Positions 1-61,705 of a stretch of DNA of 61,705 bases are shown in pieces. Every line of letters begins with the position of its first letter. Positions within the stretch are counted from its first letter, which is position 1. A program made the translations under genes and the position numbers. The stretch comes from Candidatus Limnocylindria bacterium. GTDB lineage: Bacteria; Chloroflexota; Limnocylindria; P2-11E. The stretch lies in contig JBBRQB010000005.1 of assembly GCA_038227105.1 (NCBI GenBank), positions 1 to 61,705 of the forward strand. The letters run 5' to 3'. The notes beneath the pieces were generated by a model. That model was not told the DNA's origin and did no database searches. It saw nothing but the letters and a program-made list of their open reading frames with translations.

Positions 1-2
1 CC

Positions 3-779
3 TCGCTCACCGAAAGCAGCGGCTGGCGCGCGGCGATCGTCCTTCTTATCGCCGCCTGCCTGGTGGTGCTGGTACCGGTCGCCCTCTTCATGCGGGACCG
101 GCCCGAGGACATCGGCGCACGGGCCTTCGGCGAGCAGCTCGTCATCAGCGACGTGGACCGCGCCGCCGACGCGCGCTCCACGCCGATGCGTGTGGCGCTC
201 CGGACGGGTGACTTCTGGCTGCTGGCCGGCAGCTTCTTCATCTGCGGCTACACGTCGAACGGCCTCATCGGCACGCACCTCATCCCCCACGCGATCGAAC
301 ACGGCTTCACGACGGTCACCGCGGCCAGCGCCGTCGGGCTCATGGGCGCGATGAACATCGTCGGGACCTTGGGCTCCGGGTGGCTGTCGGACCGCTTCGA
401 CAACCGCAAGCTGCTCGCGGCCTACTACACATTCCGCGCGATCTCGCTCTCGGTGCTCCCGCTCGTCGTGGATGCGCAGGGGTTGTACCTGTTCGCGTTC
501 GTGTACGGCCTCGACTGGATCGCGACGGTGCCGCCCACGGCGAATCTGGTCGCCAGCATCTTCGGGCGCGCCTCGCTCGGCACGATCTATGGCTGGGTGT
601 TCTTCAGCCATATGGTCGGCGCCGCGATCGCCGCCTATCTCGGCGGCTACGCGCACACCATCCTCGGCGACTACCACCTCATGTTCATTTCCGCCGCGCT
701 GTTCGGTATCGTCGCCGCCGGGCTCGCGCTCCGCATCCAGGCGCCGGGCCGTGCTGCGACGGCGGCCGCGGCCGCCTAA
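3..779 (+). CDS. MFS transporter (5'-truncated by window edge)
   Basis: Frame open from base 3; multiple hydrophobic helices; MFS motif A GWLSDRFDNRK. Confidence 0.85.
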   Translation, partial: SLTESSGWRAAIVLLIAACLVVLVPVALFMRDRPEDIGARAFGEQLVISDVDRAADARSTPMRVALRTGDFWLLAGSFFICGYTSNGLIGTHLIPHAIEHGFTTVTAASAVGLMGAMNIVGTLGSGWLSDRFDNRKLLAAYYTFRAISLSVLPLVVDAQGLYLFAFVYGLDWIATVPPTANLVASIFGRASLGTIYGWVFFSHMVGAAIAAYLGGYAHTILGDYHLMFISAALFGIVAAGLALRIQAPGRAATAAAAA

Positions 780-809
780 AATCCCCTCAGCGAATGGGAG
801 ACGTGATCG

Positions 810-1844
810 ATGAATAGCCTGGAGCTCGCGCGGATCGCGAAGGCGATGGTCGCGCCGGGTCGCGGGATCCTCGCAGCCGATGAATCTTCTGGGACGATCA
901 AGAAGCGCTTCGAGGCGATCGGCGTGGAATCCACACCCGACACGCGCCGCGACTACCGCGAGCTCCTCTTCCGGACGAACCCCGCGATGTCGAAGTACGT
1001 CTCCGGCGTCATCCTCTACGACGAGACGATCCGCCAGAAGGGCGCGGACGGCACGAACCTCGTCGCGCTCATCGAGGCCGCCGGATCGATCCCGGGGATC
1101 AAGGTCGACAAGGGCACGGTGCCGTTGCCGTTCCACCCGAACGAGGTCGTCACCGAAGGTCTCGATGGCCTGCGGGACCGGCTGGTCGAGTACCGCCAGC
1201 TCGGCGCGCGCTTCGCGAAGTGGCGCGCGGTCATCACCATCGGTGACCGGATCCCCAGCTGGGCCTGCGTGAGCGCGAACGCGCACGCGCTCGCCCGCTA
1301 CGCGGCCCTCTGTCAGGACGCGGACATCGTTCCGATCGTGGAGCCCGAGGTCCTCATGGACGGCGACCACGACATCGACCGCTGCGAAGCGGTGACCGAG
1401 CTGACCCTCACCGCGGTCTTCTCCCGGCTGCGCGAGGCCGGCGTGGACCTCGAGGGCATCGTGCTCAAGCCGAACATGGTCACCCCCGGAACAACGTCAC
1501 CGAAGCGCGCGACCGCCGAGGAGATCGCGATGCGAACGGTCCGCGTGCTGAAGGCGTGCGTGCCGCCCGTGGTGCCCGGGATCGCGTTCCTGTCCGGCGG
1601 GCAGGCCGACGAAGAGGCGACCGCGAACCTCAACGCCATCAACCGCGCCGGCGGCACGCCCTGGCCGCTGACGTTCTCGTACGGCAGAGCGCTGCAGGCG
1701 GCGCCCCAGAAGGCGTGGGGCGGGAAGTCCGGCAACGTCGGGGCGGCCCAGCAGGCGTTCCTGCATCGCGCCGAGATGAACTCGCTGGCATCGCTCGGAA
1801 CGTGGAGCGCGGATCTCGAGAAGAAGGGGCAGGCCGCCGCCTAG
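810..1844 (+). CDS. Class I fructose-bisphosphate aldolase
   Basis: GILAADES, GIKVDKG, FAKWR, VPIVEPE, LKPNMV, FLSGGQ, TFSYGRALQ motifs; GGGAG upstream. Confidence 0.95.
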   Translation: MNSLELARIAKAMVAPGRGILAADESSGTIKKRFEAIGVESTPDTRRDYRELLFRTNPAMSKYVSGVILYDETIRQKGADGTNLVALIEAAGSIPGIKVDKGTVPLPFHPNEVVTEGLDGLRDRLVEYRQLGARFAKWRAVITIGDRIPSWACVSANAHALARYAALCQDADIVPIVEPEVLMDGDHDIDRCEAVTELTLTAVFSRLREAGVDLEGIVLKPNMVTPGTTSPKRATAEEIAMRTVRVLKACVPPVVPGIAFLSGGQADEEATANLNAINRAGGTPWPLTFSYGRALQAAPQKAWGGKSGNVGAAQQAFLHRAEMNSLASLGTWSADLEKKGQAAA

Positions 1845-2299
1845 GCCCGCTCCCGGCGTTCGGCGAAGAATCCCGACAGCAGCGTCTCGGCCTCGGCGCG
1901 ACGAACACCGAGCCGCCATTTCGGGTGGTGGTTCAGCGCCGGGTCGTCCAGGAGCTCGGCGGCGGACAGCACAGCGCCGGCCTTCGGATCGGGAGCCGCG
2001 AACACGACGAGGTCGACGCGCGCGAGGACCGCCGCGCCGGCGCACATCGCGCATGGCTCGAGCGTGACGTAGAGGGCGCAGCCCGTGAGCCGCCATCGTC
2101 CGAGCGTCCTCGCCGCCGCGCGCAGCGCGATGAGCTCGGCGTGCGCCGTCGGATCCTGGTCGCGCTCCCGCGCGTTGTGACCGGTGCCGACGACGGTGCC
2201 CGCGTGCACGATGACGGCACCGATGGGCACGTCACCGTGTGCGATGGCCTTGCGCGCTTCGTCGAGGGCGGCATCCATGTGACGCGTGTCGTCGATCAT
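1841..2299 (-). CDS. tadA: tRNA adenosine(34) deaminase
   Basis: DPTAHAE, YVTLEPCAMC, DPKAGA and LNH motifs. Confidence 0.85.
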   Translation of the reverse strand: MIDDTRHMDAALDEARKAIAHGDVPIGAVIVHAGTVVGTGHNARERDQDPTAHAELIALRAAARTLGRWRLTGCALYVTLEPCAMCAGAAVLARVDLVVFAAPDPKAGAVLSAAELLDDPALNHHPKWRLGVRRAEAETLLSGFFAERRERA

Positions 2300-3087
2300 G
2301 CGCCGGTGAAGCGCGGCGGTCGCTTGTCGAGGAACGCGCGCACGCCTTCGGCGTAGTCCTTCGATCGTCCGGCCCGGTCCTGAAGCGCTGACTCGACCTC
2401 GAGGAAGTCACGCAGGCCGCGATCCCAGGCCGCGTTCAATCCCTCTTTCGTGAGCGCGTAGGCCTCGGTCGGTCCGGCGGCGAGATCGCGCGCGTAGGCG
2501 CGCCAGGCGGCCCCGAACTCGGTGTCCGGCCACACGCGCGTCGCCAGCCCAAGGCGCAGTGCCTCTTCGCTCGTGACCGGTTCACCACTGAAGATGATGT
2601 CGATGGCCCGCCCCCAGCCGACGAGGCGCGGGAGGAAGTACGCGGATCCGGCGTCGGGAACGAGCCCCACCTTCGACCACGCGGCGCGGAACGTCGCCGA
2701 CCCGGTTGCGACGCGGACGTCGCAGGAGAGCGCGAGGCCGAGGCCCGCTCCCGCAGCCACGCCGTTCACGGCCGCCACGACGGGCTTCCGCATGTCGCGG
2801 ATCGCCGTGATGATCGGGTGGTAGCGGCGGCGCAGCTCCTCACCAAGACGGAGCTCGGCGCCCGCCGCGATCGCCGCTGCGCGATCGCGGAGGTCCTGGC
2901 CCGCCGAGAACGCGCGACCGGCCCCGGTGATGACGACGCACCGGACGGCGCCGTCCTGTGCGGCATCGGTGAGACCGACGGCGAGGGCCGAGGTGAGGGC
3001 TTCGTCGAACGCGTTCAGTGCGTCGGGGCGATCGAGTGTGAGGATCGCCACGCCGGCGTCGCGCTCGACGCGCAGCGGCGAGCTCAC
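2296..3087 (-). CDS. Enoyl-CoA hydratase/isomerase (PaaG-like)
   Basis: AFSAGQDL, AVNGVAAGAG, GLVPDAG crotonase motifs. Confidence 0.85.
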   Translation of the reverse strand: MSSPLRVERDAGVAILTLDRPDALNAFDEALTSALAVGLTDAAQDGAVRCVVITGAGRAFSAGQDLRDRAAAIAAGAELRLGEELRRRYHPIITAIRDMRKPVVAAVNGVAAGAGLGLALSCDVRVATGSATFRAAWSKVGLVPDAGSAYFLPRLVGWGRAIDIIFSGEPVTSEEALRLGLATRVWPDTEFGAAWRAYARDLAAGPTEAYALTKEGLNAAWDRGLRDFLEVESALQDRAGRSKDYAEGVRAFLDKRPPRFTGA

Positions 3088-3854
3088 TTGCCCTTGAAGA
3101 CGGCCTTCCGCTTGTTCATGAACGCGTCGACGCCCTCCTTCTTGTCCTCGGTGGAGAAGAGGAGGTAGAACGCCTTGCGCTCGAACTCAAGGCCGGCGTC
3201 GAGCGTCGAGTTGTACGCGAGGTCGATGGCCTCGGTCGCGAGGCGCACGGCGATAGGCGGCATCTGCGCGATCGTCCGGGCGAGTGCCTTCGCGTCTTCG
3301 AGATACGTCGCCGCGGGGTAGACCTGCGCCGCGAGACCGATGGCCTTTGCCTCGTCAGCCTTGATCCGGCGTCCGGTGAGGATGATCTCCATCGCGCGGT
3401 ACTTCCCGACGACGCGCGTGAGCCGCTGCGTTCCGCCAGCGCCGGGGATGATCCCGAGGTTCACCTCGGGCTGGCCGAACTGCGCGGTCTCGCTCGCGAC
3501 GATGATGTCGCACGTCATCGCGAGCTCGCAGCCGCCGCCGAGGCAGTAGCCGGAGACCGCGGCGATGATCGGCTTGCGGATACGGCGCACGCGCTCCCAA
3601 CGCGTGGTCAGGTCCTGCTCCAGCATGCTCGCGGGCGTCGCGTCGACGAAGGACGCCTTGATGTCGGCACCAGCCGCGAACGCCTTCTCGCTGCCGGTGA
3701 CGATGATGCAGCGGATGTCCGGCTCGTTGTCGAGCGCCTCGAGCGCGCCGACGAGCTCATCCATGAGCTCCTCGGAGAGGGCGTTCAGCACCTCAGGCCG
3801 ATCGAGCTGGACGGTCGCGATGGGCGCTTCGCGGATCGCTTTGATCGTGCTCAC
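3084..3854 (-). CDS. Enoyl-CoA hydratase (PaaF-like)
   Basis: AFAAGADI, GGGCELA, FGQPEVNLGIIPGAGGTQRL; start moved to GTG 3854. Confidence 0.9.
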   Translation of the reverse strand: MSTIKAIREAPIATVQLDRPEVLNALSEELMDELVGALEALDNEPDIRCIIVTGSEKAFAAGADIKASFVDATPASMLEQDLTTRWERVRRIRKPIIAAVSGYCLGGGCELAMTCDIIVASETAQFGQPEVNLGIIPGAGGTQRLTRVVGKYRAMEIILTGRRIKADEAKAIGLAAQVYPAATYLEDAKALARTIAQMPPIAVRLATEAIDLAYNSTLDAGLEFERKAFYLLFSTEDKKEGVDAFMNKRKAVFKGK

Positions 3855-3883
3855 GTCTTCTTCCCCATTTCCTCCGCGAGTAT

Positions 3884-4690
3884 CTAGTAGAGTTGGCCTT
3901 TCGGTGCGGGCTGGCATTTCGGGCAGAGGTCCACGTCGTCGAGGCCCTTGCGCCGCCGCATGAGCGTGGCGCCACACCGTGGGCACGGCTGACCCGCGCG
4001 CCCGCGCACCTGCATGTGATCGCGCGGCTTCTTGCCCAGCTGGGCAGGCATCGCCGATCCCACTTCCGCGAGCCCTCTCGCCACGACGCCGCGTAGCGAC
4101 GCGTAGAAGGCGTGCATCTCGTCACTCGTGAGCGAGCCGACTCGCCGCTTGGGATGGAGCTTCGCTGTCCAGAGGATCTCGTCGGCGTAGGCGTTCCCGA
4201 TGCCGCTCACGAAGGTCTGGTCCTGGAGCAGGTTGCGCACCTCGCTTCGCTTGGCCTTCGCTCGCTCGGCGAACTCCGCCTCGGACCAGGTGAGCGTGCC
4301 TGCATCCGGACCGATCTCCGCGAGGCCCGGGGCATCGATGCCGACATACACCTTGCCCATCCGAACGTCATCGCGGTAGCGGAGCTCCGTGCCGTTGTCG
4401 AACTCCAAACGCATCCGGGTGTCCTTCGTCGCCTTCGCGCCGGAGGGCTGGAGCGAGAAGATGCCCGCGAGCATCGGATTCACCGTCATGACCACACCGT
4501 CGAACGTGAAGATGAGGAACTTGCCGTGATGCTCGATGTTCCGGAGCGTCCGGCCGGCGAGCAGCTCGTCGACCGGCTTGAGCGCACGCAGCACCACGGG
4601 ATCCCCGAGGCGCACGGCGACCACCTTCTTTCCGACGAGCGCATCGGCGATCCGCTCCTGCATGACGCGAAGCTCCGGCCACTCCGGCAC
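3884..4690 (-). CDS. Fpg/Nei family DNA glycosylase
   Basis: N-terminal (M)PEWPE from GTG 4690, HGKF, H2TH motif SGIGNAYADEIL, C-terminal CPRC...CPKCQ zinc finger. Confidence 0.9.
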   Translation of the reverse strand: MPEWPELRVMQERIADALVGKKVVAVRLGDPVVLRALKPVDELLAGRTLRNIEHHGKFLIFTFDGVVMTVNPMLAGIFSLQPSGAKATKDTRMRLEFDNGTELRYRDDVRMGKVYVGIDAPGLAEIGPDAGTLTWSEAEFAERAKAKRSEVRNLLQDQTFVSGIGNAYADEILWTAKLHPKRRVGSLTSDEMHAFYASLRGVVARGLAEVGSAMPAQLGKKPRDHMQVRGRAGQPCPRCGATLMRRRKGLDDVDLCPKCQPAPKGQLY

Positions 4691-4694
4691 GAGC

Positions 4695-5702
4695 TCAGTC
4701 CTTGACCGCGTCGAGCCAGCGCGGCTCAGGCAGGTCGAACCGCCGGGCGGCCCACGCGAGCGTCGCCTTGAGCTGCCGCCGCTGGACCGAGCGGATGCGC
4801 GGAAGCCCAGCCTGCGCCGGCCGCCAGGCGCGATCGGCGAAGTAGCCCGCGATCCCAGCGATGGATGCGTCGAGGGCGACGCTGCGCAGCGGCAGGACAC
4901 GCTCGTACTCCGCGACGACGCGCTCCGGTGCCGGCCCGCCCTCCATCGCGACGGCCTGCGCGAACGCCGCGGCCTCGAACTCATGCGGTCCGAGTGCCGC
5001 GAAGTTCCAATCGAACATGCGGAGCCGGTCGCCCTGGAGTCGGATGTTGTCGGAGCGCGTGTCGAAGTGCATGAACACGAAAGGCGGGCGCACTTTTCGG
5101 AGCAGCGACTCCTGCTCGCGGAGTAGCGGCAGCGCCACATGCAGCCACTCCTCGGCCTCGGCCATCCTGCGGCCGGCGAGCGAGGCCGTGCGGTCGAGCC
5201 CGTCGTCGGCGAGCGCATCCCAGGACCCGGAGAACCGGTGGTGCTCGGTGCGCGACAGCCACGCGGGAAGGCTCTTCCCGTACGTCACGCGATGGAACTT
5301 CGCGTACGACCGCGTGCTCGCGGCCGTCTTTGCGACGGTCCAGGGCGGCATCGTGTCGGGACCGACGTCCTCGAGGACCATGACGTGCCAGCCCGCGGCG
5401 CGAACGCTCCCGTAGTACCGCGGCGCCCAGGGACGCATGAACGGCTCGCACTCCTGATAGACGTGCTCCTCGGGATCGAGCATCCACCGGACCGCGCTGC
5501 CGGCGGGCAGGGGGTACGTGCCCTTCAGGAAGAGCTTGCGTCCCGTGCTGGTCGTGATGCGGAATGTCGCCGACGGCGCATACCCGCCACACGCGCGATC
5601 GGCGCGTGTGACGCGGCCCCGCAGCAGCTTCGCGAGCTCGTCCTTGACCGCCTGCGGCACCGCCGACCACGGCGGCTTGAGCTCAGTCCCGGTCCGCGAC
5701 AA
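4695..5702 (-). CDS. Aminoglycoside phosphotransferase-like kinase
   Basis: LFLKG, HFDTRSDN catalytic loop, FDW metal-binding motif. Confidence 0.75.
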   Translation of the reverse strand: MSRTGTELKPPWSAVPQAVKDELAKLLRGRVTRADRACGGYAPSATFRITTSTGRKLFLKGTYPLPAGSAVRWMLDPEEHVYQECEPFMRPWAPRYYGSVRAAGWHVMVLEDVGPDTMPPWTVAKTAASTRSYAKFHRVTYGKSLPAWLSRTEHHRFSGSWDALADDGLDRTASLAGRRMAEAEEWLHVALPLLREQESLLRKVRPPFVFMHFDTRSDNIRLQGDRLRMFDWNFAALGPHEFEAAAFAQAVAMEGGPAPERVVAEYERVLPLRSVALDASIAGIAGYFADRAWRPAQAGLPRIRSVQRRQLKATLAWAARRFDLPEPRWLDAVKD

Positions 5703-7605
5703 CGGTCCGCAGCTGCTGCCAGGCGTCGCGCGCCTCTTCCACCGAGCCCTCGTCCTCGATGGTCGAGATATCGCCCGGATCCTTGTTCAGGATCACCGCC
5801 TTCAAGACGCGGCGCATGATCTTGCCGCTCCGCGTCTTGGGGAGCATGTCGACGAAATTCAGCTCGCCGATGACCGCGAGCGGCCCGAGCTCGCGCCTGA
5901 CCGTCGCGAACAGCTCGGCCTTCAGCGCGTCCGACGGGGTATGCCCCTCCCGCAGCACGACGAACGCGGAGATGACCTGACCACGGAGCTCGTCGGGCCG
6001 CCCGGTGACACCGGCCTCCGCGACCGCGGGATTGCGGAGGAATGCGGTCTCGACCTCGATGGTCCCGATGCGGTGGTCCGCGATCTTGATGATCTCGTCG
6101 GCGCGGCCGCTGAACCAGACGTAGCCGTCGGCGTCCATCGACGTCGCATCGCCGGTGAAGTACACGTTCTTCCCCGGCACGCGGTCCCAATAGTCCGTCG
6201 CGTACCGCTCGGGCTCCGCCCAAAGCCGCGCGGTGAGGCCGGGGAACGGCCGTTTGATCACGAAGATGCCCTTGTCGCCAGCCGCGACAGGGCCGCCCTC
6301 TGGCGTCATGACCTCCGCCTCGATACCGGCGAGCGGCACACCGCCCGACCCAGGCTTGATCGGAAGCAGTGCGATGCCGTACGGATTGCCGACGACCGGC
6401 CCGCCCGTCTCGGTCTGCCAGTAATGGTCGATGACCGGGATGCGATCGCCGAGCGCCTCCTTCTGGAACCACTCCCAGGCCGGCGCGTTGAGGACCTCGC
6501 CGGCGCAGAACACGCGATCGAGCGACGTTAGGTCGTGCTTCTTCGCGGGTGCGGTCCCATAGCGCATCAGCAGCCTGACGGCAGTCGGCGAGGTGAAGGC
6601 GCCGGTCACCTTGTGCCGTTCAACGATCCGGTAGAAGGTCTCGGCGTCCGGATGGTCGATCGCGCCCTCATAGGCGATCGTCGCGCAGCCCACGAGCAAC
6701 GGCCCGAACACGATGTAGCTGTGCCCGACGACCCAGCCGATATCCGAGGTCGACCACCAGATGTCGTCGGGCGTGAGGCCATACATCCACTTCGCCATCG
6801 AATACACGTAGACCTGATAGCCGCCGTGCGTGTGCACCGCGAGCTTTGGCTTCGCGGTCGTGCCGCTCGTCGCCAGGATGTACGCGGGCTCGTTCGCCTC
6901 GAGCTCGACGTGCGTATCGGGCTGTCCCGCGCCGCCGGCGAGGAACCGCTCCCAGGTGATGTCGCGACCCTCGGTCCAGGGGATCTCCACCGGGGTGCGG
7001 CGCAGCACCACGACCTTCTCCACGGTCGGCGCAGCGGCGACGGCATCGTCGACGATGCCCTTGAGCGGGACGTCCTTCCCCTTGCGATAGACGACATCGG
7101 TCGCGAAGACGACCTTGGCGCCCGCGAGCCGGACGCGCTCGCCCAGCGCGCCCGATCCGAAGCCCGCAAAGATGACGATGATCACCGCGCCGATCCGGAT
7201 CGCGGCGAGCATCAGGATGATCGCCTCGGCCGATGTCGGCATGTAGATCGCGACCCGATCGCCGATGCCGATGCCGAGGCCCCGGAGCGCCGCGGACACT
7301 CGCTTCGTCTCGTCGAGCAGCTCGGCGTACGTCAGCGTCCGCGTCTCGCCGCGCTCGTTCTCGGTGATGAGCGCGGTCGCCGCGCCCCGTCCGGCCACGA
7401 CGTGATGGTCGACGCAGTTGTACGCGAGGTTCGAGCGGCCGCCCGCGTACCAGCGGAACGTCGGCGGCTGCCAGTCGAGGACCCGGTCCCATTTCTTCGA
7501 CCATCGGAGCTCCTCGGCCGCACGACCCCAGAAGGCATCGGGGTCGTCGGTGGCGCCCTTGCGCCACGCGGTCACCTTCGCCAGCGCGTCGGAGCCGGTC
7601 GTCAC
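5683..7605 (-). CDS. acs: Acetate/short-chain acyl-CoA ligase
   Basis: TSGTTAKPK, DHYWQTETG, YFTGD, GRADE, PKTRSGKIMRR. Confidence 0.9.
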   Translation of the reverse strand: MTTGSDALAKVTAWRKGATDDPDAFWGRAAEELRWSKKWDRVLDWQPPTFRWYAGGRSNLAYNCVDHHVVAGRGAATALITENERGETRTLTYAELLDETKRVSAALRGLGIGIGDRVAIYMPTSAEAIILMLAAIRIGAVIIVIFAGFGSGALGERVRLAGAKVVFATDVVYRKGKDVPLKGIVDDAVAAAPTVEKVVVLRRTPVEIPWTEGRDITWERFLAGGAGQPDTHVELEANEPAYILATSGTTAKPKLAVHTHGGYQVYVYSMAKWMYGLTPDDIWWSTSDIGWVVGHSYIVFGPLLVGCATIAYEGAIDHPDAETFYRIVERHKVTGAFTSPTAVRLLMRYGTAPAKKHDLTSLDRVFCAGEVLNAPAWEWFQKEALGDRIPVIDHYWQTETGGPVVGNPYGIALLPIKPGSGGVPLAGIEAEVMTPEGGPVAAGDKGIFVIKRPFPGLTARLWAEPERYATDYWDRVPGKNVYFTGDATSMDADGYVWFSGRADEIIKIADHRIGTIEVETAFLRNPAVAEAGVTGRPDELRGQVISAFVVLREGHTPSDALKAELFATVRRELGPLAVIGELNFVDMLPKTRSGKIMRRVLKAVILNKDPGDISTIEDEGSVEEARDAWQQLRTVVADRD

Positions 7606-7844
7606 ACGCGGATTATGGCCCCGAGCACCTTCTCGATCGCGGCCTCGCCCACCGTCAGCGTATGGCCGTCCCAGAGGGCCGGCGTCGCCGTGCCGCCGAG
7701 CCGCGCGAGCTCATCCTTGCCGTCGGTCTCGGCGTTCTGGAAATCGAGGCGGTCCTTGAGACCGAGCTCCACGACCTTCAGACGGATCCGCGCGCTCCCG
7801 GGCTCGGCGATGCGATGGAAGAGGATGAGAGCGGGCTCGGTCAC
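7602..7844 (-). CDS. Small glutaredoxin/GST-N-like protein without Cys
   Basis: GTG 7844 overlaps the IDI-2 stop and its stop overlaps the acs start; SARIRL...LGL and TPALWDG...GEAAI resemble the thioredoxin fold. Confidence 0.6.
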   Translation of the reverse strand: MTEPALILFHRIAEPGSARIRLKVVELGLKDRLDFQNAETDGKDELARLGGTATPALWDGHTLTVGEAAIEKVLGAIIRV

Positions 7845-8962
7845 TTCCGCGAGCGCGGAGCGCGGTGGTCGAGCTGGTCGATCCACTCGCGCGTCGCGCC
7901 GGTGATCACGGGGGGGCGGGTCGACAGGTCGCGAGCCCGCTTCACGCCCGCCAGGAACGTGGCGGTGCGGAGCTCGAGCGCGAACTGCGCGATCCAGCGA
8001 TCGATCGCCTCCGCACCCTCGAGCGCGGCTTGAAGGAGCGGCCGGCCGACCCCGACCGCGGTCGCACCGAGCGACAGCGCCTTCGCGCCATCGAGACCGT
8101 TGCGCACACCACCGGTCGCGATCACCGGGAGCCCCGATCGGGCGCAGCCGGCGATGGCGACCGCGGTGGGAAGCCCCCAATCGCGGAACACCTCACCGAG
8201 GTGCGCCCGGGCCATGTCACCACGTTCCCTCGCGCGCAGCCCCTCGATCGCCGCGAAGGACGTGCCCCCCACGCCGCCGACATCGATGCCCTTGACCCCG
8301 AGCGCCTTCAGCCGGCGGGCCACCGCTCCGCTGATCCCCGCGCCGGTCTCCTTCGCGATCACCGGAACGGAGCTCTGGCGCACGAGCCGTGCGATCGCGG
8401 CCTCGACTCCGGCGGCCCGCGTCTGACCTTCGGGCTGTACGGACTCTTCGAGGTAGTTGAGGTGCAGTGCGACCGCGTCGGCGCCGATCATCTCGACGAG
8501 GGCTCGGACGTCGTTGCCGGCGAGCGCGGCGCCGTCGTCCTGCGCGACGAGCTGCGACACGCCGACGTTCGCGATGATGAACGCCTTCGGCGCGCGCTCG
8601 CGCACGATCGCGTACGTGCGGCGGAGGCTCGGGTCGCGCAACGCCGCGCGCTGGCTGCCGACCCCCATCGCGATCCCGTGCCGGGCAGCCGCGTCGGCGA
8701 GCGTCGCGTTCACCTTCTCCGCGCCGCGATGGCCGCCGGTCATGCCCGCGATGACGAGCGGAATGTCCAACGTGTGTCCCAGGAGCTTCGATGCGAGGTC
8801 GATGCGCGCGGCATCCGTGACCGGCAGCGCGTCGTGTACGAGATGCACGTCGTCCCAGCCCGGGGCGCGCCGCGTCTCGACGTCGCCCTCGGCGGCGAGA
8901 CGGAGGTGCTCGGCCTTGCGTTTCTCGATCTCCCCCTTCGGGGAGCTAGTCGAAGACGCCAT
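7841..8962 (-). CDS. fni: Type 2 isopentenyl-diphosphate isomerase (IDI-2)
   Basis: RKAEHL, IAGMTGG, MGVGSQR, HLNYLEESVQPEG, KETGAG, GGTSF, ATGGVRNG. Confidence 0.93.
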   Translation of the reverse strand: MASSTSSPKGEIEKRKAEHLRLAAEGDVETRRAPGWDDVHLVHDALPVTDAARIDLASKLLGHTLDIPLVIAGMTGGHRGAEKVNATLADAAARHGIAMGVGSQRAALRDPSLRRTYAIVRERAPKAFIIANVGVSQLVAQDDGAALAGNDVRALVEMIGADAVALHLNYLEESVQPEGQTRAAGVEAAIARLVRQSSVPVIAKETGAGISGAVARRLKALGVKGIDVGGVGGTSFAAIEGLRARERGDMARAHLGEVFRDWGLPTAVAIAGCARSGLPVIATGGVRNGLDGAKALSLGATAVGVGRPLLQAALEGAEAIDRWIAQFALELRTATFLAGVKRARDLSTRPPVITGATREWIDQLDHRAPRSRK

Positions 8963-9122
8963 CACGCTGGAGGCTACGTTGTTTTTCGCCCGAGAGGCCG
9001 AGCAGCTCGCCGAAGGCGTGGTCATTGTCGGCGCCGAAGATCGTCCGCTGATGCTCGCGGTCGAGTGGCGTGGGGAGCCCGAGCAGGCCGACATCCACGA
9101 GCTCGAGCGTGGTCCCCGTCAT
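8946..9122 (-). pseudogene. 58-aa ORF resembling the C-terminal tail of a family III CoA-transferase
   Basis: Hand translation MTGTTLEL...FGADNDHAFGELLGLSGEKQRSLQRDGVFD; compare LGEHTWELAAELLGMQRAEYDRLVAEQVFY at the end of 48558..49778. Confidence 0.45.
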
Positions 9123-9146
9123 CGTGACGTCGGTCGTCTTCCCGGG

Positions 9147-11411
9147 CTAGCGCTTCTTCTGGGCGTCCTCGGTCGCTCGCATGAGCCGCCAGACGCGTTC
9201 CGGCGTTGCCGGCAGCTCGTGCGGGAAGATCCCGATCGCACGCCCGATCGCGGACGCGACGGCGCCGCCGATCGTGTTGCCCGCTCCCTCGCCGGCTCCC
9301 TTCGCGCCATACGGTCCGGAACCGTCACGCCGCTGCGCGAGGATGAGCTCGACCTCTTTGGGGATGTCGCTGAACCGGGGCACGCGGTAGTCGACGATGT
9401 TCGAGTTCACGAGCTGCTCGCCCTCGTATACAAGCTCTTCATGAAGAGCGGCACCGAGGCCCATCATCGAGGCACCGGCATCCTGGCCATGCACGAGCGC
9501 CGGATTGATGGCGAAGCCGACATCGCCGATCGTCGTGAGCTTCTCGATCGTGACGACACCGGTCTCCCGGTCGATCGTGAGGCTCACGCCGCTGCAGCCG
9601 ATCTCCCAGAACGGCGGCATCATCGCGAAGCCATCGGCCTTCCGGACCGCTCCGTGTCCGAGCACCTCCCCGCCGGCGCCGAACCACCGCTCGATGACCT
9701 CGCCGTAGCTGAGGTCCTGTTGTTCGACACGCACGCCGGCCAGACTGTCCTCGACCGCGGCGAGCGGCACCGCGAACACCTGTGCCGCGAGCTCGCGCAC
9801 CCGCAAGCGAGCGTCCTTGCAGGCTTCCTGGATCGCGCGGCCTGTCACCGTCGTCGTCCGGCTCGCGCCGGTCGTGCGCTCGTAGGTCACGACCCCGGTG
9901 TCGCCGCTGACGATCGAGACCGTGTCGAGCGGGATCCCGAGATCTTCGGCAACGATCTGGCTGAGGACGGTCCGGGAGCCCTGACCGAGCTCGGTGGATC
10001 CGGTGAACAGCGTCACCGAGCTGTCGGCGTGGATCCGGACCGCCGCGGTGGACGTCGGATATGCGCCCGCATCGGACGCGGATACGCCGAGACCCACGGA
10101 TCCGGGTCCGGTCCCCGGCCAGCCGAGGGACCCCGACAGGCAGCGCAGGTCGTCCTTCAGATCCGCGTCGAGGCCGCGCTTCCCCGGCAGGAGCTGCTCG
10201 CCCGGCCCGACGAGGTTCTTGAGCCGGAGCTCGACCGCGTCGATGCCCAGCTTGTGGGCAGCCTCGTCCATTTGGAGCTCGCCTGCGATGTTCCCCACGG
10301 GAGCGCCGAAGCCCCGAAGCGAGCTCGCAGGCACAGTGTTGGTGAAGGTCGACGTCGCGCGCACACGAAGCGCTGGGATCTTGTACGGACCGAAGCAGCG
10401 GTTTGCGGTCTTCTGGTTCACGAGCGGGCTGTTGTCGGTGTACGCGCCCGAATTCATGATGATCTCGAAGTCGCGCGCAAGCAGCATCCCGTCCTTCGTG
10501 AACGCGGAACGCGCCTTGATCAGCGCCGAGTCCGAGCGCGTCGTGAGCATTGCCTCCTCGACGCTGCAGTCCAGCTTGGCAGGCCGGCCGGTGAAGTACG
10601 TCGCCATCGCGGTCATGCCTTCGACCTTGGTGTACGACTTCGTTCCGTAGCCTCCACCGACGTACGGCGCGATCACGCGGACACGAGCGAGCGCGAGCCC
10701 GAACATGCGAGCCAGGTCGCGGCGCACCATGTACACGTGCTGCGCGCTCGAATACACGACGAGGTCGCCCTGGTCGAAGAACGCAAGCGCGTTGTACGGC
10801 TCCATGGCGTAGCCGTAGAGCATCGGGTAGCGATACTCACCTTCGACGACGACCGGGGCGGTCTTGAACGCGGCGTCGACGTCGCCCCACTCGAACTCGG
10901 CGACCGAGCAGACGTTGCCGGCGAGCCCGGCCTCACCGCCGTCCATGCCCTCGTCGCCGACGCGCTCGCCGCGCGCTTCGTGCAGCACTGGAGCTCCGGG
11001 CGCGAGCGCTTCGACCGCGTCGGTCACGGACGGCAGCTCCTCGTAATCGACCTCAACGAGGTCCGCGGCCTCGGCCGCCTCGCGACGTGATTCCGCGACC
11101 ACGAGCGCGACGGGCTCCCCATGGAATCGGACCTTGCCGATGGCGAGCACCGGATGGTCGAGGACCACATGACCGTAGTAAGGGGTCAGGCCCGCTGCCA
11201 GGAGGTCTGCGCCGGTGATCACCCGGAGCACGCCGGGCGCCGCGGCCGCCGCTGATGTCTCGATGCCGCGGATGTTCGCGTGTGCCCGCGACGACCGCAC
11301 GACGATGACGTGCGCCATGCCGGGCACCGAGAGATCGATGGCGTAACGTGCCGCACCGGTGACCTTCGCGATACCGTCGGTCCGCGGTGCGGACGTCCCC
11401 GCGACGCGCAT
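9147..11411 (-). CDS. Xanthine dehydrogenase-family molybdopterin-binding large subunit
   Basis: DGIAKVTGAARY, VGGGYGTK, SLRGFG, ELGQG, GAKGAGEG; ATG 11411 overlaps the small-subunit stop. Confidence 0.93.
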   Translation of the reverse strand: MRVAGTSAPRTDGIAKVTGAARYAIDLSVPGMAHVIVVRSSRAHANIRGIETSAAAAAPGVLRVITGADLLAAGLTPYYGHVVLDHPVLAIGKVRFHGEPVALVVAESRREAAEAADLVEVDYEELPSVTDAVEALAPGAPVLHEARGERVGDEGMDGGEAGLAGNVCSVAEFEWGDVDAAFKTAPVVVEGEYRYPMLYGYAMEPYNALAFFDQGDLVVYSSAQHVYMVRRDLARMFGLALARVRVIAPYVGGGYGTKSYTKVEGMTAMATYFTGRPAKLDCSVEEAMLTTRSDSALIKARSAFTKDGMLLARDFEIIMNSGAYTDNSPLVNQKTANRCFGPYKIPALRVRATSTFTNTVPASSLRGFGAPVGNIAGELQMDEAAHKLGIDAVELRLKNLVGPGEQLLPGKRGLDADLKDDLRCLSGSLGWPGTGPGSVGLGVSASDAGAYPTSTAAVRIHADSSVTLFTGSTELGQGSRTVLSQIVAEDLGIPLDTVSIVSGDTGVVTYERTTGASRTTTVTGRAIQEACKDARLRVRELAAQVFAVPLAAVEDSLAGVRVEQQDLSYGEVIERWFGAGGEVLGHGAVRKADGFAMMPPFWEIGCSGVSLTIDRETGVVTIEKLTTIGDVGFAINPALVHGQDAGASMMGLGAALHEELVYEGEQLVNSNIVDYRVPRFSDIPKEVELILAQRRDGSGPYGAKGAGEGAGNTIGGAVASAIGRAIGIFPHELPATPERVWRLMRATEDAQKKR

Positions 11412-11914
11412 CAACGCGCCCCGCGCCCGGCGCTCGGCGCGGGGAGGACGCGGCTGGGATCCGACACGTCGAGCACCGCTTCGACGATCGTGCCGTAGCC
11501 GGTGCACCGGCAAATGTTGCCTTCCATCCAGTGCTTGACAGTGGCGGCATCGGGGTGCGGACGCTCGTCGAGCAGGGCCTTCGCGGCCATGATCATCCCC
11601 GGGGTGCAGTAGCCGCACTGGAACGCGAAGCGATCGATGAACGCCTGCTGTATCGGATGCAGCTGGTTGCCATCTGCAAGACCCTCGATGGTATCGACCG
11701 TGCGGCCCTCTGCTTCGATCGCGAGCGTGGTGCACGAGCTGACCGGGCGACCGTCGAGCAGCACCGTGCAGGCGCCGCAGACCTGTGTGTCGCAGCTGAG
11801 CTTCGTGCCGACGAGCCCGAGCCCACGCACGAGCTCGATGAGCAGCACCTGATCCTCGACCTCGAGCGTGCGCTCGACGCCGTTGAGGGTGAGACCGATC
11901 TCCCGCCGCGCCAC
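11411..11914 (-). CDS. 2x[2Fe-2S] small subunit (CoxS-like)
   Basis: CDTQVCGACTV, FQCGYCTPG, NICRCTGY. Confidence 0.95.
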   Translation of the reverse strand: MARREIGLTLNGVERTLEVEDQVLLIELVRGLGLVGTKLSCDTQVCGACTVLLDGRPVSSCTTLAIEAEGRTVDTIEGLADGNQLHPIQQAFIDRFAFQCGYCTPGMIMAAKALLDERPHPDAATVKHWMEGNICRCTGYGTIVEAVLDVSDPSRVLPAPSAGRGAR

Positions 11915-11916
11915 GG

Positions 11917-12774
11917 TCAGGCCGCCCCGGCCATGAGTTCGCCCAGCGCGCGCTTCACGAAGACACCGACGATGTGCCGTTTGTACTCGGCAGTGCCGGC
12001 GAGATCGTCACTGGGATCCACGGCTGCGCGCGCGGCCTCGGCGAGCGCATCTGCCGTGCCTGGATCGCGCGCGTCGGCGCCCGAGAGCTGCCCGGTCGGG
12101 ACCGCACGGGGCACCTCGTCGACCGCGCCGATGACGAGCGCGGGCGCGCCGATGAATTTCCCGTCGCGGATGGTCGCGACCGCAGCGACTCCGAGGCTCG
12201 GCCGCTCGAGGACCTGGAACTTCACGTAGGCCATCCGCACGTCGCGCACCGGGATAGGGATCTCGATCGCGACGATGATCTCGTCCGGGCCGAGCGCGGT
12301 CTGGTACATGCCGGTGAGCAGCTCGCTCACGAGAAGGGTCCGGGTCCCGCCCGGACCTTCAAGGACGACGTGCGCGCCGAGGGCGACGAGGAGCGCCGGA
12401 GGGTCCGCATGCGGCTCCGCGAACGCGAGGTTGCCGGCGAGCGTTCCGGCGGCACGGACCCGGATATTCGCCACGTGCGCCTCGAGCTTCGCGAAGACAG
12501 GGAGGGCCTTGGCGATGGCGGGGTCGCGCTCGAGATCCCAGTGGGTAACGGTCGCGCCGATCCGGACGGCCTCGTCCGTAACGGTGACCCCCCGGAGCGC
12601 GCCGATGGGCTTGATGTCGATCAGGTGCGGCCAGCGGGCGACGCCCAGCTTCATGGCGAGGAGGAGCTCGGTCCCGCCGGCATAGACGGCAGCGTCCTCA
12701 CCGTGCTGCTGTCGGAGCGCCACGGCCTCCGCCACGGAAGCCACCCGATGGACATCGAAACGCCGCAAGACCAA
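11917..12774 (-). CDS. FAD-binding medium subunit (CoxM-like)
   Basis: AGGTELL, RAAGTLAGN, PHAD motifs; adjacent to S and L subunits. Confidence 0.92.
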   Translation of the reverse strand: MVLRRFDVHRVASVAEAVALRQQHGEDAAVYAGGTELLLAMKLGVARWPHLIDIKPIGALRGVTVTDEAVRIGATVTHWDLERDPAIAKALPVFAKLEAHVANIRVRAAGTLAGNLAFAEPHADPPALLVALGAHVVLEGPGGTRTLLVSELLTGMYQTALGPDEIIVAIEIPIPVRDVRMAYVKFQVLERPSLGVAAVATIRDGKFIGAPALVIGAVDEVPRAVPTGQLSGADARDPGTADALAEAARAAVDPSDDLAGTAEYKRHIVGVFVKRALGELMAGAA

Positions 12775-12806
12775 TTTTCAGGCCCCTTCGTCAGTGCTGC
12801 CGGTCC

Positions 12807-12825
12807 ACTGTATCCGATATACAGT
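12807..12825. promoter_or_regulatory. Palindromic operator ACTGTAT-N5-ATACAGT
   Basis: Perfect 7-bp arms in the intergenic gap upstream of the FAD subunit; core GTAT-N5-ATAC recurs at 31638 and 32951. Confidence 0.6.
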
Positions 12826-12829
12826 CGCC

Positions 12830-13309
12830 TTAGACGTGACCAGAGCCGATGGCTTCCGCGGCGCCCAGCTCCCGCCCGAGGTTCGAGAAGAACTCGTCGA
12901 GGACCTTGTCCCCCTTCTTCCGGATGGGGCCCGAGCCGAGCGTCGCGACCCGGCCGGTGATCTCGAAGCGGCCGGCCGCGGTCAGGAACGTGCCGCCGTC
13001 ACGGGGCTCGATGGCGAGCTCGATCGTCGCGGAGATGCGCGAACCGATCTGGCGATCCTCGCCGGCGGCGGCAACGTGCATCGTGCGGGCGTCGGCGTCG
13101 GCGTCGACCTTCACGTCGAGATCGGCGCGCATCGCGAACGGGCCGAGACGATCCTCAAGCATTGCCGAGTAGCGGCGCGGCGGATCCACATCCTTCACGT
13201 CTCGAACGACCGAGAGCCACGACGCGACCCGGCGCACGTCCCCCAACGCGTCCCATACCGCGGTCGGCGTCGCGGACAGCTGGATCGTCTTGGCGAAATC
13301 CTGGAACAC
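12830..13309 (-). CDS. CoxG/SRPBCC family protein
   Basis: GTG 13309 with GGAGGAG RBS; VWDALGD...RLGPF...GRVATLGSGPI CoxG-like pattern; next to Mo hydroxylase genes. Confidence 0.8.
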   Translation of the reverse strand: MFQDFAKTIQLSATPTAVWDALGDVRRVASWLSVVRDVKDVDPPRRYSAMLEDRLGPFAMRADLDVKVDADADARTMHVAAAGEDRQIGSRISATIELAIEPRDGGTFLTAAGRFEITGRVATLGSGPIRKKGDKVLDEFFSNLGRELGAAEAIGSGHV

Positions 13310-13356
13310 GTTTCTCCTCCACGCGAAGACATCGTCAGTAAAACACGAGGTGAGAG

Positions 13357-14466
13357 ATGAGCGACGCATCCGCGGCAGCACAGGGCACTGAGCAGCAGCG
13401 ACCGGCGACGTGGGGCCGCGGGGCGTATGAGCAGTTCATCGAGACCGAGGGGATCCCGATCCACACGGGCGTCGCAGTCGAGGACCTCCGCACCGCGAAG
13501 GTGGCCCCGTGGGCCCGCCTCGACGCGAAGGGCGCCTACATCCGGCTCCTCGGCGCCGAAGACACGGACAACGGCTACCTCCTCGAGCTCGACCCCGGCA
13601 AGTCGAGCGCGCCGGAGAAGCATCTGTTCGAGGAGTACTTCTTCGTCCTGACGGGTCGCGGCACGTGCGAGGTCTGGAACGAGGGCGAAGCGCCGCGCAC
13701 GTTCGAATGGCAGGAAGGCAGCCTCTTCTCGGTGCCGCTCAACACGCTGCACCGTCTGCACAACGGCTCGGGCTCGCTGCCCGCCCGCCTGCTCGCAGTG
13801 ACAACGATGCCGATCATGATGAATCTCGTGCACAACACCGAGTTCATCTTCGGTGGTGCGGACTATCTCTTCCGCGACCGCTACGACGGGCGCAAGGAGT
13901 ACTTCGACGGCGCCGGCACGCTCTACACCGGCCGGGTCTGGGAGACGAACTTCGTCGCCGACATCCGCCGGTTCCAGCTTCGTGACTGGCACGAGCGCGG
14001 AGCGGGCAGCAAGAACATCCGCTTCGAATTCGCGAACAACACGATGGTCTCCCACGTGTCCGAGTTCCCGGTCGGCACCTATAAGAAGGGTCACCGCCAC
14101 GGGCCGGGGTACCACGTCGTCATGCTGAATGGCACGGGCTACTCGCTGATGTGGCCGGACGGCGCCGCTGAGATGACCGAGGTCAACTGGAAGGTCGGCT
14201 CGCTGTTCGTGCCGCCGGGTCTCTGGTGGCACCAGCACTTCGTGACCGGCAACGAGCCGGCGCGGTACCTCGCTATCCGCTGGGGCGGCAACAAGTGGAA
14301 GCTGGCCCAGTACCTCGACAACCAGGGCGTCGACAAGGACGTCTCGCAGGGTGGCAACCAGATCGAGTACGAAGACCAGGACCCGAAGATCCATCGCCTG
14401 TACCTCGAGCGCTGCGCCGCCAACGGGGTGCCGGTGAAGATGGACGCCTTCAAGGTCCGCGTTTAG
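13357..14466 (+). CDS. Bicupin metalloprotein 1
   Basis: Two cupin repeats: KHLFEE...LHRLHN and HRHGPG...WWHQH; GAGG RBS. Confidence 0.85.
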   Translation: MSDASAAAQGTEQQRPATWGRGAYEQFIETEGIPIHTGVAVEDLRTAKVAPWARLDAKGAYIRLLGAEDTDNGYLLELDPGKSSAPEKHLFEEYFFVLTGRGTCEVWNEGEAPRTFEWQEGSLFSVPLNTLHRLHNGSGSLPARLLAVTTMPIMMNLVHNTEFIFGGADYLFRDRYDGRKEYFDGAGTLYTGRVWETNFVADIRRFQLRDWHERGAGSKNIRFEFANNTMVSHVSEFPVGTYKKGHRHGPGYHVVMLNGTGYSLMWPDGAAEMTEVNWKVGSLFVPPGLWWHQHFVTGNEPARYLAIRWGGNKWKLAQYLDNQGVDKDVSQGGNQIEYEDQDPKIHRLYLERCAANGVPVKMDAFKVRV

Positions 14467-14533
14467 GCACGACCGGCACCTGACGCACGCGCACCGGGAT
14501 CACACACACGACGCCGGTGGCCACGAGGGGAAC

Positions 14534-15946
14534 GTGGCCACCGAGCGTCTTCGTCTGCGCACGGTGGGCATCGACATCGGCACGACGACCTCGCACCTGA
14601 TCTTCTCGGAGATCGTGCTCGAGCGGCAGGGCATCCTGCTCTCCAGCGCGTACGGCGTGGTCGAGCGGAACATCATCCACCGGTCCGACGTCGCGCTCAC
14701 GCCCTATGCGGCCGGCCGTCGCATCGACACCGCCGCGCTGGCTGCGTTCATCGAACGCTCGTACCGCGAGGCGGGCTGGCGGCCCGAACAGGTCGACACG
14801 GGCGCGGTCATCACGACCGGCGAGGCCGCCCGCCAGGAGAATGCCGCCGCGATCGTTGCGCTCTTCAGCGGCGAGGCCGGAAAGTTCGTGTGCGCCACCG
14901 CGGGTCATCACCTCGAGAGCCTCCTCGCCGCGCACGGCTCGGGCGCGGTGCGGCGGTCGCGCGAGGCCGCTACTCCCCTCGTCCTGAGCATCGACATCGG
15001 AGGCGGCACCACCAAGCTCGCGGTCTGCCGGGATGGGCGGGTCGAGGAGACCGCGGCGATCGACGTCGGCGCGCGGCTCTTCGCCTGGGACGCTGTAGGC
15101 ACGATCGTGACCGCGACCCGCGCCGGAGCGCGCGTCGCCTTGGAGGCGGGCGTGCGCATCGCCCTCGGCGACGCGGCCGACCCGCAGGCGCTCCAGGCCG
15201 TGGCCGACCAGATCGCGGACCAGGCGTTGCGCGTCGCGGCGGGCACGCCATTCGACGACGCGGGGATCTGGCTCACCGCGCCGCTCGTGGCGCAGGGCCC
15301 GTTCCCGGTCCTCATGTTCTCCGGTGGCGTTGGCGAATACGTCAACGGCTGGCAGGACCGCGAGTACGGTGACCTCGGGCTCCTCGTCGGTCGGGCGATC
15401 GTGCGACGGACGGCGGCGTTCTCGGTGCTACGGCCCGTCGAGTCCATCCGCGCCACCTGCATCGGCGCCTCCCAGTACACGGTCCAAGTGAGCGGCGACA
15501 CGCTGTTCCTCTCCGATCCGGGCTTGCTGCCGCTGCGCGACCTCGCGGCCGTGGCCGTGCGGCCGGAGCAGGCCGACGCGAGCGCGATCGCTGCCGAGAT
15601 CCGCCGCGGGATCACCCGCCTCGATCGTGAGGGCGGATCGTTCGCGCTCGCGGTGCGCTGGCGGCACGGCTCCCGGTACCCGATGCTCCGTGCGCTCTGC
15701 GACGGCATCGTCGCCGGTACGCAGGGACGGATCGCGGCCGGCGGTCCGCTCGTGATCGTGCTCGATGCGGACGTAGCCGGGATCGTCGGCCAGATCCTCG
15801 TGAGCGAGCTTGGGGTCAGCTCGCCGATCGTCTGCGTGGATCAGATCGCGCTGTCGGACCTCGACTTCATCGACATCGGCACGGTCGTGCCCGAGCACGC
15901 CGTCGTGCCGGTCGTCGTGAAGAGCCTCGTCTTCTCCGAGCGTTAG
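14534..15946 (+). CDS. eutA: EutA-family (ethanolamine ammonia-lyase reactivase-like) ASKHA ATPase
   Basis: VGIDIGTTTSHLIFS, TGEAARQENA, FVCATAGHHLESLLAAHGSGA, IDIGGGT, FSGGV, IRATCIGAS. Confidence 0.85.
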   Translation: MATERLRLRTVGIDIGTTTSHLIFSEIVLERQGILLSSAYGVVERNIIHRSDVALTPYAAGRRIDTAALAAFIERSYREAGWRPEQVDTGAVITTGEAARQENAAAIVALFSGEAGKFVCATAGHHLESLLAAHGSGAVRRSREAATPLVLSIDIGGGTTKLAVCRDGRVEETAAIDVGARLFAWDAVGTIVTATRAGARVALEAGVRIALGDAADPQALQAVADQIADQALRVAAGTPFDDAGIWLTAPLVAQGPFPVLMFSGGVGEYVNGWQDREYGDLGLLVGRAIVRRTAAFSVLRPVESIRATCIGASQYTVQVSGDTLFLSDPGLLPLRDLAAVAVRPEQADASAIAAEIRRGITRLDREGGSFALAVRWRHGSRYPMLRALCDGIVAGTQGRIAAGGPLVIVLDADVAGIVGQILVSELGVSSPIVCVDQIALSDLDFIDIGTVVPEHAVVPVVVKSLVFSER

Positions 15947-17274
15947 CTCGTCCCGGCCGCGACCGACGCGGCGATATCGCGATTGAGATGCGCCCCGAGT
16001 GGCACCGAGGCGGGGCGGTCCTGGTTGCAGAGGTCCATCGCGATCCGCGCGTAGACCCGTGCCGCGTCCTGCAGGTCCTTCACCTTGAACGACTTCTTGG
16101 CTGCGTGGCTGGCCGAGCGCGGCGCGTAGCTGATCGCGGGGATGCCGAGCTCGTTGAAGGCGTTCGTGTCGCGCCACATGCTCGTGACCGGCTCCCCCAC
16201 GATCGCCGGCGGCGTCGAAAAGGTCTGATCGTGCGACCGCCGGACGGTCTCGATGAGCCGCTCGGCACCTTTGGCTTCGAACCCGGGCCGGTAGAGGAAG
16301 AGCTCGACCGTTCCGTCGACGCCCGCGGTACGAAGGACCCCACGGAGCTCCTCCCGGATATCGATGGGATTCGCCCCGGGCAGGATGCGGGTGTCGACAT
16401 AGAAGGAGCAGACCTGGGGCGCGCTGGTCAGGCTGAACGGATACCCCGACCGGATGGCGTTGACGCTCGCCTTGGGCACGATCGTGCCGGCGGGGCCGCG
16501 GTACGTATTCCGTTGCTGGTAGCCGTAAGCCCACTCCTCGAACGTCGCGATGACCGCTGCCGCCCTGACGATGGCGTTCGGCGCGTCCGCGAGACCAGTC
16601 GGTCGCGGCAGGTACGGGGTGTAGTAGCGCGGCGTGTCGGTCTGGATCGTGACCTTGAAGTGGGCCTTGCCGGGCTCGACGCCGACGATCCCGAAGCCGG
16701 TCCCCTCTGCGACGATCGCGAAGTCGGCGACGGCGCCGTGGGTCACCATGAAGCGCACGCCGAGGTCCTTCGACAGGTACATGGGGCCTTGCCATTCCTC
16801 GATCGGCTCCCGTGAGATCTCGCCAGCGACGGCGCTCACGATGAGGTCTCCCTTCAGCGGGAATCCGGAATCCTTGATCGCCTTGGCGGCCACGAGGAAC
16901 GCGGCCATCGGCCCCTTGTCGTTCACCACCCCGTCGCCATAGATGTCCTCGCCGTCGACCCAGGCCGAGTGATAGAGCGGGTCGTTCGGATCCTTGGCCG
17001 ACCAGACGGCGTCGCGGCGGAGCGTCGTGTCGAGGTGGGAGTTGTAGATGAGGCTATAGCCGCCGCCCGTCCCGTTGAGCCACGCGGCGACGTTGAACCG
17101 CTCCGGGATCAGCGCGAACTTCTTCGGCGCGAAGCCGTTGCGCTCGAGCCACTCGTACACGAACTGGCCCGCCGGCCCCTCGCTCCCGGTCGGACTATCG
17201 ATGTTGCCGAGAGCCAGCGCGAGGTCGACGACCTCCTGCGGGTCGATGTGGGCAACGACATCGTCGGGGGTCAT
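15943..17274 (-). CDS. M20 family (ArgE/DapE-like) metallo-amidohydrolase
   Basis: DSPTGSE, NSHLDT, YGDGVVNDKG, IVAEGT; ATG 17274 with AAGGAG RBS. Confidence 0.85.
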   Translation of the reverse strand: MTPDDVVAHIDPQEVVDLALALGNIDSPTGSEGPAGQFVYEWLERNGFAPKKFALIPERFNVAAWLNGTGGGYSLIYNSHLDTTLRRDAVWSAKDPNDPLYHSAWVDGEDIYGDGVVNDKGPMAAFLVAAKAIKDSGFPLKGDLIVSAVAGEISREPIEEWQGPMYLSKDLGVRFMVTHGAVADFAIVAEGTGFGIVGVEPGKAHFKVTIQTDTPRYYTPYLPRPTGLADAPNAIVRAAAVIATFEEWAYGYQQRNTYRGPAGTIVPKASVNAIRSGYPFSLTSAPQVCSFYVDTRILPGANPIDIREELRGVLRTAGVDGTVELFLYRPGFEAKGAERLIETVRRSHDQTFSTPPAIVGEPVTSMWRDTNAFNELGIPAISYAPRSASHAAKKSFKVKDLQDAARVYARIAMDLCNQDRPASVPLGAHLNRDIAASVAAGTS

Positions 17275-17291
17275 CTCACTCGCTCCTTGTC

Positions 17292-18509
17292 TCAATTCAA
17301 GTCCACGGTCGGCGGCACGCCGATGCGCGCAATGAGGGACGCGAGCAGCAGCACGATGGCCGCGGTGATGATCGCAGCTTGGGCGCTGATGAGATCCATC
17401 ACCGCAGCGAGCGCGACGGGACCGATGAACGCCCCGAGGTCGGCTGAGAAACGATAGGTCCCGAGGACCTTCGTGCGATCCTGCGGGGGGACGATCTCCG
17501 ACAGCAGCGCGGTCTGGGAGCTCGAGAAGAAGTCCCCGAACCCGATGAGCGCCGCGGCGAGCAGGAATGTCACCAGGTCGTGCGTGAACAGGAAGACCAG
17601 GTCGCCTGCGGCGATCGCCGCGAGCCCAGCGGTGATGATCCGCCGCCGGCCCACACGGTCGCCCAGCATGCCGCCCGGCGTCGCGACCAGCAGGCCGGTG
17701 ATCGACATGAGCGCGATGGCCGTGGCGATCGAGATGCCGCCGAGCCCGAGCGCCGTCGCCGCGTAGAGCGGCAGGATCGTGTTCCGGAAGCCGTGGCGGT
17801 TGATCATGTTGGCGACGACGCCCAGGTTCGTCGCGCCGATCGCGATCACGCGCTCCCGGCCATGAAGAACGCGTGCCTCGCCCAGCGATGCGCGGGGAGC
17901 GGACCCGCTGCGCGGGTGCACCTGCCGCAGCACCGGCAGCAGGATCGCTCCGGCGACCAGGATGAGCGCGAACGTGACGGCGAAGGTCACCCGCCAGCCG
18001 AACAGCACGCCGATGACGCCGCCCACCAGCGGGTACGCGGCGATGCCGACGTTGTTCGCGACGTGGAACAGGCTCATCACCTTGCCGCGATTGCTCGGCG
18101 TCGCAGTTGCGCTGAGGGAGGACAGGACCACCGTCGCAAGGATCCCGACCGCGAAGCCGGATCCCACCCGCGCGACGATCAGCCGCTCGACCGAGGCCGC
18201 GTTGAGCCCGATGAGGCATGACACGAGGGCCAGCACGAGCGCCACCATGCTGATGCGCCGGTGCCCCACCCGGTCGGACACGAAGCCGGCCGGCAGGTCG
18301 ATGATCAGGCGCGCGAGGCCGAACGCTCCGACAATGACGCCGGCCATCGCGATGCTGACCCCGAAGTCCTTCCGGATGTCAGGCAAGAGCGGCGTCATGA
18401 TGTTCGTCGCCGACACGATGAGGAACAGCGCGCCGGCGAGCAGGAAGGACTCCCGCGGGATCGACTCCCGTGCCGCTGCGGCCGGTCCGTCAGCCGCGAC
18501 GGCGGTCAC
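17292..18509 (-). CDS. MFS transporter
   Basis: GFVSDRVGHRR and GMLGDRVGRRR motifs; about 12 TM helices. Confidence 0.9.
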   Translation of the reverse strand: MTAVAADGPAAAARESIPRESFLLAGALFLIVSATNIMTPLLPDIRKDFGVSIAMAGVIVGAFGLARLIIDLPAGFVSDRVGHRRISMVALVLALVSCLIGLNAASVERLIVARVGSGFAVGILATVVLSSLSATATPSNRGKVMSLFHVANNVGIAAYPLVGGVIGVLFGWRVTFAVTFALILVAGAILLPVLRQVHPRSGSAPRASLGEARVLHGRERVIAIGATNLGVVANMINRHGFRNTILPLYAATALGLGGISIATAIALMSITGLLVATPGGMLGDRVGRRRIITAGLAAIAAGDLVFLFTHDLVTFLLAAALIGFGDFFSSSQTALLSEIVPPQDRTKVLGTYRFSADLGAFIGPVALAAVMDLISAQAAIITAAIVLLLASLIARIGVPPTVDLN

Positions 18510-19372
18510 TCGGCGCGCAGCGCCGCGGCGACATCGGCGAGCGTGAGCCGCTCCGGTGCGAGCGCGAGCTCGCGGGTCGAGCTCGCCGCGCGAAGGACGA
18601 GCTTGCGCACCTGGCGCGCGTCAAAGGCCTTGTCAGCGCACGCGCTCGCGATCGCCTGGAGCGCGGCCTCGTCGATGCGGTCGGCGGGCACCAGCTCGGA
18701 GAGGGTGTCGCGGAGGATGCGCGCGATGGCCTTCACGCCGGGCAGTCCGACCTCCTCGACGAGGTCGGCGCGGGAGAGGAACGCAACGTCCACGCCGGCT
18801 GAATGGTTCGTGGTCGCGACGAACGTCACGTTCGGGCAGCTGCGGGACACGTGGTCGACGCCGGCAAGGACCGCGTCGGTGGCGCGATGCACGTCCACCG
18901 GATTCGTCTCGAGCGAAGCTCCGGCCCGACTCACCGCCAGGGACTCGACCTCGTCCAAGAGGACGATCGTCGGGCGGCCCCGGCGCGCGAGATCGGGCAG
19001 CGTCCGCTCGAAGAGCCGAGCAACGCTGCGCTGACTCTCACCGAGCATCTGGCTCGGGAACGAGTGCGGATCGATGTCCACGAAGAGGATCGGATCCCCG
19101 AGCACGCGCGCCGCCTGATCGGCGAGGCCGCCGGCGAGGGTGGTCTTCCCCGTACCCGGCGGGCCCGCGAGCACGACGAGGCCGTGGATCGGCAGCCCGA
19201 CCGCGCTGACCCCGCCGCGGTGCTTGAGCGACAGCAGCAGGTAATTGAGCAGCCGCTCCTTGAGCTCCGGCGCCACGAAGATGCGGTCCCACCGTTCTTG
19301 CCACGCAGGGTCGGGAAGCTCCGTGATCGAGACGATCCCCTCGATCCCCGGTGGGACCTGGACGGCGGGCAT
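18506..19372 (-). CDS. AAA+ ATPase, Pch2/TRIP13-like
   Basis: Walker A GPPGTGKT, Walker B LLDEVESL, sensor 1 ATTN, DVAFLSRAD Arg finger; N-terminal LP...W..I.....K..LL.Y as in Pch2/TRIP13. Confidence 0.85.
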   Translation of the reverse strand: MPAVQVPPGIEGIVSITELPDPAWQERWDRIFVAPELKERLLNYLLLSLKHRGGVSAVGLPIHGLVVLAGPPGTGKTTLAGGLADQAARVLGDPILFVDIDPHSFPSQMLGESQRSVARLFERTLPDLARRGRPTIVLLDEVESLAVSRAGASLETNPVDVHRATDAVLAGVDHVSRSCPNVTFVATTNHSAGVDVAFLSRADLVEEVGLPGVKAIARILRDTLSELVPADRIDEAALQAIASACADKAFDARQVRKLVLRAASSTRELALAPERLTLADVAAALRAE

Positions 19373-19375
19373 GCG

Positions 19376-20422
19376 TTAGGCCCCGGGCCGCCCAGCGAAG
19401 TGCTCGGGCCCGATGAGCCGGGAGAGATCCGGTGCGTCGAGCTCAGGAAGCTCCTCGAACAGGTTCATCGGGTCGAGGAGGATCCGCATCATGTCGTAGA
19501 GCGCGTCGAAGTTGTGCACGCGGATGAGCCGCGCGGTCTTCGTCTTGTCGTCAGTGAAGTGCTGGTGCCAGGCCCAGTGGTCGACCACGATGAGGTCGCC
19601 CTCCTCCCAGGGGAAGCTCACGCCATCGAGCTCGCTGTGGCCCCGTCCGGAGACGACGTAGAGCCAGGCCTCGCCGCCGTGGCGGTGGCGCGACTGGTAG
19701 AGGCCGGGCGCGAGCTCGTGCATGACCGCGGAGAGACCCGCGGTGTGGTACCCGATGGACGTGTCGATGAGGAAGAGGCTGCGGGCACCACGCTTGGTGA
19801 TGAGCCCGCGGACGTCATCGAAGCGCGTGATGAGCCGTGCGCTGTCAGATCCCGCGAACTGCTGCGCGAGGCGCTGGGTGCGCCGGGCGAGCGGATCCGC
19901 CCCGGCGATCGCGGCGACCTGCTTGGGACGCGGTGGCAGCTTCGCGACCGGAGTGTCGCCGCCGTCCTCGAGGAGCGCGACGCCGAACTGCTCGAGCATC
20001 GGTTGCACGCTCCAGGTGTGGAAGACCGCGGTGGTGTCCGAGTCATTGCCATGGCGGTGCCAGGCCCAGCTCGGCAGGTGGATGGTGTCCCAAGGCCGCC
20101 AATCGATGCGCTGGCCGTCGATCTCGGTCCAGCCGGTGCCGGACTCGATGAACTCGATCGCGTCCCACGAGTGGCGGTGCACCGTCGTGGTCGTGTGCGG
20201 CGGGATCTCGTGCAGCGTCGCGTCCAGGTTCTTTGTCGGCTTGTCGCCGTCGTAGCCCGCGTACACGCCGCTTCGCATCCGCCGGCCGGGAACGTCATGC
20301 ATGACGACGTCGCTCCGCTTGATGACCGTCTTGTGGTAGCGCTTCCACTCGTCCAGCAGCGACTCGCGCCGCTTCTTCTGGATCTCGTAGTGGGTCACCT
20401 GGGTGGTCGTCGTCGTCTTCAT
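19376..20422 (-). CDS. Bicupin metalloprotein 2
   Basis: HRHSWD...WHRH and HRHGGE...WHQH. Confidence 0.88.
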   Translation of the reverse strand: MKTTTTTQVTHYEIQKKRRESLLDEWKRYHKTVIKRSDVVMHDVPGRRMRSGVYAGYDGDKPTKNLDATLHEIPPHTTTTVHRHSWDAIEFIESGTGWTEIDGQRIDWRPWDTIHLPSWAWHRHGNDSDTTAVFHTWSVQPMLEQFGVALLEDGGDTPVAKLPPRPKQVAAIAGADPLARRTQRLAQQFAGSDSARLITRFDDVRGLITKRGARSLFLIDTSIGYHTAGLSAVMHELAPGLYQSRHRHGGEAWLYVVSGRGHSELDGVSFPWEEGDLIVVDHWAWHQHFTDDKTKTARLIRVHNFDALYDMMRILLDPMNLFEELPELDAPDLSRLIGPEHFAGRPGA

Positions 20423-20424
20423 GA

Positions 20425-21423
20425 CTAGTGCTTCAGCGCCGGCTCACGGCCGGAGACCCGCGGCAGAACGTCACGCGCGAGCGTCTCGATCTGCTGGAGC
20501 CAGTCCGGGAAGCGCATCCGGAAGTCGAAGACGAGGAGGTCGCAGCCGATATCCTGGTACCGCTGGATGCCGCGGACGATGTCGTCGGGCGTGCCGGCGA
20601 GGATCGATCCGTCGAGCTCCTCGATCTTCGTGAACTCGCCGGATTCGGGCTTGTTCCACCACTTCTGGGCGTTCGCGTTCTTGATGAGGCCTGGCACGTT
20701 CATCCGGTCGGTGGCGGCCTGGTAGGACGTGTCGATGCTCGTCACCGGCACGGCGCCGGTCATGATCATCGGCTTGCCCTGCTTCTCGGCCATCTGTTTG
20801 ATCTTCTTCACCCGCTCCTCGTACGTCGGGAACGTGATGCGGCCGGGGATCCAACCCTCGCAGAAGTCCACCGCAAGCCGCGCGGAGGCCGGCGTCGCAC
20901 CGCCCCACCACACCGGTACCGGGTGCACCGGCTGCGGCTTGAGGTCCACGTCAGCGAAGTTGTAGAGGTCGCTGTGCCATTCGACGGTCTCCCCCGCCCA
21001 GAGCTTTCGCGCGATGAGGACGTGCTCCTTCATCATCGCGGGACGGTCGACCGAGCTCTGCCCGATGACGTCGAACTCGTGCTGGAAGTTGCCGGAGCCG
21101 ATGCCGAGGTCGAACTTCCTGCGGGTCATCCAGGACATCGAGGCGACGCTGTAGGCCATGTGCAGCGGGTTGCGGAACGGGATGATCGTCGCGGCGCCGA
21201 GACCGATCTTCTCCGTCACGCCCGCCAGATAGGTCAGCGCGACGAACGGCTCGATGAACGTGCGGTCGGTCCCCTCCATGCCGTGCGGATGGAACACGAG
21301 GTGATCGCGCACCCACAGGGAGTCGAAGCCGAGGCGGTCCGCGAGCTGCGCACCCTGGATGAGCAGGTCCTGGTCAGCCTCGACACCGAAGTGCGGGATG
21401 AGCAGGCCGAAGCGCGTGGTCAT
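20425..21423 (-). CDS. LLM-class flavin/F420-dependent oxidoreductase
   Basis: GFDSLWVRDH, LGIGSG, PVWWGG; ATG 21423 with GAAGGAG RBS. Confidence 0.88.
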   Translation of the reverse strand: MTTRFGLLIPHFGVEADQDLLIQGAQLADRLGFDSLWVRDHLVFHPHGMEGTDRTFIEPFVALTYLAGVTEKIGLGAATIIPFRNPLHMAYSVASMSWMTRRKFDLGIGSGNFQHEFDVIGQSSVDRPAMMKEHVLIARKLWAGETVEWHSDLYNFADVDLKPQPVHPVPVWWGGATPASARLAVDFCEGWIPGRITFPTYEERVKKIKQMAEKQGKPMIMTGAVPVTSIDTSYQAATDRMNVPGLIKNANAQKWWNKPESGEFTKIEELDGSILAGTPDDIVRGIQRYQDIGCDLLVFDFRMRFPDWLQQIETLARDVLPRVSGREPALKH

Positions 21424-21531
21424 GGCCGGGTCTCCTTCCGTGGGCGGTGTCCGCGTGCCGTGCTCAAGACCGAAGGTCGCGCGCCCGACGTCCCCGGCAT
21501 GTGGCCGGGGACGTCGAGCCAACGAGCGGAG

Positions 21532-22608
21532 CTACTTCGTCGGGATGCTGTACTTCGCGTAGAAGCCGCCGTCGACGAGCTTCTGGAGGAACGACAGGTC
21601 GTAGCACTTCTTGAGATCGACGCCCGCCACGGGCGGGTTCACGCTCGAGAGCACTTCCTTCGGCGCCACGAACGCTTCTTCGGTGAAGATCATCGAGCGC
21701 AGGCCGTAGTCGAGGAAGCCCTTCACGGCGGTCACCGCGTCGGCCGGCTTGAGCTGGGCCGCGTCGGCGAACTTCACGGCGACATCCGCGTTGTTCGTCC
21801 AGAAGTAGTTCTGCGCGCGCACAGTCGCGGCGACGACGTTCAGGACCGTGTTCGGGTTCTTCGCGACGAAGTCGGCGCGCGCCATGAGACCGCTACGGCC
21901 CCACTGGCCACCCTTGGTCACATCGACGATGAGGTTGTTCCCCGCCGCCTTGAGCTTGTCGTCGTTCACCAGCCCGGCCATGATGCAATCGATCGAGCCG
22001 CCGAGGAGCGCCGCGATCCGCGTGCCCTCGCCGCCGACCTCTTTGATCACGACATCCTTGTTCGTGTAGTTCAGGAGCCTGACGGCGATGAGCGCCGAGC
22101 CGTGCGACGTGCCACCGAACGTGCTGATGGCGATCGCCTTGCCCTTGACGTCAGCCGCGGTCTTGATGGTCGACTTGCAGTAGAGACCGTCGGTGTTCAG
22201 GACACTGTTGACCGAAAGGACCTTCAACGGCGTGTCGGTGAGCTGCGACGAGATGGCCGAGGTGACGCCACCGACGAAGAAGTCGAGCTGACCGGCGACG
22301 AGCGCCTGAAGGGCCTTCCCGTCACCCTCGAAGCCGGTCACGGTCACGGAGGTGATGCCGAGCTCCTTGTAATAGCCGAGCGTGTCGGCAAGACGTTCCG
22401 CGTACTGCACGGGCTCCGTCGGCGCGCTAATGCCGATGCGGATCGTGGTCAGCTCGGGCTTGGGCAGCGCGCCCTGCGCCGCTGATGCGCTCGCCGCCGG
22501 GGCGGGCGTTGCGCTGGGGGCGGTCGTGCCGCCGCCGCACGCAGCGGCAACGAGACCGATCGCCGTGATGGCCGCGAGGAACCTAACGAGCTTGAGGTTT
22601 GAGATCAT
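21532..22608 (-). CDS. NitT/TauT ABC substrate-binding lipoprotein
   Basis: Signal peptide with lipobox AAAC, ADVKGK, RIAALLGGSID. Confidence 0.88.
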   Translation of the reverse strand: MISNLKLVRFLAAITAIGLVAAACGGGTTAPSATPAPAASASAAQGALPKPELTTIRIGISAPTEPVQYAERLADTLGYYKELGITSVTVTGFEGDGKALQALVAGQLDFFVGGVTSAISSQLTDTPLKVLSVNSVLNTDGLYCKSTIKTAADVKGKAIAISTFGGTSHGSALIAVRLLNYTNKDVVIKEVGGEGTRIAALLGGSIDCIMAGLVNDDKLKAAGNNLIVDVTKGGQWGRSGLMARADFVAKNPNTVLNVVAATVRAQNYFWTNNADVAVKFADAAQLKPADAVTAVKGFLDYGLRSMIFTEEAFVAPKEVLSSVNPPVAGVDLKKCYDLSFLQKLVDGGFYAKYSIPTK

Positions 22609-22681
22609 CGCTCTACACCCCTTCATCTCGGCCCGGCCCACCGCCGGACGCGCTGAAAATGTAGCCGAGCGAGGCTACATC

Positions 22682-22701
22682 GTCCACAATTTTGTATGGA
22701 C
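22682..22701. promoter_or_regulatory. Imperfect inverted repeat GTCCACAATTTTGTATGGAC (candidate GntR site)
   Basis: AT-rich dyad upstream of the binding-protein gene; CATACAA half-site also at 28983. Confidence 0.4.
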
Positions 22702-22714
22702 AGTTGCCACCCGG

Positions 22715-23542
22715 CTAGTGGATCTCCTGGCGCCAGACCTCGTAGCGCTTCTCGATCCGGCGCACGCCCTCACCGAGCAGGACCCCGAAGAGGCCGAGGA
22801 GCACGATGCCGAGCATGACGCGGGACGTCTGCAGGAACGCGCCATTCTCCTCGATGTAGTGGCCGATGCCCGCGTTCGCCGCGAGCTCCTCCGCCACGAT
22901 CACACCGACGAGCGCTCGGCCGGTCGCGATGCGGAGGCCGGTCAGCAGGAACGGGAACGTGCTGGGGAGGATCACCGACCGGAACTGCAGCCAGCGCGAG
23001 GCGCCGAAGCTGCGCGCGATGTCGCGGTGCCGCTCGGCCGCTGACTTCACACCCGCGACCGTGCTCACGATGAGCGAGAAGAAGGTCAGCAGGAACACCA
23101 AGATGACCTTCGACTCGAGGCCGATCCCCGCCACGAGGATGATCAGTGGAGCGATCGCCGCCTTCGGCGTCGAGTAGATGCCGAACAGCAGGTAGCTCAC
23201 GAAGTACTCGACTCGGCGGAACATCCCGATAGCAAGACCGAGCGGTATCCCGACGGCGGCGGCGGCGAAGAACCCGAGGAAGAACTCGATACCGCTCGAC
23301 CAGAGGTCGTCCAAGATCTTGCCCGAACCGAAGTCCTGCACCGCCGCGGTGAACACCAAGGACGGCACGCTGAGCAGCGACCGGCGATAGAGGCCGAAGT
23401 CCCCGGCGGCCTCCCAGATCAGGGCGACCACGACGAAGCCGAGGATCCCGTAGAAGAGGCGCTCGTTCGAATTGATGAGCTTGCGCAGCGGACCCGGGCC
23501 CGCCGGGCGCAACGGAGTGGATCCGATCGAGACCGTCGCCAC
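22715..23542 (-). CDS. ABC permease (NitT/TauT)
   Basis: ARSFGAS EAA-loop, LTGLR, GVIVAEE. Confidence 0.9.
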   Translation of the reverse strand: MATVSIGSTPLRPAGPGPLRKLINSNERLFYGILGFVVVALIWEAAGDFGLYRRSLLSVPSLVFTAAVQDFGSGKILDDLWSSGIEFFLGFFAAAAVGIPLGLAIGMFRRVEYFVSYLLFGIYSTPKAAIAPLIILVAGIGLESKVILVFLLTFFSLIVSTVAGVKSAAERHRDIARSFGASRWLQFRSVILPSTFPFLLTGLRIATGRALVGVIVAEELAANAGIGHYIEENGAFLQTSRVMLGIVLLGLFGVLLGEGVRRIEKRYEVWRQEIH

Positions 23543-23544
23543 GC

Positions 23545-24336
23545 TCAGGCCACCTGCGTCGCAGCGGTCACGGCATGCTGGGACAACAGCTTCCAGATCT
23601 GCGCTTCATAAGCGACGAATGCCGGCTCGCGCTTGACCTCGAGCGGCCGCGGCCGGGGAATGTCGATCTTGATGTCGGCGAGGATGCGGCCCGGCCGTGC
23701 CGACATGACGATGACCCGATCCGAGAGGTACACCGCTTCATCGATCTGATGCGTCACGAAGACCACCGTCTTCCGCGCCGCGTTCCAGATGCGGAGGAGC
23801 TCGGCCTGCATCACCTCGCGCGTCTGGGCGTCCAGCGACGCGAAGGGCTCGTCCATGAGCAGGATCGGCGTGTCGACGGCGAGCGCCCGCGCGAGATTGG
23901 CGCGCTGCTGCATGCCACCGGACAGCTGGTACGGGTACTTCGTTTCGAACCCCTGAAGGCCAACGAGCTCCACGAGCGGGGCAGCGCGGCGCCGCGCCTC
24001 GTCGTTCTTGACGCCGGCGCAGACCAAGCCGTAGGCCACGTTGTCGATCACCGAGTACCACGGGAAGAGCGCGGCGTCCTGGAAGACCATCGCGTCCTCA
24101 CGCCCCTTGCCGGTGCCACGAAGCTTGATCTCCCCGGCTGTGGCTTTCAGCAGACCGTTGACGATCTTGAGGAAGGTCGACTTGCCGCAGCCGCTCGGCC
24201 CCAGGATGCTCACGAACTCGCCATCCGCGATGTCGAGGTCCATCCCTTCGATCGCCACGAGCCGTGCCTGCGAGCTGCGATCGCGGTATTCCATGCGGAC
24301 GCCCCGGGCGCTCAGCGCCAGCTCTGAAGTCGTCAC
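23545..24336 (-). CDS. ABC ATP-binding protein
   Basis: GPSGCGKST, LSGGMQQR, LLMDEPF, VTH. Confidence 0.93.
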   Translation of the reverse strand: MTTSELALSARGVRMEYRDRSSQARLVAIEGMDLDIADGEFVSILGPSGCGKSTFLKIVNGLLKATAGEIKLRGTGKGREDAMVFQDAALFPWYSVIDNVAYGLVCAGVKNDEARRRAAPLVELVGLQGFETKYPYQLSGGMQQRANLARALAVDTPILLMDEPFASLDAQTREVMQAELLRIWNAARKTVVFVTHQIDEAVYLSDRVIVMSARPGRILADIKIDIPRPRPLEVKREPAFVAYEAQIWKLLSQHAVTAATQVA

Positions 24337-24337
24337 G

Positions 24338-25201
24338 TTACGGCCCCTCCTCGAGATCCACGTTCGCGCTCGGACGCCAACGCTGGAAACGATGCTCGAT
24401 GCGTCCGGCAAGCTCTGTGGTCAGGACACCCATGAGCGTGAAGATCAGGACGCCGAACAGCATGCGACCACTGTCGAGGACGTCCGCCGCGCGGTCGATC
24501 ATCACCCCGATGCCCTCGGTCTGCGCGTAGAGCTCGGCGACGACCACACCGATGAGCAGGCGCCCCAGCGCCAGCCGGACACCGGTCGCGATGAACGGGA
24601 TCGTCGCCGGGATGACGATCGAGGTGAACAGGCGACGCTGTGACGCGCGAAAGCTGTGACCGACATCGAGAAGCTGCTGATCGACGGTCCGGACGCCCTC
24701 GACCGTCGGCAGGATGATCGAGAAGAAGCCACCGAGGAACACGATGACGATCTTCATCTCGATCCCGAGGCCGACCCACAGGACGACGAGCGGGATCAGC
24801 GCGGGGCGCGGGATCGCGTTCAGGAAGTTCAGCCAGGGGTCGAAGGAGAACGAGAGGCGGCGGTACCAGCCGATCAGGAGACCCAGCGGCACCGCCAGCA
24901 CAAGCGATGCGATGAACCCGACGGTCACTTCCGTCAGGCTGTAGCGGACGTCGTTCCAGAAGCGCGACTTTTGGACCTCCGCCACGGCCGCGGCGAAAAC
25001 GCCGGCCGGGGAGCTGAAGAACAGGTCATTGATGAGACCGAGGTTCGACAGGACCTGCCAGAGGACGAAGAACGTGACCAGACCGCTGAGGCCCAGGGCC
25101 GCTCGTTCGTTGCGCCGGTACCACCGGCCGAGCGCGGACCGGCGTCGCCGGGCGCGCGGCCGGATCACTCGATAGGTGGCGACGGCATCCGCGGACTGCA
25201 C
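24338..25201 (-). CDS. ABC permease (NitT/TauT)
   Basis: GHSFRAS EAA-loop, ATGVR, GVVVAEL. Confidence 0.9.
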   Translation of the reverse strand: MQSADAVATYRVIRPRARRRRSALGRWYRRNERAALGLSGLVTFFVLWQVLSNLGLINDLFFSSPAGVFAAAVAEVQKSRFWNDVRYSLTEVTVGFIASLVLAVPLGLLIGWYRRLSFSFDPWLNFLNAIPRPALIPLVVLWVGLGIEMKIVIVFLGGFFSIILPTVEGVRTVDQQLLDVGHSFRASQRRLFTSIVIPATIPFIATGVRLALGRLLIGVVVAELYAQTEGIGVMIDRAADVLDSGRMLFGVLIFTLMGVLTTELAGRIEHRFQRWRPSANVDLEEGP

Positions 25202-25342
25202 GGATCAACTCCTCGGGTTACGCGCATCCCACTCGCGACTGCCGGGCAATGTACGGGCGGAACGAACACAAAGTCAATCGGTTTGTGCGCAGCCGGAGCC
25301 AAATCGGACTCAGCCCGCTGGCCAGCCGTACGCTCGGAGCGC

Positions 25343-26167
25343 ATGAAGACGATCGACGTCGACGGGCAGCCGGTCGCGTATGAGCTCCGCGGGAGCGGCG
25401 TCCCTCTCGTCCTCGTGACGGGCACCGGCTACCCCGGCGCGACGTGGCCGCCCGCGTTCGTCGAGCCGCTCCTCCAGCGGCACAGCGTCCTCATCTTCGA
25501 TCATCGCGGGACCGGTGCGACACCTGCCGGCACCGAGCATCTCTCGACGCGGCTCTTCGCCCGTGACGCGGTCGGTCTCATGGATGCCTTGGATCTGGAA
25601 GCGGCCCACGTCCTCGGCCACTCGATGGGCGGCCGGGTCGCGCAGTGGATGGCGCTCGACCGTCCAGAGCGCGTCCGCAGCCTCATCCTCGCCGCAACGG
25701 GACCCGGTCAGTACCGCGACGACACGCCGGTGACGCGCGGCATCCCGCTGCGCCACGCGAAAGAGCTCATCGAGATGGGCTATGAGCGGTACATGCGCGA
25801 GCACATCGAGCTGACGTTCTTCACGCCGGAGTTCGCGGCGTCGCACCCCGAGGTCGTCGACTGGCTGTTCGAGGCGTACTGGGCCCACCGTCCCGACGTC
25901 GAAAGCTACCTACGGCACATCGTCGCGCGTCAGGAGCACCAGACCGCGCACCGGCTGGCGGAGATCACCCCGCCGACACTCGTGCTGATCGGGGACCGCG
26001 ACACCCTGGCGATGGGCACCGGCGTGCACACCGAACAATCGGATTACCTCGCGGCACACATACCGAACGCGACGAAGCTCGTCATCACCGGCGCAGCGCA
26101 CGGCTACTTCTGGCAGGACCCCGAGGCCACCGTCAGAAGCGTGCTCGAGTGGACCGCGGCGCACTGA
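25343..26167 (+). CDS. Alpha/beta hydrolase
   Basis: DHRGTG, GHSMGG nucleophile elbow, GDRD, GAAH; ATG 25343 with GGAG RBS. Confidence 0.9.
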   Translation: MKTIDVDGQPVAYELRGSGVPLVLVTGTGYPGATWPPAFVEPLLQRHSVLIFDHRGTGATPAGTEHLSTRLFARDAVGLMDALDLEAAHVLGHSMGGRVAQWMALDRPERVRSLILAATGPGQYRDDTPVTRGIPLRHAKELIEMGYERYMREHIELTFFTPEFAASHPEVVDWLFEAYWAHRPDVESYLRHIVARQEHQTAHRLAEITPPTLVLIGDRDTLAMGTGVHTEQSDYLAAHIPNATKLVITGAAHGYFWQDPEATVRSVLEWTAAH

Positions 26168-26170
26168 CCG

Positions 26171-27436
26171 CTACGCACTGACGCGCGCGGAAAACCGGAC
26201 CGGGTAGCGCAGCCACCGCGTGAACCGCTCGGTGCGCAGGTCGCGCTCCGGCGAAGCGTCCGGATCGGGCCCGATCCCCCGCTGCGCGACCGCCCGCAGC
26301 TCGAGCGCGACGAGGCCATAGACGTGGTCGTCGGCCACCTCGAACGAGTCGGGCACCGGGAAGCCGCCGCCGACGGAACGGCCGGGACACTGATGCGCAC
26401 CGGCGCCGAACGAGAGGCCCCAGCGGGCGACGTTCGAGTCGATCGTCCGGTCAGGATCGAATTCGTCCGGGCGGTCGCCGAAGAGCTTCGGATCGCGATT
26501 GCCGCTCGTGATATCGAGGACGACCTGCGCGTCCTTCGGGATGCGGACACCGGCGATCTCGGTGTCAACCTCAGCACGCCGTTTCATCTTGGGCGTCGTC
26601 GGCCGGAGCCGCAAGGTCTCGAGGACGACGCGCTGGGCGAAGAGGAGGTCGGCCGTGATGCGCTCGACGATCGCCGCCCGGTCGTCGCGCGCGAAGATGA
26701 GGTCGAAGCAGTTGACGAGGGTCTGGGCGCTCGTGTGCGTCCCACCCTGGAGGTACGTGGCCACCTCGCGGACGATGCGCCCATCGTCGAGCGCTAGTGA
26801 CGGATCCTCCGCGTGGAGCAGGAGCACGGTGTGGATGTCCTGCGGGAGCTCCTCCAGAGGGAGGCCGCCGCCACGGGAGCGTGCGATCAGCGCCTGCCGG
26901 GCGACCCGCGACGGTCCCATGAAGTCGTGCTCGAGCTCGGCGTAGGTCTGCCGCACGAGCGTCCGCACGGCCTCCGGATCCTTCGCGTCGAGGATCGCGC
27001 TGCCCTGCGAAAGCACGTCGACGTGGTGAACCAGCGCGCGCAGGGCCTCGAGCGATCCGTCGTGGTCGATCCCCGCGCGACGCGCGGCGAGAACGACGCT
27101 CAGGGTCTCGCCGATCTGGAACAGATCCACGCGCTCGCGATCGACGAGCACGTCGAGCAGGTCGTTCATGACTGGAGGGAACAGCTCCCGTTCGTAGAGA
27201 CGCAGGACCTCGGCGCGAAACTGCGTGTTCTCCACGCGCCGGCGGGCGCGATGCGTCGCGCCGTGAGTGATGCTCACGACGCCGTCGCGGATGTTGCCGT
27301 GATCGTACGGGCGCTTGTCGAAGCTGCGCGAGAGATTGAGGTCGAACAGCGCTGCGCGGATGTCCGCGTAGCGGTCGAACAGGATCGTGTCTGTAAATTC
27401 GGTCAGCACACCCTCGTCATGGCCCGCCTCGCTCAT
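26171..27436 (-). CDS. Cytochrome P450 (atypical)
   Basis: ETLR, FDPDR, heme motif FGAGAHQCPG. Confidence 0.9.
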   Translation of the reverse strand: MSEAGHDEGVLTEFTDTILFDRYADIRAALFDLNLSRSFDKRPYDHGNIRDGVVSITHGATHRARRRVENTQFRAEVLRLYERELFPPVMNDLLDVLVDRERVDLFQIGETLSVVLAARRAGIDHDGSLEALRALVHHVDVLSQGSAILDAKDPEAVRTLVRQTYAELEHDFMGPSRVARQALIARSRGGGLPLEELPQDIHTVLLLHAEDPSLALDDGRIVREVATYLQGGTHTSAQTLVNCFDLIFARDDRAAIVERITADLLFAQRVVLETLRLRPTTPKMKRRAEVDTEIAGVRIPKDAQVVLDITSGNRDPKLFGDRPDEFDPDRTIDSNVARWGLSFGAGAHQCPGRSVGGGFPVPDSFEVADDHVYGLVALELRAVAQRGIGPDPDASPERDLRTERFTRWLRYPVRFSARVSA

Positions 27437-27672
27437 CGCCCACCCTCCGCATCCGGTACCGGCTCGCCATCCGCATCGAGGATCTCGATCGCGTGCGTCG
27501 GGCAATTGCTGCGGGCGCGGAGGAGCAGTCCACGGTCGGCACTGTGCGCGCCCGGCTGTGGCACCGAGACACCGAGTGACTCAGCGATGCGGAACGCGGC
27601 GGGCAGCAGCCGCACGCAATCACCGGAGCCGATGCAAAGCTCAGGGTCGACGGTCACCTGGGGCTCGCTCAT
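27433..27672 (-). CDS. [3Fe-4S]-type ferredoxin
   Basis: CIGSGDC...CPTHAI; its stop overlaps the P450 start. Confidence 0.88.
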   Translation of the reverse strand: MSEPQVTVDPELCIGSGDCVRLLPAAFRIAESLGVSVPQPGAHSADRGLLLRARSNCPTHAIEILDADGEPVPDAEGGR

Positions 27673-28934
27673 ACGGACTGTGCCGCGACGGGCTCGGGAG
27701 CCGACGCGACGGGCAGGCCGCGCCAGAGCGCGCGCACGGAGAACAGTCCCAGCGGCACGAGCGCGAGCCCGGCGATGCACGCGGCGGTGACTCCGAAGGT
27801 CGCGGCGATCGCGCCGGCCGCCAGCGCCGCGAACGGACGGTTGCCGAGATGGGCCATCTGGTGGATCGACATGAGCCGTCCGCGGATCGCATCCGGCACC
27901 TCGGTCTGCAGCGCTCCGGTCACGATCGGGAAGCAGAACGAGAAGCCGACGCCGATCGCGCCGACGCCGATGACGGCAATGGGGAGGGTCGTCGCCGCGC
28001 TCGTGACGGCGAGCCCGACACCCTGGGTCACGAGCCCGACAGCAGGGAGGGCCCGCGAAAGGTCGCGGCGGCGAAGGGGAATGAACGCCACCAGCCCGAG
28101 CGCCGATCCGGTGCTCAGCGCCGCGACGATCAGGCCGGTGTCCGTGCTCGGCAGGCCCAACCGCTGTGCGACGAGCATCGGCGCGGTCGTCCGGATGACC
28201 TCCAGCATCGCACTCGTGGAGACGACCGCGAGCAACGCTGACACGACCCACGGCTGCGAGCGCACATAGGCGCCGAGACTCAAGGCGGCGATAGCGGAAC
28301 CCGCGCGTGCGAGCTCGCGCGTGACACCACGGCCGAGCCCCCGGCGGTAGAGATACGCCATCGCGACGATCGGCCCGACGAACGTCGCGGAATTGATCGC
28401 GAAGGCCCACGCGTATCCGCCCGTCGTGAGGACCACGGTGGTGATGATCGGCCCCGCGATCTGCCCGCCGATGAACTGCAGCGTGTTGAGGCCGACGGCC
28501 TCAGCGAGCAGCGCGCGCGGCACGAGGGCCGGGAGGATGGCGATCATCGAGGGCTTCGCGATGGCCCAGGACGTCTGCAAGAGGAAGGCGGCCGCGATGA
28601 CGTGCAGCTCGTTCGCGACGCCCGCCCCGACCGCGACGGCGAGCGCCGACGCGATGAGCAGCGAGACGGCTTGAAGCGCGATGACGATCGCGCGGCGATC
28701 GAAGCGATCGGAGAGGACGCCGCCGGTCACGGAGAAAATGAGGATCGGCAGGAACGTGGCGAAGTTCAGGATCCCGACGGCGAACGCCGAATGGGTCAGG
28801 TCGTACACGTAGACCGAGCCTGCGACGTTCTGGACCCACGTCCCGATGTTCGAACAGAGGCCGCCTGCCCAGTACACCGCGAACGCGCGGTGGCCAAATG
28901 GACCGAGCCGCGACGCGATGGTCCGGCGGCTCAC
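27669..28934 (-). CDS. MFS transporter
   Basis: SNIGTWVQ, GGVLSDRFDRR, PDAIRGR; start uncertain (28934/28940/28985). Confidence 0.88.
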   Translation of the reverse strand: MSRRTIASRLGPFGHRAFAVYWAGGLCSNIGTWVQNVAGSVYVYDLTHSAFAVGILNFATFLPILIFSVTGGVLSDRFDRRAIVIALQAVSLLIASALAVAVGAGVANELHVIAAAFLLQTSWAIAKPSMIAILPALVPRALLAEAVGLNTLQFIGGQIAGPIITTVVLTTGGYAWAFAINSATFVGPIVAMAYLYRRGLGRGVTRELARAGSAIAALSLGAYVRSQPWVVSALLAVVSTSAMLEVIRTTAPMLVAQRLGLPSTDTGLIVAALSTGSALGLVAFIPLRRRDLSRALPAVGLVTQGVGLAVTSAATTLPIAVIGVGAIGVGFSFCFPIVTGALQTEVPDAIRGRLMSIHQMAHLGNRPFAALAAGAIAATFGVTAACIAGLALVPLGLFSVRALWRGLPVASAPEPVAAQSV

Positions 28935-28979
28935 CGCCACGCTGCACCGGTCGTCATCTCGTCTGCCATCCCACCGTTC

Positions 28980-28989
28980 TTGCATACAA
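28980..28989. promoter_or_regulatory. TTGCATACAA candidate GntR operator
   Basis: Near-palindrome in the divergent MFS/gntR promoter. Confidence 0.45.
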
Positions 28990-29054
28990 TCTAGCCGCGT
29001 ACCCGAGAGCGCTCCCTATAGAAAGGAGTGACGGGCACGGGAAGGGGTCGCGAG

Positions 29055-29834
29055 ATGAGCGAGAAGGTCACGCCGATCGGCCAGGCGACGGCCGAATCCC
29101 GCAAAGCCCAGCTCGATCACATCATCGCCACGAACGCGGCCCGCGACCTCACCGCGCAAGACCTCGTCCTGACCTCGATGCGCGAGGCGATCCTGAGCGC
29201 CGCCCTCCCACCCGGCATGCGGCTGCGGCAGGAGAAGCTCGCCGAGCTCTTCGGCACGAGCCGGATCCCGGTGCGCGAAGCGCTGCGCGCGCTCGAGTAC
29301 GAAGGCCTTGTCCGGTCGATGCCGCGACGCGGTTTCGCCGTCACGGAGCTTGACGCCGATGACATCGAGGAGGTGTACGACCTCCGCATCCTGCTCGAGA
29401 GCCACGCCGTGCGGCTCGCGGTCCCCCTTATCACGGATGAGGATCTGAAGGCGCTCGAGGATCTGTATCACACGATGGTCGTCGCGTCGTCAGGTGACGA
29501 GCAGCTCGCCGCCCGCGAGCACTTCTACGCGCGGTTGTTCTCGATCACGGGAAGGCCGAGGCTCGTGGCGCAGATCTCGCGCCTGCGGCAGGAGATCGCG
29601 CGTTCGCTTCGCTGGCCGACCCTGCAGCACGCGCCTGAGCACCACGAGCGCTTCCTCGAAGCGATCCGAGCGGGGGACGCCGACGGCGCGGCCGCGCAGC
29701 TCGCGAGCCACTACCGGCGGGTCGCCATCCTCATCCGGCGCTACCTCCGGGACGCATCGGCCAAGGACCGCCTGACCATGGCGACGGCCGACGTGATCAC
29801 CAACACCCAGGTCAAACGACGGAAGGCCAAGTGA
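29055..29834 (+). CDS. GntR family regulator (FCD domain)
   Basis: LPPGMRLRQEKLAELFGTSRIPVREAL wHTH. Confidence 0.92.
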   Translation: MSEKVTPIGQATAESRKAQLDHIIATNAARDLTAQDLVLTSMREAILSAALPPGMRLRQEKLAELFGTSRIPVREALRALEYEGLVRSMPRRGFAVTELDADDIEEVYDLRILLESHAVRLAVPLITDEDLKALEDLYHTMVVASSGDEQLAAREHFYARLFSITGRPRLVAQISRLRQEIARSLRWPTLQHAPEHHERFLEAIRAGDADGAAAQLASHYRRVAILIRRYLRDASAKDRLTMATADVITNTQVKRRKAK

Positions 29835-29848
29835 AAGAAGGAGGCAAC

Positions 29849-30610
29849 ATGCGACTCAGCGGGAAGACGATCATCGTCAGCGGCGCCGCTCACGGGATCG
29901 GCCGTGCCTATAGCGAGAAGCTTGCCTCCGAAGGTGCGAATGTCGCACTCCTCGACATCGACGCGGCACGCAACGAGGAGGTCGCTGCCGGCATCAGGAA
30001 GAGCGGGTGCAAGGCGATCGCGATCGAGACCGACGTTCGTGACTTCGACGCGTTCAAGCGCGCCGCCGACCGGACCGCGAAGGAGTTCGGTGCCGTGAAC
30101 GGGATCGTGAACAACGCCGGGATGCTGAACGTTGTCCCGATCACGCGCTGCAACTTCGAGGACATTCCCGACGCCGAGTGGGACGAGTCCTTCCGCCTGA
30201 ACACGAAGGCCGCGTGGTACGGCTGCAAGGCCGTGCTCCCCCACCTCAAGGCTGCGGGCGGCGGCAGCATCGTGAACATCGCATCGAGCACCGTGTTCCG
30301 CGGCGTGCCCACCCGTGCGCACTACGTCGCCGCGAAGAGCGCGCTCGTCGGCTTCGGCCGCACGCTCGCGAAGGAGCTCGGCCCGTACTGGATCCGGGTG
30401 AACACAGTGTGCCCGGGCAGCACCCTCAGCGAGGAGAACCCCGACGCCGAGACGATCGCGATGCGCGAGGCACCGGTGAAGGTCCGGTGCCTGCCGCGTG
30501 TCGAGAAGCCCGCCGACCTCGTCGGCACGATCGCGTTCCTCATGTCCGACGACAGCGCGTTCATGACCGGCCAGGTGATGCTGGTGGACGGTGGGAGCGC
30601 CTTCAACTAG
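29849..30610 (+). CDS. Short-chain dehydrogenase/reductase
   Basis: SGAAHGIG, NNAG, YVAAK; GGAGG RBS. Confidence 0.93.
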   Translation: MRLSGKTIIVSGAAHGIGRAYSEKLASEGANVALLDIDAARNEEVAAGIRKSGCKAIAIETDVRDFDAFKRAADRTAKEFGAVNGIVNNAGMLNVVPITRCNFEDIPDAEWDESFRLNTKAAWYGCKAVLPHLKAAGGGSIVNIASSTVFRGVPTRAHYVAAKSALVGFGRTLAKELGPYWIRVNTVCPGSTLSEENPDAETIAMREAPVKVRCLPRVEKPADLVGTIAFLMSDDSAFMTGQVMLVDGGSAFN

Positions 30611-31600
30611 CTAGATGGTCGCGGTCGCGAGCTTGTCCTTGTCGACGATCTTGTCGTACCCGCTCCAGAGCGCCTCGTAGAAGAAGCGGACCCCGAACTC
30701 GATGCGCAGGGTGCGCGTGCGGGCATCGGAGCCATTGAAGTGCTCATGCACGGTCTGGCGCGGCGGCACGTGCACGGCGTCGCCGGCCTCCCAGTCGTAC
30801 CGCTTGCCGTCGATCTCCGAATAGCCCTGACCCTCGAGCACATACAGCATCGCCTCGGTGTGCGAATGCCGGTGGCTGCCGGAGTGCGGCGCCTCCTCGA
30901 AGATGTTCGTCATCGAGACGGCCTTCGCTCGGAAGCCGTTCGTCTCGTCACTCGGGCTCTCGCTCCCGCCCATCAGGATCCAGATGCCGGCATGACGGTG
31001 CGCGCTCTTCTGCTCGCCCTTCGGGTGCGCGTGGCCTGAGAGCCGGCGGGCCTTCTCGTCGATCGCGTCCTCCAGGTGGAGGGCGATGCGGCGGCCATCG
31101 ACTCCGAGCTGCGACGCCTCCGCCGGGTACCGCTTTGCGAGCTCGCCGCGGTCGGGGCCTTTGTCTTCGAGCTGCACGAGGCGGCCGAGCTTCACGTCGA
31201 AGTCGAGGTCTTGGGTCACAGCGGAGATGTACGTCGCCGGTTCGCTGCCGGTGTTCACGTGCTGGTGCTCCGCGCGGTACTGGATGTGGAGGGTCGTTCC
31301 CGGCTTCCAGTCGTAACGCGCGCCGTCGATGACGCTGAAGCCCGAGCCCGACGTGATGTGGATCGCCTCTTCGCCGTGCATGTGCTTCCCGGTCCGGGAC
31401 CCCGCCGGGATCTCGGCGGTCAGGAGGGCGGTGCCCTGGGTCGGGAAGCCGCTCGCCTCGCCGATGAGCATGGCCACCCGGAAGTCCTGCGGCGTCTCGA
31501 TCCACGTGAGGTCCCTGCCACGAGCGATGACCGGCGGCGCGACCAGCCGCTCCTCGAGCCGCTTGCTCTCAGCGAGCCAGGCGCGATAGAAGTCGCTCAT
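30611..31600 (-). CDS. Bicupin metalloprotein 3
   Basis: HMHGEE...EHQH and HSHTE...HEH; GGAGG RBS. Confidence 0.85.
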
Positions 31601-31636
31601 TTCATCCTCCGTGCGTCGGTAGGGCCACGGCCCGAT

Positions 31637-31651
31637 GGTATCCCGTATACC
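31637..31651. promoter_or_regulatory. Operator GGTAT-N5-ATACC
   Basis: Palindrome upstream of bicupin 3; same core as 12810 and 32951. Confidence 0.55.
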
Positions 31652-31712
31652 GACGCTCAGAGCGCGGGCGCGCCGAGTAACGCGACTCCGTGATCTCGAG
31701 CTGATCCATCAG

Positions 31713-32945
31713 TTACCGCGGTGCGTTGTGCCGGCGCGCCAGACCAGACTCGGCCCGGGTCGCCGGACTCGAGAGCGCGACCGCCAGCCAGGCAGCGAGG
31801 CTGAGCGCGGCGATGAGCTGGAACATCACCGGGATGCCGACGACGCTCGCAAGTGCACCGCCGAGCGTTGGACCGATGATCGCACCGATATCGAGGCCGG
31901 AGTTGTAGACGCCCGAGGCGAGACCGACGTCGCGGCCCTCGCTGCGGAGCTCGGCGATCGTCGCCGCGCTCGTCGCCCGCAGGATGCCGCGGGTCAGCCC
32001 GAGCACGATGAAGATCGGGATGAGCACCGCGAGCGAGGTGGAGACCGGCAGGCTGAACGTCGCGATAGCCGCGGCAACGATCGTGACCAGGGTCACCCTC
32101 CGGTAGTCGACCGCGCGAAGCAGGAGCACGCTGGTCGAGCGGATGAACAGCGCGGCGCCGCTCTTGAACGCACGGAGCACGCCGACGATGGCGAGCGAGA
32201 CGCCGATGGCCGGCGCGAACACCGGAAAGAACGTGTCCGTGGCATCCGACAGGACGTTCAGATAGAGGACGATGACGAAAGCGAGCCAGACCCGACGGTC
32301 CAGGTTCCCCGCGGCCGCGAGCAGCCCGCGCAACCCGCGGCCGCGGTCGACCGGGATGGGCGGGCCCTCGATCGCGGGGAGCGCGAGGACCGCGGCCGCA
32401 CCCGCCAGTGGCAGGAGGCCGCTGAGCCCGAGCGTCGCCGGGATGCCGATCACGTCCGCGAGCGAGCCGCCGACGACCGATCCGATCGCGTAGCCGAGCG
32501 AGATCGCCGCCGTGTACCAGGCCATCGAGCTGCCGGCCCTACGGCCGCCGGTGATGTCGATCGCGATCGCGAGGCCGAGGGTCCCGATGCTGCCGAAGGC
32601 GAAGCCGACGATGCCGCTGAGCACGATGACCGCGATGGGTTGACCGCTCGCGAACCCGAAGGCGGACAGCGCCGCGCCGAACACGGCGAGCGCGAGCGCG
32701 AACTGCCGTTTCGCGCGCTCGGCGCGGTACGCGAGGCCAACGGGCACGCGCGATGCGAGCTGCGTCGCGGCGAACAGCGAGGTGAGCACGCCGATGAGCG
32801 ACAGGCTGTAGCCGTACCCCGCGAGGTACGGCGGGTACACGATCTCCTCGGTCCCTTTCGCGGTCGTGACCGCGCACGCAACGACGAGGAGCACGACGAA
32901 GGGGCGCCGGAGGGTCATCTGGAAGGCCCGGCCATCTTTGACCAC
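31713..32945 (-). CDS. MFS transporter
   Basis: About 12 hydrophobic helices; DIGAIIGPTLGG; start may be the downstream ATG (MTLRRP). Confidence 0.82.
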   Translation of the reverse strand: MVKDGRAFQMTLRRPFVVLLVVACAVTTAKGTEEIVYPPYLAGYGYSLSLIGVLTSLFAATQLASRVPVGLAYRAERAKRQFALALAVFGAALSAFGFASGQPIAVIVLSGIVGFAFGSIGTLGLAIAIDITGGRRAGSSMAWYTAAISLGYAIGSVVGGSLADVIGIPATLGLSGLLPLAGAAAVLALPAIEGPPIPVDRGRGLRGLLAAAGNLDRRVWLAFVIVLYLNVLSDATDTFFPVFAPAIGVSLAIVGVLRAFKSGAALFIRSTSVLLLRAVDYRRVTLVTIVAAAIATFSLPVSTSLAVLIPIFIVLGLTRGILRATSAATIAELRSEGRDVGLASGVYNSGLDIGAIIGPTLGGALASVVGIPVMFQLIAALSLAAWLAVALSSPATRAESGLARRHNAPR

Positions 32946-32950
32946 GCTTT

Positions 32951-32963
32951 GTATACCGAATAC
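32951..32963. promoter_or_regulatory. Operator GTAT-N5-ATAC
   Basis: In the divergent promoter of the MFS gene and gntR (33006). Confidence 0.55.
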
Positions 32964-33005
32964 CGTTAGCCCGCAGTTGGCCGGAGATCCGGCGCGAGCT
33001 CAGCA

Positions 33006-33713
33006 ATGACCGGGAGGACGACGATGCCGCACAACAGCGCCGCCAATCCACCCGGGGGCCTGCCCGCCCAGCTCGACCGGCCGGACGTTCGGAGCATTGA
33101 GGAGGTCGTGACCACCGCGCTGCGCGACGCGATCCTCTCCGGCGAGCTCCGTCCCGGCGAGCGCCTGCTCCAGGAGCAGCTCGCCGACCAGCTCCGCGTC
33201 AGCCGGATCCCCCTTCGCGACGCGCTCCGCCGGCTCGAGGCCGAGGGCCTCGTCCGCATCGGCCCGCGGCGCGGCGCGGAGGTCGCATCGCTCAGCCGCG
33301 CGGATGTGACCGAGGTCTACGACCTGCGGATCGCGCTCGAGCCTGAGCTGATGCGGCACGCGGTCAGTGCGCTCGAGCCCGCCGACATCAAGCGCCTCGT
33401 CGACATGTCAGAGCAGATGGACCAGAGCAGCGACGAGCCGGCCGAGGGCCGGCGAGCGCGCCGCCGCTTCTATAGCGAGCTCTACGCGTACGCCGACAAG
33501 CCGCGGACGCACAAGCTGCTCCTCGGACTGCGCGACGACGTCCAGCGCTACCACGTCATGAAGAACAGCGAGCGAGCGCTGCACGATCACGCCGAGCTCC
33601 GAGAGTGCATCCGGGTCAAGGATGCCGACCGTGCCGGGCAGGTCCACAGCGAGCACCTCCGACGCGCCTGCGCCGATCTCGTCGACGCACTCGAGCGTGA
33701 AGGAGCGGCATGA
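33006..33713 (+). CDS. GntR family regulator (FCD domain)
   Basis: LRPGERLLQEQLADQLRVSRIPLRDAL; start may be ATG 33024. Confidence 0.92.
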   Translation: MTGRTTMPHNSAANPPGGLPAQLDRPDVRSIEEVVTTALRDAILSGELRPGERLLQEQLADQLRVSRIPLRDALRRLEAEGLVRIGPRRGAEVASLSRADVTEVYDLRIALEPELMRHAVSALEPADIKRLVDMSEQMDQSSDEPAEGRRARRRFYSELYAYADKPRTHKLLLGLRDDVQRYHVMKNSERALHDHAELRECIRVKDADRAGQVHSEHLRRACADLVDALEREGAA

Positions 33714-34666
33714 AGACCGAACGGGTCGGGTTCTTTAGCGGCGGCGCACGGCTGAGCGGGTTCCTGCACCGGCCGGATGCTCCGGGCACGGCGCGATCGC
33801 CGTTCATCGTCCAGGGCCCCGGGTGGCTCGGCCTCGCGGACGCGAAGCTCTACCAGCCGTACCACGAAGCGTTCACGAGCGCGGGCTTCGCGGTGCTCAT
33901 CTTCGACTACCGCGGATTCGGTGAGAGCGAAGGCGACCGCGGCACCCTCTCGCCGGCCTGGCAGCTCGAGGACTGGCGCAGCGCGCTCTCATACATGCGG
34001 TCCCGCGACGACATGGATCCGACTCGAGCCGCGATCTTCGGGAGCGGCGGCACCGGTGGCGGCAACGCCATCCTGGTGGCCGCGTACGAGCCCGACGTGC
34101 GCGCCACGATCAGCCAGGTGCCGGTGGCCGATGGCCGTGACTGGCTGCACCGCATGCGGCAGGAACATGAGTGGATCGCGTTCCTCGCGAGCGTCGAGGC
34201 CGATCGTCGCGCGCGCGCCGCTAGCGGGACGGGCACGATCGTGCATCCCCGCGAAGGGATCATGGTCGAGACGCCCGAGCGGCGCGCGAGCGCCGTGAAG
34301 GCGGACGTCGACTCACGCATTCCGAGCGCCGTGCCGCTCAGTGTCGCGACCGGCATCCTCGAGTACCGGCCGCTGGACGTCGCGGCGAAGGTCCGGGGAT
34401 TGATGGTCATCGGGGTGGCCGACGACGCCGTGACGCCGACCGACCATGCCGAGCAGCTCTACGACGCGGCACGCGCCCCGAAGCGCCTGGTGCTGCAGCG
34501 CAACACCACGCATTACGCCGCATACAAGCAGTACGCGGGCCAGGTCATCCCGATGATGGTCGAGTGGCTTCGTGCCCTCGTGCTGCGGGAGGACGACATC
34601 GAGATCCGCCAAGGGACCGCACAGGAGGAGACCGTGACATTCATCGGAGGGTCGGCCACAGCATGA
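33710..34666 (+). CDS. Alpha/beta hydrolase fold protein with atypical nucleophile elbow
   Basis: FDYRGFGESEG, FGSGGTGGG, DDAVTP, THY. Confidence 0.82.
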   Translation: MKTERVGFFSGGARLSGFLHRPDAPGTARSPFIVQGPGWLGLADAKLYQPYHEAFTSAGFAVLIFDYRGFGESEGDRGTLSPAWQLEDWRSALSYMRSRDDMDPTRAAIFGSGGTGGGNAILVAAYEPDVRATISQVPVADGRDWLHRMRQEHEWIAFLASVEADRRARAASGTGTIVHPREGIMVETPERRASAVKADVDSRIPSAVPLSVATGILEYRPLDVAAKVRGLMVIGVADDAVTPTDHAEQLYDAARAPKRLVLQRNTTHYAAYKQYAGQVIPMMVEWLRALVLREDDIEIRQGTAQEETVTFIGGSATA

Positions 34667-36039
34667 CGAACGACATCGTGATCCGCGGCGCGACGGTGGT
34701 ATTCGAGGACGGCGTGCGCCGCGCGGACCTGTCCATCAGCGGTGGAAAGTTCGCCGCGATCGACGAGGCCGGCAAGGCGCCAAGGGGAACGCGCGAGATC
34801 AAGGCGGAGGACCTGGTCGCGCTTCCCGGTCTCATCGACATGCACTCGCACCATCGCGAGCCCGGTTTCACCCACAAGGAGGACCTCGCGCATATGGGCG
34901 CGCAGTGCGCCGCCGGTGGTGTGACCGTGTCGGTCGCGATGCCGAACGTGAGCCCGGCGCCGACCAACCTCGCGGACCTCGACGGCATGATCGAGATCTA
35001 CAAGCAGCGCGCCCAGACCGACTGGAATGTCAACGCGTCCGGCGTGCAGCTGGACGAGATCCCGAAGATGGCCGCGCGCGGCATCCTCGCGTTCAAGATC
35101 TTCATGGTGGTCGACACCGGCCGCTCATACCCGCATATGCCGGGCATCGGCCTCCACGAGCACGGCGAGCTGTACCAGCGCATGAAGGCGGTCAAGGCCA
35201 CCGGGCTTCCGCTGATGATCCATCCGCACGACCAGTCCCTTATGGACGCGATCGAGAAGGAGTACTGGGCCCGGGGCGAGCGAGACTTCCGCGCATACGC
35301 GAAGGCCTACGCCCACGACGACGGCGTCATCTGGGACAGCGCCGTGGCGACGCTGCTCCGCCTCCAGGAGGCGACCGGCGTCCGGCTGCACCTTCTGCAC
35401 ACACAGACGAAGCGTGTGGTCGAGATGCTCCGCGCGGCCAAGGCCGCGGGCCACGCCGTCTCGTCCGAGGTCAACCCGTGGTGCTTCTGGCTCGACAACG
35501 ACTGGGCCAACATCGAGCGGCTCGGCTCGTACGCGCTTTCCTACTACGTCGCGCCGCATCACTCGGCGGCCGTGTACGAGGGCTTCAAGGACGGGACCGT
35601 CGACATCATGGCGACCGACCACGCGCCACACCTCCGCGAGGAGAAGGAGCCCGGCTGGACCGACGGCTGGAAGGCGCACACCGGGACACCCTCGGAGCAG
35701 TACTACCTCTCGCTCCTCCTGACCGATGTCGCGGCGGGCAAGCTCACCTGGGAGCGCGTTGCCGACGCGACCGCGACGCGGCCGGCGAAGCTCTTCGGCC
35801 TGTACCCCAAAAAGGGCGCGATCCGGGTCGGCGCGGACGCCGACGTCGTCCTGGTCGATCCAAAGAAGCACAAGACCATCACCGATGAGGACGTGCTCAG
35901 CAAGTGCGGCTGGACCCCGTACGCCGGCATGAAGGTGCAGGGCGTGCCGGTGTTCACGTTCCTCCGCGGCGAGGCGATCCTCGATGACGGCACGCTCAAT
36001 CTGAAGGACGGCTTCGGAAAGCAGGCGGTGCGCGCATGA
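34663..36039 (+). CDS. Dihydroorotase/allantoinase-family cyclic amidohydrolase
   Basis: [32 protein letters not shown]. Confidence 0.9.
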
Positions 36040-37040
36040 TCAAGCTCGGCTACAAGGCTTCGGCGGAGCAGTTCGCGCCACGCGCGCTCCTCGACTTCTC
36101 GATCGCGGCCGAGGCCAAGGGCTTCGACAGCGTCGTGGTGAGCGATCACTTCCAGCCGTGGCGCCACACCGATGGCCACGCGCCGTTCTCGTTCGCCTGG
36201 CTCGCCGCCCTCGGCGAGCACACGAAACGCGTGACACTCGGCACGAGCGTCGTGACGCCGACCTTCCGCTACAACCCGGCTGTCGTCGCCCAGGCGATGG
36301 CGACCCTTGCAGCGCTGAGTCCCGATCGGGTCATGCTCGGTGTCGGGACCGGCGAGTCGCTCAACGAGGTACCGGTGCTCGGCATCGAGTGGCCCGACTT
36401 CAAGGAGCGCTTCGGCAGGCTCAAGGAAGCGATCGAGATCATGCGCAAGCTCTGGACCGAGGAGCGCGTCACGTTCGACGGCGAGTACTTCCACCTGCGC
36501 AACGCGACCGTCTACGACCGCCCGGAGCGTCCGATCCCCCTCTTCGTCGCCGCGTCCGGCGAATCCGCAGCCCGCCTCGCGGGCCGGGTCGCCGACGGCT
36601 TCATCTGCACGAGCGGCAAAGGCGCGGACCTCTACACCGGGACACTCCTGCCTGCGGTCGCGGAGGCCGCCGCGAAGGCGAAACGCGATGGGGCGAAGAT
36701 CGAAAAGATGATCGAGATGAAAGTCTCGTTCGACACCGACAAGCAACGTGCGCTCGAGGACACCCGCCACTGGGCGGCACTCGCGCTGCCGGCCGAGGAC
36801 AAGCACGGTGTCGACGATCCGCTGGAGATGGAGCGGCGCTCGGCTGCGCTGCCGATCGAAAAGATCGCCAGCCGGTGGCTCGTCTCGAGCGATCCCGAAG
36901 AGCACGTTGAACAGATCGCGACCTACGTGGGGTACGGGTTCGACCACCTCGTCTTCCACGCGCCCGGTCCCGACCAACTGCGGTTCCTCGAGCTGTACGG
37001 CACGGAGATCCTCCCGCGGCTCCGGAAGCGGTTCGCCTGA
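36036..37040 (+). CDS. fgd: F420-dependent glucose-6-phosphate dehydrogenase
   Basis: [44 protein letters not shown]. Confidence 0.93.
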
Positions 37041-37060
37041 GCGGGCGACCCGCGATCCGC

Positions 37061-37702
37061 GTGTTCGCGACGGCCGACGAGCTCGCGCGCGCGGCGGCCG
37101 GCGAGATCGCTGCCGCGATCCGCGGGAGCGACGCGCTCCGCTTCGCGCTCACCGGTGGCACGACGCCACGCGCCTGCTACGCGTATCTCGCCGGCCTGCA
37201 GCTCCCCTGGGGCCGCGTCACCATCTTCTTCGGCGACGAGCGCTGCGTGCCGCCATTCGACGCCGACAGCAACTTTGCGATGGCCCAGCAAGCCCTCCTG
37301 CAACACGCGGCGCCGGCATCGGTGCACCGGATCGCCGGCGAGCTCGGACCAAAGGATGCGGCGGCACGGTACGAGCCGCTCGTCGCCGCGGCGCCCCTCG
37401 ACCTCGTGCTCCTGGGTATCGGACCTGACGGGCACACCGCCTCGCTGTTCCCTCACGATCCCGCGCTCTCCGCGACGACCCACGTCGCGCCGGTGTTCGG
37501 TTCACCGAAGCCTCCACCGGAGCGTGTCACCCTCACCCTCCGGACCCTTCGCGAAGCGCGGCGCGTGATCATGCTCGTATCCGGGAAGGACAAGGCCGAC
37601 GCGGTCCGGCGCGCCCTCGCCGGCGAGGGCCCCGCCGGGATGATCCCCGGGGCTGAATGGCTCTTGACCCGCGACGCCGCTCCGGAGAGAGAGGGGTCCT
37701 AG
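37061..37702 (+). CDS. pgl: 6-phosphogluconolactonase
   Basis: LTGGTTP, FGDERCVP, DSNF, GIGPDGHTASLFP. Confidence 0.92.
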   Translation: MFATADELARAAAGEIAAAIRGSDALRFALTGGTTPRACYAYLAGLQLPWGRVTIFFGDERCVPPFDADSNFAMAQQALLQHAAPASVHRIAGELGPKDAAARYEPLVAAAPLDLVLLGIGPDGHTASLFPHDPALSATTHVAPVFGSPKPPPERVTLTLRTLREARRVIMLVSGKDKADAVRRALAGEGPAGMIPGAEWLLTRDAAPEREGS

Positions 37703-38283
37703 CGCTTCGGTCCGCTCCACCGCTCGAAGAGCTCGTGCTCGATGCCGAGCTGGTCGAGGGCCTTCCCCACGCTGTGGTCGACGATGTCCTCGACGGTCTT
37801 GGGTAGGACGTAGAACCCCGGAACCGGCGGCAGGATCACAGCACCGTACAGCGCGAGCTCGTGCATCGACTTGAGGTGACCCGCGTGCAGCGGTGTTTCC
37901 CGGACCATGAGCACGAGCGGTCGCCGCTCCTTCAGATGCACGTCCGCGGCGCGGACGATGAGATTGTCATTGAGCGAGTGCGCGATCGAGCTCATCGTCC
38001 GGATGCTGCATGGCACGACGAGCATCCCGCTCGTCTGGAACGTCCCGCTCGCCGGGCCTGCGGCGAGGTCGTTCTCCTCGTACAGGACGTCCGCCAGCTT
38101 CGCGACGTCGGCGACGCTCCGATCGGTCTCGTACTCGATCGTCGCCCGCGCGCCCTTCGAAATGATCGCGTGCACCGCGATGCCCGGGGTCGCGCTGAGC
38201 ACCTCGAGCGCGCGAACACCGTAGATCGCACCGGAGGCGCCAGAGAGCGCGACGACGATCCGGCGGGTCACGGTCTGGGGCAC
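37699..38283 (-). CDS. ubiX: Flavin prenyltransferase
   Basis: SGASGAIYG, ASGTF, VPCS, RAADV..KERR, RETP; start GTG 38283 or 38271. Confidence 0.92.
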   Translation of the reverse strand: MPQTVTRRIVVALSGASGAIYGVRALEVLSATPGIAVHAIISKGARATIEYETDRSVADVAKLADVLYEENDLAAGPASGTFQTSGMLVVPCSIRTMSSIAHSLNDNLIVRAADVHLKERRPLVLMVRETPLHAGHLKSMHELALYGAVILPPVPGFYVLPKTVEDIVDHSVGKALDQLGIEHELFERWSGPKR

Positions 38284-38287
38284 CGCT

Positions 38288-38530
38288 TCACCGGTCCGTG
38301 CCGGGCGTTGGCGGTGCATCGTCTGGATGAGCAGGCGGTACGCAGGGAGAGTGGCTGCGAGCAGATCGTTCCCCGCCGTGTCCGCGCGACATGGAATTCT
38401 TCGCGACTTCGCACTCCGACTCGAGGCGGTCGCCGCTACTGAGCACGCCGGCGAAGATCGCCTTTTCGATCTGGGACACGATCTCACCCGAAACGCCGGC
38501 CTGCCGGACCGGCGTGAACGCCATTGCCAT
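38288..38530 (-). pseudogene. Internally deleted, frameshifted GntR/FadR regulator
   Basis: MAFTPVRQ...IVSQIEKAIFAGVLSSGDRLESE (wHTH start) followed in other frames by EFHVA and ADTAGNDLL (FCD piece). Confidence 0.6.
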
Positions 38531-38640
38531 GTCCTTGTGCCTCCCTGCGAGCTTGTTTGGCGCAAAGGTATAGCAATCGGACACCCGAACGGGCGCCATT
38601 CGCGACACGCCGCGATCACGTGAGAACGCGTGGAGGGAAC

Positions 38641-38720
38641 TTGACCCAGCGATACGGTTCGGACCTGGTCGTCGACCTGCTCCATGGGCTTCGGCATCGA
38701 CTACGCGGCGCTGAACCTCC
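38641..38720 (+). pseudogene. N-terminal remnant of a ThDP-binding enzyme
   Basis: GGAGGG RBS, TTG, RYGSDLVVDLLHG, then after a one-base shift FGIDYAALN; truncated. Confidence 0.55.
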
Positions 38721-38798
38721 CGCCGAGACCGACGACCGCCATGACGCGACATGCGAGCGCGACGAACGACCGGTTCCCGGTCTCGCGCGGCCGTGCGC

Positions 38799-39344
38799 TC
38801 AGGTCGGATACCCCTCGGGCGACTCGTCCGACGTAACAGGCCCGATGTTGGCGTAGCGGCGGCGGAACCGGAGCAGGGCGTCGACCTTTGACGGGTCGAC
38901 GTGGTGGGCAACGAGCTCTCCCGTGAACAGCAGGTGGTCGCCGGTCTCCTGTGTATCGCGGACGCGGCACCAGAGCACCGCGATGCAGCCCTGCACGCCC
39001 GGCGCACCGCCCGCCCCATCCGGCGCTTCGAGCGGCGTGATCCGGAGCGTCGTGAACTTGTCCGGGCCCTCGGCGGATCTCCCGGCGCGCTCGGCGATGA
39101 CCTGCTGCGAGCTGTGCAGGAACGACACGCTAAAGGCGCCGCTCCGCTGGATCAGCTTGCAGGTGCGGCTTCCGGGGTGCTCCGCGATGGCGAGCATCGG
39201 CGGGACGAATGACACATACATCGCGGTGCCCGTCGCGCACGAACGCTCATGACCGTCGGCGGCGCCGATGATGGCCACCCCATGCGGGATGCGGGACAGC
39301 GCGTCACGCGCGATCGCATAGCGATCGCCGGAGTCGGGCGGCAC
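38799..39344 (-). CDS. Flavin reductase-like protein
   Basis: RDALSRIPHGVAII, VSFVPPML, GDHLLFTG. Confidence 0.85.
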   Translation of the reverse strand: MPPDSGDRYAIARDALSRIPHGVAIIGAADGHERSCATGTAMYVSFVPPMLAIAEHPGSRTCKLIQRSGAFSVSFLHSSQQVIAERAGRSAEGPDKFTTLRITPLEAPDGAGGAPGVQGCIAVLWCRVRDTQETGDHLLFTGELVAHHVDPSKVDALLRFRRRYANIGPVTSDESPEGYPT

Positions 39345-39435
39345 GCGGCGAGGCTAGCACGAATGGTCGAATGGTCTAACAGTTCCGCCGTCGCGTCGGC
39401 GACACGCGACGGGAGGAGTCGGCACGCTGCGGTCA

Positions 39436-39652
39436 TGCACAAGCTGCTCAACGTGACCGATCAGGACGCGCTGTGGCAGACACGACGACGACGTGACCCG
39501 GATCTTCCCGATCCACCCCGAGGTCGCGCCGCGGGCGTGGACCGAGAGCCGCGATGAGCTCGCAGACGAACGCGGACCTGAAGGGTCTCGAAGTGCTAGG
39601 TGATCGACGCCTCATTCGTGAACAACGCGCAGGACCGGAAGCTCGGCGGCTA
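39436..39652 (+). pseudogene. Frameshifted C-terminal remnant of an ABC substrate-binding protein
   Basis: Pieces KLLNVTDQDALWQT / DDVTRIFPIHPEV / TNADLKGL / VIDASFVNNAQDRKLGG* in shifting frames. Confidence 0.4.
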
Positions 39653-40639
39653 GACGCGCACGGCCTTCAATGTCGTGCTTGCGAACAGCTCCTCAGGTTT
39701 CAGCTGGGCGTGCGCGACGCCCTGCTCGAACGCGAAGCGCAGGAAGGCCTCGAGGGTCGTGCGGTTCGGCTCGACCCCGTAGGCCCAGTAGTCGGCGCCG
39801 TGATGGGTCTGGGCATCCTCGGCGTACGTTGTGATCCACGGGACCGGGAATCGCGGCGCGGCAGGATCGACCGCCCGCCTCAGGCTCCGGGCCTTCGCGG
39901 CGTCGAAAGCGCTGAACAGGTTCATCGCGACCCATGGGTGCGCGTCGAGCGTCTCGCGGGTGATCGCGACCGTGTGCATGATCGGGAAGATGCCCGTCTC
40001 GTCCCAGTAACGCTCCTCGACCGAACGGGGATCGCGCAGGAGCCGCCGGACACGAGGGTCGCGCGCGACGAAGCTCGCCGGCGGCTGGGCGGTCATGATC
40101 GCGTCGACGCCGCCGGAGAGCAACATGTCGTTGAGCGATGTCTCCGGCCGCGCGGTGACACGTATGCCCGGAGGTAGCTTGAGCGCGACCTTCTCCCTGC
40201 GGCCCGGCTCGTCCACGCCGGCCTGCTGCCAGTCGATGGACGCGAGATCGACACCGCAGTCGTGCGCAAGCCAGCCGCGGCAGTAGATCGCGGCCGTCTG
40301 GGCCCATTCGGGGAGCCCGAGGCGCTTCCCGGCGAGCTCGCGCGGATCCTCCAGCGGGCTGTCGGTGCGTACGTAGATCGCCGACTGGCGGAAGATCCGT
40401 GACGGGAAGACGGGGATCGCGATCATCGAGTTGTCGCCCTGCGACCGCAGCGCCACGTACTTGCCGAGTCCGAACTCGCTGATGTCCCACTCGCGCGCCG
40501 CGGTGAATCGGGCGAAGATCTCGGGGATCGTGAGATCGAGGCAGGTCAGCGCGACGCCCTCGACGCGGACTTTGCCGCTCGTCAGGTCACGTACGTGGTC
40601 GTAGTCGCTGATCGCAAGGGTGAGCGCGAGCTCGTTCAT
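39650..40639 (-). CDS. PhtD-like (4,5-dihydroxyphthalate decarboxylase family, binding-protein fold)
   Basis: DYDHVRDL, IPVFPSRIFRQS, PEWAQTAA, GIFPIMH, YWAYGVEPNR. Confidence 0.85.
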   Translation of the reverse strand: MNELALTLAISDYDHVRDLTSGKVRVEGVALTCLDLTIPEIFARFTAAREWDISEFGLGKYVALRSQGDNSMIAIPVFPSRIFRQSAIYVRTDSPLEDPRELAGKRLGLPEWAQTAAIYCRGWLAHDCGVDLASIDWQQAGVDEPGRREKVALKLPPGIRVTARPETSLNDMLLSGGVDAIMTAQPPASFVARDPRVRRLLRDPRSVEERYWDETGIFPIMHTVAITRETLDAHPWVAMNLFSAFDAAKARSLRRAVDPAAPRFPVPWITTYAEDAQTHHGADYWAYGVEPNRTTLEAFLRFAFEQGVAHAQLKPEELFASTTLKAVRV

Positions 40640-40646
40640 GGCAGGG

Positions 40647-41486
40647 TCAGGCCCCCGCCGTGCGGTCGTCGATGTGCCACGGCGTCAGGCGTTTGAGCGT
40701 CCACCCCGTGAGCGCGTGGATGAGCACGCCGACCAGCATGATGGCGAAGATCGGTACGAGCATGTCGGCGGTCCGGAACGTGGCGGCGGCCGTCAGGATG
40801 AGGCCGCCCAGGCCGGTGATCGCACCGGTCATCTGCGCGACCACCACGCCGACCCACGCGGCCGAGAGGGCGATGCGCAGACCAGCGAACACGAAGGGCA
40901 GCGATGCCGGCACCACGATCGTGCGCATGATCTGCATCTCCGAAGCGCAGAACGCACGGCCGCCGTCGATGAGATCCGGTTCGACGTTCCGGGCGCCCGC
41001 TGCGGCGTTGATGAGGATCGGCAGCAGCGTCGACTCGAACACGAGCGCGACCTGGAACTGGATGCTGAAGCCGAACCACAGGATGAAGAGAGGCACCAGC
41101 GCAACGCTCGGGATCACGTAGAAGAACGTGATGTACGGATCGAGGACGAACTCGAGCGAACGGAAGCGGCCAATGAGCAGGCCGACCGGGATGCCCACGA
41201 CCAGGCCGAGCAGCGTCCCGAGCGCGAACGCGGTCAGGCTCTCGACGAGCGGACCCCAGAGCGCGTTCTCGCCGGAGAGGTGTCGCAGGATCGCCGCGGC
41301 CACTTCGCTCGGCGGTGCGAACAGCGCGCGGTCGAGGGGCCTCGCGAGCATCTCCCAGCCGCCAATGATCACGACGAACGTGAGCAGGCGGATGGCCCAC
41401 ACCACCGCGCGCCGGTCGAGCGGCCCGCGTTTCACGTCGCGGAGCGGCCGCGACAGCGGTGCCGTGACGATGGCCGTGCCGCTCAC
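40647..41486 (-). CDS. ABC permease (NitT/TauT)
   Basis: GRAFCAS, FAGLR, GVVVAQM. Confidence 0.9.
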   Translation of the reverse strand: MSGTAIVTAPLSRPLRDVKRGPLDRRAVVWAIRLLTFVVIIGGWEMLARPLDRALFAPPSEVAAAILRHLSGENALWGPLVESLTAFALGTLLGLVVGIPVGLLIGRFRSLEFVLDPYITFFYVIPSVALVPLFILWFGFSIQFQVALVFESTLLPILINAAAGARNVEPDLIDGGRAFCASEMQIMRTIVVPASLPFVFAGLRIALSAAWVGVVVAQMTGAITGLGGLILTAAATFRTADMLVPIFAIMLVGVLIHALTGWTLKRLTPWHIDDRTAGA

Positions 41487-42262
41487 CTCGCCCGCCCCAG
41501 CTCGGTCCACGGCGCCGCCCACCCCTGGAACCAGCGCAGCGCGCCGGTCATGAGAAGGCCGAAGATGCCGACGGCGATGATGCCGACGAAGAGCTGATCG
41601 ACCAGGAAGAACGTCCCGTAGTCGACGAGCTTGCGACCGATGCCGGTGAGCGAGGCGCCCATCTCGGCGACGATGACGCCACCGAGGGCTCGGGCGATGC
41701 CCAGGCGGAGTCCGGTGAACACGAACGGCAGCGAGCTTGGCAGGATGATCGTCAGCAGGCGCTGGCGGCTGCTCGCGACGAAGACACGGCCGACCTCCAG
41801 GAGGGCCTGGTCAACATTGCGCGTTCCGGCGTACGTGTTGACGATCATCGGGAAGATCGCCGAGAGCACGACGATCGCCACACGGAGCTTGAAGTCGAGC
41901 CCGAACCAGAGCACGAGCAGGGGGATGAGGGCGATCCGTGGCGTGACGTAGAGCGCGTTCACGTAGGGGGCGAGGATGATGTCCACGAGGCGGATGCGTC
42001 CCATCGCCACCCCGATGACGAGCGCCAGCGGGATCGCGATGGCGAGGCCTGCGCCGAAACCGATGAGCGTCGAAGCGAATGCCGGGATGATGTCCCGGAA
42101 GAAGATCCGTGAAGCCGCAACCGCGATCTCGCTCGGGTACGACGCGAACAGGGGCTGCCTTCGGCCGAGTAGCTCCCACACGGCGAGCACGACCGCGAGA
42201 GAGAGTATCGCGATGCGCTCGCGCCGGCCAAGCGCGAGGCGACGGTGCCGGTCTGGTCTCAC
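41483..42262 (-). CDS. ABC permease (NitT/TauT)
   Basis: GRVFVAS, FTGLR, GVIVAEM. Confidence 0.9.
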   Translation of the reverse strand: MRPDRHRRLALGRRERIAILSLAVVLAVWELLGRRQPLFASYPSEIAVAASRIFFRDIIPAFASTLIGFGAGLAIAIPLALVIGVAMGRIRLVDIILAPYVNALYVTPRIALIPLLVLWFGLDFKLRVAIVVLSAIFPMIVNTYAGTRNVDQALLEVGRVFVASSRQRLLTIILPSSLPFVFTGLRLGIARALGGVIVAEMGASLTGIGRKLVDYGTFFLVDQLFVGIIAVGIFGLLMTGALRWFQGWAAPWTELGRAR

Positions 42263-42295
42263 CGCGGCACCGTCGCCTAGCCCGAGCTCAACGCG

Positions 42296-43351
42296 CTATT
42301 TCTTGCCATTCCGGGCAAGGTAATTGTTCATGTACGTCTGGTCGACCCAGAGGTCGGTCGTCGGGATCCTTCCGGTGAGGACGCCGAGCTGTGCGGCGTA
42401 GCCGACGTAGGTCTCGACCGACGGGATGTCGATGCCGCCGTTCACCGGCCAGAAGTTCACAGCCTTGAAGTAGTCCCAGGCCGGCCCGATGCCGTCAGGG
42501 TTCGCGTCGGGGACCCAGGTCTTCGCGAAGGCGACGAACTGGTCCTTGTTGCCTGCGGCCCAGCGCATCGCGTCGATGTATCCGTCGACGACCAGCTGCG
42601 CAAGCTTCGGGTTCGCCTTCAGCCAATTTCCCGTCGTGATCATGCCCGTGACGGGATAATTGCCGACGGTCTTGCCGCAGTCGCTGAGGATCTTCAGCGC
42701 GCCGTTGCTCTTCGCCACGGCGGCGTTCGCGTCGGAGATGTGCGCCGCGCCGAAGTCGATCTGACCGGCGAGCAGCGCCGCGACCCGGGCACTCGTGCCG
42801 CCGATCCGGACGATCTTCAGCGAGCTGTAGTCGAAGCCCTGATTGTTGAGGCAGAGGTGCATGACGAGCTCGCTCGCGTCACCCGGCGCGCTGATGCCCT
42901 GGGTCTTGCCCTTGAGGTCCGCGATCGATGCGATCGAGGACTTTGCGACCATCTGGTAGTCGCTGGCGTAGGTGTCCGCGGCGATGATGCGGACATCCGT
43001 GCTCGACTGCTTCACCAGGTTCACGACATCGGTGAGCGACATCGCGACGGCCATGTCGTCGGCGTTCGAGACGACGGCCCGGAGCGAGACGTCGGTGGCC
43101 GAGGTGAAGTCGAACTTCACGGTCACGCCGTACTTGTCGAGCATGGTCTTCGCCCAGTAGCCGACCGCCGCATCATCGACCGCGGTGCCCGCACTCTTCG
43201 CGACCTTGATGGTCGTTCCCTTGAAGGCGGTCGCCGGGTCGGCCGAGGCCGATCCGCCCGCCGATGCCGATGGGGCATTTCCGCCGGTCGTGGTGCATGC
43301 AGCGAGCAGGCCGGCGATGACCGCGATCGCGAGGACCCTCTTGAATGGCAT
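42296..43351 (-). CDS. NitT/TauT ABC substrate-binding lipoprotein
   Basis: Lipobox LAAC, ADLKGK, ARVAALLAGQID; ATG 43351 with GGAGGGG RBS. Confidence 0.88.
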   Translation of the reverse strand: MPFKRVLAIAVIAGLLAACTTTGGNAPSASAGGSASADPATAFKGTTIKVAKSAGTAVDDAAVGYWAKTMLDKYGVTVKFDFTSATDVSLRAVVSNADDMAVAMSLTDVVNLVKQSSTDVRIIAADTYASDYQMVAKSSIASIADLKGKTQGISAPGDASELVMHLCLNNQGFDYSSLKIVRIGGTSARVAALLAGQIDFGAAHISDANAAVAKSNGALKILSDCGKTVGNYPVTGMITTGNWLKANPKLAQLVVDGYIDAMRWAAGNKDQFVAFAKTWVPDANPDGIGPAWDYFKAVNFWPVNGGIDIPSVETYVGYAAQLGVLTGRIPTTDLWVDQTYMNNYLARNGKK

Positions 43352-43430
43352 TTGGACCCCTCCCAACGCACCCATCCCGCCGCGCCTTCTCACGCGGCGA
43401 GCGAAGCTCTTCCGCTCCAGTGCCTGTGGT

Positions 43431-43458
43431 AGCACAAATTTTGTTTCAGTCAACGCAT
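43431..43458 (-). promoter_or_regulatory. Promoter/operator element shared with 53760
   Basis: ACAAATnnTGTTnCnGTCAACGCAT; minus strand reads TTGAC followed by an ACA-N5-TGT dyad. Confidence 0.55.
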
Positions 43459-43482
43459 GTCTTTGCAGAATATCTTGCCGGA

Positions 43483-44256
43483 TCAGGAGACCGCGAGCTC
43501 CGCGCGGACCAGTTGCTGGTCGAGAAGGGTCCAGATCTCTTCGCGGATCCGGGCGTATTCGGGCTCGGCGCGGAAGTTGTAGTCGGCCCGCGGCTTCCGC
43601 AAGGTCACCGGGAACTCGGCAATGATCCGGCCGGGCTTGACACCCATGACCACGATCCGGTCGGAGAGGTAGACCGCTTCGTCGATCGAGTGCGTCACGA
43701 AGAGGACCGTGAGGTCGCGCTCGGCGCAGAGGCGCTGAAGCTGACCCTGGAGGTGCTCGCGCGTGAGCGCGTCGAGCGACCCGAACGGTTCGTCCATAAG
43801 CAAGAGCTTGGGCGCGATCGCGAGCGCCCGTGCGATGCCGACCCGCTGGCGCTGACCGCCCGACATTTGACCCGGGTAGTGATTGGCATGCGTCTCGAGG
43901 CCGACGCCCGCAAGGTGGCTGCGCGCGACGTCGAGCCGCTTCTCCTTCGGTACGCCCTGGATCTCGAGGCCGTAGGCGACGTTCGCGAGAGCGGTCCTCC
44001 ACGGCAGCAGGTTGAAATGCTGGAACACGACGGCCTTGTCACGGGACGGGCCGACGCTCGGTTTCCCGTCGACGAAGATCCGGCCGCTCGTCGGTTGGAG
44101 CAGACCCGCGACCATCCGAAGGACGGTCGTCTTGCCGCAGCCCGACGGGCCGATGAGCGTCACGAACTCGCCGCGCTTCACGTCGAGCCGGAAGCGCTCG
44201 ACCACCGGCTCGGTCCGGCGGGGGAAGGTCTTTTCGAGGTCCTCGATCGTCAGCAC
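43483..44256 (-). CDS. ABC ATP-binding protein
   Basis: GPSGCGKTT, MSGGQRQR, LLMDEPF, VTH. Confidence 0.93.
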   Translation of the reverse strand: MLTIEDLEKTFPRRTEPVVERFRLDVKRGEFVTLIGPSGCGKTTVLRMVAGLLQPTSGRIFVDGKPSVGPSRDKAVVFQHFNLLPWRTALANVAYGLEIQGVPKEKRLDVARSHLAGVGLETHANHYPGQMSGGQRQRVGIARALAIAPKLLLMDEPFGSLDALTREHLQGQLQRLCAERDLTVLFVTHSIDEAVYLSDRIVVMGVKPGRIIAEFPVTLRKPRADYNFRAEPEYARIREEIWTLLDQQLVRAELAVS

Positions 44257-44367
44257 GCGCCTGCACTCCTCATCCCGGTCGGAGCCGTGCCGGTTGACGC
44301 CTCACGTTCCGCAACCATACCCTGTCTGCAATCTACGTTGCCAGCCGCACGAGAGGAAGAGGGTCCA

Positions 44368-45312
44368 GTGGAGTTCAGTCTCGCGGTCCAGAACAATCGG
44401 CTTGGAGCCTCCGCCGAGGGCATGGACGCGGCCGGGGAGGCTGCCACCCGGTTCGGCTTCAAGACCCTGTGGGTCGCCGACCATCTGCTCGTGTCACGCA
44501 AGGGCGGCCCGAAGGCCGACGCCTGGTACGCCCAGTACAACCTGCTCGAGCACGAGTGGATCCTCGAGGCGCTGTTGTCACTGATGTACATCGGGGCGCG
44601 CCACGAGAAGGTCCTGCTCGGCCTCGGCGTCATCGTTCCGGCCATGCGCGACGCCCCGGCACTTGCGAAGGAGATCGCCTCGCTCGACACGCTGAGCGGC
44701 GGGCGCGTCGTCGCCGGCGTCGGGGTCGGGGACGAGGAGGACTACCTCGAGTACCAGAACCTCGGGAAGGAGGATCGCTTCATGGTTCGCGGTGCTTACC
44801 TGAACGAGACGATCGCCCTGTGGCGGCACCTCTGGTCCGGCAGCACCGAGCCATTCACAGGCAAGTTCCACCAGCTCACCGACTTCACGTTCCAGCCGCC
44901 TCCGCCGCAGGGCGGCGCCCTCCCGATCTTCGCGAGCGGCCGCAGCGATCGCGCGCTCGCGCGCGTCGGCACGAACCTGGACGGCTACCTGGGCTCGCGC
45001 TGGTCGCCTGGGCAGTTCCAGGACAAGTGGCCCGCTGCGATCGAGCGCGCTCGCGCGAACGGACGGCCGAAGCCGTACCTCGCGATGCGCGTTCGTATCC
45101 GGATCGGCGAAGAGCCAGACGAGATCTGGAGCCTGTGCGGACGCGCGGAGAGCATCGTATCCGGGCTTCTCGACTACGAGGCCGCGGGCGCCAACGAGGT
45201 CGTCCTCGTGTTCGATGCTGTACGCCCCGAGGATGTGCGCCGCGACACCGAGCGGTTCGCGCGCGACGTGCTCGAGCCGTACCGGGAGCGTTCGGCGCTG
45301 CAGCGCGTCTAG
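44368..45312 (+). CDS. LLM-class flavin/F420-dependent oxidoreductase A
   Basis: GFKTLWVADH, LDTLSGGR, GVGVG; GTG 44368 after GAGG. Confidence 0.88.
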   Translation: MEFSLAVQNNRLGASAEGMDAAGEAATRFGFKTLWVADHLLVSRKGGPKADAWYAQYNLLEHEWILEALLSLMYIGARHEKVLLGLGVIVPAMRDAPALAKEIASLDTLSGGRVVAGVGVGDEEDYLEYQNLGKEDRFMVRGAYLNETIALWRHLWSGSTEPFTGKFHQLTDFTFQPPPPQGGALPIFASGRSDRALARVGTNLDGYLGSRWSPGQFQDKWPAAIERARANGRPKPYLAMRVRIRIGEEPDEIWSLCGRAESIVSGLLDYEAAGANEVVLVFDAVRPEDVRRDTERFARDVLEPYRERSALQRV

Positions 45313-45317
45313 CGGCC

Positions 45318-46250
45318 GTGGACATCGGTGTCGCGATCCCCAATCACCGAGCGGGTGCATCGATCCAAGGCCTCACGGCCGCTGCCGACGCGGCGGTCCG
45401 GCACGGCTGGCGGTCGCTTTGGGCCGTCGACCACCTCGTCGTCTCGCGCAGCGAGGCGGTTGACTACGGCTGGACGCTCGAGCCGCTCGTGTCGCTGGCC
45501 TACCTCGGCGCGCTCTACCCCACCCTCCGTATCGCGACGGGCGTGCTCGTGCCGGCCATGCGGGATGCGGTACATCTGGCGAAGGAGCTTGCGACGCTCG
45601 ACAACATCCTCGGTGCCGACCGTCTGATCGTGGGCGTTGGCGTCGGCGATGCGGAGGACGAGATCGAGTACGCGAACCTCGGGAAGGCCGATCGCTTCCA
45701 TACCCGCGGGGCGTACCTGGACGAGGCGATCGCGCTGTGGCGGCATCTGTGGTCGGGCACGGCCGAACCATTCGCCGGGCGCTTCAACACGCTCGCCGAC
45801 TTCACGTTCGCGCCCCTGCCGATCCGGAAGGACAAGCTGCTCGTGATCTCCGGTGGCCGCTCGGATCGCGCGCTCACCCGCGTGGGCCGGCTCACCGACG
45901 GCTTCTATTCGAGCCGCTGGGGTCCGACCGAGCTGCGCGAGCGTTGGCCCGGCATGCTCGCCACCGCCGCAACGAATGGGCGGCCCCGTCCGTTCCTCGC
46001 GGCGCGCGTGCGCGTGCGGTTCGATGTCGATCCGAGCAGCACGACCGTGTACGCGGTTTGCGGCACGCCCGAGCAGATGGTCGCCGAGCTCCTCGCCTTC
46101 GCTGAGGTCGGCGTCGATGAGTTCGTGACCGTGCTCGACGCGGTGCTGCCGGCTGACGTCACGCGGCTCGCCGATCGCTTCGAGCGCGACGTCGTTCGGC
46201 CGTTCCGCGCGGCGCTAGGGGGCGCGCGGCCGTCTAGCCCGCCGGACTGA
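45318..46250 (+). CDS. LLM-class oxidoreductase B (paralog of A)
   Basis: SLWAVDH, GVGVGD, EYANLGKADRF.RGAYL; GTG 45318. Confidence 0.88.
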   Translation: MDIGVAIPNHRAGASIQGLTAAADAAVRHGWRSLWAVDHLVVSRSEAVDYGWTLEPLVSLAYLGALYPTLRIATGVLVPAMRDAVHLAKELATLDNILGADRLIVGVGVGDAEDEIEYANLGKADRFHTRGAYLDEAIALWRHLWSGTAEPFAGRFNTLADFTFAPLPIRKDKLLVISGGRSDRALTRVGRLTDGFYSSRWGPTELRERWPGMLATAATNGRPRPFLAARVRVRFDVDPSSTTVYAVCGTPEQMVAELLAFAEVGVDEFVTVLDAVLPADVTRLADRFERDVVRPFRAALGGARPSSPPD

Positions 46251-46647
46251 AGCGCGGGATCGAGATGTCCGTGTCGGGTACGGGCTCGAACACGACGCGC
46301 ACCGCCATCCCGACACAGACCTGCTCGTTGGGGACGCCGATCACGTTGCTGAACATGCGCGGCCCTTCGTCGAGCTGGATGAGCGCCACGTTGTACGGCA
46401 CGCGCGACGCCCATGCCGGGTTGTACGCACGGTCGAACACAACGAACGACAGCACGCTGCCCCGGCCCGAGAGCGCGGTCCACGCGAACTCCGCTGAGAG
46501 GCACCGCGGGCACACGGGAGCGACCGGGTAGCGCACGTGTCCGCACGAGGCGCACCGCTGCATCGCGAGCGTGCCTGCACGAGCCGCTTCCCAGAAGCCT
46601 CGGTTCTCGGCGGTTATGACCGGCAGGACCTGCTCGACCTCGTCCAT
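46234..46647 (-). CDS. DUF35 Zn-ribbon/OB-fold protein (ChsH2-like)
   Basis: FWEAA, CASCG...CPRC, LDEGPR. Confidence 0.9.
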   Translation of the reverse strand: MDEVEQVLPVITAENRGFWEAARAGTLAMQRCASCGHVRYPVAPVCPRCLSAEFAWTALSGRGSVLSFVVFDRAYNPAWASRVPYNVALIQLDEGPRMFSNVIGVPNEQVCVGMAVRVVFEPVPDTDISIPRFSPAG

Positions 46648-47786
46648 CAGCGGCCGAGCACCAGCGTGCTTGCGGTGTTGAGCGTCATGCCGCGGCCGGT
46701 CACCAGGCAGAGCTCGGCATCCGCGATCTGCCGCTCGCCCGCCTCGCGACGGATCTGCCGCACACCCTCGGAGATGTGCAGCCAGCCCTGCATGTACGAC
46801 TCGGAGAGGTTGCCGCCCGCGGTATTGATGGGGAGGTCGCCGCGCAGGCCGATCCGCTCGCCACCCTCGACGAACGGACCGGACTCACCGGTCTTGCAGA
46901 AGCCGGCGTGCTCGAGCCAGAAGAGCACCGCGATGGTGAAGTTGTCGTACAGCTGCGCGACGTCGATGTCCTTTGGAGACACGCCGGCCATCCGGTACGC
47001 ACGCGACACGCAGTCGGCCTGGTGCGGGAGGTACCACCAGTCCTCGCGACCCATGTTCTGCGTCGTGTGCCCTTGGCCCATACCCCAGATGATCGCGGGA
47101 TGGTGCGGACCGGCCGCAGCACGCTCCGGCGAGGTCACGATGAGCGCGACGCCGCCATCGGTGATGAGGCAGCAGTCGTACAAGCGCAGCGGGTCCACGA
47201 TGAGGCGTGATGCCTGGTGATCCGCGATCGTCATCGGCTCGCGCATCACCGCCGCGGGATTCAGCTGCGCGTTCCGGCGCCCGTTCACTGCGACCCATCC
47301 GAGCTGCTCGCTCGTCGTCCCGTAGAGCGACATGTGGCGGCGAGCCCCGATGGCACTGTTCGCGGCGTTGCCGAACATGCCCCAGATGCCCCATGAGTCG
47401 GTGCCGCCCGCCGCCGAGTCGAACTTTGACCCCGCCGTCCGCGCGGCGTCACCGAAGACACAGGCGACCACGTTCGCCATCCCGGTCGAGACCGCCATCG
47501 CCGCCTGCTGCACGAGCACGCCCGCGGTGGCCCCGCCCATCGACATCGACCCGGTGAAGCTCGGGTCGATGCCGAGGCGCTCGCCGAGCGCCAGGTAGTG
47601 CTTCGCACCTTCCGGCGACGACGTGCCGGGCATCGTCAGAAGACCGTCCACCTCGTCCTTGCGGATCCCGGCGTCGGCGAGCGCGTTCTTGAATGCCTCG
47701 GTCCCGAGCGAGAGCGCTGTCTCGCCGGGCAGCTTTCCCTGCCGGCTCTGCCCGATGCCGGCGATCGCCGCCTTCCGCCACGCCAT
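46647..47786 (-). CDS. Thiolase-superfamily protein (Ltp2/SCP-x type)
   Basis: DCCLITDGG, QLYDNF, NTAGGNLSESY; paired with DUF35. Confidence 0.9.
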   Translation of the reverse strand: MAWRKAAIAGIGQSRQGKLPGETALSLGTEAFKNALADAGIRKDEVDGLLTMPGTSSPEGAKHYLALGERLGIDPSFTGSMSMGGATAGVLVQQAAMAVSTGMANVVACVFGDAARTAGSKFDSAAGGTDSWGIWGMFGNAANSAIGARRHMSLYGTTSEQLGWVAVNGRRNAQLNPAAVMREPMTIADHQASRLIVDPLRLYDCCLITDGGVALIVTSPERAAAGPHHPAIIWGMGQGHTTQNMGREDWWYLPHQADCVSRAYRMAGVSPKDIDVAQLYDNFTIAVLFWLEHAGFCKTGESGPFVEGGERIGLRGDLPINTAGGNLSESYMQGWLHISEGVRQIRREAGERQIADAELCLVTGRGMTLNTASTLVLGR

Positions 47787-47790
47787 CGCG

Positions 47791-48558
47791 TTATCGACCC
47801 TTGAACACGGGCGGCCGGCCCTCGCGGAAGGCCAGCCGGCCTTCGGCGCGATCGTCGGTCTTCGCCAATGCCGACCAGAGCGATCGCTCGAGCTCGAGGC
47901 CGGTGGAAAGCGGCTGATCCTCGGCCGCCCGGGCAGCGCGTTTGGCGGCCTGCAGCGATAGCGGCGCATTCGAAGCGATGCGCGTCGCGAGCGCCTCCGC
48001 GAGCGGGTTAAGCGCATCCGGCGGGACCACATCCGAGACGATCCCCCACTCGAGCGCGGTGGCGGCGTCGATGGGCTGCCCGGTCAGCAGCATCCGGAGC
48101 GCGCGTGCCGGAGTGGTCGCACGAGCGAGGCGCTGTGTCCCGCCACTTCCGGGGAGGCTGCCGATCGAGACCTCCGGAAGTGAGAACGTCGCCGTGGAGG
48201 ACGCGATGCGCAGGTCCGCGGCGAGCGCGAGCTCGAAGCCGCCGCCGGCCGCGGGTCCGTTGATCACGGCGAGAACCGGCTTCATCGCGCGATCGAGCGG
48301 TGCAGTGAGCCGGTCGGGCACGCCGCCATCGGTCGCCGCGGGCTCCTTGAGGTCGACGCCGGCGCTGAAGGCCGTGCCGGCACCGGTGAGCACGATGACG
48401 CGGACGAGATCGTCGCGCTCGGCGGAAGCGACCGCGTCAGCGAGGAGCACACGCGTCGCGCGATCGATCGCGTTCCGTTTCTCGGGACGCTGCAGCGTGA
48501 TCCACGCGACACCGGCGTGGACCCTGTACCCGATGGCCTTCGTCTCCGTGCCGTCCAT
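47791..48558 (-). CDS. Enoyl-CoA hydratase/isomerase
   Basis: FSAGVDL, GGGFELA, LPE..GSLPGSGGTQRL. Confidence 0.9.
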   Translation of the reverse strand: MDGTETKAIGYRVHAGVAWITLQRPEKRNAIDRATRVLLADAVASAERDDLVRVIVLTGAGTAFSAGVDLKEPAATDGGVPDRLTAPLDRAMKPVLAVINGPAAGGGFELALAADLRIASSTATFSLPEVSIGSLPGSGGTQRLARATTPARALRMLLTGQPIDAATALEWGIVSDVVPPDALNPLAEALATRIASNAPLSLQAAKRAARAAEDQPLSTGLELERSLWSALAKTDDRAEGRLAFREGRPPVFKGR

Positions 48559-49778
48559 CAATAGAAGACTTGCTCTGCGACCAGCCGGTCGTACTCGGCG
48601 CGTTGCATCCCGAGCAGCTCCGCGGCGAGCTCCCAGGTGTGCTCCCCGAGGAGTGGGGCCGCGCGAAGCTCAGGCTGCGGCCGGCCGACGACGCGGAACG
48701 GGAGGCCGTTCATGAGGATCGGGCCCATCGCCGCGTGCTCCGACCGGTGCCAGTAGCCTCGCGCCGACAAATGCGCGTCGTTCACGAGATCCTCGGTGGT
48801 GCTGACGGCGGCAGCGGGCACACGCCACTTTTGTAGCTCGCGCATGAGCTCGTTACGGTCCCGTTGCCGCGTCTCGCCGGCAACGACGGCTTCGAGCCGG
48901 TCCTCGTGTGCCTTGCGCCCGCCGAATGTCGCGAACACAGGATCCGCGCTCCACACCGGTACGCCGAACACGTCTACGAGCGACCGCCACTCCTCGTCTG
49001 AACGCACCGAGATCGCGCACCACTGGTCGGAACCCTTGCACGGAAACACGCCATGCGGCGCTGCATCGGCGACACGGTTACCGCGGCGCACGAACGGCGG
49101 CCCGCCAATCGCCGCCTCGATGAGCTCCGGGCCGAGCACGTTCACGGTCGACTCGAGCTGGGCCACCTCGATCGATTGTCCCTTGCCGCTGCGCGCGCGC
49201 TCGTACAGCGCCGCGAGCACGGCGACCACGCCGTGACCCGGGTTGGGGACGTGATCGGGGTAGTGCGTGCCGGTACCGACCGGCGCGCGATCAGGCAGGC
49301 CCGATCGTTCGACGAGACCGCTCAGCGCAGCGATCGTCGATCCGAAGCCGACGTACTCCTTGTGCGGGCCGGTGAGACCCTGCATCGGCATCGTCAGGTA
49401 CACGACGGACGGGTTCTCGCGGCGGATGTCGTCGTATGACAGTCCCCACCGCTCCATGATCCCGGGACGGAAGTTGCTCGTGACTACCGAGCACTGCGCC
49501 GCGAGACGCTGCGCGATGAGGCGCGCAGTCGGATGCGACATGTTGAGCGCGAAGCTCTTCTTGTTCGAGTTGCGTGAGGCGAAGTACCCCGACGCCTCGA
49601 GCGGGTCGACGTTGGGCTTGAACGGTGGCGCGACACGCAGGTTGTCAGGACGGGCGCGTGATTCGATCTTGATGACGAGAGCACCATGATCGGCCAGCAT
49701 CTTCGTCACGAACGCGCCGGCTCCGATCCAGCAATAGTCGAGAACGCGGAGCCCCGCGAGCGGCACAGTCGACGTCAT
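48558..49778 (-). CDS. Family III (CaiB/BaiF) CoA-transferase, Asp-bearing subunit
   Basis: PLAGLRVLD, NSNKKS, NFRPG, YPDH, APLLGEHT. Confidence 0.92.
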   Translation of the reverse strand: MTSTVPLAGLRVLDYCWIGAGAFVTKMLADHGALVIKIESRARPDNLRVAPPFKPNVDPLEASGYFASRNSNKKSFALNMSHPTARLIAQRLAAQCSVVTSNFRPGIMERWGLSYDDIRRENPSVVYLTMPMQGLTGPHKEYVGFGSTIAALSGLVERSGLPDRAPVGTGTHYPDHVPNPGHGVVAVLAALYERARSGKGQSIEVAQLESTVNVLGPELIEAAIGGPPFVRRGNRVADAAPHGVFPCKGSDQWCAISVRSDEEWRSLVDVFGVPVWSADPVFATFGGRKAHEDRLEAVVAGETRQRDRNELMRELQKWRVPAAAVSTTEDLVNDAHLSARGYWHRSEHAAMGPILMNGLPFRVVGRPQPELRAAPLLGEHTWELAAELLGMQRAEYDRLVAEQVFY

Positions 49779-50998
49779 AGCGGCCGCACGGGCAATGGCT
49801 CCGGCGGCGCGTCCGGCAACACGTCGGCGGTGTGCTGGCCGGGCCGTGGCGCCGGTGAGCGCAACGACCAGGGCGTGCGCGAGAACCGGTAGGGCGCTCC
49901 GGGGTAGACGACCTCGCGAGCGAGCTCGTCATGGCGGAGCGGGACGAAGAAGTCGCGGGCCACGAGCTGCGGGTCCACGAGCACCTCGTCCATCCGGTTC
50001 ACCGGCGACAGCGCGATGCCCCGCACCTGCGCATCGCGGTAGAGCTCGGCCTTCGTGCGCGCTCCGGCGAATCGAGCGAAGACGGCGCCGAAGGTCTCGA
50101 TCGACGCAGGCTTCTGACGGTGCAGGAAGCTGTTCCACTCGTCGCGCACGAGCTCCTCGGCACCGGGAATGTCCTCGTCGTTGAGCCATTGCACGAGTGC
50201 GCTCCAGGCCTTCGCCGTCCCGACGCGGCCCGCGATCATGCTTACGTAGCCATCGGCGCAGCGGTAGACGCCGCTGCCAGCCTCACGCGGACGATCTCCG
50301 ACCCGCCGCCGCACCGTGCCGCGGAGGTCGAGCTCCGGGATCGCGTCCTCGAGCGCCGCCGCGATGCACTCCTGCGCCGAGACGTCGATCCAGCAGCCCC
50401 GGCCGGTGGCTTGACGCTCGAGGAGCGCGATCAGCAACGCGGTCGCCGCCGCGAGCGACGCGGCATACGTCGACTGCATGCCGTCGACCGCGACGGGCGC
50501 CGTGTCCGGATATCCGCCGAGAGACAGGAGGCCGCCGGCGGCGAGCGTGATGAGGTCGTCCGCGAGGTACCCCGCCTTCGGGCCGTCCTGGCCGAACGGT
50601 GTCACCGACACCAGGATGAGCTCCGGCCGCAGCTCGGCGAGGTGGTCGTAGCCGAGACCGCGCGCGGCCATGGAGCCGGGCGCACCTGTCTCGACGATCA
50701 CGTCAATGTCGCGGATGAGCGTCTCGAACGCGGCGCGTCCGCGTGCGGTGTCGAGGTCGAGCGCGACGGCGCGCTTGTTCGTGTTGTCGAACCAGTAGCG
50801 CGCGCTCGCGCGCGCCGCGGCGCCGATCCGCGGCTCCGTTTCCGCGAGCGGGTCGCGTTCCGGCGCGACCCGGATCACGTCCGCGCCGAGGTCGGCCAGC
50901 AGCTTCGTGGTGTAGGCGGCAGAGACGTCTGCGAGGTCAAGCGCGCGGACGCCAGCAAGCGGACCTGCCGGCTGCCTCTCGCCGGTCGTCTCAGTCAT
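49775..50998 (-). CDS. Family III CoA-transferase, second subunit
   Basis: PLAGVRALD, NTNKR, TPFGQDGP, APRPGQHT. Confidence 0.92.
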   Translation of the reverse strand: MTETTGERQPAGPLAGVRALDLADVSAAYTTKLLADLGADVIRVAPERDPLAETEPRIGAAARASARYWFDNTNKRAVALDLDTARGRAAFETLIRDIDVIVETGAPGSMAARGLGYDHLAELRPELILVSVTPFGQDGPKAGYLADDLITLAAGGLLSLGGYPDTAPVAVDGMQSTYAASLAAATALLIALLERQATGRGCWIDVSAQECIAAALEDAIPELDLRGTVRRRVGDRPREAGSGVYRCADGYVSMIAGRVGTAKAWSALVQWLNDEDIPGAEELVRDEWNSFLHRQKPASIETFGAVFARFAGARTKAELYRDAQVRGIALSPVNRMDEVLVDPQLVARDFFVPLRHDELAREVVYPGAPYRFSRTPWSLRSPAPRPGQHTADVLPDAPPEPLPVRPL

Positions 50999-51920
50999 CG
51001 CCCTTGAGGACGAACTGATCCCATTCGTTCATGAGCCTCGTCACCTTGCCGTAGCGCTCGATCGCGTCCGCCTTGCGCGCCACCGTCACCCCGTTGAGCA
51101 GTGCGTTGGCGACGGCCATCGCACCGACGAGCGAGTTCTGCGTGCTGACACCGGACACGACGGTCGGGAGCACGATCTCGACAAGCTGACCTACGGGCGA
51201 GATCGGCGTGTCGGTCACCGCGACGATGTTCGCACCCGCCTTCTTCGCGAAGCGTGTGACGCGCAACGTGCTCGACGCGTACGGAGGGAACGTGAACACG
51301 AGAAGCACGTCATCCGGCCGCATCGCCTGCAACTGGCCGGCAGCCTCATGGCCGCCGCCGTCGAGGCCGATCGTCTCGCCACGGATGCGGTCCAGCGCCA
51401 GTGCCGCATAGAAGGCGACCGCAAAGGACGGGCCGGCTCCCGCGACGAACACGCGGCGAGCTTTGCTGATGAGGTCCACGGCCCGCGTCAGGTCGCGAGC
51501 GTCCTGGCCACTGATCGTGCGGCGCAGATTGTCGAGATCATGGTCGAAGGACCGGCCGTGGATTGTGCCGGCGAGGTGGCTCGTCACCGTCGTCTCGCGG
51601 CCGTCCGCGACCGTGGCGGAGCGCATCTGCGTCCGAACGAGCGCGCGCACCCGCTCCTGCAGATCCTGATAGCCGTCCAGGCCGAGGCGGTAGGTGAACC
51701 GCACCACGGTCGACGGGCTCACCCCGAGCTTGCTCGCGAGCTTGTCGACGGTGGCGAACGCGACGAACTCCGGATCCTCGACGACCGCTTCGGCGATGCG
51801 CTTCTGCGACGACGTCAGCTCGTCATAGCGGCGGCGAAGGTCATCGACGACGTTCTGCGGCGTCTCGAGCGCGCGTGGCGCCGGCGCCTCACGTACCGGC
51901 GTCTTGGCGCGGGTGGCCAT
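50991..51920 (-). CDS. MurR/RpiR family regulator
   Basis: LTSSQKRIA, VSPSTVVRF..LGLDGY, SIS domain FPPY, AVTD..SP. Confidence 0.92.
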   Translation of the reverse strand: MATRAKTPVREAPAPRALETPQNVVDDLRRRYDELTSSQKRIAEAVVEDPEFVAFATVDKLASKLGVSPSTVVRFTYRLGLDGYQDLQERVRALVRTQMRSATVADGRETTVTSHLAGTIHGRSFDHDLDNLRRTISGQDARDLTRAVDLISKARRVFVAGAGPSFAVAFYAALALDRIRGETIGLDGGGHEAAGQLQAMRPDDVLLVFTFPPYASSTLRVTRFAKKAGANIVAVTDTPISPVGQLVEIVLPTVVSGVSTQNSLVGAMAVANALLNGVTVARKADAIERYGKVTRLMNEWDQFVLKGDD

Positions 51921-53689
51921 CAGGACTTCGCCTTGAGGCGCAGCAGGCTCTGGTTCGGGTAGCTCTCACCCCACTTGTCGGGGTACGCCCGATCGAGGCC
52001 CTTGGTGAAGTAGGTCGGGATCGACGGATCGATCGGCACGTCGAGGATGTATGGCCGTTTGCTCTTGAATGCGCGGACGAGCGCGCCCCTGAAATCCTCG
52101 GCCTTCTCGACCCGCTCGCCGAGGGCGCCATACGAGCGAGCGAGCGCCGCGAAGTCCGGGTTATACGGCTCGCCATTCGGCAGCGAGAACTTCGTCCACG
52201 GGTGGACGCGCTTGTACGCGGCGAACGCTCCCTTTCGCTCGATGCCGAACTCGTTGTTGTTGAGGATCACCCACACCGCGGGCAACCCGTACTCGACCGC
52301 GGTCGCGACGATGCTCGAGGTCATGTTGAATGCGCCATCGCCCGTGAGCACGAGCGCCGGACGCGAGGGATCGGCGACGATGCCACCGAGCACGCCGGAC
52401 GAGGCCCAGCTCATTTCGGCCATGCCCGGGTTGATCTGCCACGCGAGCGGCTCGTGGATCGTCATGTACGGCTCGGCATATTGGATGACGTCGCCCACGT
52501 CGATGTAGACGCGCCCATTACGGGGTAGTGCCTCCCCCGCTTCGTATGAGAGACGACCCGGATGGATCGGTGAGCCGGGCGCGGTGATGACCGGCTGGAT
52601 CTCCTCGCGCCAGCGCTTCTTGGACTCGGTGATCTTCTGCACCCAGCCGGCCGTCGCAGGCTTCTTCTTCGTGGCCTCGGCGAGATCGTCGAGGAACGAC
52701 TTCGCGTCGCTGAGCAGCCCGACCTCGACCGGGTAGTTGCGAGCGACCTCCGCCGGATCGAGGTCGACCTGGACGATCTTCGTCTTGGTGACGTCATAGA
52801 TCGAGCCCTTGCGCCAGTTACCGGCGTGATTGTCGGAGAAGCGCGCACCGACCGCGATCACGAGATCGGCCTCGCGCGTGGCCTCCGCGGCGCACATCGT
52901 GCCCGACCGGCCTACCGGTCCGAGGCACAGCGGATCGTCCTCATCGAGGACACCCTTGCCGGTGAGCGTCGTGACGACCGGAACGTGAAGGTCCTTCGCG
53001 ATCGCCGCGAGCGACTCGGCGGCGCCCTGCGACCGCGCGGTGCCGCCGCCGGCGAGGATCAGCGGGCGCTCGGCGCGCTCGAGCAGCAGCGCGGTCTGCT
53101 TCACCGCGGCGCCGTCGCCGCGGAGACGCGTGCTCACGCTGCGACGAGCCGAAGGCTCGATGTCACCCTCGACCTCGGCGAGCTGGATGTCGTACGGGAT
53201 CTGCACGAACACCGGGCCGGGACGGCCGCTCGTAGCGACGCGAAGGGCCTGATTGAGGACGTCGATGATCGCGTCGGGCCGCACGACCATCCAGGCGCCC
53301 TTGCAGACCGGGCGGAAGACGCTGAGTGCATCCTCGTGGCCGTGGAAGAAGATCTCCTGCATCGTGGCCTTGCCGAAGAAGTGCGTCGAGCCGGCGCCAC
53401 CGATGAGCATGACCGCCGACGAATCGTGCATCGCGCTCGCCATGCCACCCACGCAGTTGAGGAGGCCCGGCCCCTTCGTGACGAAGACCGGCGCGATCTT
53501 CCCGGTCACGCGGTAATAGACGTCAGCACTGTGGACGGCCTGCGACTCGTGCTTGGTCTGGTAGCCGTGCAATCCCGGTTTGTCGACGAGGGCGTCGAGC
53601 AGTCCCCAGATCGCGCCACCCGCGATCCCGAAGTAATCTTGGACACCGTTCGCCTCGAGCCACGTCGCGAGCGCATCAACGACCCGCAT
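51920..53689 (-). CDS. ThDP-dependent enzyme (acetolactate synthase-like family)
   Basis: KHESQA, GPGLLN, SGRPGPV, GDGAF...NN ThDP motif; ATG 53689. Confidence 0.92.
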   Translation of the reverse strand: MRVVDALATWLEANGVQDYFGIAGGAIWGLLDALVDKPGLHGYQTKHESQAVHSADVYYRVTGKIAPVFVTKGPGLLNCVGGMASAMHDSSAVMLIGGAGSTHFFGKATMQEIFFHGHEDALSVFRPVCKGAWMVVRPDAIIDVLNQALRVATSGRPGPVFVQIPYDIQLAEVEGDIEPSARRSVSTRLRGDGAAVKQTALLLERAERPLILAGGGTARSQGAAESLAAIAKDLHVPVVTTLTGKGVLDEDDPLCLGPVGRSGTMCAAEATREADLVIAVGARFSDNHAGNWRKGSIYDVTKTKIVQVDLDPAEVARNYPVEVGLLSDAKSFLDDLAEATKKKPATAGWVQKITESKKRWREEIQPVITAPGSPIHPGRLSYEAGEALPRNGRVYIDVGDVIQYAEPYMTIHEPLAWQINPGMAEMSWASSGVLGGIVADPSRPALVLTGDGAFNMTSSIVATAVEYGLPAVWVILNNNEFGIERKGAFAAYKRVHPWTKFSLPNGEPYNPDFAALARSYGALGERVEKAEDFRGALVRAFKSKRPYILDVPIDPSIPTYFTKGLDRAYPDKWGESYPNQSLLRLKAKS

Positions 53690-53759
53690 ATCCCCGCCTC
53701 CACGCCGCGCGCCACACGAGATCCGGCGCTGCGTCCTTGAATCGCAGGGGTGTAATGTC

Positions 53760-53788
53760 GCAACAAATAATGTTGCTGTCAACGCATC
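53760..53788 (-). promoter_or_regulatory. TTGACA -35 followed by a perfect GCAACA-N5-TGTTGC operator
   Basis: Perfect dyad at 53760-53776 directly after minus-strand TTGACA, upstream of the ThDP-rpiR operon. Confidence 0.65.
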
Positions 53789-53822
53789 ATGAAAGACGCG
53801 GGATGGCGGTCGGCGCGTCGCA

Positions 53823-54808
53823 TTGAGCGTCGACCGGACATCGCCTGCGCCGCTTCCGGCTGATCGCCCGCGCGCGGCGACGGTGCGCTCGCGACTCATG
53901 CTGGAGGTCGCCTCCACGCTCGTCGGGTCTGCCGGGTGGGATCGCAAGCAGGCCCGCATCGAGCGGCGCACGCAGGGTACCGGCGCATGGGACATCGGCC
54001 TCTGGGCCGCGATTCCGTTCTCCAGGCACCGGATGTCGCGGCGCGACGCGGGCAGTTCGGGATCGTGAATCCCGCCACGGCGATCGGCGCGGCGGTCCGC
54101 GGCATTGCCATCAGCCGCGCCCCTCGGGCTCGCGGCCATCGCGACGATCCCGTCGTACGACCAGCTCGGTCTCGCGATCGCACGGCGCCTCAACGTGGCC
54201 TCGCTCGAGGACATCGCGGCGCGGAAGCGCCGCTCCGGCTCGCGCTGCGCGATCAGCGCGATCACTCGGTGCTCGTGATGATCCAGCACGTGCTCGGCAC
54301 CGGCGGTCTCTCGTTGACCGACATCCGAACAGTGGGGCGGCACGGTCACGTACGACGAGGGCATCCCCGATCGCGGCCCGCGCAAGGCGATCCTCGCGGC
54401 GGGGGGCGCGACCGACCTGGTATTCGACGAGGGCATCTACAACTGGGTCGACGGTGGTCTCGACGCGAGGCTGCGGTTCCTCTCCCTCTCGGAGCGATCG
54501 CTCACAGCGCTCGAAGCGATCGGCTACCGCCGCGCGATCATCCGGAAGGATCGCTACCCGCGGCTCGACGCCGATGTCCTGACGCTCGACTTCAGCGGCT
54601 TCCTGATCTACTGCCGGGCCGACGAGGACGATGCCCTCGTGACCGTGTTCTGCCGGTCGCTCGAAGAGCGGAAAGGCCGCATCGCGTGGCAGGGCGGTCC
54701 GTCACTGCCGCTCGAGCGGATGTGCATCGACTCGATCGAGGCACCGGTCCAGATCCGCTCCACGGCGCCGCAGAACGCTTTTGGGCTTCGCGCGGCTACC
54801 TCAGCTAG
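53823..54808 (+). pseudogene. Multiply frameshifted TAXI-TRAP-like solute-binding protein
   Basis: One protein reconstructs across about 5 frameshifts: VRSRLMLEVA / FGIVNPA / IPSYDQLGLA..SLEDI / LRDQRDHS / WGG..FDEG..TLDFSGFLIY / PLHGAAERFW..GYLS*. Confidence 0.7.
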
Positions 54809-54924
54809 CTGCTCGACATCGGTCGCCATTTGCCGCCAGGGGGCGAAGCGCCGCTCGAGCCGGCCCATCCCGACCGTGATCACGATCCCCACGAGCATGA
54901 TGAACAGGATCGGCACGAACTCGG
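54800..54924 (-). pseudogene. C-terminal remnant of an ABC permease
   Basis: FVPILFIMLVGIVITVGMGRLERRFAPWR matches the C-termini of the intact permeases here; no N-terminal part. Confidence 0.55.
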
Positions 54925-55947
54925 CTAGACCGACTCCCAGTCCAGTGTGCTCGGCGCGAACAACGAGTCGACCGGGAAGGCAGCCGGGATCAGCCCCTGC
55001 TCGGCGGAATACCCGATCAGGTCCTGGAGCGGCCGCCGGTTCGCGCTCACGCCATATGGGAACGGATCCTCTCCGAAGTAGGTCTTCGTCTGGCGGAGGT
55101 ACTCCCAACGGAACACGAGGCTCAGCGGGATCGCGTCGATGAGCCGCTGTTCGGCCACGCGCTTCGCCTCGAGGAAGGCCTTGAACAGGTTGAGCGCGAG
55201 CCAGGGGTGATGGCGCACGAGCTCACCCTTGATGACATAGGTGTGGTTGATCGGAATGTAGCCGCGCGCGTCGAAGAACCGGCGGCCTTCCGCGACGGGA
55301 TCCGCGAACACGGGCACGAGCTTCGACCAATCCATCGTCGTCAGGCTGCGCTGGCTCCGTTCGATCACGTTGCCGGCAGCCCCGCCGCGGTTGGGCCGGC
55401 ACAGGGCCGCATCCAGCTCACCCGACACGAGCATCGACGCGAGGCTCTTGTTCGGTGCGATGAACTCGAGCGACACGCCGGGAGGCGGCGTGAAGTGGGT
55501 CGCGCCACCGTGGCTGAGACGCTCCTCCCGCTCCATGGACCACTTGATGCGGGCAGGCGGCACACCGAAATCGTGCTCGAGGATCCCGCGGATCCAGAGT
55601 GCGGCCGTCTGCTGGTACTCGGGAACGCCGACGCGCTTCCCTGCGAGGTCGGCAGGTCCGGCGATCGGCACGTCGACGCGGCGGTCAAGCTCGATCTGGA
55701 AGAACCGGCGTGATGGGAACGCGGGGATCGCGACGAGGTCCGCGCCTTGGCTCTTCGCGATGATCAGCGACGAGAGCGACATCTCACAGAGGTCGAAGTC
55801 CCCGAATCGCAGCTGGCGCCAGAAGGTCTCCGATGGATGCGACGTCAACGGAATGAGGTCGACGCCGTCGGGCTGGATGGAGCCATCGACCAGCGGCCGC
55901 GTGCGTTCGTTGACGGCGGTCGCGAATGAAATCTGGAGTCGCGACAT
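54925..55947 (-). CDS. PhtD-like protein 2
   Basis: PSETFWRQL, IPAFPSRRF, PEYQQTAA, PINH, PFPYGV.ANR. Confidence 0.85.
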   Translation of the reverse strand: MSRLQISFATAVNERTRPLVDGSIQPDGVDLIPLTSHPSETFWRQLRFGDFDLCEMSLSSLIIAKSQGADLVAIPAFPSRRFFQIELDRRVDVPIAGPADLAGKRVGVPEYQQTAALWIRGILEHDFGVPPARIKWSMEREERLSHGGATHFTPPPGVSLEFIAPNKSLASMLVSGELDAALCRPNRGGAAGNVIERSQRSLTTMDWSKLVPVFADPVAEGRRFFDARGYIPINHTYVIKGELVRHHPWLALNLFKAFLEAKRVAEQRLIDAIPLSLVFRWEYLRQTKTYFGEDPFPYGVSANRRPLQDLIGYSAEQGLIPAAFPVDSLFAPSTLDWESV

Positions 55948-55969
55948 CAGTGGGTGTCCGTCCAGCTCA

Positions 55970-55983
55970 GCAACATGAGTTGC
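55970..55983. promoter_or_regulatory. Palindrome GCAAC-N4-GTTGC
   Basis: In the divergent phtD-like/ubiD promoter; similar GCAAT-N4-GTTGC at 44328-44341. Confidence 0.45.
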
Positions 55984-56015
55984 GGCATAGCCTAGACAAT
56001 GACAGAATGCGTTTC

Positions 56016-57560
56016 ATGCAGTACGACGATCTGCGCGACTGGATCGGAGTCGTGCGCGAGCTGGGCGAGGTCCGCGACGTCCCCGGCGCCAACTGGCAGA
56101 CCGAGATCGGCCGGGTGACCGAGATGGTCCACCACGCCGAGGAAGGCCCCGCCGTCCTCTTCGACGACATCCCAGGCTACCCGAAGGGCCATCGCATCCT
56201 CGTGAACGCGATCGCGACGCAACGGCGTCTCGCGGTCACGCTGGGGCTGCCGATCGACATCGAGCGGCGTGAGCTCATGGACCAGTTCCTCGCGCTGACC
56301 GAGGCCGGCCGGGCGATCCCCCCGCGCTACATCGAGGACGGTCCGGTGTTCGAGAACGTCATGACCGGTGACGACGTGGACGTGCTGTCGTTCCCGACGC
56401 CGATGTGGCATCCCGATGACGGCGGCAGGTACATCGGGACAGGCTGCATCGATGTGATGAAGGACCCGAACAGCGACTGGGTCAACCTCGGGACGTACCG
56501 GGTGATGATCCACGATGCCAAACGCGTCGGGCTCTACATCTCTCCCGGCAAGCACGGCATCCAGTTCCGTGATCAGTACTACGCGAAAAACGAGCCGTGC
56601 CCCGTCGCGATCGTCGTGGGCGCCGATCCCCTGCTGTTCCTCGCATCGACGGTCGAAGTGCCGCACGGCGTGTCCGAGTACGACTGGGCCGGGGGCATCC
56701 GGGGCGAGCCGTACGAGGTCGTGAAGGCTCCGATCACCGGCCTGCCGATCCCGGCGAACGCCGAGATCGTGCTCGAGGGCTACATCCGCAAGGGGTACGA
56801 CGCACCCGAAGGTCCGTTCGGTGAGTGGACCGGCTATTACGCATCGGGCCAGCGCGCCGAGCCGGTGATGGACGTGAAAGCCATCTATCACCGCAACGAT
56901 CCGATCATGCTGGGCGTCCCGCCGCAGAAGCCGCCGTGGGAGCCGCACAAGTACCGCGAGTATCTTCGCTCGGCGCTCCTGTTGCGCGATATCAAGAACG
57001 CCGGGGTCCCCGGCGTGACAGACGCGATGTGCTTCAGCGTCGGGGGGACCAGGCTGATCGTCGCGGTATCCATCCAGCAGCGCTATGCTGGCCACGCCCG
57101 CCAGGTCGGTCACGTTGCGGCCTCCTGCCGTGCCGGCGCGTACCTCGGCCGGTACACGATCGTCGTCGACGACGACATCGATGTGACCGACATCAATGAC
57201 GTCCTCTGGGCGATGGCCACGCGTTCGGACCCCGAGCGCTCGCTCGACATCATCCACCGGGCATGGTCAGGGCCACTCGATCCGGCGATCCATCCCGACA
57301 AGAAGGGGCACAACTCGCGGCTCATCATCGATGCGTGTAAGCCGTGGGAATGGATGGACAAGTTCCCGAAGTCCATCGGTCCGGACATCGAGACCAAGCG
57401 TCAAACGCGCAAGGATTGGGGCTGGGTACTCGATGGCGCCGAGAAGCCCACCGCGAAGCGCGGCGGGGTGCTCACCGGCGCCGCCACGAAGTCACGTGGT
57501 ACCGAGTCCGTGCCCAAAGCACTGAACCAGCCGTTGGCTGACGACACGTCGATGGAGTGA
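56016..57560 (+). CDS. UbiD family prFMN-dependent (de)carboxylase
   Basis: DGGRYIG, NLGTYR, EIVLEG, EGPFGEWTGYY, VVDDDID; start ATG 56007 or 56016. Confidence 0.93.
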   Translation: MQYDDLRDWIGVVRELGEVRDVPGANWQTEIGRVTEMVHHAEEGPAVLFDDIPGYPKGHRILVNAIATQRRLAVTLGLPIDIERRELMDQFLALTEAGRAIPPRYIEDGPVFENVMTGDDVDVLSFPTPMWHPDDGGRYIGTGCIDVMKDPNSDWVNLGTYRVMIHDAKRVGLYISPGKHGIQFRDQYYAKNEPCPVAIVVGADPLLFLASTVEVPHGVSEYDWAGGIRGEPYEVVKAPITGLPIPANAEIVLEGYIRKGYDAPEGPFGEWTGYYASGQRAEPVMDVKAIYHRNDPIMLGVPPQKPPWEPHKYREYLRSALLLRDIKNAGVPGVTDAMCFSVGGTRLIVAVSIQQRYAGHARQVGHVAASCRAGAYLGRYTIVVDDDIDVTDINDVLWAMATRSDPERSLDIIHRAWSGPLDPAIHPDKKGHNSRLIIDACKPWEWMDKFPKSIGPDIETKRQTRKDWGWVLDGAEKPTAKRGGVLTGAATKSRGTESVPKALNQPLADDTSME

Positions 57561-57565
57561 TGTAG

Positions 57566-58333
57566 ATGGACGTCGGGACCCTTGCCGTCGCGGCACTTCC
57601 GGCATTCATCGCGAGCGCCGTCGAGTTCGTCGAGGCGACCACGATCATCCTCGCGGTCGGCGTCACCCGCGGGTGGCGGGCCCCGCTGTATGGGACCATC
57701 GCCGCGGCGCTCACCCTCGCGCTGATCATCGGGACGCTCGGGGTCACCATCGTCACGGTCGTGCCGGAGCACGCCCTCAAGGCCTTCGTCGGGGCCCTGC
57801 TGCTGCTGTTCGGGCTCCGCTGGCTGCGCAAGGCGGTGCTACGGTTCGCCGGGATCATCGCCCTGCACGACGAGGAGCGGATCTACCTCAAGGAGGTCGC
57901 CGAGCTCAAGGCCCAGGGTCTCACGAAGACCGGCTTCGACCGGATCGGTGCGATCGTCGCGTTCAAGGCGGTGCTGCTCGAGGGCACCGAGGTCGCGTTC
58001 ATCGTCATCGCCTTCGGCGCGGGCGGGGCCGCGGCCCTGAACGCCGCGATCGTCGGGGCCATCGCCGCCGGCATCGTCGTGATCATCCTCGGGGCCCTGC
58101 TGCGGACCCCGCTCACGATGGTCCCGGAGAACTGGATGAAGTTCGGGGTCGGGGCGATCCTTTCGGCCTTCGGGGTGTTCTGGTTCGCCGAGGGGCTCGG
58201 GACCCAGTGGCCCGGGGACGCCCTCTCGATCCTAGCGATCCTCGCGGTGTTCCTCGCAGCGAGCTGGATCTCGGCCCGGATGCTGCGGCTGATGCTGCCC
58301 CAGGGCGCCGAAGTCGCCGGACGGAGCATCTAG
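57566..58333 (+). CDS. COG4280-like membrane protein (ExxE motifs; possible metal transporter)
   Basis: AVEFVEA and LLEGTEVAF repeats, VPENWMKF; multiple TM helices. Confidence 0.75.
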   Translation: MDVGTLAVAALPAFIASAVEFVEATTIILAVGVTRGWRAPLYGTIAAALTLALIIGTLGVTIVTVVPEHALKAFVGALLLLFGLRWLRKAVLRFAGIIALHDEERIYLKEVAELKAQGLTKTGFDRIGAIVAFKAVLLEGTEVAFIVIAFGAGGAAALNAAIVGAIAAGIVVIILGALLRTPLTMVPENWMKFGVGAILSAFGVFWFAEGLGTQWPGDALSILAILAVFLAASWISARMLRLMLPQGAEVAGRSI

Positions 58334-58555
58334 GTGACGGGCGTGGTCGAGGCCATCTGGGGCCTCCTGGTCGAGGACGGCTCGCTCGCCGTCGGGATCG
58401 TCGTCGCCTTGGCGGTGACCTGGATCGCGGCGATCGTCCTACCCGCGGGCCAGCTCGAGCTGATCGGCTGGCTGCTGCTGGCCATGCTCGTCGTGCTCGT
58501 CGTGGTCAACCTCCAGGCAGCGGGCCGCAAGGCCAAGCGGAGGATCTCCTCCTAG
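58334..58555 (+). CDS. Small two-TM membrane protein
   Basis: Abuts the previous stop; WGLLVEDGSLA plus two hydrophobic helices and a basic tail. Confidence 0.65.
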   Translation: MTGVVEAIWGLLVEDGSLAVGIVVALAVTWIAAIVLPAGQLELIGWLLLAMLVVLVVVNLQAAGRKAKRRISS

Positions 58556-58558
58556 CGG

Positions 58559-59530
58559 TCATACCTCCGGCAACGGAAAGCTGATCAGCGCGGGCCGACC
58601 GTCCTCGATCGCGGGCGCGTAGACGAGCCGGTTGGTACGGTCATACGCGACCCAGCTGGCGCCACGCGCGGTCGGTACGTTCGCGAGGAATCGGACCGGG
58701 TCTCCGCCGAAGATCCCGACGACCGGGCCGCCGGTGAAGCCCGAGTGCGCCGCGAAGAAACGACCGATGGTCGGGTCATAGACCGCTCCGTCGCCACCGC
58801 CGGACTCATCGATGATCGCCGCCGGCCGTTGTGCCTTCAGATCCCAGATCACGGTGTGCGGCCGCTCCTTGTTGTCGCACACCAGAAGCGCCTGCTGCGT
58901 CTTCGGATCGATGGCCACGCCATTCGGATTGCAGGCATCTCCGATGTCGATCGTGCGAACGAGCGTGTCGCTCTTGGGGTCGATCTGGTGCAGCGCGTTC
59001 GCGGTCCGGCTCGCCACGTAGATCATTCCGTCGCCTTCGTTGTAACGCGGCTGCTCGATCGCGCCGCCCAGGCCAAAGATCTTCGCGACCACGGCGTGGG
59101 TCACCGCATCGACAACGCCAACGAATTTGTCGTTGTGCAGGCCCGCGTAGACCTTCTTGAGCGCCGGGACGTACTCGATGAGGTCCGCCGAGCCTGTCGC
59201 GCCGATGTCGATCCGGGCCACGAACGTGTCGACGCTCGGCGAAGACGGATCGACGTCGATGACGCCGAGCATGCCGCCGGCTAGGCCGACGAAGACCTTT
59301 CGGAGCTCCGGAGCGATGGCGATCCCGTAAAAGCCGCCTTTTGTCTTGATCGTCTTGAGGTATTTCGCCTCGGGCGTGGCGATGTCAAAGACGTCGACGC
59401 CCCCGGCCCAGTTGTCTCCGGCGTAGAGGCGGTGCGCGGCCTGATCGATCTCGACGGTGTCGCAGAACTTCATGCCGACCGCGGTGGCGGGCACCGCGGC
59501 ATGGCGCAGGGGCAGCTTCGTCGGCGGCAT
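58559..59530 (-). CDS. YncE/YVTN-like beta-propeller protein
   Basis: Repeated blades (RLYAG, KVFVG, KVYAG, MIYVA, LVYAP); GAGGA RBS; no signal peptide. Confidence 0.75.
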   Translation of the reverse strand: MPPTKLPLRHAAVPATAVGMKFCDTVEIDQAAHRLYAGDNWAGGVDVFDIATPEAKYLKTIKTKGGFYGIAIAPELRKVFVGLAGGMLGVIDVDPSSPSVDTFVARIDIGATGSADLIEYVPALKKVYAGLHNDKFVGVVDAVTHAVVAKIFGLGGAIEQPRYNEGDGMIYVASRTANALHQIDPKSDTLVRTIDIGDACNPNGVAIDPKTQQALLVCDNKERPHTVIWDLKAQRPAAIIDESGGGDGAVYDPTIGRFFAAHSGFTGGPVVGIFGGDPVRFLANVPTARGASWVAYDRTNRLVYAPAIEDGRPALISFPLPEV

Positions 59531-59638
59531 CGGTCGTCCTCTTCTCGCTGCTCATTCAGGCGCTCGGCTGACAATAGTTGTTGCCGAAGCAGCGTGCCGC
59601 TGACATGATTGTTCCAGCACGGAAGGGATGGGCCGTAG

Positions 59639-60877
59639 ATGCGATCGCTGCTCGTGGACGTCTCCGCATTCCGCTCCGAACGCGACTTCCGACTGCTCTC
59701 CTTCGGCCAAGTCTCCAGCGAGCTCGGCCGGCAGGTGCTCCTCATCGCGATGCCATATGAGGTGTACGTGCGGACCGGTTCCACCTTCGCTGTCGGTCTG
59801 TTGTCGCTCATCCAGGTCGCATCGCTCCTCGGGTTCTCGCTTCCTGGCGGCGCCCTCGCGGACACGCTCGACCGCAGGCGGGTGCTCGTCATCGGCCAGA
59901 CCGCCCTGACGGTCTTCGGCCTGATCCTGTTCGCCGGCTCGCTCGATCCGGGCACGCCGATCTGGACCGTCTACCTGGCCGCGTTCGTGATCACCGGGAC
60001 CATCGCGGTCGCTCGGCCGGCGCAGAAGGCGGCGATGTTCACGGTCGTGACGCGGGAGCGCCTCAACTCGGCGGTCGCCCTCGACCAGACGGCGAATCAA
60101 CTCGCCTCGGTGCTCGGCCCCGCCCTGGGTGGCATCCTCATCGGGGCATTCGGTCTCCCCGCCGCGTATGGGCTCGCCGCCGCGAGCTTCCTCTGCCTCG
60201 GCGCCGCGGCGCTGCTAATCAAGCGATCGCTGGTCGCGGCCGCCCCCGGCCTCAGCCGGCTCCACGCGATCCGCGAGGGCCTCGCCTACGTGCGCCGCAC
60301 GCCGGTGGTCTCGTCGACGATGGCGATGGACTTCGCCGCCATGCTGTTCGGATTTCCCGTCGCGCTGTTCCCGGCGATCGCGCTCACGGTCTTCGGCGTG
60401 GGTGCTCCCGGGTTGGGGCTCCTGGTATCGGCCATCGCGGTCGGCGCGCTGGCCGCATCGATCCTCAGCGGACCGCTCACGGCCATGCATCGCAAGGGCG
60501 TTGGCGTGACGGTGCTGTTCGCGATCTGGGGCACGGCGATCGCGCTCTTCGGCCTCGTCACGTTCTCGTTCCCGCTCGCGCTCCTGCTCCTCGCGACGGC
60601 CGGGGCAGCCGACATCGGCGCCGGCGTACTGCGAGCGAGCATCGTCCAGAGCACGATCCCGGATGAGATGCGCGGCCGGGTGATCTCGATCAACTCGCTC
60701 ATCGCGACCGGCGGTCCCCGGCTCGGCGACTTCGAGGCCACCGTGGTCGCCAGTCTCACGTCCGTCCAGTTCTCCGTGGTCAGCGGCGGGATCCTGTGCG
60801 TCCTCGGTACGCTGGCGGTAGCACGCAAATTCCCGCAGCTTCTTGCGTTCGGGAAGGAAGGGCCGGCCAAACCGTGA
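59639..60877 (+). CDS. MFS transporter (EntS-like)
   Basis: GGALADTLDRRR, PDEMRGR, GGPRLGD. Confidence 0.9.
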   Translation: MRSLLVDVSAFRSERDFRLLSFGQVSSELGRQVLLIAMPYEVYVRTGSTFAVGLLSLIQVASLLGFSLPGGALADTLDRRRVLVIGQTALTVFGLILFAGSLDPGTPIWTVYLAAFVITGTIAVARPAQKAAMFTVVTRERLNSAVALDQTANQLASVLGPALGGILIGAFGLPAAYGLAAASFLCLGAAALLIKRSLVAAAPGLSRLHAIREGLAYVRRTPVVSSTMAMDFAAMLFGFPVALFPAIALTVFGVGAPGLGLLVSAIAVGALAASILSGPLTAMHRKGVGVTVLFAIWGTAIALFGLVTFSFPLALLLLATAGAADIGAGVLRASIVQSTIPDEMRGRVISINSLIATGGPRLGDFEATVVASLTSVQFSVVSGGILCVLGTLAVARKFPQLLAFGKEGPAKP

Positions 60878-61563
60878 CTGACCTGACCCGCGACCTTGTC
60901 CTCGCGAACCGCATCCTTGCACGTGAGGACGTGCTCGACGCGTTCGGTCATGTCAGCGTGCGCGATCCTCGCGATCCGGACAGGTTCCACATCGCCCGCT
61001 CGCTCAGCCCGGCGCAGGTCACCGAGGCGGACCTGCAGGTCCTCGACCTTGACGGCCGCCGGGTCTCAGGCGACGAGCGCCTGTCATATGCCGAGGTCGC
61101 GATCCACGCGGGTGTCTACCGCGCGAGACCCGATGTCGGCGCCGTCTGCCACAGCCACGCCGCCCCGGTCATTCCGTTCACCGTCACGCCCACGCCGCTC
61201 CGGCCGATCACGCACGTAGCTGCCGTGATCGGCGTCGAGGTTCCGGTCTGGGACAGCGCTGACCTCGGCCCGGACCTGCTGGTGCGGACCGCATCACAGG
61301 GCGACTACCTCTCGCGGACGCTAGGCTCCGGCCCTGCGGCGCTGATGCGCGGTCACGGCTGCGTCGTAGCCGCCGCGGACCTTCGAGCCCTGACCCTCAT
61401 CACTATCCGCCTGATCGCCAACGCCGAACAGCTTGCCGCGTCGCTGGCGCTCGGCGAGGTGCGCTACCTGACCACAGAGGAGATCGCGCGATCGAGCGCG
61501 ATGATCTTGGCTCCGCTGTCCCTTGATCGCGCCTGGGGCTACTGGGTGTCGCGCGCCGGCTAG
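60874..61563 (+). CDS. Class II aldolase/adducin family protein
   Basis: FGHVSVR, E..IH, CHSH, LMRGHG Zn ligands. Confidence 0.9.
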   Translation: MTDLTRDLVLANRILAREDVLDAFGHVSVRDPRDPDRFHIARSLSPAQVTEADLQVLDLDGRRVSGDERLSYAEVAIHAGVYRARPDVGAVCHSHAAPVIPFTVTPTPLRPITHVAAVIGVEVPVWDSADLGPDLLVRTASQGDYLSRTLGSGPAALMRGHGCVVAAADLRALTLITIRLIANAEQLAASLALGEVRYLTTEEIARSSAMILAPLSLDRAWGYWVSRAG

Positions 61564-61705
61564 CTGTGCGACTGACGTTGGTCGATGACGCTGGAGTCGC
61601 CGACTTTTTGGCGTAGACGCTCGTAGGGGGTCTGCCCGCCCAGCGCGCCGTGCGGACGATCGAAATTGTAGAAGTCCTCCCACTCTTGGAGCTTCACGTT
61701 GAAGA
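61560..61705 (-). mobile_element. IS481-family element: transposase C-terminus and terminal IR (truncated by window)
   Basis: Hand translation FNVKLQEWEDFYNFDRPHGALGGQTPYERL...; element end begins TGT at 61565. Confidence 0.85.

Follow-up and report, generated by a model that had tools for sequence, protein, structure and literature searches.

What does a homologue of EutA do in a bacterium that encodes no recognisable ethanolamine ammonia-lyase? The question is raised by a 61,705-nucleotide stretch of DNA (hereafter the window) from Candidatus Limnocylindria bacterium (Chloroflexota; Limnocylindria; P2-11E), comprising positions 1–61,705 of the forward strand of contig JBBRQB010000005.1 (assembly GCA_038227105.1), in which a gene for a EutA-family ATPase follows a gene for a bicupin. 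EutA is described (PMC5821096) as the non-catalytic reactivase of ethanolamine ammonia-lyase. A sequence-only reading of the window had called the gene an orphan, and had proposed as its target the cupin, a UbiD enzyme, the divergently encoded Mo enzyme or a small molecule. We revisited these options in the genome assembly (2.39 Mb, 91.9% complete) and in related loci and genomes, together with structural models.

The two-gene unit and its surroundings

The bicupin gene (encoding P0002) comes first and the EutA-type gene (encoding P0001) second, as the sequence-only reading had placed them. The features of the locus are as follows.

9147–13309, minus strand: divergent Mo-hydroxylase operon (context; family matches and synteny)
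9147 to ~11414, minus strand: Mo subunit gene of that operon
11411–11914, minus strand: small subunit gene, named by position, size and synteny alone
11917–12774, minus strand: FAD subunit gene
12830–13309, minus strand: CoxG-like gene
13310–13356: divergent intergenic region of 47 nt, from the coxG-like gene (minus) to the bicupin gene (plus), by start-codon reading
13357–14466, plus strand: bicupin gene, 369 aa, P0002, uncharacterised family (Pfam Cupin_2, two-barrel model, conservation)
14467–14479, plus strand: spacer of 13 nt from the bicupin stop codon to a conserved CTG (sequence reading)
14480–14533, plus strand: probable N-terminal extension of the ATPase, 18 in-frame codons including 5 His (conserved CTG and homologue N-termini)
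14534–15946, plus strand: EutA-family ASKHA ATPase from the called GTG, 470 aa, P0001 (Pfam PF06277 match)
14564–14596, plus strand: phosphate-1 motif, residues 11–21, including clade-specific H21 (alignment)
14987–15016, plus strand: phosphate-2 motif, residues 152–161, including clade-specific K161 (alignment)
15521–15943, plus strand: C-terminal alternating beta-alpha domain of the ATPase, with predicted bicupin-contacting loops (model secondary structure, predicted interface)
15943–22641, minus strand: convergent cluster (context)
15943 to ~17292, minus strand: M20 deacylase-like gene
17292–18509, minus strand: MFS transporter gene
18506–19372, minus strand: AAA ATPase gene
19376–20422, minus strand: bicupin 2, gentisate-dioxygenase-like
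20425–21522, minus strand: F420/LLM oxidoreductase gene
21532–22641, minus strand: SsuA-like binding protein gene
37699–38700: UbiX-like flavoprotein gene (with UbiD, 22–40 kb from the pair)
55914–57560: UbiD gene, 40 kb from the pair

The 47 nt region presumably holds both promoters. The coxG-like gene starts at an in-frame GTG (13309, minus strand) with GGAGGAG 5′ of it, and the bicupin gene (GC3 = 0.91) at ATG 13357 (plus strand) preceded by GAGGTGAGAG. A scan of consensus promoters and terminators gave no sites, as expected for a genome of this sort.

Judging from conservation, the ATPase gene probably begins at CTG 14480, 54 nt 5′ of the called GTG, which would shorten the gap between the two genes from 67 to about 13 nt; the equivalent spacer is 9–12 nt in the four loci read. 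This CTG, a non-canonical start on which the His-rich tail of the ATPase in this window depends, is kept in 12 of 13 subclade loci, and 4 of the 13 encode the valine at the called start by a codon other than GTG. The intervening region (14480–14533) shows in-frame insertions and deletions across the subclade, with CAC as well as CAT codons in use, and the close homologues P0050, P0057, P0063 and P0070 have an ATG-started, His-rich N-terminus. A tail-less form may also be made, because a GTG with a good ribosome-binding site is present at the position of 14534 in 9 of the 13 loci. Within the subclade, gene callers mis-set the start of the ATPase: the first ATP-binding motif is missing from 54 of 122 database entries.

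A divergent branch of the EutA family without EutB

P0001 proved to be what the sequence-only reading had taken it for, a full-length EutA homologue with both ASKHA phosphate motifs. The Pfam EutA profile (PF06277) aligns with it over its full length (E 3.1e-113, 379.6 bits; residues 8–467 on profile positions 3–474 of 475), and it is collinear with E. coli EutA (b2451; 34% identity over 475 columns, E 2e-60). The phosphate-1 (DIGTTTSH), phosphate-2 (DIGGGTTK) and adenosine (SGGVGE) motifs are all readable and are invariant in 48 ATPase relatives, which we counted as a sign of probable ATPase competence. The structural model (pLDDT 89.1) comprises an ASKHA core (residues ~1–325) and a C-terminal Rossmann-like domain (~330–470), in which conserved T, Y and D residues are shared with EutA. 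Its fold matches are filled by ASKHA proteins, with Z-scores up to 16.1. The match to PDB 2d0o, from the diol and glycerol dehydratase reactivases DdrAB/GdrAB (Z 11.2, rmsd 4.5 over 238 residues), is no better than that to many ASKHA proteins, including Ppx/GppA (Z 14–16) and BcrAD-type activators (Z ~14). DdrAB and GdrAB are comparable as ASKHA/Hsp70-like ATPases that repair one enzyme, but they are two-subunit factors with a cobalamin client. A PDB sequence search with P0001 gave no match, and we found no solved structure of a EutA-family protein.

Within its family, P0001 stands apart from canonical EutA. With none of the four NCBIfam EutA equivalog models does its score reach the cut-off (328.4 bits against 598 for NF007992, the best; 242.6 against 769, 240.3 against 952 and 193.2 against 799 for the others), and a quick tree containing three canonical, EutB-adjacent EutA proteins split these from 44 bicupin-linked ones with an SH-aLRT support of 100, P0001 falling on the non-EutB side. 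Three residues, H21, K161 and Q318, distinguish the clade from canonical EutA, in which position 161 is N in all three sequences. H21 and K161 are invariant in the clade and lie beside the phosphate motifs, a pattern that could signal altered chemistry at the ATP site.

EutB (PF06751), EutC (PF05985) and the microcompartment shell families had no match in the whole 2.39 Mb genome, so that their absence, first noted for the window, applies to the entire assembly. All four B12-binding-domain matches in the genome lie on other contigs; outside the window the genome does hold adenosylcobalamin-type mutase genes, at three mutase-family places. The diol dehydratase family also had no match in this genome, though the control matched nowhere either.

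Among 301 Chloroflexota genomes, 16 had a EutA-family match, 10 had EutB and 15 had the bicupin. EutA and EutB occurred together in only two, where the genes are adjacent, EutA scores 528–536 bits on the EutA model and there is no bicupin match. The other 14 EutA-family genomes score at most 430 bits and lack EutB, and all 14 have the bicupin. Canonical EutA, for its part, is missing from 8 of the 10 EutB genomes. Strict co-occurrence of the bicupin-linked ATPase, set against a dispensable canonical EutA, is at least as compatible with an obligatory subunit as with an accessory repair factor.

Database proteins in their thousands bear the name “ethanolamine utilization protein EutA” or “reactivating factor”, while “ethanolamine ammonia lyase-activating protein” is the annotation of at least one bicupin. 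For the bicupin-linked clade the ethanolamine name is probably wrong, because neither the loci examined nor the 14 EutB-less Chloroflexota genomes have an ethanolamine lyase.

The bicupin as probable partner of the ATPase

The label “orphan” does not fit the EutA-type gene. A protein search returned 39 near-full-length EutA-like matches in 35 loci. For 32 of these matches the available DNA extended 1200 nt or more upstream, and 31 of the 32 are preceded, on the same strand and no more than 600 nt away, by a bicupin homologue; the exception, L032, is preceded at about 280 nt by a divergent bicupin. By record titles and tree labels the paired loci span eight phylum names. The eutBC search of the genome gave no match and the homologues do keep their cupin link, the two points on which the sequence-only reading had staked its proposal. 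The distance matrices of bicupin and ATPase are strongly correlated over 36 pairs (r = 0.953, a value reached by none of 2000 permutations), and in five loci with tandem pairs the paralogue matching was the same for both proteins in 10 of 10 comparisons. Two or three bicupins accompany one ATPase in L021, L026, L028, L029 and L031. These comparisons of sequences support a history in which the two genes were inherited, duplicated and transferred as a pair and have diverged together.

Complex prediction, which the sequence-only reading had suggested as a check, came out in favour of binding between the modelled proteins. Three runs gave ipSAE values of 0.75, 0.75 and 0.72, against 0.00 for the best of three controls, with at least 92% of contacts in common and partner pLDDT of at least 78. 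In calibration, 58 of 80 solved complexes attained this ipSAE mark, as did 2 of 110 mismatched pairs, counts that are only a rough guide here because we used our own alignments. As there is no solved EutA-family structure, the model had none to memorise. The C-terminal Rossmann-like domain of the ATPase is predicted to dock, through loops at residues 379–386, 412–425 and 436–437, onto the N-terminal cupin barrel of the bicupin. On the bicupin side the predicted interface includes G100, G102, F116, E117 and N136 (each conserved in 52 of 52 sequences) and R101 (46/52); on the ATPase side it includes T323, D413, G419 and D436 (48/48 each) and Y382 (41/48), and these ATPase residues are identical in all three canonical EutA proteins. 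If correct, the model would be the first structural hypothesis on the way in which any protein of the EutA family engages its client, and one that would extend to EutA itself because the predicted contact residues are common to true EutA.

The upstream bicupin, and not a B12 lyase, is supported as the client of this EutA homologue by the conserved gene order, the joint occurrence across genomes, co-divergence and a complex prediction whose controls were clean. Of the substitute clients that had been proposed, the cupin is thus supported and the other two enzymes are not. UbiD is encoded 40 kb away, and UbiD and the UbiX-like protein are unlinked to the pair in other loci; the Mo-hydroxylase operon is linked to it only in the subclade of the window and in a few other Chloroflexota loci.

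Metal links and candidate roles of the pair

P0002 matches Pfam Cupin_2 (E 1.2e-13, residues 75–148) and is modelled with a two-barrel fold. Its best structural matches are the gentisate and salicylate 1,2-dioxygenases 3bu7 (Z 20.9, rmsd 3.5 over 265 residues), 2phd (Z 20.8, 3.4 over 258) and 2d40 (Z 19.9, 3.6 over 250), with which its model appears to share the bicupin architecture, although identity is only 12–16%, seed globulins and oxalate decarboxylase are near-tied at Z ~19, and non-enzymatic bicupins fall within about 1–2 Z units. The gentisate dioxygenase model TIGR02272 did not match P0002 at E 0.001, and the sole related equivalog match was the 5-aminosalicylate dioxygenase model, at 27 bits against a cut-off of 650. 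A Foldseek search of the PDB returned generic bicupins only (TM ~0.45–0.5), a protein atlas search only “cupin domain-containing” clusters, and a PDB sequence search only auxin-binding protein (E 0.0035). Unlike those dioxygenases, P0002 has an invariant His cluster in the C-terminal barrel, where Y242, K244, H246, H248, H292, Q293 and H294 are all invariant. Its N-terminal barrel (residues ~35–160), which bears the predicted docking surface, also differs from theirs in having Glu/His/Glu/His-type positions, with putative ligands that are partly conserved (H89 in 44 of 52 sequences, E93 in 43 and H132 in 39).

Several observations link the ATPase clade to metals. At least three His residues lie within the 45 codons 5′ of the first ASKHA motif in 33 of 42 bicupin-linked homologues, whereas the three canonical EutA sequences have 1, 1 and 0 and lack the His-rich region altogether; one paralogue type (seven sequences) has 0–1 His there. 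The His-rich region is N-terminal in these sequences, and a C-terminal His-rich tail was seen in none of 40 ORFs in the loci. Among ten long relatives, eight are fusions to a double ABC permease, and the one fusion read (P0243) joins the permease through a very His-rich (poly-His) linker; the long N-terminus of another, P0250, looks like an over-extended start. None of the ten is a bicupin-ATPase fusion, which is weak evidence. On a Phyllobacterium plasmid the pair, whose ATPase belongs to the His-poor paralogue type, sits beside nikR and a gene for a HoxN/NixA-type nickel/cobalt transporter. Such genes adjoin the pair at this locus only among those examined: tblastn with the Phyllobacterium NiCoT and NikR found neither in the Limnocylindria genome or the other loci examined, although a single query of this kind could have overlooked divergent transporters, and the 25 commonest families among 135 neighbour ORFs from 21 loci include no metal transporter.

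These features recall the metallochaperones HypB, UreE/UreG, SlyD and CooJ, which have His-rich or acidic tails, a nucleotide-hydrolysing core and one metalloenzyme client, and are at times linked to nickel uptake genes, as on the Phyllobacterium plasmid. Their folds differ, being G3E GTPase or PPIase rather than ASKHA. We know of no ASKHA-type metallochaperone, and a search of the literature found none.

By analogy with EutA, our best reading is that the two genes form an operon encoding an uncharacterised bicupin metalloprotein and its dedicated ATPase, which would use ATP to load or repair the metal centre of this specific client. The ATPase would act as EutA does on ethanolamine ammonia-lyase, presumably also as an ATP-driven conformational machine that opens a single client, here the bicupin in place of EutBC. 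The opened bicupin would exchange a bound cofactor that is a metal ion and not cobalamin, the His-rich tail beginning at CTG 14480 may hold or hand over the metal, and the pair would help to degrade aromatic or N-heteroaromatic carboxylic acids. We regard this explanation as a whole as evenly balanced between right and wrong. A point against metal loading is that the predicted docking surface is on the N-terminal barrel, while the invariant His cluster lies in the other, C-terminal one. More tentatively, at somewhat short of even, the bicupin-linked clade may be a new class of metal-centre assembly factor on the ASKHA/EutA scaffold, in which an ion from a dedicated ABC importer is held on the His-rich tails and ATP opens the cognate bicupin for insertion or exchange; this would make EutA a single specialised branch within a wider family of cofactor-exchange ATPases.

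The same pairing would also arise if bicupin and ATPase were one two-subunit enzyme, using ATP hydrolysis or phosphoryl transfer in each turnover. A parallel would be acetone carboxylase or hydantoinase, in which an ASKHA-type subunit activates the substrate, a carbonyl or enol, for the metal subunit. Strict co-occurrence where canonical EutA is dispensable, a separate ATPase for each paralogous bicupin in the tandem, co-divergent cassettes, start-stop spacing tight enough to suit equal protein amounts, the confidently predicted binding and the clade-specific H21 and K161 flanking the phosphate motifs are all in its favour. The pair also occurs in genomes labelled Syntrophobacteraceae and Dehalococcoidales, usually anaerobes, which argues against a simple O2-dependent dioxygenase. 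Yet nearly all invariant residues of the ATPase, including those predicted to bind the client, are common to EutA, a non-catalytic reactivase (PMC5821096); in some loci a single ATPase goes with two or three bicupins; and His-rich tails and permease fusions are unexpected for a catalytic kinase subunit. We consider this enzyme doubtful, though well worth keeping in view. A strict reactivase unrelated to metal, which would rid the bicupin of a tightly bound dead-end ligand or of an oxidised or inhibited state, is in our estimate unlikely. It draws on the evidence already given for metal exchange, from pairing, binding and family, and is the most conservative transfer of the EutA mechanism; suicide inactivation is a common hazard for ring-cleaving Fe(II) enzymes, and Rubisco activase and the XylT ferredoxin offer functional analogies for enzyme reactivation. 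It leaves unexplained the His-rich tails, the poly-His-linked permease fusion, the nickel-gene neighbour and a partner that is never dispensable in the genomes sampled.

Two further readings dispense with the bicupin as client and have far less to recommend them. The ATPase could be a small-molecule kinase or ATPase in its own right that shares no more than a transcript with the bicupin; a small-molecule kinase had been raised by the sequence-only reading. The ASKHA fold is common to many kinases, but nothing we found favours this specifically, and co-divergence (r = 0.95), a confidently predicted interface of invariant residues and the full-length EutA architecture, C-terminal domain included, make it very improbable. 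Scarcely credible is a true cobalamin reactivase whose client is a B12 enzyme from elsewhere in the genome, for example a product of the methylmalonyl-CoA-mutase-type genes that lie on other contigs. The mutase-family places and B12-binding domains of the genome would provide candidates, and 92% completeness leaves room for a missed eutBC. Against this, EutB and EutC were not found, all 14 Chloroflexota genomes with this clade lack EutB, the score on the best NCBI EutA model is 328 bits for a cut-off of 598, and the ATPase lies on the non-EutB side of a fully supported branch; moreover, mutases depend on MeaB-type G-proteins.

Were metal-centre loading or repair of the bicupin borne out, a kind of chaperone so far known from cobalamin enzymes alone would also service a large, unstudied family of cupin metalloenzymes, and expression of these bicupins in heterologous hosts may fail without the cognate ATPase. 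We found no paper on the EutA-like ATPase/bicupin pair in the literature within reach, which excluded subscription journals and supplementary files; the EutA of PMC4334477 is an ectoine-utilisation protein.

Such bicupins are spread through bacteria of soil, sediment and fresh water, where their genes lie in islands for the catabolism of aromatic and heterocyclic acids.

The EutA-like ATPase and its genomic setting

The protein P0001 matches the Pfam EutA family end to end (E 3.1e-113) and shows 34% identity to E. coli EutA across a 475-column alignment (E 2e-60), which bears out the sequence-only reading of a full-length EutA homologue; the ASKHA phosphate motifs claimed there belong to a complete set, as P0001 has all three ASKHA nucleotide motifs. 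Its best score against the NCBIfam EutA equivalogs was 328 bits against a cut-off of 598, and it fell under the cut-off on the other three models too. A quick maximum-likelihood tree covering 47 proteins, only three of them canonical (one from E. coli and two from Chloroflexota), sets these three EutB-adjacent proteins apart from all 44 bicupin-linked ones by a branch of SH-aLRT 100. Two residues beside phosphate motifs are invariant in the bicupin-linked clade, H21 (K or Q in the three canonical EutA proteins) and K161 (N in all three), and Q318 is a further residue setting the clade apart from them. Judged by its sequence, P0001 is not a member of EutA proper.

The genome (2.39 Mb in 109 contigs, 91.9% complete) carries a single EutA-like gene, on contig C5 (the window, 69% G+C), and the source names of its closest homologues point to ‘Candidatus Limnocylindria’, Chloroflexota. 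EutB, EutC and BMC shell families were not found across the whole genome, so that their reported absence from the window extends to the assembly at this completeness. The absence of a B12 enzyme holds for the window only: the organism has methylmalonyl-CoA-mutase-type genes, and B12-binding domains too, on contigs other than this one. The genes around the pair were mapped from frames with high third-position G+C, combined with Pfam and NCBIfam.

Genes around the bicupin–ATPase pair
9147 to about 11414, minus strand: Mo subunit of a xanthine-dehydrogenase-family hydroxylase
11411-11914, minus strand: small subunit of the same hydroxylase, named by position and synteny only
11917-12774, minus strand: FAD subunit of the same hydroxylase
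12830-13309, minus strand: CoxG-like gene of the hydroxylase block
47-nt gap between the divergent CoxG-like and bicupin genes
13357-14466, plus strand: bicupin P0002, 369 aa
14534-15946, plus strand: EutA-like ATPase P0001, 470 aa as called
Convergent block, minus strand: M20 deacylase-like protein, MFS transporter, AAA ATPase, gentisate-dioxygenase-like second bicupin, F420/LLM oxidoreductase, SsuA-type ABC importer

At their stop codons the ATPase gene and the M20 gene that converges on it share 4 nt (15943-15946), and no terminator-like hairpin was found between the two genes. The block also contains a second cupin and ATPase pair (18506-20422, minus strand), in which a 288-aa AAA+ ATPase (18506-19372) comes immediately after bicupin 2 (19376-20422). 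This order is kept in nine Limnocylindria-type loci (L007, L009, L010, L011, L013, L014, L016, L038 and L039) and in L050, from another family of Chloroflexota (65% identity for the bicupin and 59% for the AAA protein, with LLM and M20 next in line); at L051, the locus of a third AAA homologue, no bicupin lies within 1.5 kb.

Linkage to the bicupin

Far from being an orphan, as had been proposed, P0001 has the bicupin as its constant partner across related loci. A scan of one genome per species yielded 39 near-full-length EutA-like matches at 35 loci. At least 1200 nt of upstream DNA was available for 32 of these, the remaining seven lying too near a contig end for upstream assessment, and a P0002 homologue was present on the same strand less than 600 nt upstream in 31 of the 32; in the lone exception, L032, the bicupin is divergently oriented, about 280 nt upstream. 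The records are labelled Chloroflexota, Acidobacteriota, Actinomycetota, Pseudomonadota, Binatota, Verrucomicrobiota, Thermodesulfobacteriota and Myxococcota.

An even sample of 301 Chloroflexota genomes gave EutA-family matches in 16, EutB in 10 and a P0002 homologue in 15. EutA and EutB occur together only in G076 and G112, where the genes are adjacent, EutA scores 528-536 bits and no bicupin was found. EutB is absent from the remaining 14 EutA genomes, whose EutA scores reach at most 430 bits, and every one of them has the bicupin, in line with the earlier suggestion of a client other than EutBC; these genomes are kin (14 genera, several families), which makes the counts purely descriptive. 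One further genome had a distant bicupin match only. In this sample a scored bicupin lay within 2.5 kb at no fewer than 20 of the 51 non-canonical EutA-like places listed (a hand count omitting the window’s own), a lower bound given that at most six bicupin candidates were scored per genome.

Gene order varies around this core. Bicupin, ATPase, bicupin is the order in L026, L028, L029 and L031, a single ATPase follows three bicupins in L021, and the cassette is doubled in tandem in Fertoeibacter, Nocardioides and Micromonospora. This four-gene arrangement (bicupin A, ATPase A, bicupin B, ATPase B; L022, L023, L024, L027 and L037) is common to an alphaproteobacterium (Fertoeibacter) and actinomycetes (the other two genera). 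The two copies belong to separate deep subclades, which suggests that the cassette moved between phyla in one piece. L017, from a MAG labelled Acidiferrales (Acidobacteriota), shows the Limnocylindria arrangement of CoxG, bicupin (82% identical), ATPase (62%), M20 and MFS, and its place in the tree is inside the Limnocylindria subclade, reflecting either gene transfer or a binning error. Close relatives of this genome have a second, divergent bicupin–ATPase pair (42-48% identical; L012 41-1950, L039 274-1572) just past the Mo-subunit gene, where the window has a type-2 IPP isomerase gene.

P0002 was claimed by no curated family in Pfam and NCBIfam searches and has no close solved relative. Its structure model (pLDDT 92.4) most resembles gentisate/salicylate 1,2-dioxygenases (3bu7, Z 20.9, rmsd 3.5 over 265 residues; 2phd, Z 20.8; 2d40, Z 19.9), followed by seed globulins and oxalate decarboxylase at about Z 19. 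A metal site is likely in the C-terminal barrel, since a cluster of invariant residues lies there (Y242, K244, H246, H248, H292, Q293 and H294) and ligand-like positions of the N-terminal barrel are only partly retained (H89 in 44, E93 in 43 and H132 in 39 of 52 sequences).

Predicted complex and probable histidine-rich N-terminus

Binding of the ATPase to the bicupin is supported by complex prediction from custom alignments (52 and 48 rows), which gave ipSAE values of 0.75, 0.75 and 0.72, the best of three controls reaching 0.00. At least 92% of contacts recur between runs, with partner pLDDT of at least 78. In calibration, 58 of 80 solved complexes attained this ipSAE mark, as did 2 of 110 mismatched pairs, figures that apply only roughly to custom alignments. 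A sequence search found no EutA-family structure in the PDB, so the prediction does not reproduce a complex solved before. The ATPase is predicted to use loops in its C-terminal alternating beta-alpha domain (residues 321-323, 379-386, 412-425, 436-437, 454 and 456) to contact the N-terminal barrel of the bicupin (81-83, 101-105, 115-122 and 135-141) and a few linker residues. The bicupin stretches include G100, G102, F116, E117 and N136 (each 52/52), W118 (49/52) and R101 (46/52); those of the ATPase include T323, D413, G419 and D436 (each 48/48) and Y382 (41/48), all five identical in the three canonical EutA proteins. As the interface holds invariant positions, those of the ATPase shared with canonical EutA, it may represent the ancestral client-binding face of the family.

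Distance matrices of 36 ATPase–bicupin pairs correlate at r = 0.953 (0 of 2000 permutations as high), and both proteins sort the paralogues of five double-cassette loci identically (10/10 comparisons); shared ancestry inflates both figures, and the sorting says no more than that a cassette moves as a whole.

The ATPase frame is open upstream of the called GTG back to 14438, and the 18 codons from CTG 14480 onward include five for His. Across 13 loci of the window’s subclade, the region before the called start is always His-rich in the ATPase frame, regardless of frame relative to the bicupin; its length varies by in-frame indels and it mixes CAC with CAT codons. Twelve of these loci keep the CTG, and just nine have GTG as the valine codon of the called start. 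Among P0001 and 121 close database homologues, 46 of the 122 begin at that valine and 54 are called without the first ATP-binding motif, and P0050, P0057, P0063 and P0070 have an ATG and a His-rich N-terminus, the ATG of P0063 falling at the position of the window’s CTG. The gene thus probably begins at CTG 14480, giving 488 aa and starting 13 nt past the bicupin stop, a spacing that would suit ribosomes re-initiating after they terminate on the bicupin; GTG 14534 may also give rise to a second, shorter product. A canonical start codon seems absent from the subclade ATPase in many genomes (window 14438-14533; L007-L017, L038, L039), and L017 has neither CTG nor GTG upstream of the first ATP-binding motif.

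At least three His occur in the 45 codons ahead of the first ASKHA motif in 33 of 42 bicupin-linked homologues, many of which begin at a standard ATG; the corresponding counts are 1, 1 and 0 in the three canonical EutA proteins and 0-1 in one paralogue type (seven sequences). No His-rich tail was found at the C-terminus in 40 ORFs.

Candidate functions and pathway

The most likely reading, to which we give about an even chance, is that the ATPase uses ATP to load or repair the metal centre of one specific client, the bicupin; it would work on the bicupin in the manner of EutA, with metal replacing cobalamin. Links to metal handling and to transport were found among relatives. Eight of ten relatives longer than 823 aa (P0243-P0249 and P0252; about 1140-1200 aa, one from a Burkholderiales MAG) are natural fusions in which a double ABC-importer permease (Pfam BPD_transp_1) is attached to a EutA-like domain. 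In P0243, the sole fusion sequence read, the double permease is most like PhnU2, below the cut-off, the linker is an extreme His run and the N-terminus is His- and Asp-rich. The genes found most often near the pair encode binding proteins (SBP_bac_1/6/11, weakly PhnS2-like) of the same transporter class as the fused permease: the 135 ORFs lying up to 5 kb away at 21 loci include nine of them (a clustered group, and the only one covered by the NCBIfam check, via one representative), eight Amidohydro_2, eight MFS, six extra cupins and four LLM oxidoreductases. Against a metal link, metal-transporter families are absent from the 25 commonest neighbour families in this count, and nickel genes were seen at one locus only, a Phyllobacterium zundukense plasmid annotated as Rieske dioxygenase, ferredoxin, class II aldolase, cupin, ‘EutA’ (here of the tail-less type), HoxN/HupN/NixA nickel/cobalt transporter and nikR; tblastn with this transporter and regulator found no match in the other loci examined or in this genome.

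The main rival, which we consider rather unlikely, makes the ATPase an obligatory catalytic subunit with the bicupin. It draws on the strict 14/14 co-occurrence, whereas true EutA is missing from 8 of 10 EutB genomes, and on cassettes with one ATPase per paralogue and altered residues at the ATP site. A reactivase that ejects a ligand from the bicupin, with no metal role, is less probable again; we think an unrelated kinase very improbable, and a true B12 reactivase serving a distant client hardly credible.

No account of the EutA-like/bicupin pairing was found in the searchable literature, which excludes subscription journals and supplementary files. Database naming shows that annotators have propagated the association without a function, because these ATPases are called EutA and the bicupin homologue P0241 ‘ethanolamine ammonia lyase-activating protein’.

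Neighbours at other loci include Amidohydro_2 (the LigW/LigI/LigJ-type family), a Rieske LigXa-like oxygenase, a LigB-type dioxygenase, an RraA-like aldolase, alcohol dehydrogenases, TctABC and MFS carriers; those in the window include the Mo hydroxylase, the M20 deacylase and the second, ring-cleavage-type bicupin. Judged from family names, this setting fits catabolism of aromatic or N-heteroaromatic carboxylates. In five loci the pair lies downstream of the ATP synthase operon, which we take as lineage-specific synteny. The whole window looks like a catabolic island. A third bicupin with two Cupin_2 stretches (30611-31708, minus strand) adjoins an MFS transporter and two GntR/FCD regulators, with a P450, an LLM oxidoreductase and amidohydrolases nearby.

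Follow-up and report, generated by a model that had tools for sequence, protein, structure and literature searches.

Two bicupin genes, each followed by a gene for a putative ATP-driven remodeller, in a convergent catabolic locus of a Limnocylindria bacterium

The window analyzed here is a stretch of 61,705 nucleotides from Candidatus Limnocylindria bacterium (assembly GCA_038227105.1, contig JBBRQB010000005.1). Pfam and NCBIfam searches of positions 13357 to 22608 confirmed all eight genes in the order and on the strands first described: a cupin gene followed by a EutA-like gene on the plus strand, facing a minus-strand series that encodes a substrate-binding protein (SBP), an LLM oxidoreductase, a second cupin, a TRIP13-like ATPase, an MFS transporter and an M20 hydrolase (Table 1). 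The overlap of the stop codons of the two converging sets was likewise borne out when read from the sequence. The minus-strand operon extends past 22608 with two ABC permease genes and one ABC ATPase gene. A gap of 3 bases separates bicupin-2 from the AAA+ gene, whose stop overlaps the MFS start by 4 bases, and bicupin-1 is separated by 67 bases from the EutA-like gene, whose GTG start is preceded by a ribosome-binding site. For the M20 gene, all NCBIfam matches of which were under the cut-off, the start was set at the ATG at 17274, with a ribosome-binding site ahead of it; the longest open reading frame reaches 18219. Of 20 loci with a bicupin-1 ortholog, 15 have a divergent CoxG-like gene next to it, the others being cut or without it. 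Of 27 loci in the class, 21 have the MFS gene downstream of the AAA+ gene and 23 have the LLM gene upstream of bicupin-2; tblastn gave no match to the LLM gene in the actinobacterial loci examined. The gene arrangement far exceeds chance.

Table 1. Features of the locus and its flanks, with positions in the window
Feature	Position	Strand	Basis or remark
Large MoCo subunit (molybdenum hydroxylase)	9147-11735	-	Pfam MoCoBD_1/2
FAD subunit (molybdenum hydroxylase)	11917-12774	-	Pfam FAD_binding_5
CoxG-like	12830-13381	-	Pfam COXG
Molybdenum-hydroxylase gene set	9147..13381	-	Context; divergent from bicupin-1
Bicupin-1, 369 aa	13357-14466	+	Cupin_2, E 1.2e-13
EutA-family ASKHA ATPase, 470 aa	14534-15946	+	PF06277, E 3.1e-113, residues 8-467/470
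Stop-codon overlap between the converging genes	15943-15946	.	Sequence
ArgE/DapE-like amidohydrolase of the M20 family, at the end of the minus-strand operon	15943-17274	-	Pfam Peptidase_M20, M20_dimer
MFS transporter	17292-18509	-	MFS_1, E 1.4e-55
TRIP13/Pch2-family AAA+ ATPase, 288 aa	18506-19372	-	PADLOC PDLC00915, E 4.5e-90
Bicupin-2, 348 aa	19376-20422	-	Two Cupin_2 stretches, E 1.9e-24
Bicupin-2 N-terminal tail codons (first 12 residues)	20387-20422	-	Disordered, Thr-rich
LLM (luciferase-like) oxidoreductase	20425-21522	-	Bac_luciferase, E 2.3e-47
NMT1/SsuA-like binding protein (ABC importer)	21532-22641	-	Pfam, NCBIfam
ABC permease	22715-23542	-	Pfam, NCBIfam
ABC ATPase	23545-24411	-	Pfam, NCBIfam
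Second ABC permease	24338-25201	-	Pfam, NCBIfam

The two bicupins are distantly related, with an identity of ∼25%. The structure model of bicupin-1 (mean pLDDT 88) had two barrels, with residues 1-15 disordered. Alignment of 26 homologs showed an invariant His cluster in the C-terminal barrel (H246, H248, H292 and H294, with H253 nearly so) and no conserved His site in the N-terminal barrel. No solved relative of bicupin-1 was found by sequence, and comparison of its structure with the PDB returned generic bicupin folds only (TM ∼0.48). Its score against a gentisate-family profile with a cut-off of 650 bits was 27.2. Bicupin-2, also modeled as two barrels, resembles gentisate 1,2-dioxygenase with PDB sequence matches at E 2e-16 to 6e-11. 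What it shares with the gentisate, salicylate and 5-aminosalicylate 1,2-dioxygenases is that it aligns with the solved gentisate enzymes and retains the barrel His clusters. It differs from them in carrying a conserved His cluster in each barrel (H82, H84 and H122; H246, H248, H286 and H288) and in scoring far under the family cut-offs (TIGR02272, 68.1 bits vs 442.1; NF049978, 81.3 vs 650). To our knowledge, no member of the gentisate-type dioxygenase family has an ATPase partner.

The protein encoded behind bicupin-1 matches the EutA family PF06277 over its full length (379.6 bits, cut-off 27) and shares 34-37% identity with the EutA proteins of Klebsiella and E. coli. Its nucleotide-binding motifs fall in invariant alignment columns and it has no His-rich tail. 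EutA is the reactivating factor of ethanolamine ammonia-lyase, DdrAB and GlmL are further reactivases, and EutA-type reactivases are regarded as helpers of B12 enzymes. The EutA-like gene, as in the case of EutA, adjoins that of its proposed client enzyme. In contrast to EutA, it is paired with a bicupin instead of a B12 enzyme, and its scores are below all four NCBIfam EutA equivalog cut-offs (best, 328.4 bits vs 598). A search for EutB (PF06751), which was positive in the E. coli control, found none in the 91.9%-complete genome. The closest EutA-like proteins from cultured organisms (42-44% identity) are those of Phyllobacterium and Sinorhizobium, where they are likewise encoded behind a cupin gene.

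The label TRIP13-like, given to the ATPase behind bicupin-2 in the preliminary description, held up: residues 11-287 match positions 11-290 of the 302 positions of the PADLOC TRIP13 profile PDLC00915 (300 bits), while the one-HORMA model PDLC00914 gave E 3.7e-16 only. PDB sequence matches were to Cdc48 and PCH2/TRIP13. In an alignment of 40 TRIP13-family members the classic AAA+ motifs (Walker A/B, sensor 1, Arg finger and sensor 2) were intact, with Walker A at residues 70-77 and Walker B at D140/E141; G70, G73, G75, K76, N189, R201 and R253 were invariant, and D140 and E141 nearly so. His162, which by its position in the sequence adjoins pore loop 2, was invariant in 32/32 bicupin-linked and 8/8 CBASS ATPases and may be the counterpart of the pore-loop-2 His of E. 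coli Pch2. The pore loops of the one-HORMA and two-HORMA families are described as different (10.1101/694695).

The window ATPase belongs to the same protein family as Trip13/Pch2 (Cap6) of two-HORMA type III CBASS, with similar size and AAA+ motifs. Work on TRIP13/Pch2 has dealt with checkpoints, meiosis and phage defense, where it remodels HORMA proteins specifically, and we otherwise know of TRIP13 only from phage defense and cell-cycle checkpoints. As the window ATPase shares 41-49% identity with TRIP13 in verified type III CBASS loci, and bicupin-linked and CBASS TRIP13 share one well-supported clade of the ATPase tree, a role in phage defense was considered, with the bicupin substituting for HORMA as the sensor. 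Type III CBASS relatives, however, have two HORMA genes each, whereas Pfam detected none beside the window ATPase, whose conserved neighbor in its catabolic operon encodes a bicupin. Bacterial HORMA Pfam families were not found in the 91.9%-complete genome, in which the Pfam controls were silent too, and CBASS HORMA and cyclase proteins used as phmmer queries had no match among its six-frame open reading frames. Within the limits of this genome, these results and those for EutB agree with the earlier claim that both canonical clients are absent. Pfam and NCBIfam also revealed no CD-NTase cyclase or effector in the window operon. Instead of cyclase, effector or defense-island genes, the neighbors at the loci examined were transporters, hydrolases, oxidoreductases and IclR, and all 8 labeled CBASS ATPases were placed in one subclade without any bicupin-linked member. 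A defense function is extremely improbable.

In the bicupin-2 model, residues 1-6 had a pLDDT <50 and are predicted to be disordered, and a helix begins at residue 11. The start codon was located exactly 10 residues ahead of a conserved His in 36/36 ATPase-linked bicupin-2 homologs, and Ser or Thr occupied positions 3, 5 and 7 in 35 of these 36 vs one of five unlinked homologs. Bacterial Pch2 has been shown to grip HORMA by its N-terminus, in which Ser/Thr at positions 3, 5 and 7 are recognized by a His ladder of pore loop 2 (10.1101/694695). The HORMA substrates of CBASS TRIP13 and bicupin-2 have in common that the N-terminal tail is disordered and carries Ser/Thr at alternate positions. By analogy, we propose that the bicupin-2 tail may be the handle gripped by the TRIP13-family ATPase. 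One genome had the SBP-LLM-bicupin-2-MFS-M20 operon without the ATPase gene, and the bicupin encoded there lacked the Ser/Thr pattern. A natural bicupin-2 operon without the AAA+ gene is more in keeping with the ATPase being a helper than with its being a catalytic subunit.

Both pairings are conserved across phyla, which supports the proposed link between each ATPase and the bicupin encoded ahead of it. Bicupin-2 was directly upstream of the TRIP13-like gene in all 27 class genomes having the ATPase and in three of its five closest relatives from other phyla, and it also lies upstream in Actinomycetota and Burkholderiales. Seven of the ten Mycobacteriales genomes with a TRIP13-like gene had it paired with bicupin-2; the other three were CBASS. 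A bicupin-1 relative preceded the EutA-like gene at 29 of 30 class loci, which include paralogous pairs (42-58% identity); the remaining locus was cut. Among metagenome loci, the bicupin-1/EutA-like pairing was found at 12/12 with at least 60% identity and room downstream, vs a EutA-like neighbor at only 2/56 with 51% identity or less. This pair is also present on Phyllobacterium and Sinorhizobium replicons, and cultured Mycolicibacterium, Phyllobacterium and Sinorhizobium contain pairs. A literature search found no paper on either pair. In the FastTree phylogeny, the bicupin-1 clade of the window (30 rows, full local support) was EutA-linked in 30/30 cases, and the linked state changed at least eight times over the family. 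The wider bicupin-1 family comprised 73 members without a EutA-like gene, 45 with one and 12 cut. The objection that the cupins occur mostly without these ATPases elsewhere is, for bicupin-1, correct in the wider family but not in the clade of the window. As most bicupin-1 relatives have no EutA-like neighbor, cupin chemistry as such does not require the ATPase.

Structure prediction yielded a complex of the EutA-like protein and bicupin-1 with an ipSAE of 0.75, vs 0.00 for the best of three controls; 58 of 80 solved complexes attained this mark, as did 2 of 110 mismatched pairs. The predicted folds shared at least 83% of contacts between runs, with a partner pLDDT of at least 88. A sequence search found no solved structure related to the EutA-like protein, so the prediction does not stem from memorized structures. 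Linked family members showed no stronger conservation of the predicted interface residues than unlinked ones. Such a complex would also suit a two-subunit enzyme, in which case the ATPases may be pathway enzymes or catalytic subunits and the EutA-like protein may, for example, phosphorylate or activate a small-molecule substrate for bicupin-1. This would be in line with the many kinases of the ASKHA fold and with a catabolic operon setting that includes transporters and hydrolases. It appears quite improbable in view of the full-length match to the reactivase family (E 3e-113) and the identity to genuine EutA, of a TRIP13 family for which we know of no small-molecule chemistry, and of bicupin relatives that act alone in most lineages, with one operon devoid of the AAA+ gene.

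The two modules had been suggested to belong together, and they indeed co-occur in Chloroflexota, Actinomycetota and one Burkholderiales genome. Among 201 genomes of the class, 27 had the TRIP13-like ATPase, 20 the EutA-like ortholog and 16 both; in 10 class genomes both modules were on one contig, 3.2-9.2 kb apart. One genome had a four-gene array with both bicupin-ATPase pairs in a row. In Mycobacteriales, the figures for co-occurrence were 5/7 genomes vs 2/294. Fisher tests overstate the co-inheritance because related genomes are not independent. In one family of the class (f3), none of the seven genomes with the TRIP13-like module had a EutA-like match, which indicates that the modules can work apart, and four class genomes had the EutA-like ortholog with no TRIP13-like match. 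This separability would be expected of two ordinary catabolic operons that converge by accident and whose ATPases serve other, unlinked clients. Such a coincidence is highly improbable given the adjacency across three phyla, the co-occurrence in Mycobacteriales, an N-terminal pattern that tracks the ATPase, and the failure to find HORMA or EutB in the genome.

Some of the loci contain genes related to metal transport. A Ni/Co transporter and NikR adjoin the bicupin/EutA-like pair in Phyllobacterium, and a NicO-like gene lies within the Burkholderiales locus. The link to nickel is limited to these two loci, and the metagenome loci with a EutA-like neighbor showed no transporter of this kind.

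The most likely reading is that each ATPase remodels its own bicupin. That the genes form one conserved catabolic cluster, in which each of two metal-binding bicupins has a dedicated ATP-driven remodeller acting on the enzyme and not on a small molecule, has about an even chance of being correct. By analogy with its CBASS relatives acting on HORMA, the TRIP13-family hexamer would take hold of bicupin-2 in its pore by the disordered N-terminal tail with the Ser/Thr pattern, and would partly unfold the N-terminal barrel. The EutA-like ATPase would bind the N-terminal barrel of bicupin-1 via its C-terminal part and might open it with ATP in the manner of EutA-type reactivases. The likely purpose would be to preserve the activity of the enzymes by loading, exchanging or freeing the buried metal centre or a trapped inhibitor. 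We infer in which direction the ATPases act, that unfolding takes place, and the purpose, which may be metal exchange, repair or control; the maintenance suggested in the preliminary description would act by release of an inhibitor or damaged metal centre.

Control would be the purpose if the ATPase dismantled or inactivated a bicupin oligomer or two-bicupin complex and so set the activity of the pathway, with the EutA-like protein acting likewise on bicupin-1. Complex disassembly and inactivation is the sole demonstrated activity of bacterial TRIP13 (10.1101/694695; PMC10419184). The N-terminal handle and the pairing are compatible with such a regulatory switch too, and the co-occurrence of both modules is in its favor as well. 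We nevertheless regard it as improbable, because the ATPases are in tight operons with their clients, so that the cell would produce each enzyme along with its "off switch", because neither carries a sensor or regulator domain in Pfam, and because EutA-family proteins are activators and not inhibitors.

Remodelling of the bicupins would be alike in concept to the action of Rubisco activases (Rca, CbbX and CbbQO) and MoxR-type maturases (CoxD and NorQ), AAA+ proteins encoded beside a metalloenzyme that they remodel to free or build the active site. These belong to other AAA+ clades with other clients, whereas here a second, unrelated ATPase fold would serve a paralogous enzyme, and we know of none among them that acts on a cupin. 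A more far-reaching "double activase", in which two unrelated remodellers, co-inherited in at least three phyla, would partly unfold two paralogous bicupins of a single pathway for the exchange of trapped metal or inhibitor, is rather unlikely. If true, it would mean that TRIP13/Pch2 has a metabolic, HORMA-free branch reading the same N-terminal Ser/Thr code; as this branch lies outside the CBASS subclade, the care of enzymes, and not signaling, could then be the older role of the family in bacteria.

The locus points to an undescribed way to keep metabolic enzymes active. A TRIP13/Pch2 branch serving a metabolic enzyme would broaden the role of the family, and the bicupin-2/TRIP13-like pair would offer a simple bacterial model of substrate choice via an N-terminal Ser/Thr code. 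A bicupin client would turn EutA-type reactivases into general enzyme-repair factors. Cupins trap whichever metal they fold around, and ATP-driven reloading would explain how cells place the right metal in such enzymes. It could also account for failed heterologous expression of such enzymes without their neighbor genes, and the cultured Mycolicibacterium, Phyllobacterium and Sinorhizobium hosts make the idea directly testable.

All genes named in the preliminary description of the window were recovered with Pfam and NCBIfam. The host genome comprises 2.39 Mb in 109 contigs, of which the window represents contig C5, and is 91.9% complete; the GC content across the region is 65-72%, and the closest protein matches carry names of Chloroflexota from the class Limnocylindria. 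The two gene sets converge and their stop codons overlap at 15943-15946. The (-) strand genes are tightly packed, with a gap of 3 bases between bicupin-2 and the AAA ATPase and an overlap of 4 bases between this ATPase and the MFS transporter, and the operon continues upstream with ABC permease and ABC ATPase genes. Molybdenum-hydroxylase genes are divergent from bicupin-1. Past the ABC importer genes, an alpha/beta-hydrolase (+) and a cytochrome P450 (-) are located at 24656-27505.

Genes of the two convergent modules with their positions and the evidence used for annotation
Feature	Position	Strand	Evidence
Bicupin-1	13357-14466	+	Pfam, NCBIfam
EutA-family ATPase	14534-15946	+	Pfam, NCBIfam
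M20 hydrolase, member of the (-) operon	start placed at 17274	-	Pfam, NCBIfam; ribosome-binding site in front
AAA ATPase, 288 residues	18506-19372	-	Pfam, NCBIfam
Bicupin-2	19376-20422	-	Pfam, NCBIfam
NMT1/SsuA-like binding protein, luciferase-like oxidoreductase (LLM) and MFS transporter, members of the (-) operon		-	Pfam, NCBIfam

Judged by its sequence, the AAA protein is a true member of the TRIP13/Pch2 family. It matched the PADLOC TRIP13 model over its full length (E 4.5e-90) and its best solved relatives by sequence were Cdc48 and PCH2/TRIP13. Two of the five closest relatives among the matches listed (named genomes; 42% identity) head type III CBASS operons, which consist of TRIP13, two HORMA genes, a cyclase and a SAVED nuclease. 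Twelve TRIP13-like matches were found on plasmids and all six that were examined belonged to CBASS. In a tree of 79 family members, calculated with a quick method and with SH-aLRT as the only support, the eight labelled CBASS ATPases all fell into one subclade (support 91), three bicupin-linked ATPases from outside the phylum formed its sister group (support 98), and the Limnocylindria ATPases were placed outside both; one well-supported clade of 65 rows contained all these ATPases. No fused cupin was detected in 10 longer TRIP13-like representatives that were scanned.

The EutA-like protein matched PF06277 from end to end and shared 34-37% identity with enterobacterial EutA, but its score stayed under the equivalog cut-off in each of the four NCBIfam EutA models. 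A His-rich C-terminus was absent, as none of 40 complete EutA-like proteins had more than two His in the last 45 residues. The host genome yielded no EutB, no bacterial HORMA families in a Pfam search whose controls were also silent, and nothing related to HORMA or cyclase proteins from genuine CBASS. Within the limits of a genome that is 92% complete, both ATPases are therefore without their textbook clients, in agreement with the preliminary description. Of 14 control genomes, 5 gave a match to the EutA Pfam family (E. coli, B. subtilis, Caulobacter, Thermus thermophilus and Deinococcus radiodurans; over the cut-off in 4 of the 5), whereas EutB was found in E. coli only, so that model organisms may hold EutA-family proteins without the lyase.

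The TRIP13-like ATPase was found in 27 of the 201 Limnocylindria genomes searched, and in all 27 loci bicupin-2 was located immediately upstream of it. Within the flanks of only 1.5 kb used for these neighbor counts, LLM was present upstream of bicupin-2 in 23 loci and the MFS transporter downstream of the ATPase in 21. Bicupin-2 orthologs with at least 75% identity adjoined the ATPase in 27 of 27 cases, further copies being cut by contig ends, and more distant paralogs (at most 63% identity) had no adjoining ATPase. In genome G049 (L141, G049:C70 3528-5643) the operon has the order SBP-LLM-bicupin-2-MFS-M20, SBP being the binding protein, with 28 bases in place of the ATPase gene. Outside the phylum, the ATPase is preceded by a bicupin-2-like gene (50-54% identity) in Mycolicibacterium wolinskyi and in one MAG each of Burkholderiales and Actinomycetota, among genes for transporters and hydrolases. 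Of 301 sampled Mycobacteriales genomes, 10 contained a TRIP13-like gene, which followed a bicupin-2-like gene in 7 and belonged to CBASS in 3. Separately, in-frame stops were observed in two bicupin-2 paralogs, G028:C40:12630-13637 (one TAG) and G140:C85:35383-36138 (one TGA and one TAG), which may be pseudogenes or assembly errors.

The N-terminus of bicupin-2 contains a candidate handle for the ATPase. In the structural model, residues 1-6 had a pLDDT below 50 and the first helix started at residue 11. Among ATPase-linked homologs with a readable N-terminus from three phyla, a start codon preceded a conserved His by exactly 10 residues in 36 of 36, and Ser/Thr occupied positions 3, 5 and 7 in 35. 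The pattern was present in only one of five homologs that have no adjacent ATPase, and in the genome of this one an ATPase gene is located on the same contig at a distance of 14 kb; bicupin-2 of the ATPase-less G049 operon likewise had no such pattern. A preprint on the solved E. coli Pch2-HORMA-CdnC complex describes the HORMA N-terminus in the pore, where pore loop 1 holds even residues by main-chain bonds and the histidines of pore loop 2 form a ladder that bonds to Ser/Thr at positions 3, 5 and 7; Ser/Thr at every second position is conserved in HORMA proteins and removal of the tail abolished the effect of the ATPase (10.1101/694695). The HORMA2 proteins of eight CBASS loci that we examined likewise had Ser/Thr-rich N-terminal stretches. 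In the window ATPase, position 162, where the loop after Walker B ends, is occupied by a His. All 32 bicupin-linked and all 8 CBASS members share this His, whereas one eukaryote-type Pch2 has Val instead. We infer that His162 corresponds to the published pore-loop-2 His, with the qualification that the pore loops are said, in that preprint, to differ between the two bacterial families (10.1101/694695).

EutA-like genes were found in 38 of the 201 class genomes; this count, the locus counts and the bicupin-1 tree draw on two unpublished genomes among others (G159 and G109, with loci L049 and L054), and the conclusions are unchanged without them. A bicupin-1 relative was located directly upstream of the EutA-like gene in 29 of 30 class loci, the 30th being cut, and these pairs include paralogous ones with both members down to 42-58% identity. 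The pair recurs, its two members being 33% and 42% identical to those of the window, on Phyllobacterium and Sinorhizobium replicons. The preliminary description had proposed ATP-dependent maintenance of the bicupins and took as evidence against it their occurrence mostly without these ATPases, combined with a lack of effect in vitro. Across the wider bicupin-1 family such an occurrence was indeed found, as only 45 of 130 genes in the examined loci were followed by a EutA-like gene, 73 were not and 12 were cut, but in the family tree (FastTree) the window protein belonged to a clade of 30 rows that were all coupled. Metagenome loci (79, of which 68 had room downstream of the bicupin-1-family gene) were coupled in 12 of 12 cases at 60% identity or more and in 2 of 56 at 51% or less, and the genes downstream of the uncoupled ones were mutually unrelated and included no ATPase. 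The coupled state overall requires at least eight changes on the tree. Since most of the wider family is uncoupled and the clade of the window is coupled throughout, the EutA-like partner is a clade-specific accessory and no requirement of the fold. A 362-residue cupin of this family (P0393) bears the NCBI name 'ethanolamine ammonia lyase-activating protein', apparently transferred to it from the EutA-like protein encoded next to it.

Folding of the EutA-like protein together with bicupin-1 predicted a complex with a median ipSAE of 0.75, compared to 0.00 for the best of three controls. In a benchmark that is a rough guide here, as our own alignments were used, 58 of 80 solved complexes attained this value, as did 2 of 110 mismatched pairs. 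The runs shared at least 83% of contacts and the pLDDT of the partner was at least 88. Neither protein has a solved relative by sequence, and the predicted complex is thus not the recall of a known one. In the predicted interface, residues 322-456 in the C-terminal portion of the EutA-like ATPase face residues 80-141, 201 and 205 in the N-terminal barrel of bicupin-1, which is poor in His; predicted contacts include residues 379-386 and 412-425 of the former and 101-105 and 135-141 of the latter. The bicupin-1 contact residues were conserved to no greater extent in relatives with a EutA-like partner than in those without one.

The two modules belong together, beyond what could be seen in the window. 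Within the class, both were present in 16 genomes, out of 27 with the TRIP13-like ATPase and 20 with a EutA-like ortholog; in 10 of the 16 they were on one contig, 3.2-9.2 kb apart, and in 6 on separate short contigs. The convergence of M20 against EutA was observed in at least 10 EutA-like ortholog loci. Among the 301 Mycobacteriales genomes, 7 contained EutA-like genes: 5 of the 7 with a bicupin-linked TRIP13-like gene versus 2 of the 294 others. Fisher values for these co-occurrences serve as a guide only, given the relatedness of the genomes. The five Mycobacteriales genomes with both modules have them adjacent, ∼4 kb, ∼9 kb or ∼29 kb apart, or on another contig; cultured Mycolicibacterium carries both at a distance of ∼9 kb. 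In the actinobacterial genome G415 (L262, G415:C22 3866-8593), bicupin-1-like, EutA-like, bicupin-2-like and TRIP13-like genes form one same-strand array, and a EutA-like gene is also near the module in an Actinomycetota MAG (within 8 kb) and the Burkholderiales MAG (within 3 kb). The modules are separable, as all seven class genomes of family f3 with the TRIP13-like module gave no EutA-like match.

Models of both bicupins showed two barrels and disordered N-termini, and the two proteins share ∼25% identity (tblastn cross-matches). Bicupin-2 resembles gentisate 1,2-dioxygenases, yet scores far below the cut-offs of that family, and in the alignment His clusters were kept in both barrels. Bicupin-1 has an invariant site of four to five His in the C-terminal barrel only. 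Its fold search returned only generic bicupins (oxalate decarboxylase, MncA, vicilins; TM ∼0.48) and gave no clue to its function. A third, gentisate-dioxygenase-like bicupin with 33% identity to bicupin-2 is located 10 kb away (30611-31600, -), and bicupins of this type adjoin uncoupled bicupin-1 paralogs in related genomes. The molybdenum hydroxylase, LLM, M20 hydrolase and importers of the window, together with neighbors at other loci that include a Rieske oxygenase, amidohydrolase_2, an isochorismatase-type hydrolase and IclR, suggest that the cluster has a role in the breakdown of an aromatic or N-heterocyclic acid. Readings of the arrangement as phage defense or as chance were both rejected on gene context.

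These observations are best explained by each ATPase acting as a remodeler of the bicupin with which it is paired. A role as helper, as opposed to catalytic subunit, is favored by the natural operon without an ATPase gene and by the large number of uncoupled relatives. Remodeling could also act as a regulatory 'off switch' instead of maintenance, which would be closer to what TRIP13 does in CBASS; we consider this the less probable reading. For maintenance, metal loading or exchange in the bicupins would be a reasonable purpose: cupins bury their metal and, for the bicupin-1 structural neighbor MncA, the title of a PDB entry states that the folding place can decide which metal is bound. A link to nickel is a thin lead from two proteobacterial loci: a HoxN/NixA-type Ni/Co transporter and NikR are encoded directly beside the cupin/EutA-like pair on the Phyllobacterium zundukense plasmid NZ_CP104971.1 (L159 5681-10063), and in the Burkholderiales MAG a NicO-like gene separates the EutA-like gene from the bicupin-2/ATPase pair (L059 1906-2520). 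No Ni/Co transporter genes were found in the window, the NicO-like gene of the genome being on another contig, or in the EutA-linked metagenome loci.

In the openly accessible main-text literature that we searched, cupins were not connected with TRIP13/Pch2 or with a EutA-type reactivase in any paper. New are the co-inheritance of both modules across phyla, the natural variant of the operon that has no ATPase gene, the predicted complex of the EutA-like protein with its bicupin, and the candidate HORMA-like Ser/Thr handle on bicupin-2.

Follow-up and report, generated by a model that had tools for sequence, protein, structure and literature searches.

AAA+ ATPases of the TRIP13/Pch2/Cap6 family are described as acting on clients with a HORMA domain, be it in meiosis, the spindle checkpoint, DNA repair or CBASS (PMC6601020, PMC7159879, 10.1101/694695). 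In the characterised bacterial case, Cap6 is reported to dismantle active HORMA:CD-NTase complexes, acting as a negative regulator, and His173 of its pore loop 2 to bond Ser or Thr at alternate residues of the HORMA N-terminus (10.1101/694695). Cap6 operons carry their HORMA genes downstream, whereas in the 61,705-nucleotide stretch of Candidatus Limnocylindria DNA analysed here (the window) a related ATPase has a bicupin gene as its upstream partner, in a catabolic context that lacks a CD-NTase or effector.

The Rubisco activases Rca and CbbX are AAA+ motors that pull on a terminal tail and thereby reset a metabolic enzyme. They serve as a working analogy only: there too the AAA+ gene adjoins that of the serviced enzyme and a terminal tail is the handle, but the motors belong to other AAA+ clades and act on another enzyme, and a sequence relation is claimed only for the AAA+ core. 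EutA and the diol-dehydratase reactivases, whose known clients are B12 enzymes, are also encoded beside the enzyme that they reactivate, and a EutA-family gene follows a second bicupin gene (bicupin B) in the island; their fold is ASKHA, in contrast to the AAA+ fold of the window ATPase, and no B12 enzyme was seen among the annotated genes. A full-text search of a limited literature returned no description of a bicupin-TRIP13 pairing, although the supplementary data of PMC6601020 and 10.1101/694695 may include such sequences.

The ATPase and its operon

The ATPase is encoded in a compact operon with the gene order SBP-LLM-bicupin-AAA-MFS-M20 (Table 1; SBP, substrate-binding protein; LLM, luciferase-like monooxygenase). 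The first-pass annotation had proposed this operon with a 288-aa ATPase; the open reading frames of the ATPase (288 aa) and the bicupin (348 aa) were both recovered on the reverse strand at the positions it gave, and Pfam and profile searches returned the gene identities that it had described. The bicupin (bicupin A) starts 2 nt past the LLM stop, its own stop is separated from the ATPase start by 3 nt (TAA-CGC-ATG), as had been noted before, and the MFS start overlaps the ATPase stop (GTGA). The probable real start of the LLM is the ATG at 21423, and the start of the M20 gene was corrected to 17274.

Table 1. Genes, motifs and tails of the bicupin-ATPase locus (positions in the window).
Feature	Position	Strand	Basis or remark
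Bicupin B, 369 aa, separate bicupin family	13357..14466	+	co-travels with the bicupin A-AAA pair
EutA-family (ASKHA) ATPase, 470 aa, directly 3' of bicupin B	14534..15946	+	PF06277, E 3.1e-113
M20-family amidohydrolase/peptidase, 443 aa	15943..17274	-	Peptidase_M20 and M20_dimer
MFS transporter (P0005), MFS_1	17292..18509	-	Pfam
AAA+ ATPase, TRIP13/Pch2/Cap6 family, 288 aa (P0001)	18506..19372	-	profile, fold, tree
Pore loop 2, NPVDVHRAT, with His162 as family hallmark	18878..18904	-	alignment
Walker B, LDEVES (Asp140, Glu141)	18941..18958	-	translation; E141 invariant and D140 nearly so in alignment A1 (40 sequences)
Pore loop 1, PSQMLGES	19034..19057	-	Met-Leu here; Lys-Trp in the eukaryote-like clade
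Walker A, GPPGTGKT (Lys76)	19142..19165	-	translation; G70, G73, G75 and K76 invariant in alignment A1 (40 sequences)
Bicupin A, 348 aa (P0002), gentisate-dioxygenase-like, proposed client	19376..20422	-	Cupin_2 twice, E 1.9e-24
Bicupin A, C-terminal 40 residues	19379..19498	-	sequence-conserved; pLDDT <50 for residues 309-348
Bicupin A, N-terminal tail MKTTTTTQVTHY, predicted pore handle	20387..20422	-	tail alignment, AF2
Luciferase-like monooxygenase (P0003)	20425..21522	-	Bac_luciferase, E 2.3e-47
NMT1/SsuA-family substrate-binding protein (P0004)	21532..22641	-	domain and profile matches
ABC transporter genes (permease, ATPase, second permease), upstream and co-directional	22715..25201	-	

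The 288-aa protein genuinely belongs to the AAA+ ATPases of the TRIP13/Pch2/Cap6 family. AAA is its sole Pfam domain, and the PADLOC TRIP13 model PDLC00915 matches it over its full length (residues 11-287 against positions 11-290 of the 302-position profile) with an E-value of 4.5e-90 and 300.1 bits, compared with 448-503 bits for true CBASS copies. When PDB sequences were searched, the top single-domain matches were human TRIP13 and C. elegans PCH-2 at 95-99 bits, against ~50 bits for each of the Cdc48 domains. The likeness to Pch2/TRIP13 that had been recognised by eye extends from profile to fold: for the AF2 model (pLDDT 95.5) the first Foldseek match is E. coli MS115-1 Trip13 (6p8v_C; E 8e-17, TMq 0.81, TMt 0.78, 300 columns), followed by PCH-2 and then human TRIP13, and the modelled protein has the family fold throughout, its short N-terminal part included. 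Finally, a careful maximum-likelihood tree of 74 rows, which contained CBASS Cap6 rows, a single eukaryotic TRIP13-like protein and three outgroup rows (FtsH and two Cdc48-like segments), placed the ATPase inside the family with 100/99 support against the FtsH and Cdc48-like outgroups, the position on which the first reading had been made to depend beforehand.

The catalytic residues of the ATPase are intact, and sensor-1 N189 and R201/R253 are, like most of the Walker residues, invariant among 40 aligned family members. Two family motifs are present, a WD motif ahead of the AAA core and the pore-loop-2 motif NPxDxxRAxxA, the latter missing from the outgroup rows when these were aligned together with CBASS and eukaryote-like rows. 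All four motif stretches quoted in the first-pass annotation occur in the translation, and the QML pore loop that it had reported in place of KWF is seen in the alignment, as Met-Leu where the eukaryote-like clade has Lys-Trp. All 20 bicupin-linked rows have PS[QDE][ML]LGE[ST] as pore loop 1, and the HORMA-linked rows have another sequence there, while His162 of pore loop 2 is kept in all 20 of the former and in nine of ten of the latter. His162 lies 86 residues from the Walker A lysine, exactly the spacing that separates His173 and Lys87 of E. coli Pch2 (numbering as given in 10.1101/694695), and the two histidines are equated by this spacing and not by superposition.

With Cap6 of type III CBASS (E. 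coli MS115-1, 6p8v) the window ATPase shares family, length, fold and the pore-loop-2 histidine at an identity of ~20%, compared with 42-47% for CBASS copies from two-HORMA operons. Both the Cap6 client and the proposed bicupin client have Ser/Thr at every second N-tail position, whereas pore loop 1 is Ser/Ala-rich in the CBASS clade and [QDE][ML]LGES-like in window-type proteins. Eukaryotic TRIP13/Pch2 structures (human 5vq9 and 6f0x, C. elegans PCH-2 4xgu) match the fold at TMq 0.72-0.79, human TRIP13 matches at E 1e-26 to 1e-27 over its residues 127-341 of 432, and the alignment shows the AAA+ module and family motifs to be common to the ATPase and a nematode TRIP13-like protein (P0277). 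Nevertheless, the window ATPase lacks both the Lys-Trp pore loop and the ~100-residue N-terminal domain by which eukaryotic TRIP13 binds the p31comet adapter, no HORMA client was found for it, and the eukaryote-like group forms a separate clade (99/82 support).

Conservation of the pair and the search for HORMA genes

A bicupin gene lies directly upstream of the ATPase gene wherever the locus sequence suffices. This arrangement was found in 12 of 14 loci of relatives and, with 3-164 nt between the two genes, in 73 of 80 metagenome loci, the exceptions being attributable to contig ends (at most 163 nt of upstream sequence in the seven metagenome cases), and since the loci reduce to about four lineages, these counts are not independent. 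The metagenome scan covered 596 stretches and yielded 471 relatives. Among 61 relatives, 13 genomes encode the ATPase, and all but one of these 13 also encode an orthologous bicupin (12 of 13); the missing cases (G038, G018) are ascribed to contig ends. The adjacency, whose conservation the first reading had called for, extends over three phyla (Chloroflexota, Actinomycetota and Pseudomonadota), with the remaining neighbours changing from TctABC, an Fe/thiamine-type ABC transporter, isochorismatase or Amidohydro_2 to LLM plus M20. For example, it is shared by genome G128, where the ATPase is 59-61% identical, and by a Burkholderiales MAG, an Actinomycetota MAG and Mycolicibacterium wolinskyi, where the ATPases are 49-50% and the bicupins 50-54% identical.

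The PADLOC HORMA models 881 and 882 and the CD-NTase model (Pfam SMODS, PF18144) had no match in the genome of the window (G000) or in three further pair-bearing genomes (G438, G439 and G440), and a Herpetosiphon positive control matched all three (SMODS at 83.5 bits). The Pfam models bacHORMA_1 and bacHORMA_2 were also without a match in the window's own genome, and the control was likewise blank with them. The first-pass annotation's statement that HORMA and CBASS genes are lacking thus agrees with what was detected in four genomes, although absence is not proven for the window's own genome, which is 91.9% complete. Neither a HORMA nor a CD-NTase gene was found in any of the 80 metagenome loci, and the operon neighbours all carry Pfam identities other than HORMA. 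There is no type III CBASS effector (nuclease, SAVED or pore-former) beside the ATPase, the neighbours being transporters, LLM, M20, isochorismatase and Amidohydro_2. The HORMA-linked relatives that were inspected (L020, L021, L104-L107, L110 and seven of 12 plasmid hits) all belong to type III CBASS, and in the careful tree HORMA-linked relatives form one 100/96 clade that contains no bicupin-linked row.

The earlier suggestion of a metabolic branch of the family is supported: the three outcomes named beforehand as refuting it were each looked for, and none was obtained. In the careful tree, however, the bicupin-linked rows split into two groups instead of one clean clade. A single clade of bicupin-linked rows appeared in 0 of 200 bootstrap trees, a 98/94 branch unites one of the two groups with the CBASS clade, and the two-HORMA CBASS Cap6 clade is placed between the groups. 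In an AU test on the quick tree, a single bicupin-linked clade was not rejected (p 0.343).

Bicupin A as the probable client

The metal ligands of both cupin domains of bicupin A (H82, H84 and H122; H246, H248, E251 and H286) are invariant among 16 sequences, and the core of its AF2 model has the two beta-barrel regions of a bicupin. Models for gentisate 1,2-dioxygenase (GDO) and 5-aminosalicylate dioxygenase, and GDO structures in the PDB, matched it weakly; both enzymes were rejected as identities (68.1 bits on TIGR02272 against a cut-off of 442.1, and a score of 81.3 against 650, respectively). Bicupin A shares the two cupin domains and the N-terminal HxH...H ligand set with the GDO bicupins 3bu7 and 2d40 (E 2e-16 to 6e-11), but differs in that a complete HxHxxxE...H set is retained in its second domain as well, and in having N- and C-terminal tails of its own.

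The N-terminal tail follows the pattern M-x-[ST]-x-T-x-T-x-x-T-H-Y, with Ser/Thr at positions 3, 5, 7 and 10 in all 28 distinct tails from 61 loci, and residues 1-6 have an AF2 pLDDT below 50. A 3-fold periodic Ser/Thr run was found in 99 of 118 database homologues of the bicupin, compared with 148 of 2872 open reading frames of its own genome. The 19 homologues without a strict run argue against reading the tail as a handle, and six of these, at 73-77% identity, have Arg/Glu-rich tails that lack the Thr run. Two ATPase-less paralogues at 37-38% identity, the only two that serve as negative controls, lack the periodic tail, and it was not found in bicupin B and bicupin 2. At the other end of the protein, the alignment shows a WP[DE]..RP-type C-terminus in AAA-linked bicupin orthologues only.

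Together, the conserved alternating Ser/Thr tail and the conserved pore-loop-2 histidine match the pattern by which Cap6 recognises the HORMA N-terminus, as given in 10.1101/694695, and point to the bicupin as client. The most likely client of this HORMA-less ATPase is the bicupin encoded directly upstream, and we put the probability that the ATPase threads the bicupin N-tail, and thereby remodels or reactivates the enzyme, at roughly 0.6. The ATPase would act as a hexamer, as is expected from its family, and would engage the flexible tail with Met109-Leu110 of pore loop 1 gripping the backbone and His162 of pore loop 2 bonding the alternating Ser/Thr side chains, a grip modelled on that of E. 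coli Cap6 on the HORMA N-terminus. ATP hydrolysis would then exert a pull on the N-terminal helix (residues 11-28), by which the two-metal bicupin would be partly unfolded or loosened. The purpose is most likely of the activase type: within a pathway of small-molecule uptake and breakdown, the motor would reset a dioxygenase-like enzyme inactivated by an oxidised or lost metal or by a trapped ligand, or may alternatively help in its metal loading.

Alternative readings and significance

The evidence from the tail and the histidine fits equally well with a negative switch, in which the bicupin, or a complex containing it, would be dismantled or inactivated by the ATPase so that the pathway is turned off; such a role would also agree with that of the characterised bacterial relative, a negative regulator (10.1101/694695). 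We nevertheless consider this unlikely, since translational coupling co-produces enzyme and ATPase, which would be wasteful for a pure off-switch, and since the conserved genes include no separate signal-sensing part. A one-time chaperone of assembly or metal insertion of the CoxD/NorQ type, acting on the two-metal bicupin without repair or threading of the N-tail, would suit the complete metal-ligand sets in both cupin domains and the Fe(III)/thiamine-type ABC transporter genes of the actinobacterial and Burkholderiales-order clusters. However, the known maturation ATPases (CoxD, NorQ-type) belong to the MoxR group and not to the TRIP13 family, and conservation of the Ser/Thr tail and of the histidine in the pore loop favours threading, so this role too is improbable.

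Bicupin B and the EutA-like ATPase constitute a second conserved pair that travels with the first, and the assignment of the client could therefore be more complex. Homologues of bicupin B (40-42% identity) lie near the bicupin A-AAA pair in one Burkholderiales-order genome and two actinobacterial genomes. A EutA-family gene is present in all five other pair-bearing genomes tested: it lies within ~10 kb of the ATPase gene in G440, G439 and G991, one match lies ~4 kb from it on the same contig in G438, and the matches in G128 are fragments only, on contigs other than that of the ATPase. Since bicupin B and the EutA-like gene accompany the pair in three phyla, and EutA-like orthologues are found in 11 of the 13 ATPase-bearing relatives, the real client might be the LLM, one of these two proteins or a complex of them, with the adjacency of bicupin A reflecting co-regulation only. 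Yet bicupin A alone is always immediately upstream (3-164 nt), whereas bicupin B and the EutA-like gene are up to ~10 kb distant or lie on separate contigs, LLM and M20 are missing from the proteobacterial and actinobacterial clusters, and bicupin B and bicupin 2 lack the periodic Ser/Thr tail, all of which makes a different client distinctly improbable. A conflict or defence module with the cupin in place of HORMA and CD-NTase is very improbable: CBASS genes are the closest relatives of the ATPase, which is patchily distributed (with CBASS copies included, 13 of 61 relatives and 5 of 401 Chloroflexota have it, as do 5 of 301 members of the family of G440 and 3 of 351 members of the order of G438), but transporter and hydrolase genes surround the pair and are translationally coupled to it, the conserved gene set has no nuclease, pore-former or other effector, and the bicupin has no PADLOC match and conserves its metal ligands as dioxygenases do.

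Returning to the reading preferred here, threading of the bicupin tail by the ATPase, a conserved pairing with a metal-dependent bicupin, free of HORMA genes and present in three phyla, would extend the client range of the family to a metabolic enzyme, and would offer a simple two-protein system for how motors choose clients by a terminal tail. It predicts that ATP-driven servicing is required by a dioxygenase-like bicupin family that is frequent in soil metagenomes, which could explain an inactive enzyme when the bicupin is expressed alone. The pair is also relevant to how the eukaryotic TRIP13-HORMA module arose. With the CBASS Cap6 clade placed between the two bicupin-linked groups, defence and enzyme-servicing modules might have swapped the motor by client switching. 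We tentatively raise the possibility of a HORMA-independent TRIP13-like lineage that applies a Cap6-like histidine ladder to the alternating Ser/Thr tail of a metalloenzyme client, and whose motor was exchanged with defence systems in this manner, the tail being a portable, degron-like handle. If this were true, TRIP13-family motors would be general tail-directed remodellers, of which the link to HORMA proteins is one specialisation, and the bicupin pair would represent a new class of enzyme activase.

Family and gene setting of the AAA+ ATPase

Pfam recognizes only a generic AAA domain in the 288-residue ATPase. The PADLOC TRIP13 model PDLC00915 matches it over its full length with 300 bits and scores 448-503 bits on ATPases from verified CBASS operons, and a sequence search of the PDB retrieved human TRIP13 and C. 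elegans PCH-2 at 95-99 bits in one domain and Cdc48 at about 50 bits per domain. The closest fold match to the AF2 model of the ATPase (pLDDT 95.5) is the Trip13 chain of 6p8v from E. coli MS115-1 (TMq 0.81, TMt 0.78), followed by PCH-2 and human TRIP13. When 1.84 billion cluster representatives were searched exhaustively, 143 proteins reached E <= 1e-30, including one nematode protein of 455 aa, and the TRIP13 family stood apart from FtsH and Cdc48-like segments, with 100/99 support, in a careful 74-row maximum-likelihood tree. In the alignment the family motifs are complete in the ATPase and missing from the outgroups, and its catalytic residues are invariant among 40 members. The ATPase is a TRIP13-family protein, as the first-pass annotation had claimed from its motifs, and that annotation's description of the gene order and of the coupling between bicupin and ATPase genes also proved correct when compared with the gene annotations and the junction sequence. 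A search of the longer family members for a fusion of bicupin and AAA domains found none, and thus yielded no Rosetta-stone evidence; P0188 (658 aa) has no cupin domain. Other TRIP13-like proteins of 512-587 aa (P0231, P0238, P0240, P0251, P0259, P0263) consist of an N-terminal ATPase and a C-terminal extension of 230-300 residues that has no Pfam match.

The operon is a run of minus-strand genes with high third-position G+C in a window of about 0.69 G+C (see table). The luciferase-like monooxygenase (LLM) and bicupin A genes are spaced by 2 nt, the junction between bicupin A and the ATPase reads TAA-CGC-ATG, and the ATPase and MFS genes overlap by 4 nt. Mechanically called ORF starts are wrong for the LLM (21423-21522) and the M20 hydrolase (17187-17274). 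A look-up of RNA sequencing runs containing the sequence listed none and one run of DNA type (share 0.32), a result with no bearing on expression.

Features of the window and of related loci
Feature	Location	Coordinates	Strand	Remark
Two ABC permeases and ABC ATPase	window	25201-22715	-	
NMT1/SsuA-type binding protein	window	22641-21532	-	
LLM	window	21522-20425	-	probable start ATG 21423, not TTG 21522
Bicupin A	window	20422-19376	-	
AAA+ ATPase	window	19372-18506	-	
MFS transporter	window	18509-17292	-	
M20 hydrolase	window		-	start placed at 17274, 17 nt past the MFS stop
Bicupin B	window	13357-14466	+	
EutA-family ASKHA ATPase	window	14534-15946	+	
CO-dehydrogenase-type FAD-binding subunit and CoxG-like protein	window	11917-13381	-	just past bicupin B
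Cytochrome P450	window	26171-27505	-	upstream of the ABC genes
Bicupin paralogue, genome without ATPase	L195 (G031)	4009-5025		
Bicupin paralogue, genome without ATPase	L196 (G033)	1301-2317		
Bicupin B/EutA-family homologues	L197	3816-4877 and 10308-11714		
Bicupin B/EutA-family homologues	L200	1560-4150		
Bicupin B/EutA-family homologues	L201	7681-10310		

Conservation of the pair and its relation to CBASS

A neighbourhood survey bore out the proposed association of cupin and ATPase. The ATPase is present in 13 of 61 close-relative genomes, 12 of which carry an orthologous bicupin A (at least 81% identity), and the order LLM-bicupin-AAA-MFS-M20 is kept in 12 of 14 close-relative loci, the remaining two being truncated by contig ends. 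In G038 the ATPase lies at such an end, and G018 has a bicupin fragment at a contig end with no ATPase match. In a Chloroflexota genome of another family (G128) the order is bicupin-AAA-LLM-M20, with an ATPase 59-61% identical. Farther away, a bicupin carrying two Cupin_2 domains directly precedes the ATPase gene in a Burkholderiales MAG, an Actinomycetota MAG and Mycolicibacterium wolinskyi (ATPase 49-50%, bicupin 50-54% identical to those of the window), where the surrounding genes are TctC/TctA/TctB, an IclR regulator, Fe(III)/thiamine-type ABC parts, isochorismatase, Amidohydro_2, a second bicupin and an EntS-like MFS transporter. Thus the pair is conserved and the surrounding genes are not. 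The changing transporters and hydrolases suggest that the pair may serve a pathway that takes up and degrades a small acid or a heterocycle.

A scan of genome contigs with a seed built from the ATPase alignment keyed on the Walker A pattern, and true family members made up only 5 of its 80 loci; a seed from the C-terminal half of the ATPase was therefore built for metagenomes. It recovered 471 relatives among 596 stretches, from which 80 loci were kept, all at least 71% identical to the Burkholderiales copy. A bicupin precedes the ATPase gene in 73 of these, with gaps of 3-164 nt, and the other seven have at most 163 nt of sequence upstream of it; such locus counts are not independent, since the loci represent about four lineages. 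ESM Atlas holds similar clusters in Chloroflexota, Actinomycetota and Pseudomonadota, and sampling of genomes yielded family members, CBASS copies included, in 5 of 401 Chloroflexota, 5 of 301 from the family of G440 and 3 of 351 from the order of G438 (G438 and G440 being distant pair-bearing genomes). Two database proteins labelled Streptosporangiales bacterium, a group-A ATPase (P0133; groups defined below) and a 64%-identical bicupin (P0400), possibly come from one contig, a loose hint that group A extends to an actinobacterial MAG.

Every other family member with readable context belongs to type III CBASS, namely the copies from Herpetosiphon, a Rhizobiales genome, four members of G440's family and one of the order of G438, together with 7 of the 12 plasmid matches inspected. 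In Herpetosiphon giganteus, third-position G+C is 0.14-0.42 within the CBASS island (L020, 5000-12300) and about 0.5 in the genes on either side, which suggests recent transfer of the island. The HORMA-linked ATPases are 39%-49% identical to that of the window, a range that runs into that of the distant bicupin-linked copies (49-50%), so the two kinds cannot be told apart by identity alone. In the careful tree the HORMA-linked rows form a single clade (100/96) whose sister, at 98/94, is group B (100/96), comprising bicupin-linked ATPases of Actinomycetota and a Burkholderiales-like lineage. Group A (99/96), comprising the window's lineage and G128, branches outside both, and a third clade (99/82) with a Lys-Trp pore loop contains the nematode TRIP13-like protein. 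Groups A and B were united in none of 200 bootstrap trees, and an AU test on a quick tree did not reject their union (p 0.343). Because groups A and B have clearly orthologous bicupins whose tails are the same, a single origin of the partnership appears more likely than two, although the tree itself does not show it. Two further basal groups of TRIP13-like proteins of about 300 aa (P0135, P0137, P0139, P0170, P0142, P0145) share 40-49% identity with the window protein and may be tied to still other partners.

The absence of HORMA and CBASS genes noted by the first-pass annotation was upheld within the reach of the searches. PADLOC HORMA models 881 and 882 and Pfam SMODS had no match in the window's own genome (G000, in which the window is contig C5; 2.39 Mb in 109 contigs, 91.9% complete) or in three further pair-bearing genomes, and all three models matched the positive control, Herpetosiphon giganteus. 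Pfam bacHORMA searches of the window's genome were likewise blank, as was the control for these searches. No HORMA or CD-NTase gene was found in any of the 80 metagenome loci. A cryptic HORMA protein within the operon was rejected, since each neighbour has another clear Pfam identity. Among the main texts covered by our full-text literature search, none describes a pairing of a TRIP13-like ATPase with a cupin, and the bacterial family is treated as HORMA-linked in excerpts of PMC6601020, PMC7159879 and 10.1101/694695.

Bicupin A as the probable client

Bicupin A is a distant gentisate-dioxygenase-like bicupin, scoring far under curated cut-offs, with full sets of metal ligands in both barrels; database sources call it a cupin-domain protein, or gentisate 1,2-dioxygenase where the annotation is automatic. 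Its N-terminus recalls the way in which HORMA clients are held. According to excerpts of Ye et al. (10.1101/694695), the pore of E. coli Pch2/Trip13 grips the disordered N-terminus of HORMA, with pore loop 1 touching the client backbone and a ladder of pore-loop-2 His173 bonding to the side chains of Ser/Thr at alternate positions, a pattern that is conserved in HORMA N-termini. In the window ATPase, His162 lies within NPVDVHRAT and follows the Walker A lysine by 86 residues, just as His173 follows Lys87 in the E. coli protein. All 20 bicupin-linked rows have this pore-loop-2 histidine, as do 9 of the 10 HORMA-linked ones.

The AAA-linked bicupins begin M-x-[ST]-x-T-x-T-x-x-T-H-Y, with Ser/Thr at positions 3, 5, 7 and 10 in all 28 distinct tails (61 loci) and variable residues at 4, 6 and 8; in the window's genome, Ser/Thr at positions 3, 5 and 7 is seen in just 32 of 2872 ORFs. 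The AF2 model gives a pLDDT below 50 for residues 1-6 of bicupin A and about 58 in the helix that follows. Among database homologues of the bicupin, with starts as called by their sources, 99 of 118 carry a three-fold periodic Ser/Thr run ahead of the HY anchor (background, 148 of 2872). The 19 homologues without a strict run count against this reading of the tail; six of them (P0344, P0349, P0353, P0360, P0361 and P0363; 73-77% identity) have N-tails that are rich in Arg/Glu and show no Ser/Thr periodicity. The run is also missing from the second actinobacterial bicupin and from two paralogues (37-38% identity) in genomes without the ATPase; the latter retain both the HY..Q.RRR anchor and the metal ligands, and have neither the Thr-rich N-tail nor the C-terminal WP..RP end. 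The last 40 residues of bicupin A are conserved yet modelled with low confidence, and their end motif occurs only in AAA-linked orthologues; they could act in docking or in contacts within an oligomer. A 1:1 complex prediction for ATPase and bicupin A (score 0.00; mark, 0.32) counts neither for nor against binding. Judged from gene pairing and tail sequence, bicupin A is probably the client of the ATPase.

Candidate roles and a second bicupin-ATPase pair

We favor, at a probability of roughly 0.6, a mechanism in which the ATPase, as a hexamer, would thread the N-tail of bicupin A and so loosen the enzyme, most likely for the purpose of resetting or loading its metal centres in the manner of an activase. 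An off-switch modelled on the negative role of Cap6, which the same tail and pore features would fit as well, and a chaperone acting once during maturation are both unlikely, neither of them more so than the other. Still less probable is another client, for example bicupin B or the EutA-like protein, which are encoded nearby; bicupin B has no Ser/Thr run. A defence module, the setting of the HORMA-linked relatives, is very improbable for a pair found among transporters and hydrolases.

The genes for bicupin B and the EutA-family ATPase converge on the operon. A Burkholderiales-order genome, M. wolinskyi and the Actinomycetota MAG each carry homologues of both close to the bicupin A-AAA pair; a EutA-like gene also occurs in Burkholderiales-like metagenome loci, and 11 of the 13 ATPase-bearing relatives have EutA-like orthologues. 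This second pair travels with the first, and the island contains two bicupins, each beside its own ATPase. Both ATPases are of a reactivating or remodelling kind, an arrangement that fits the idea of an activase-like role.
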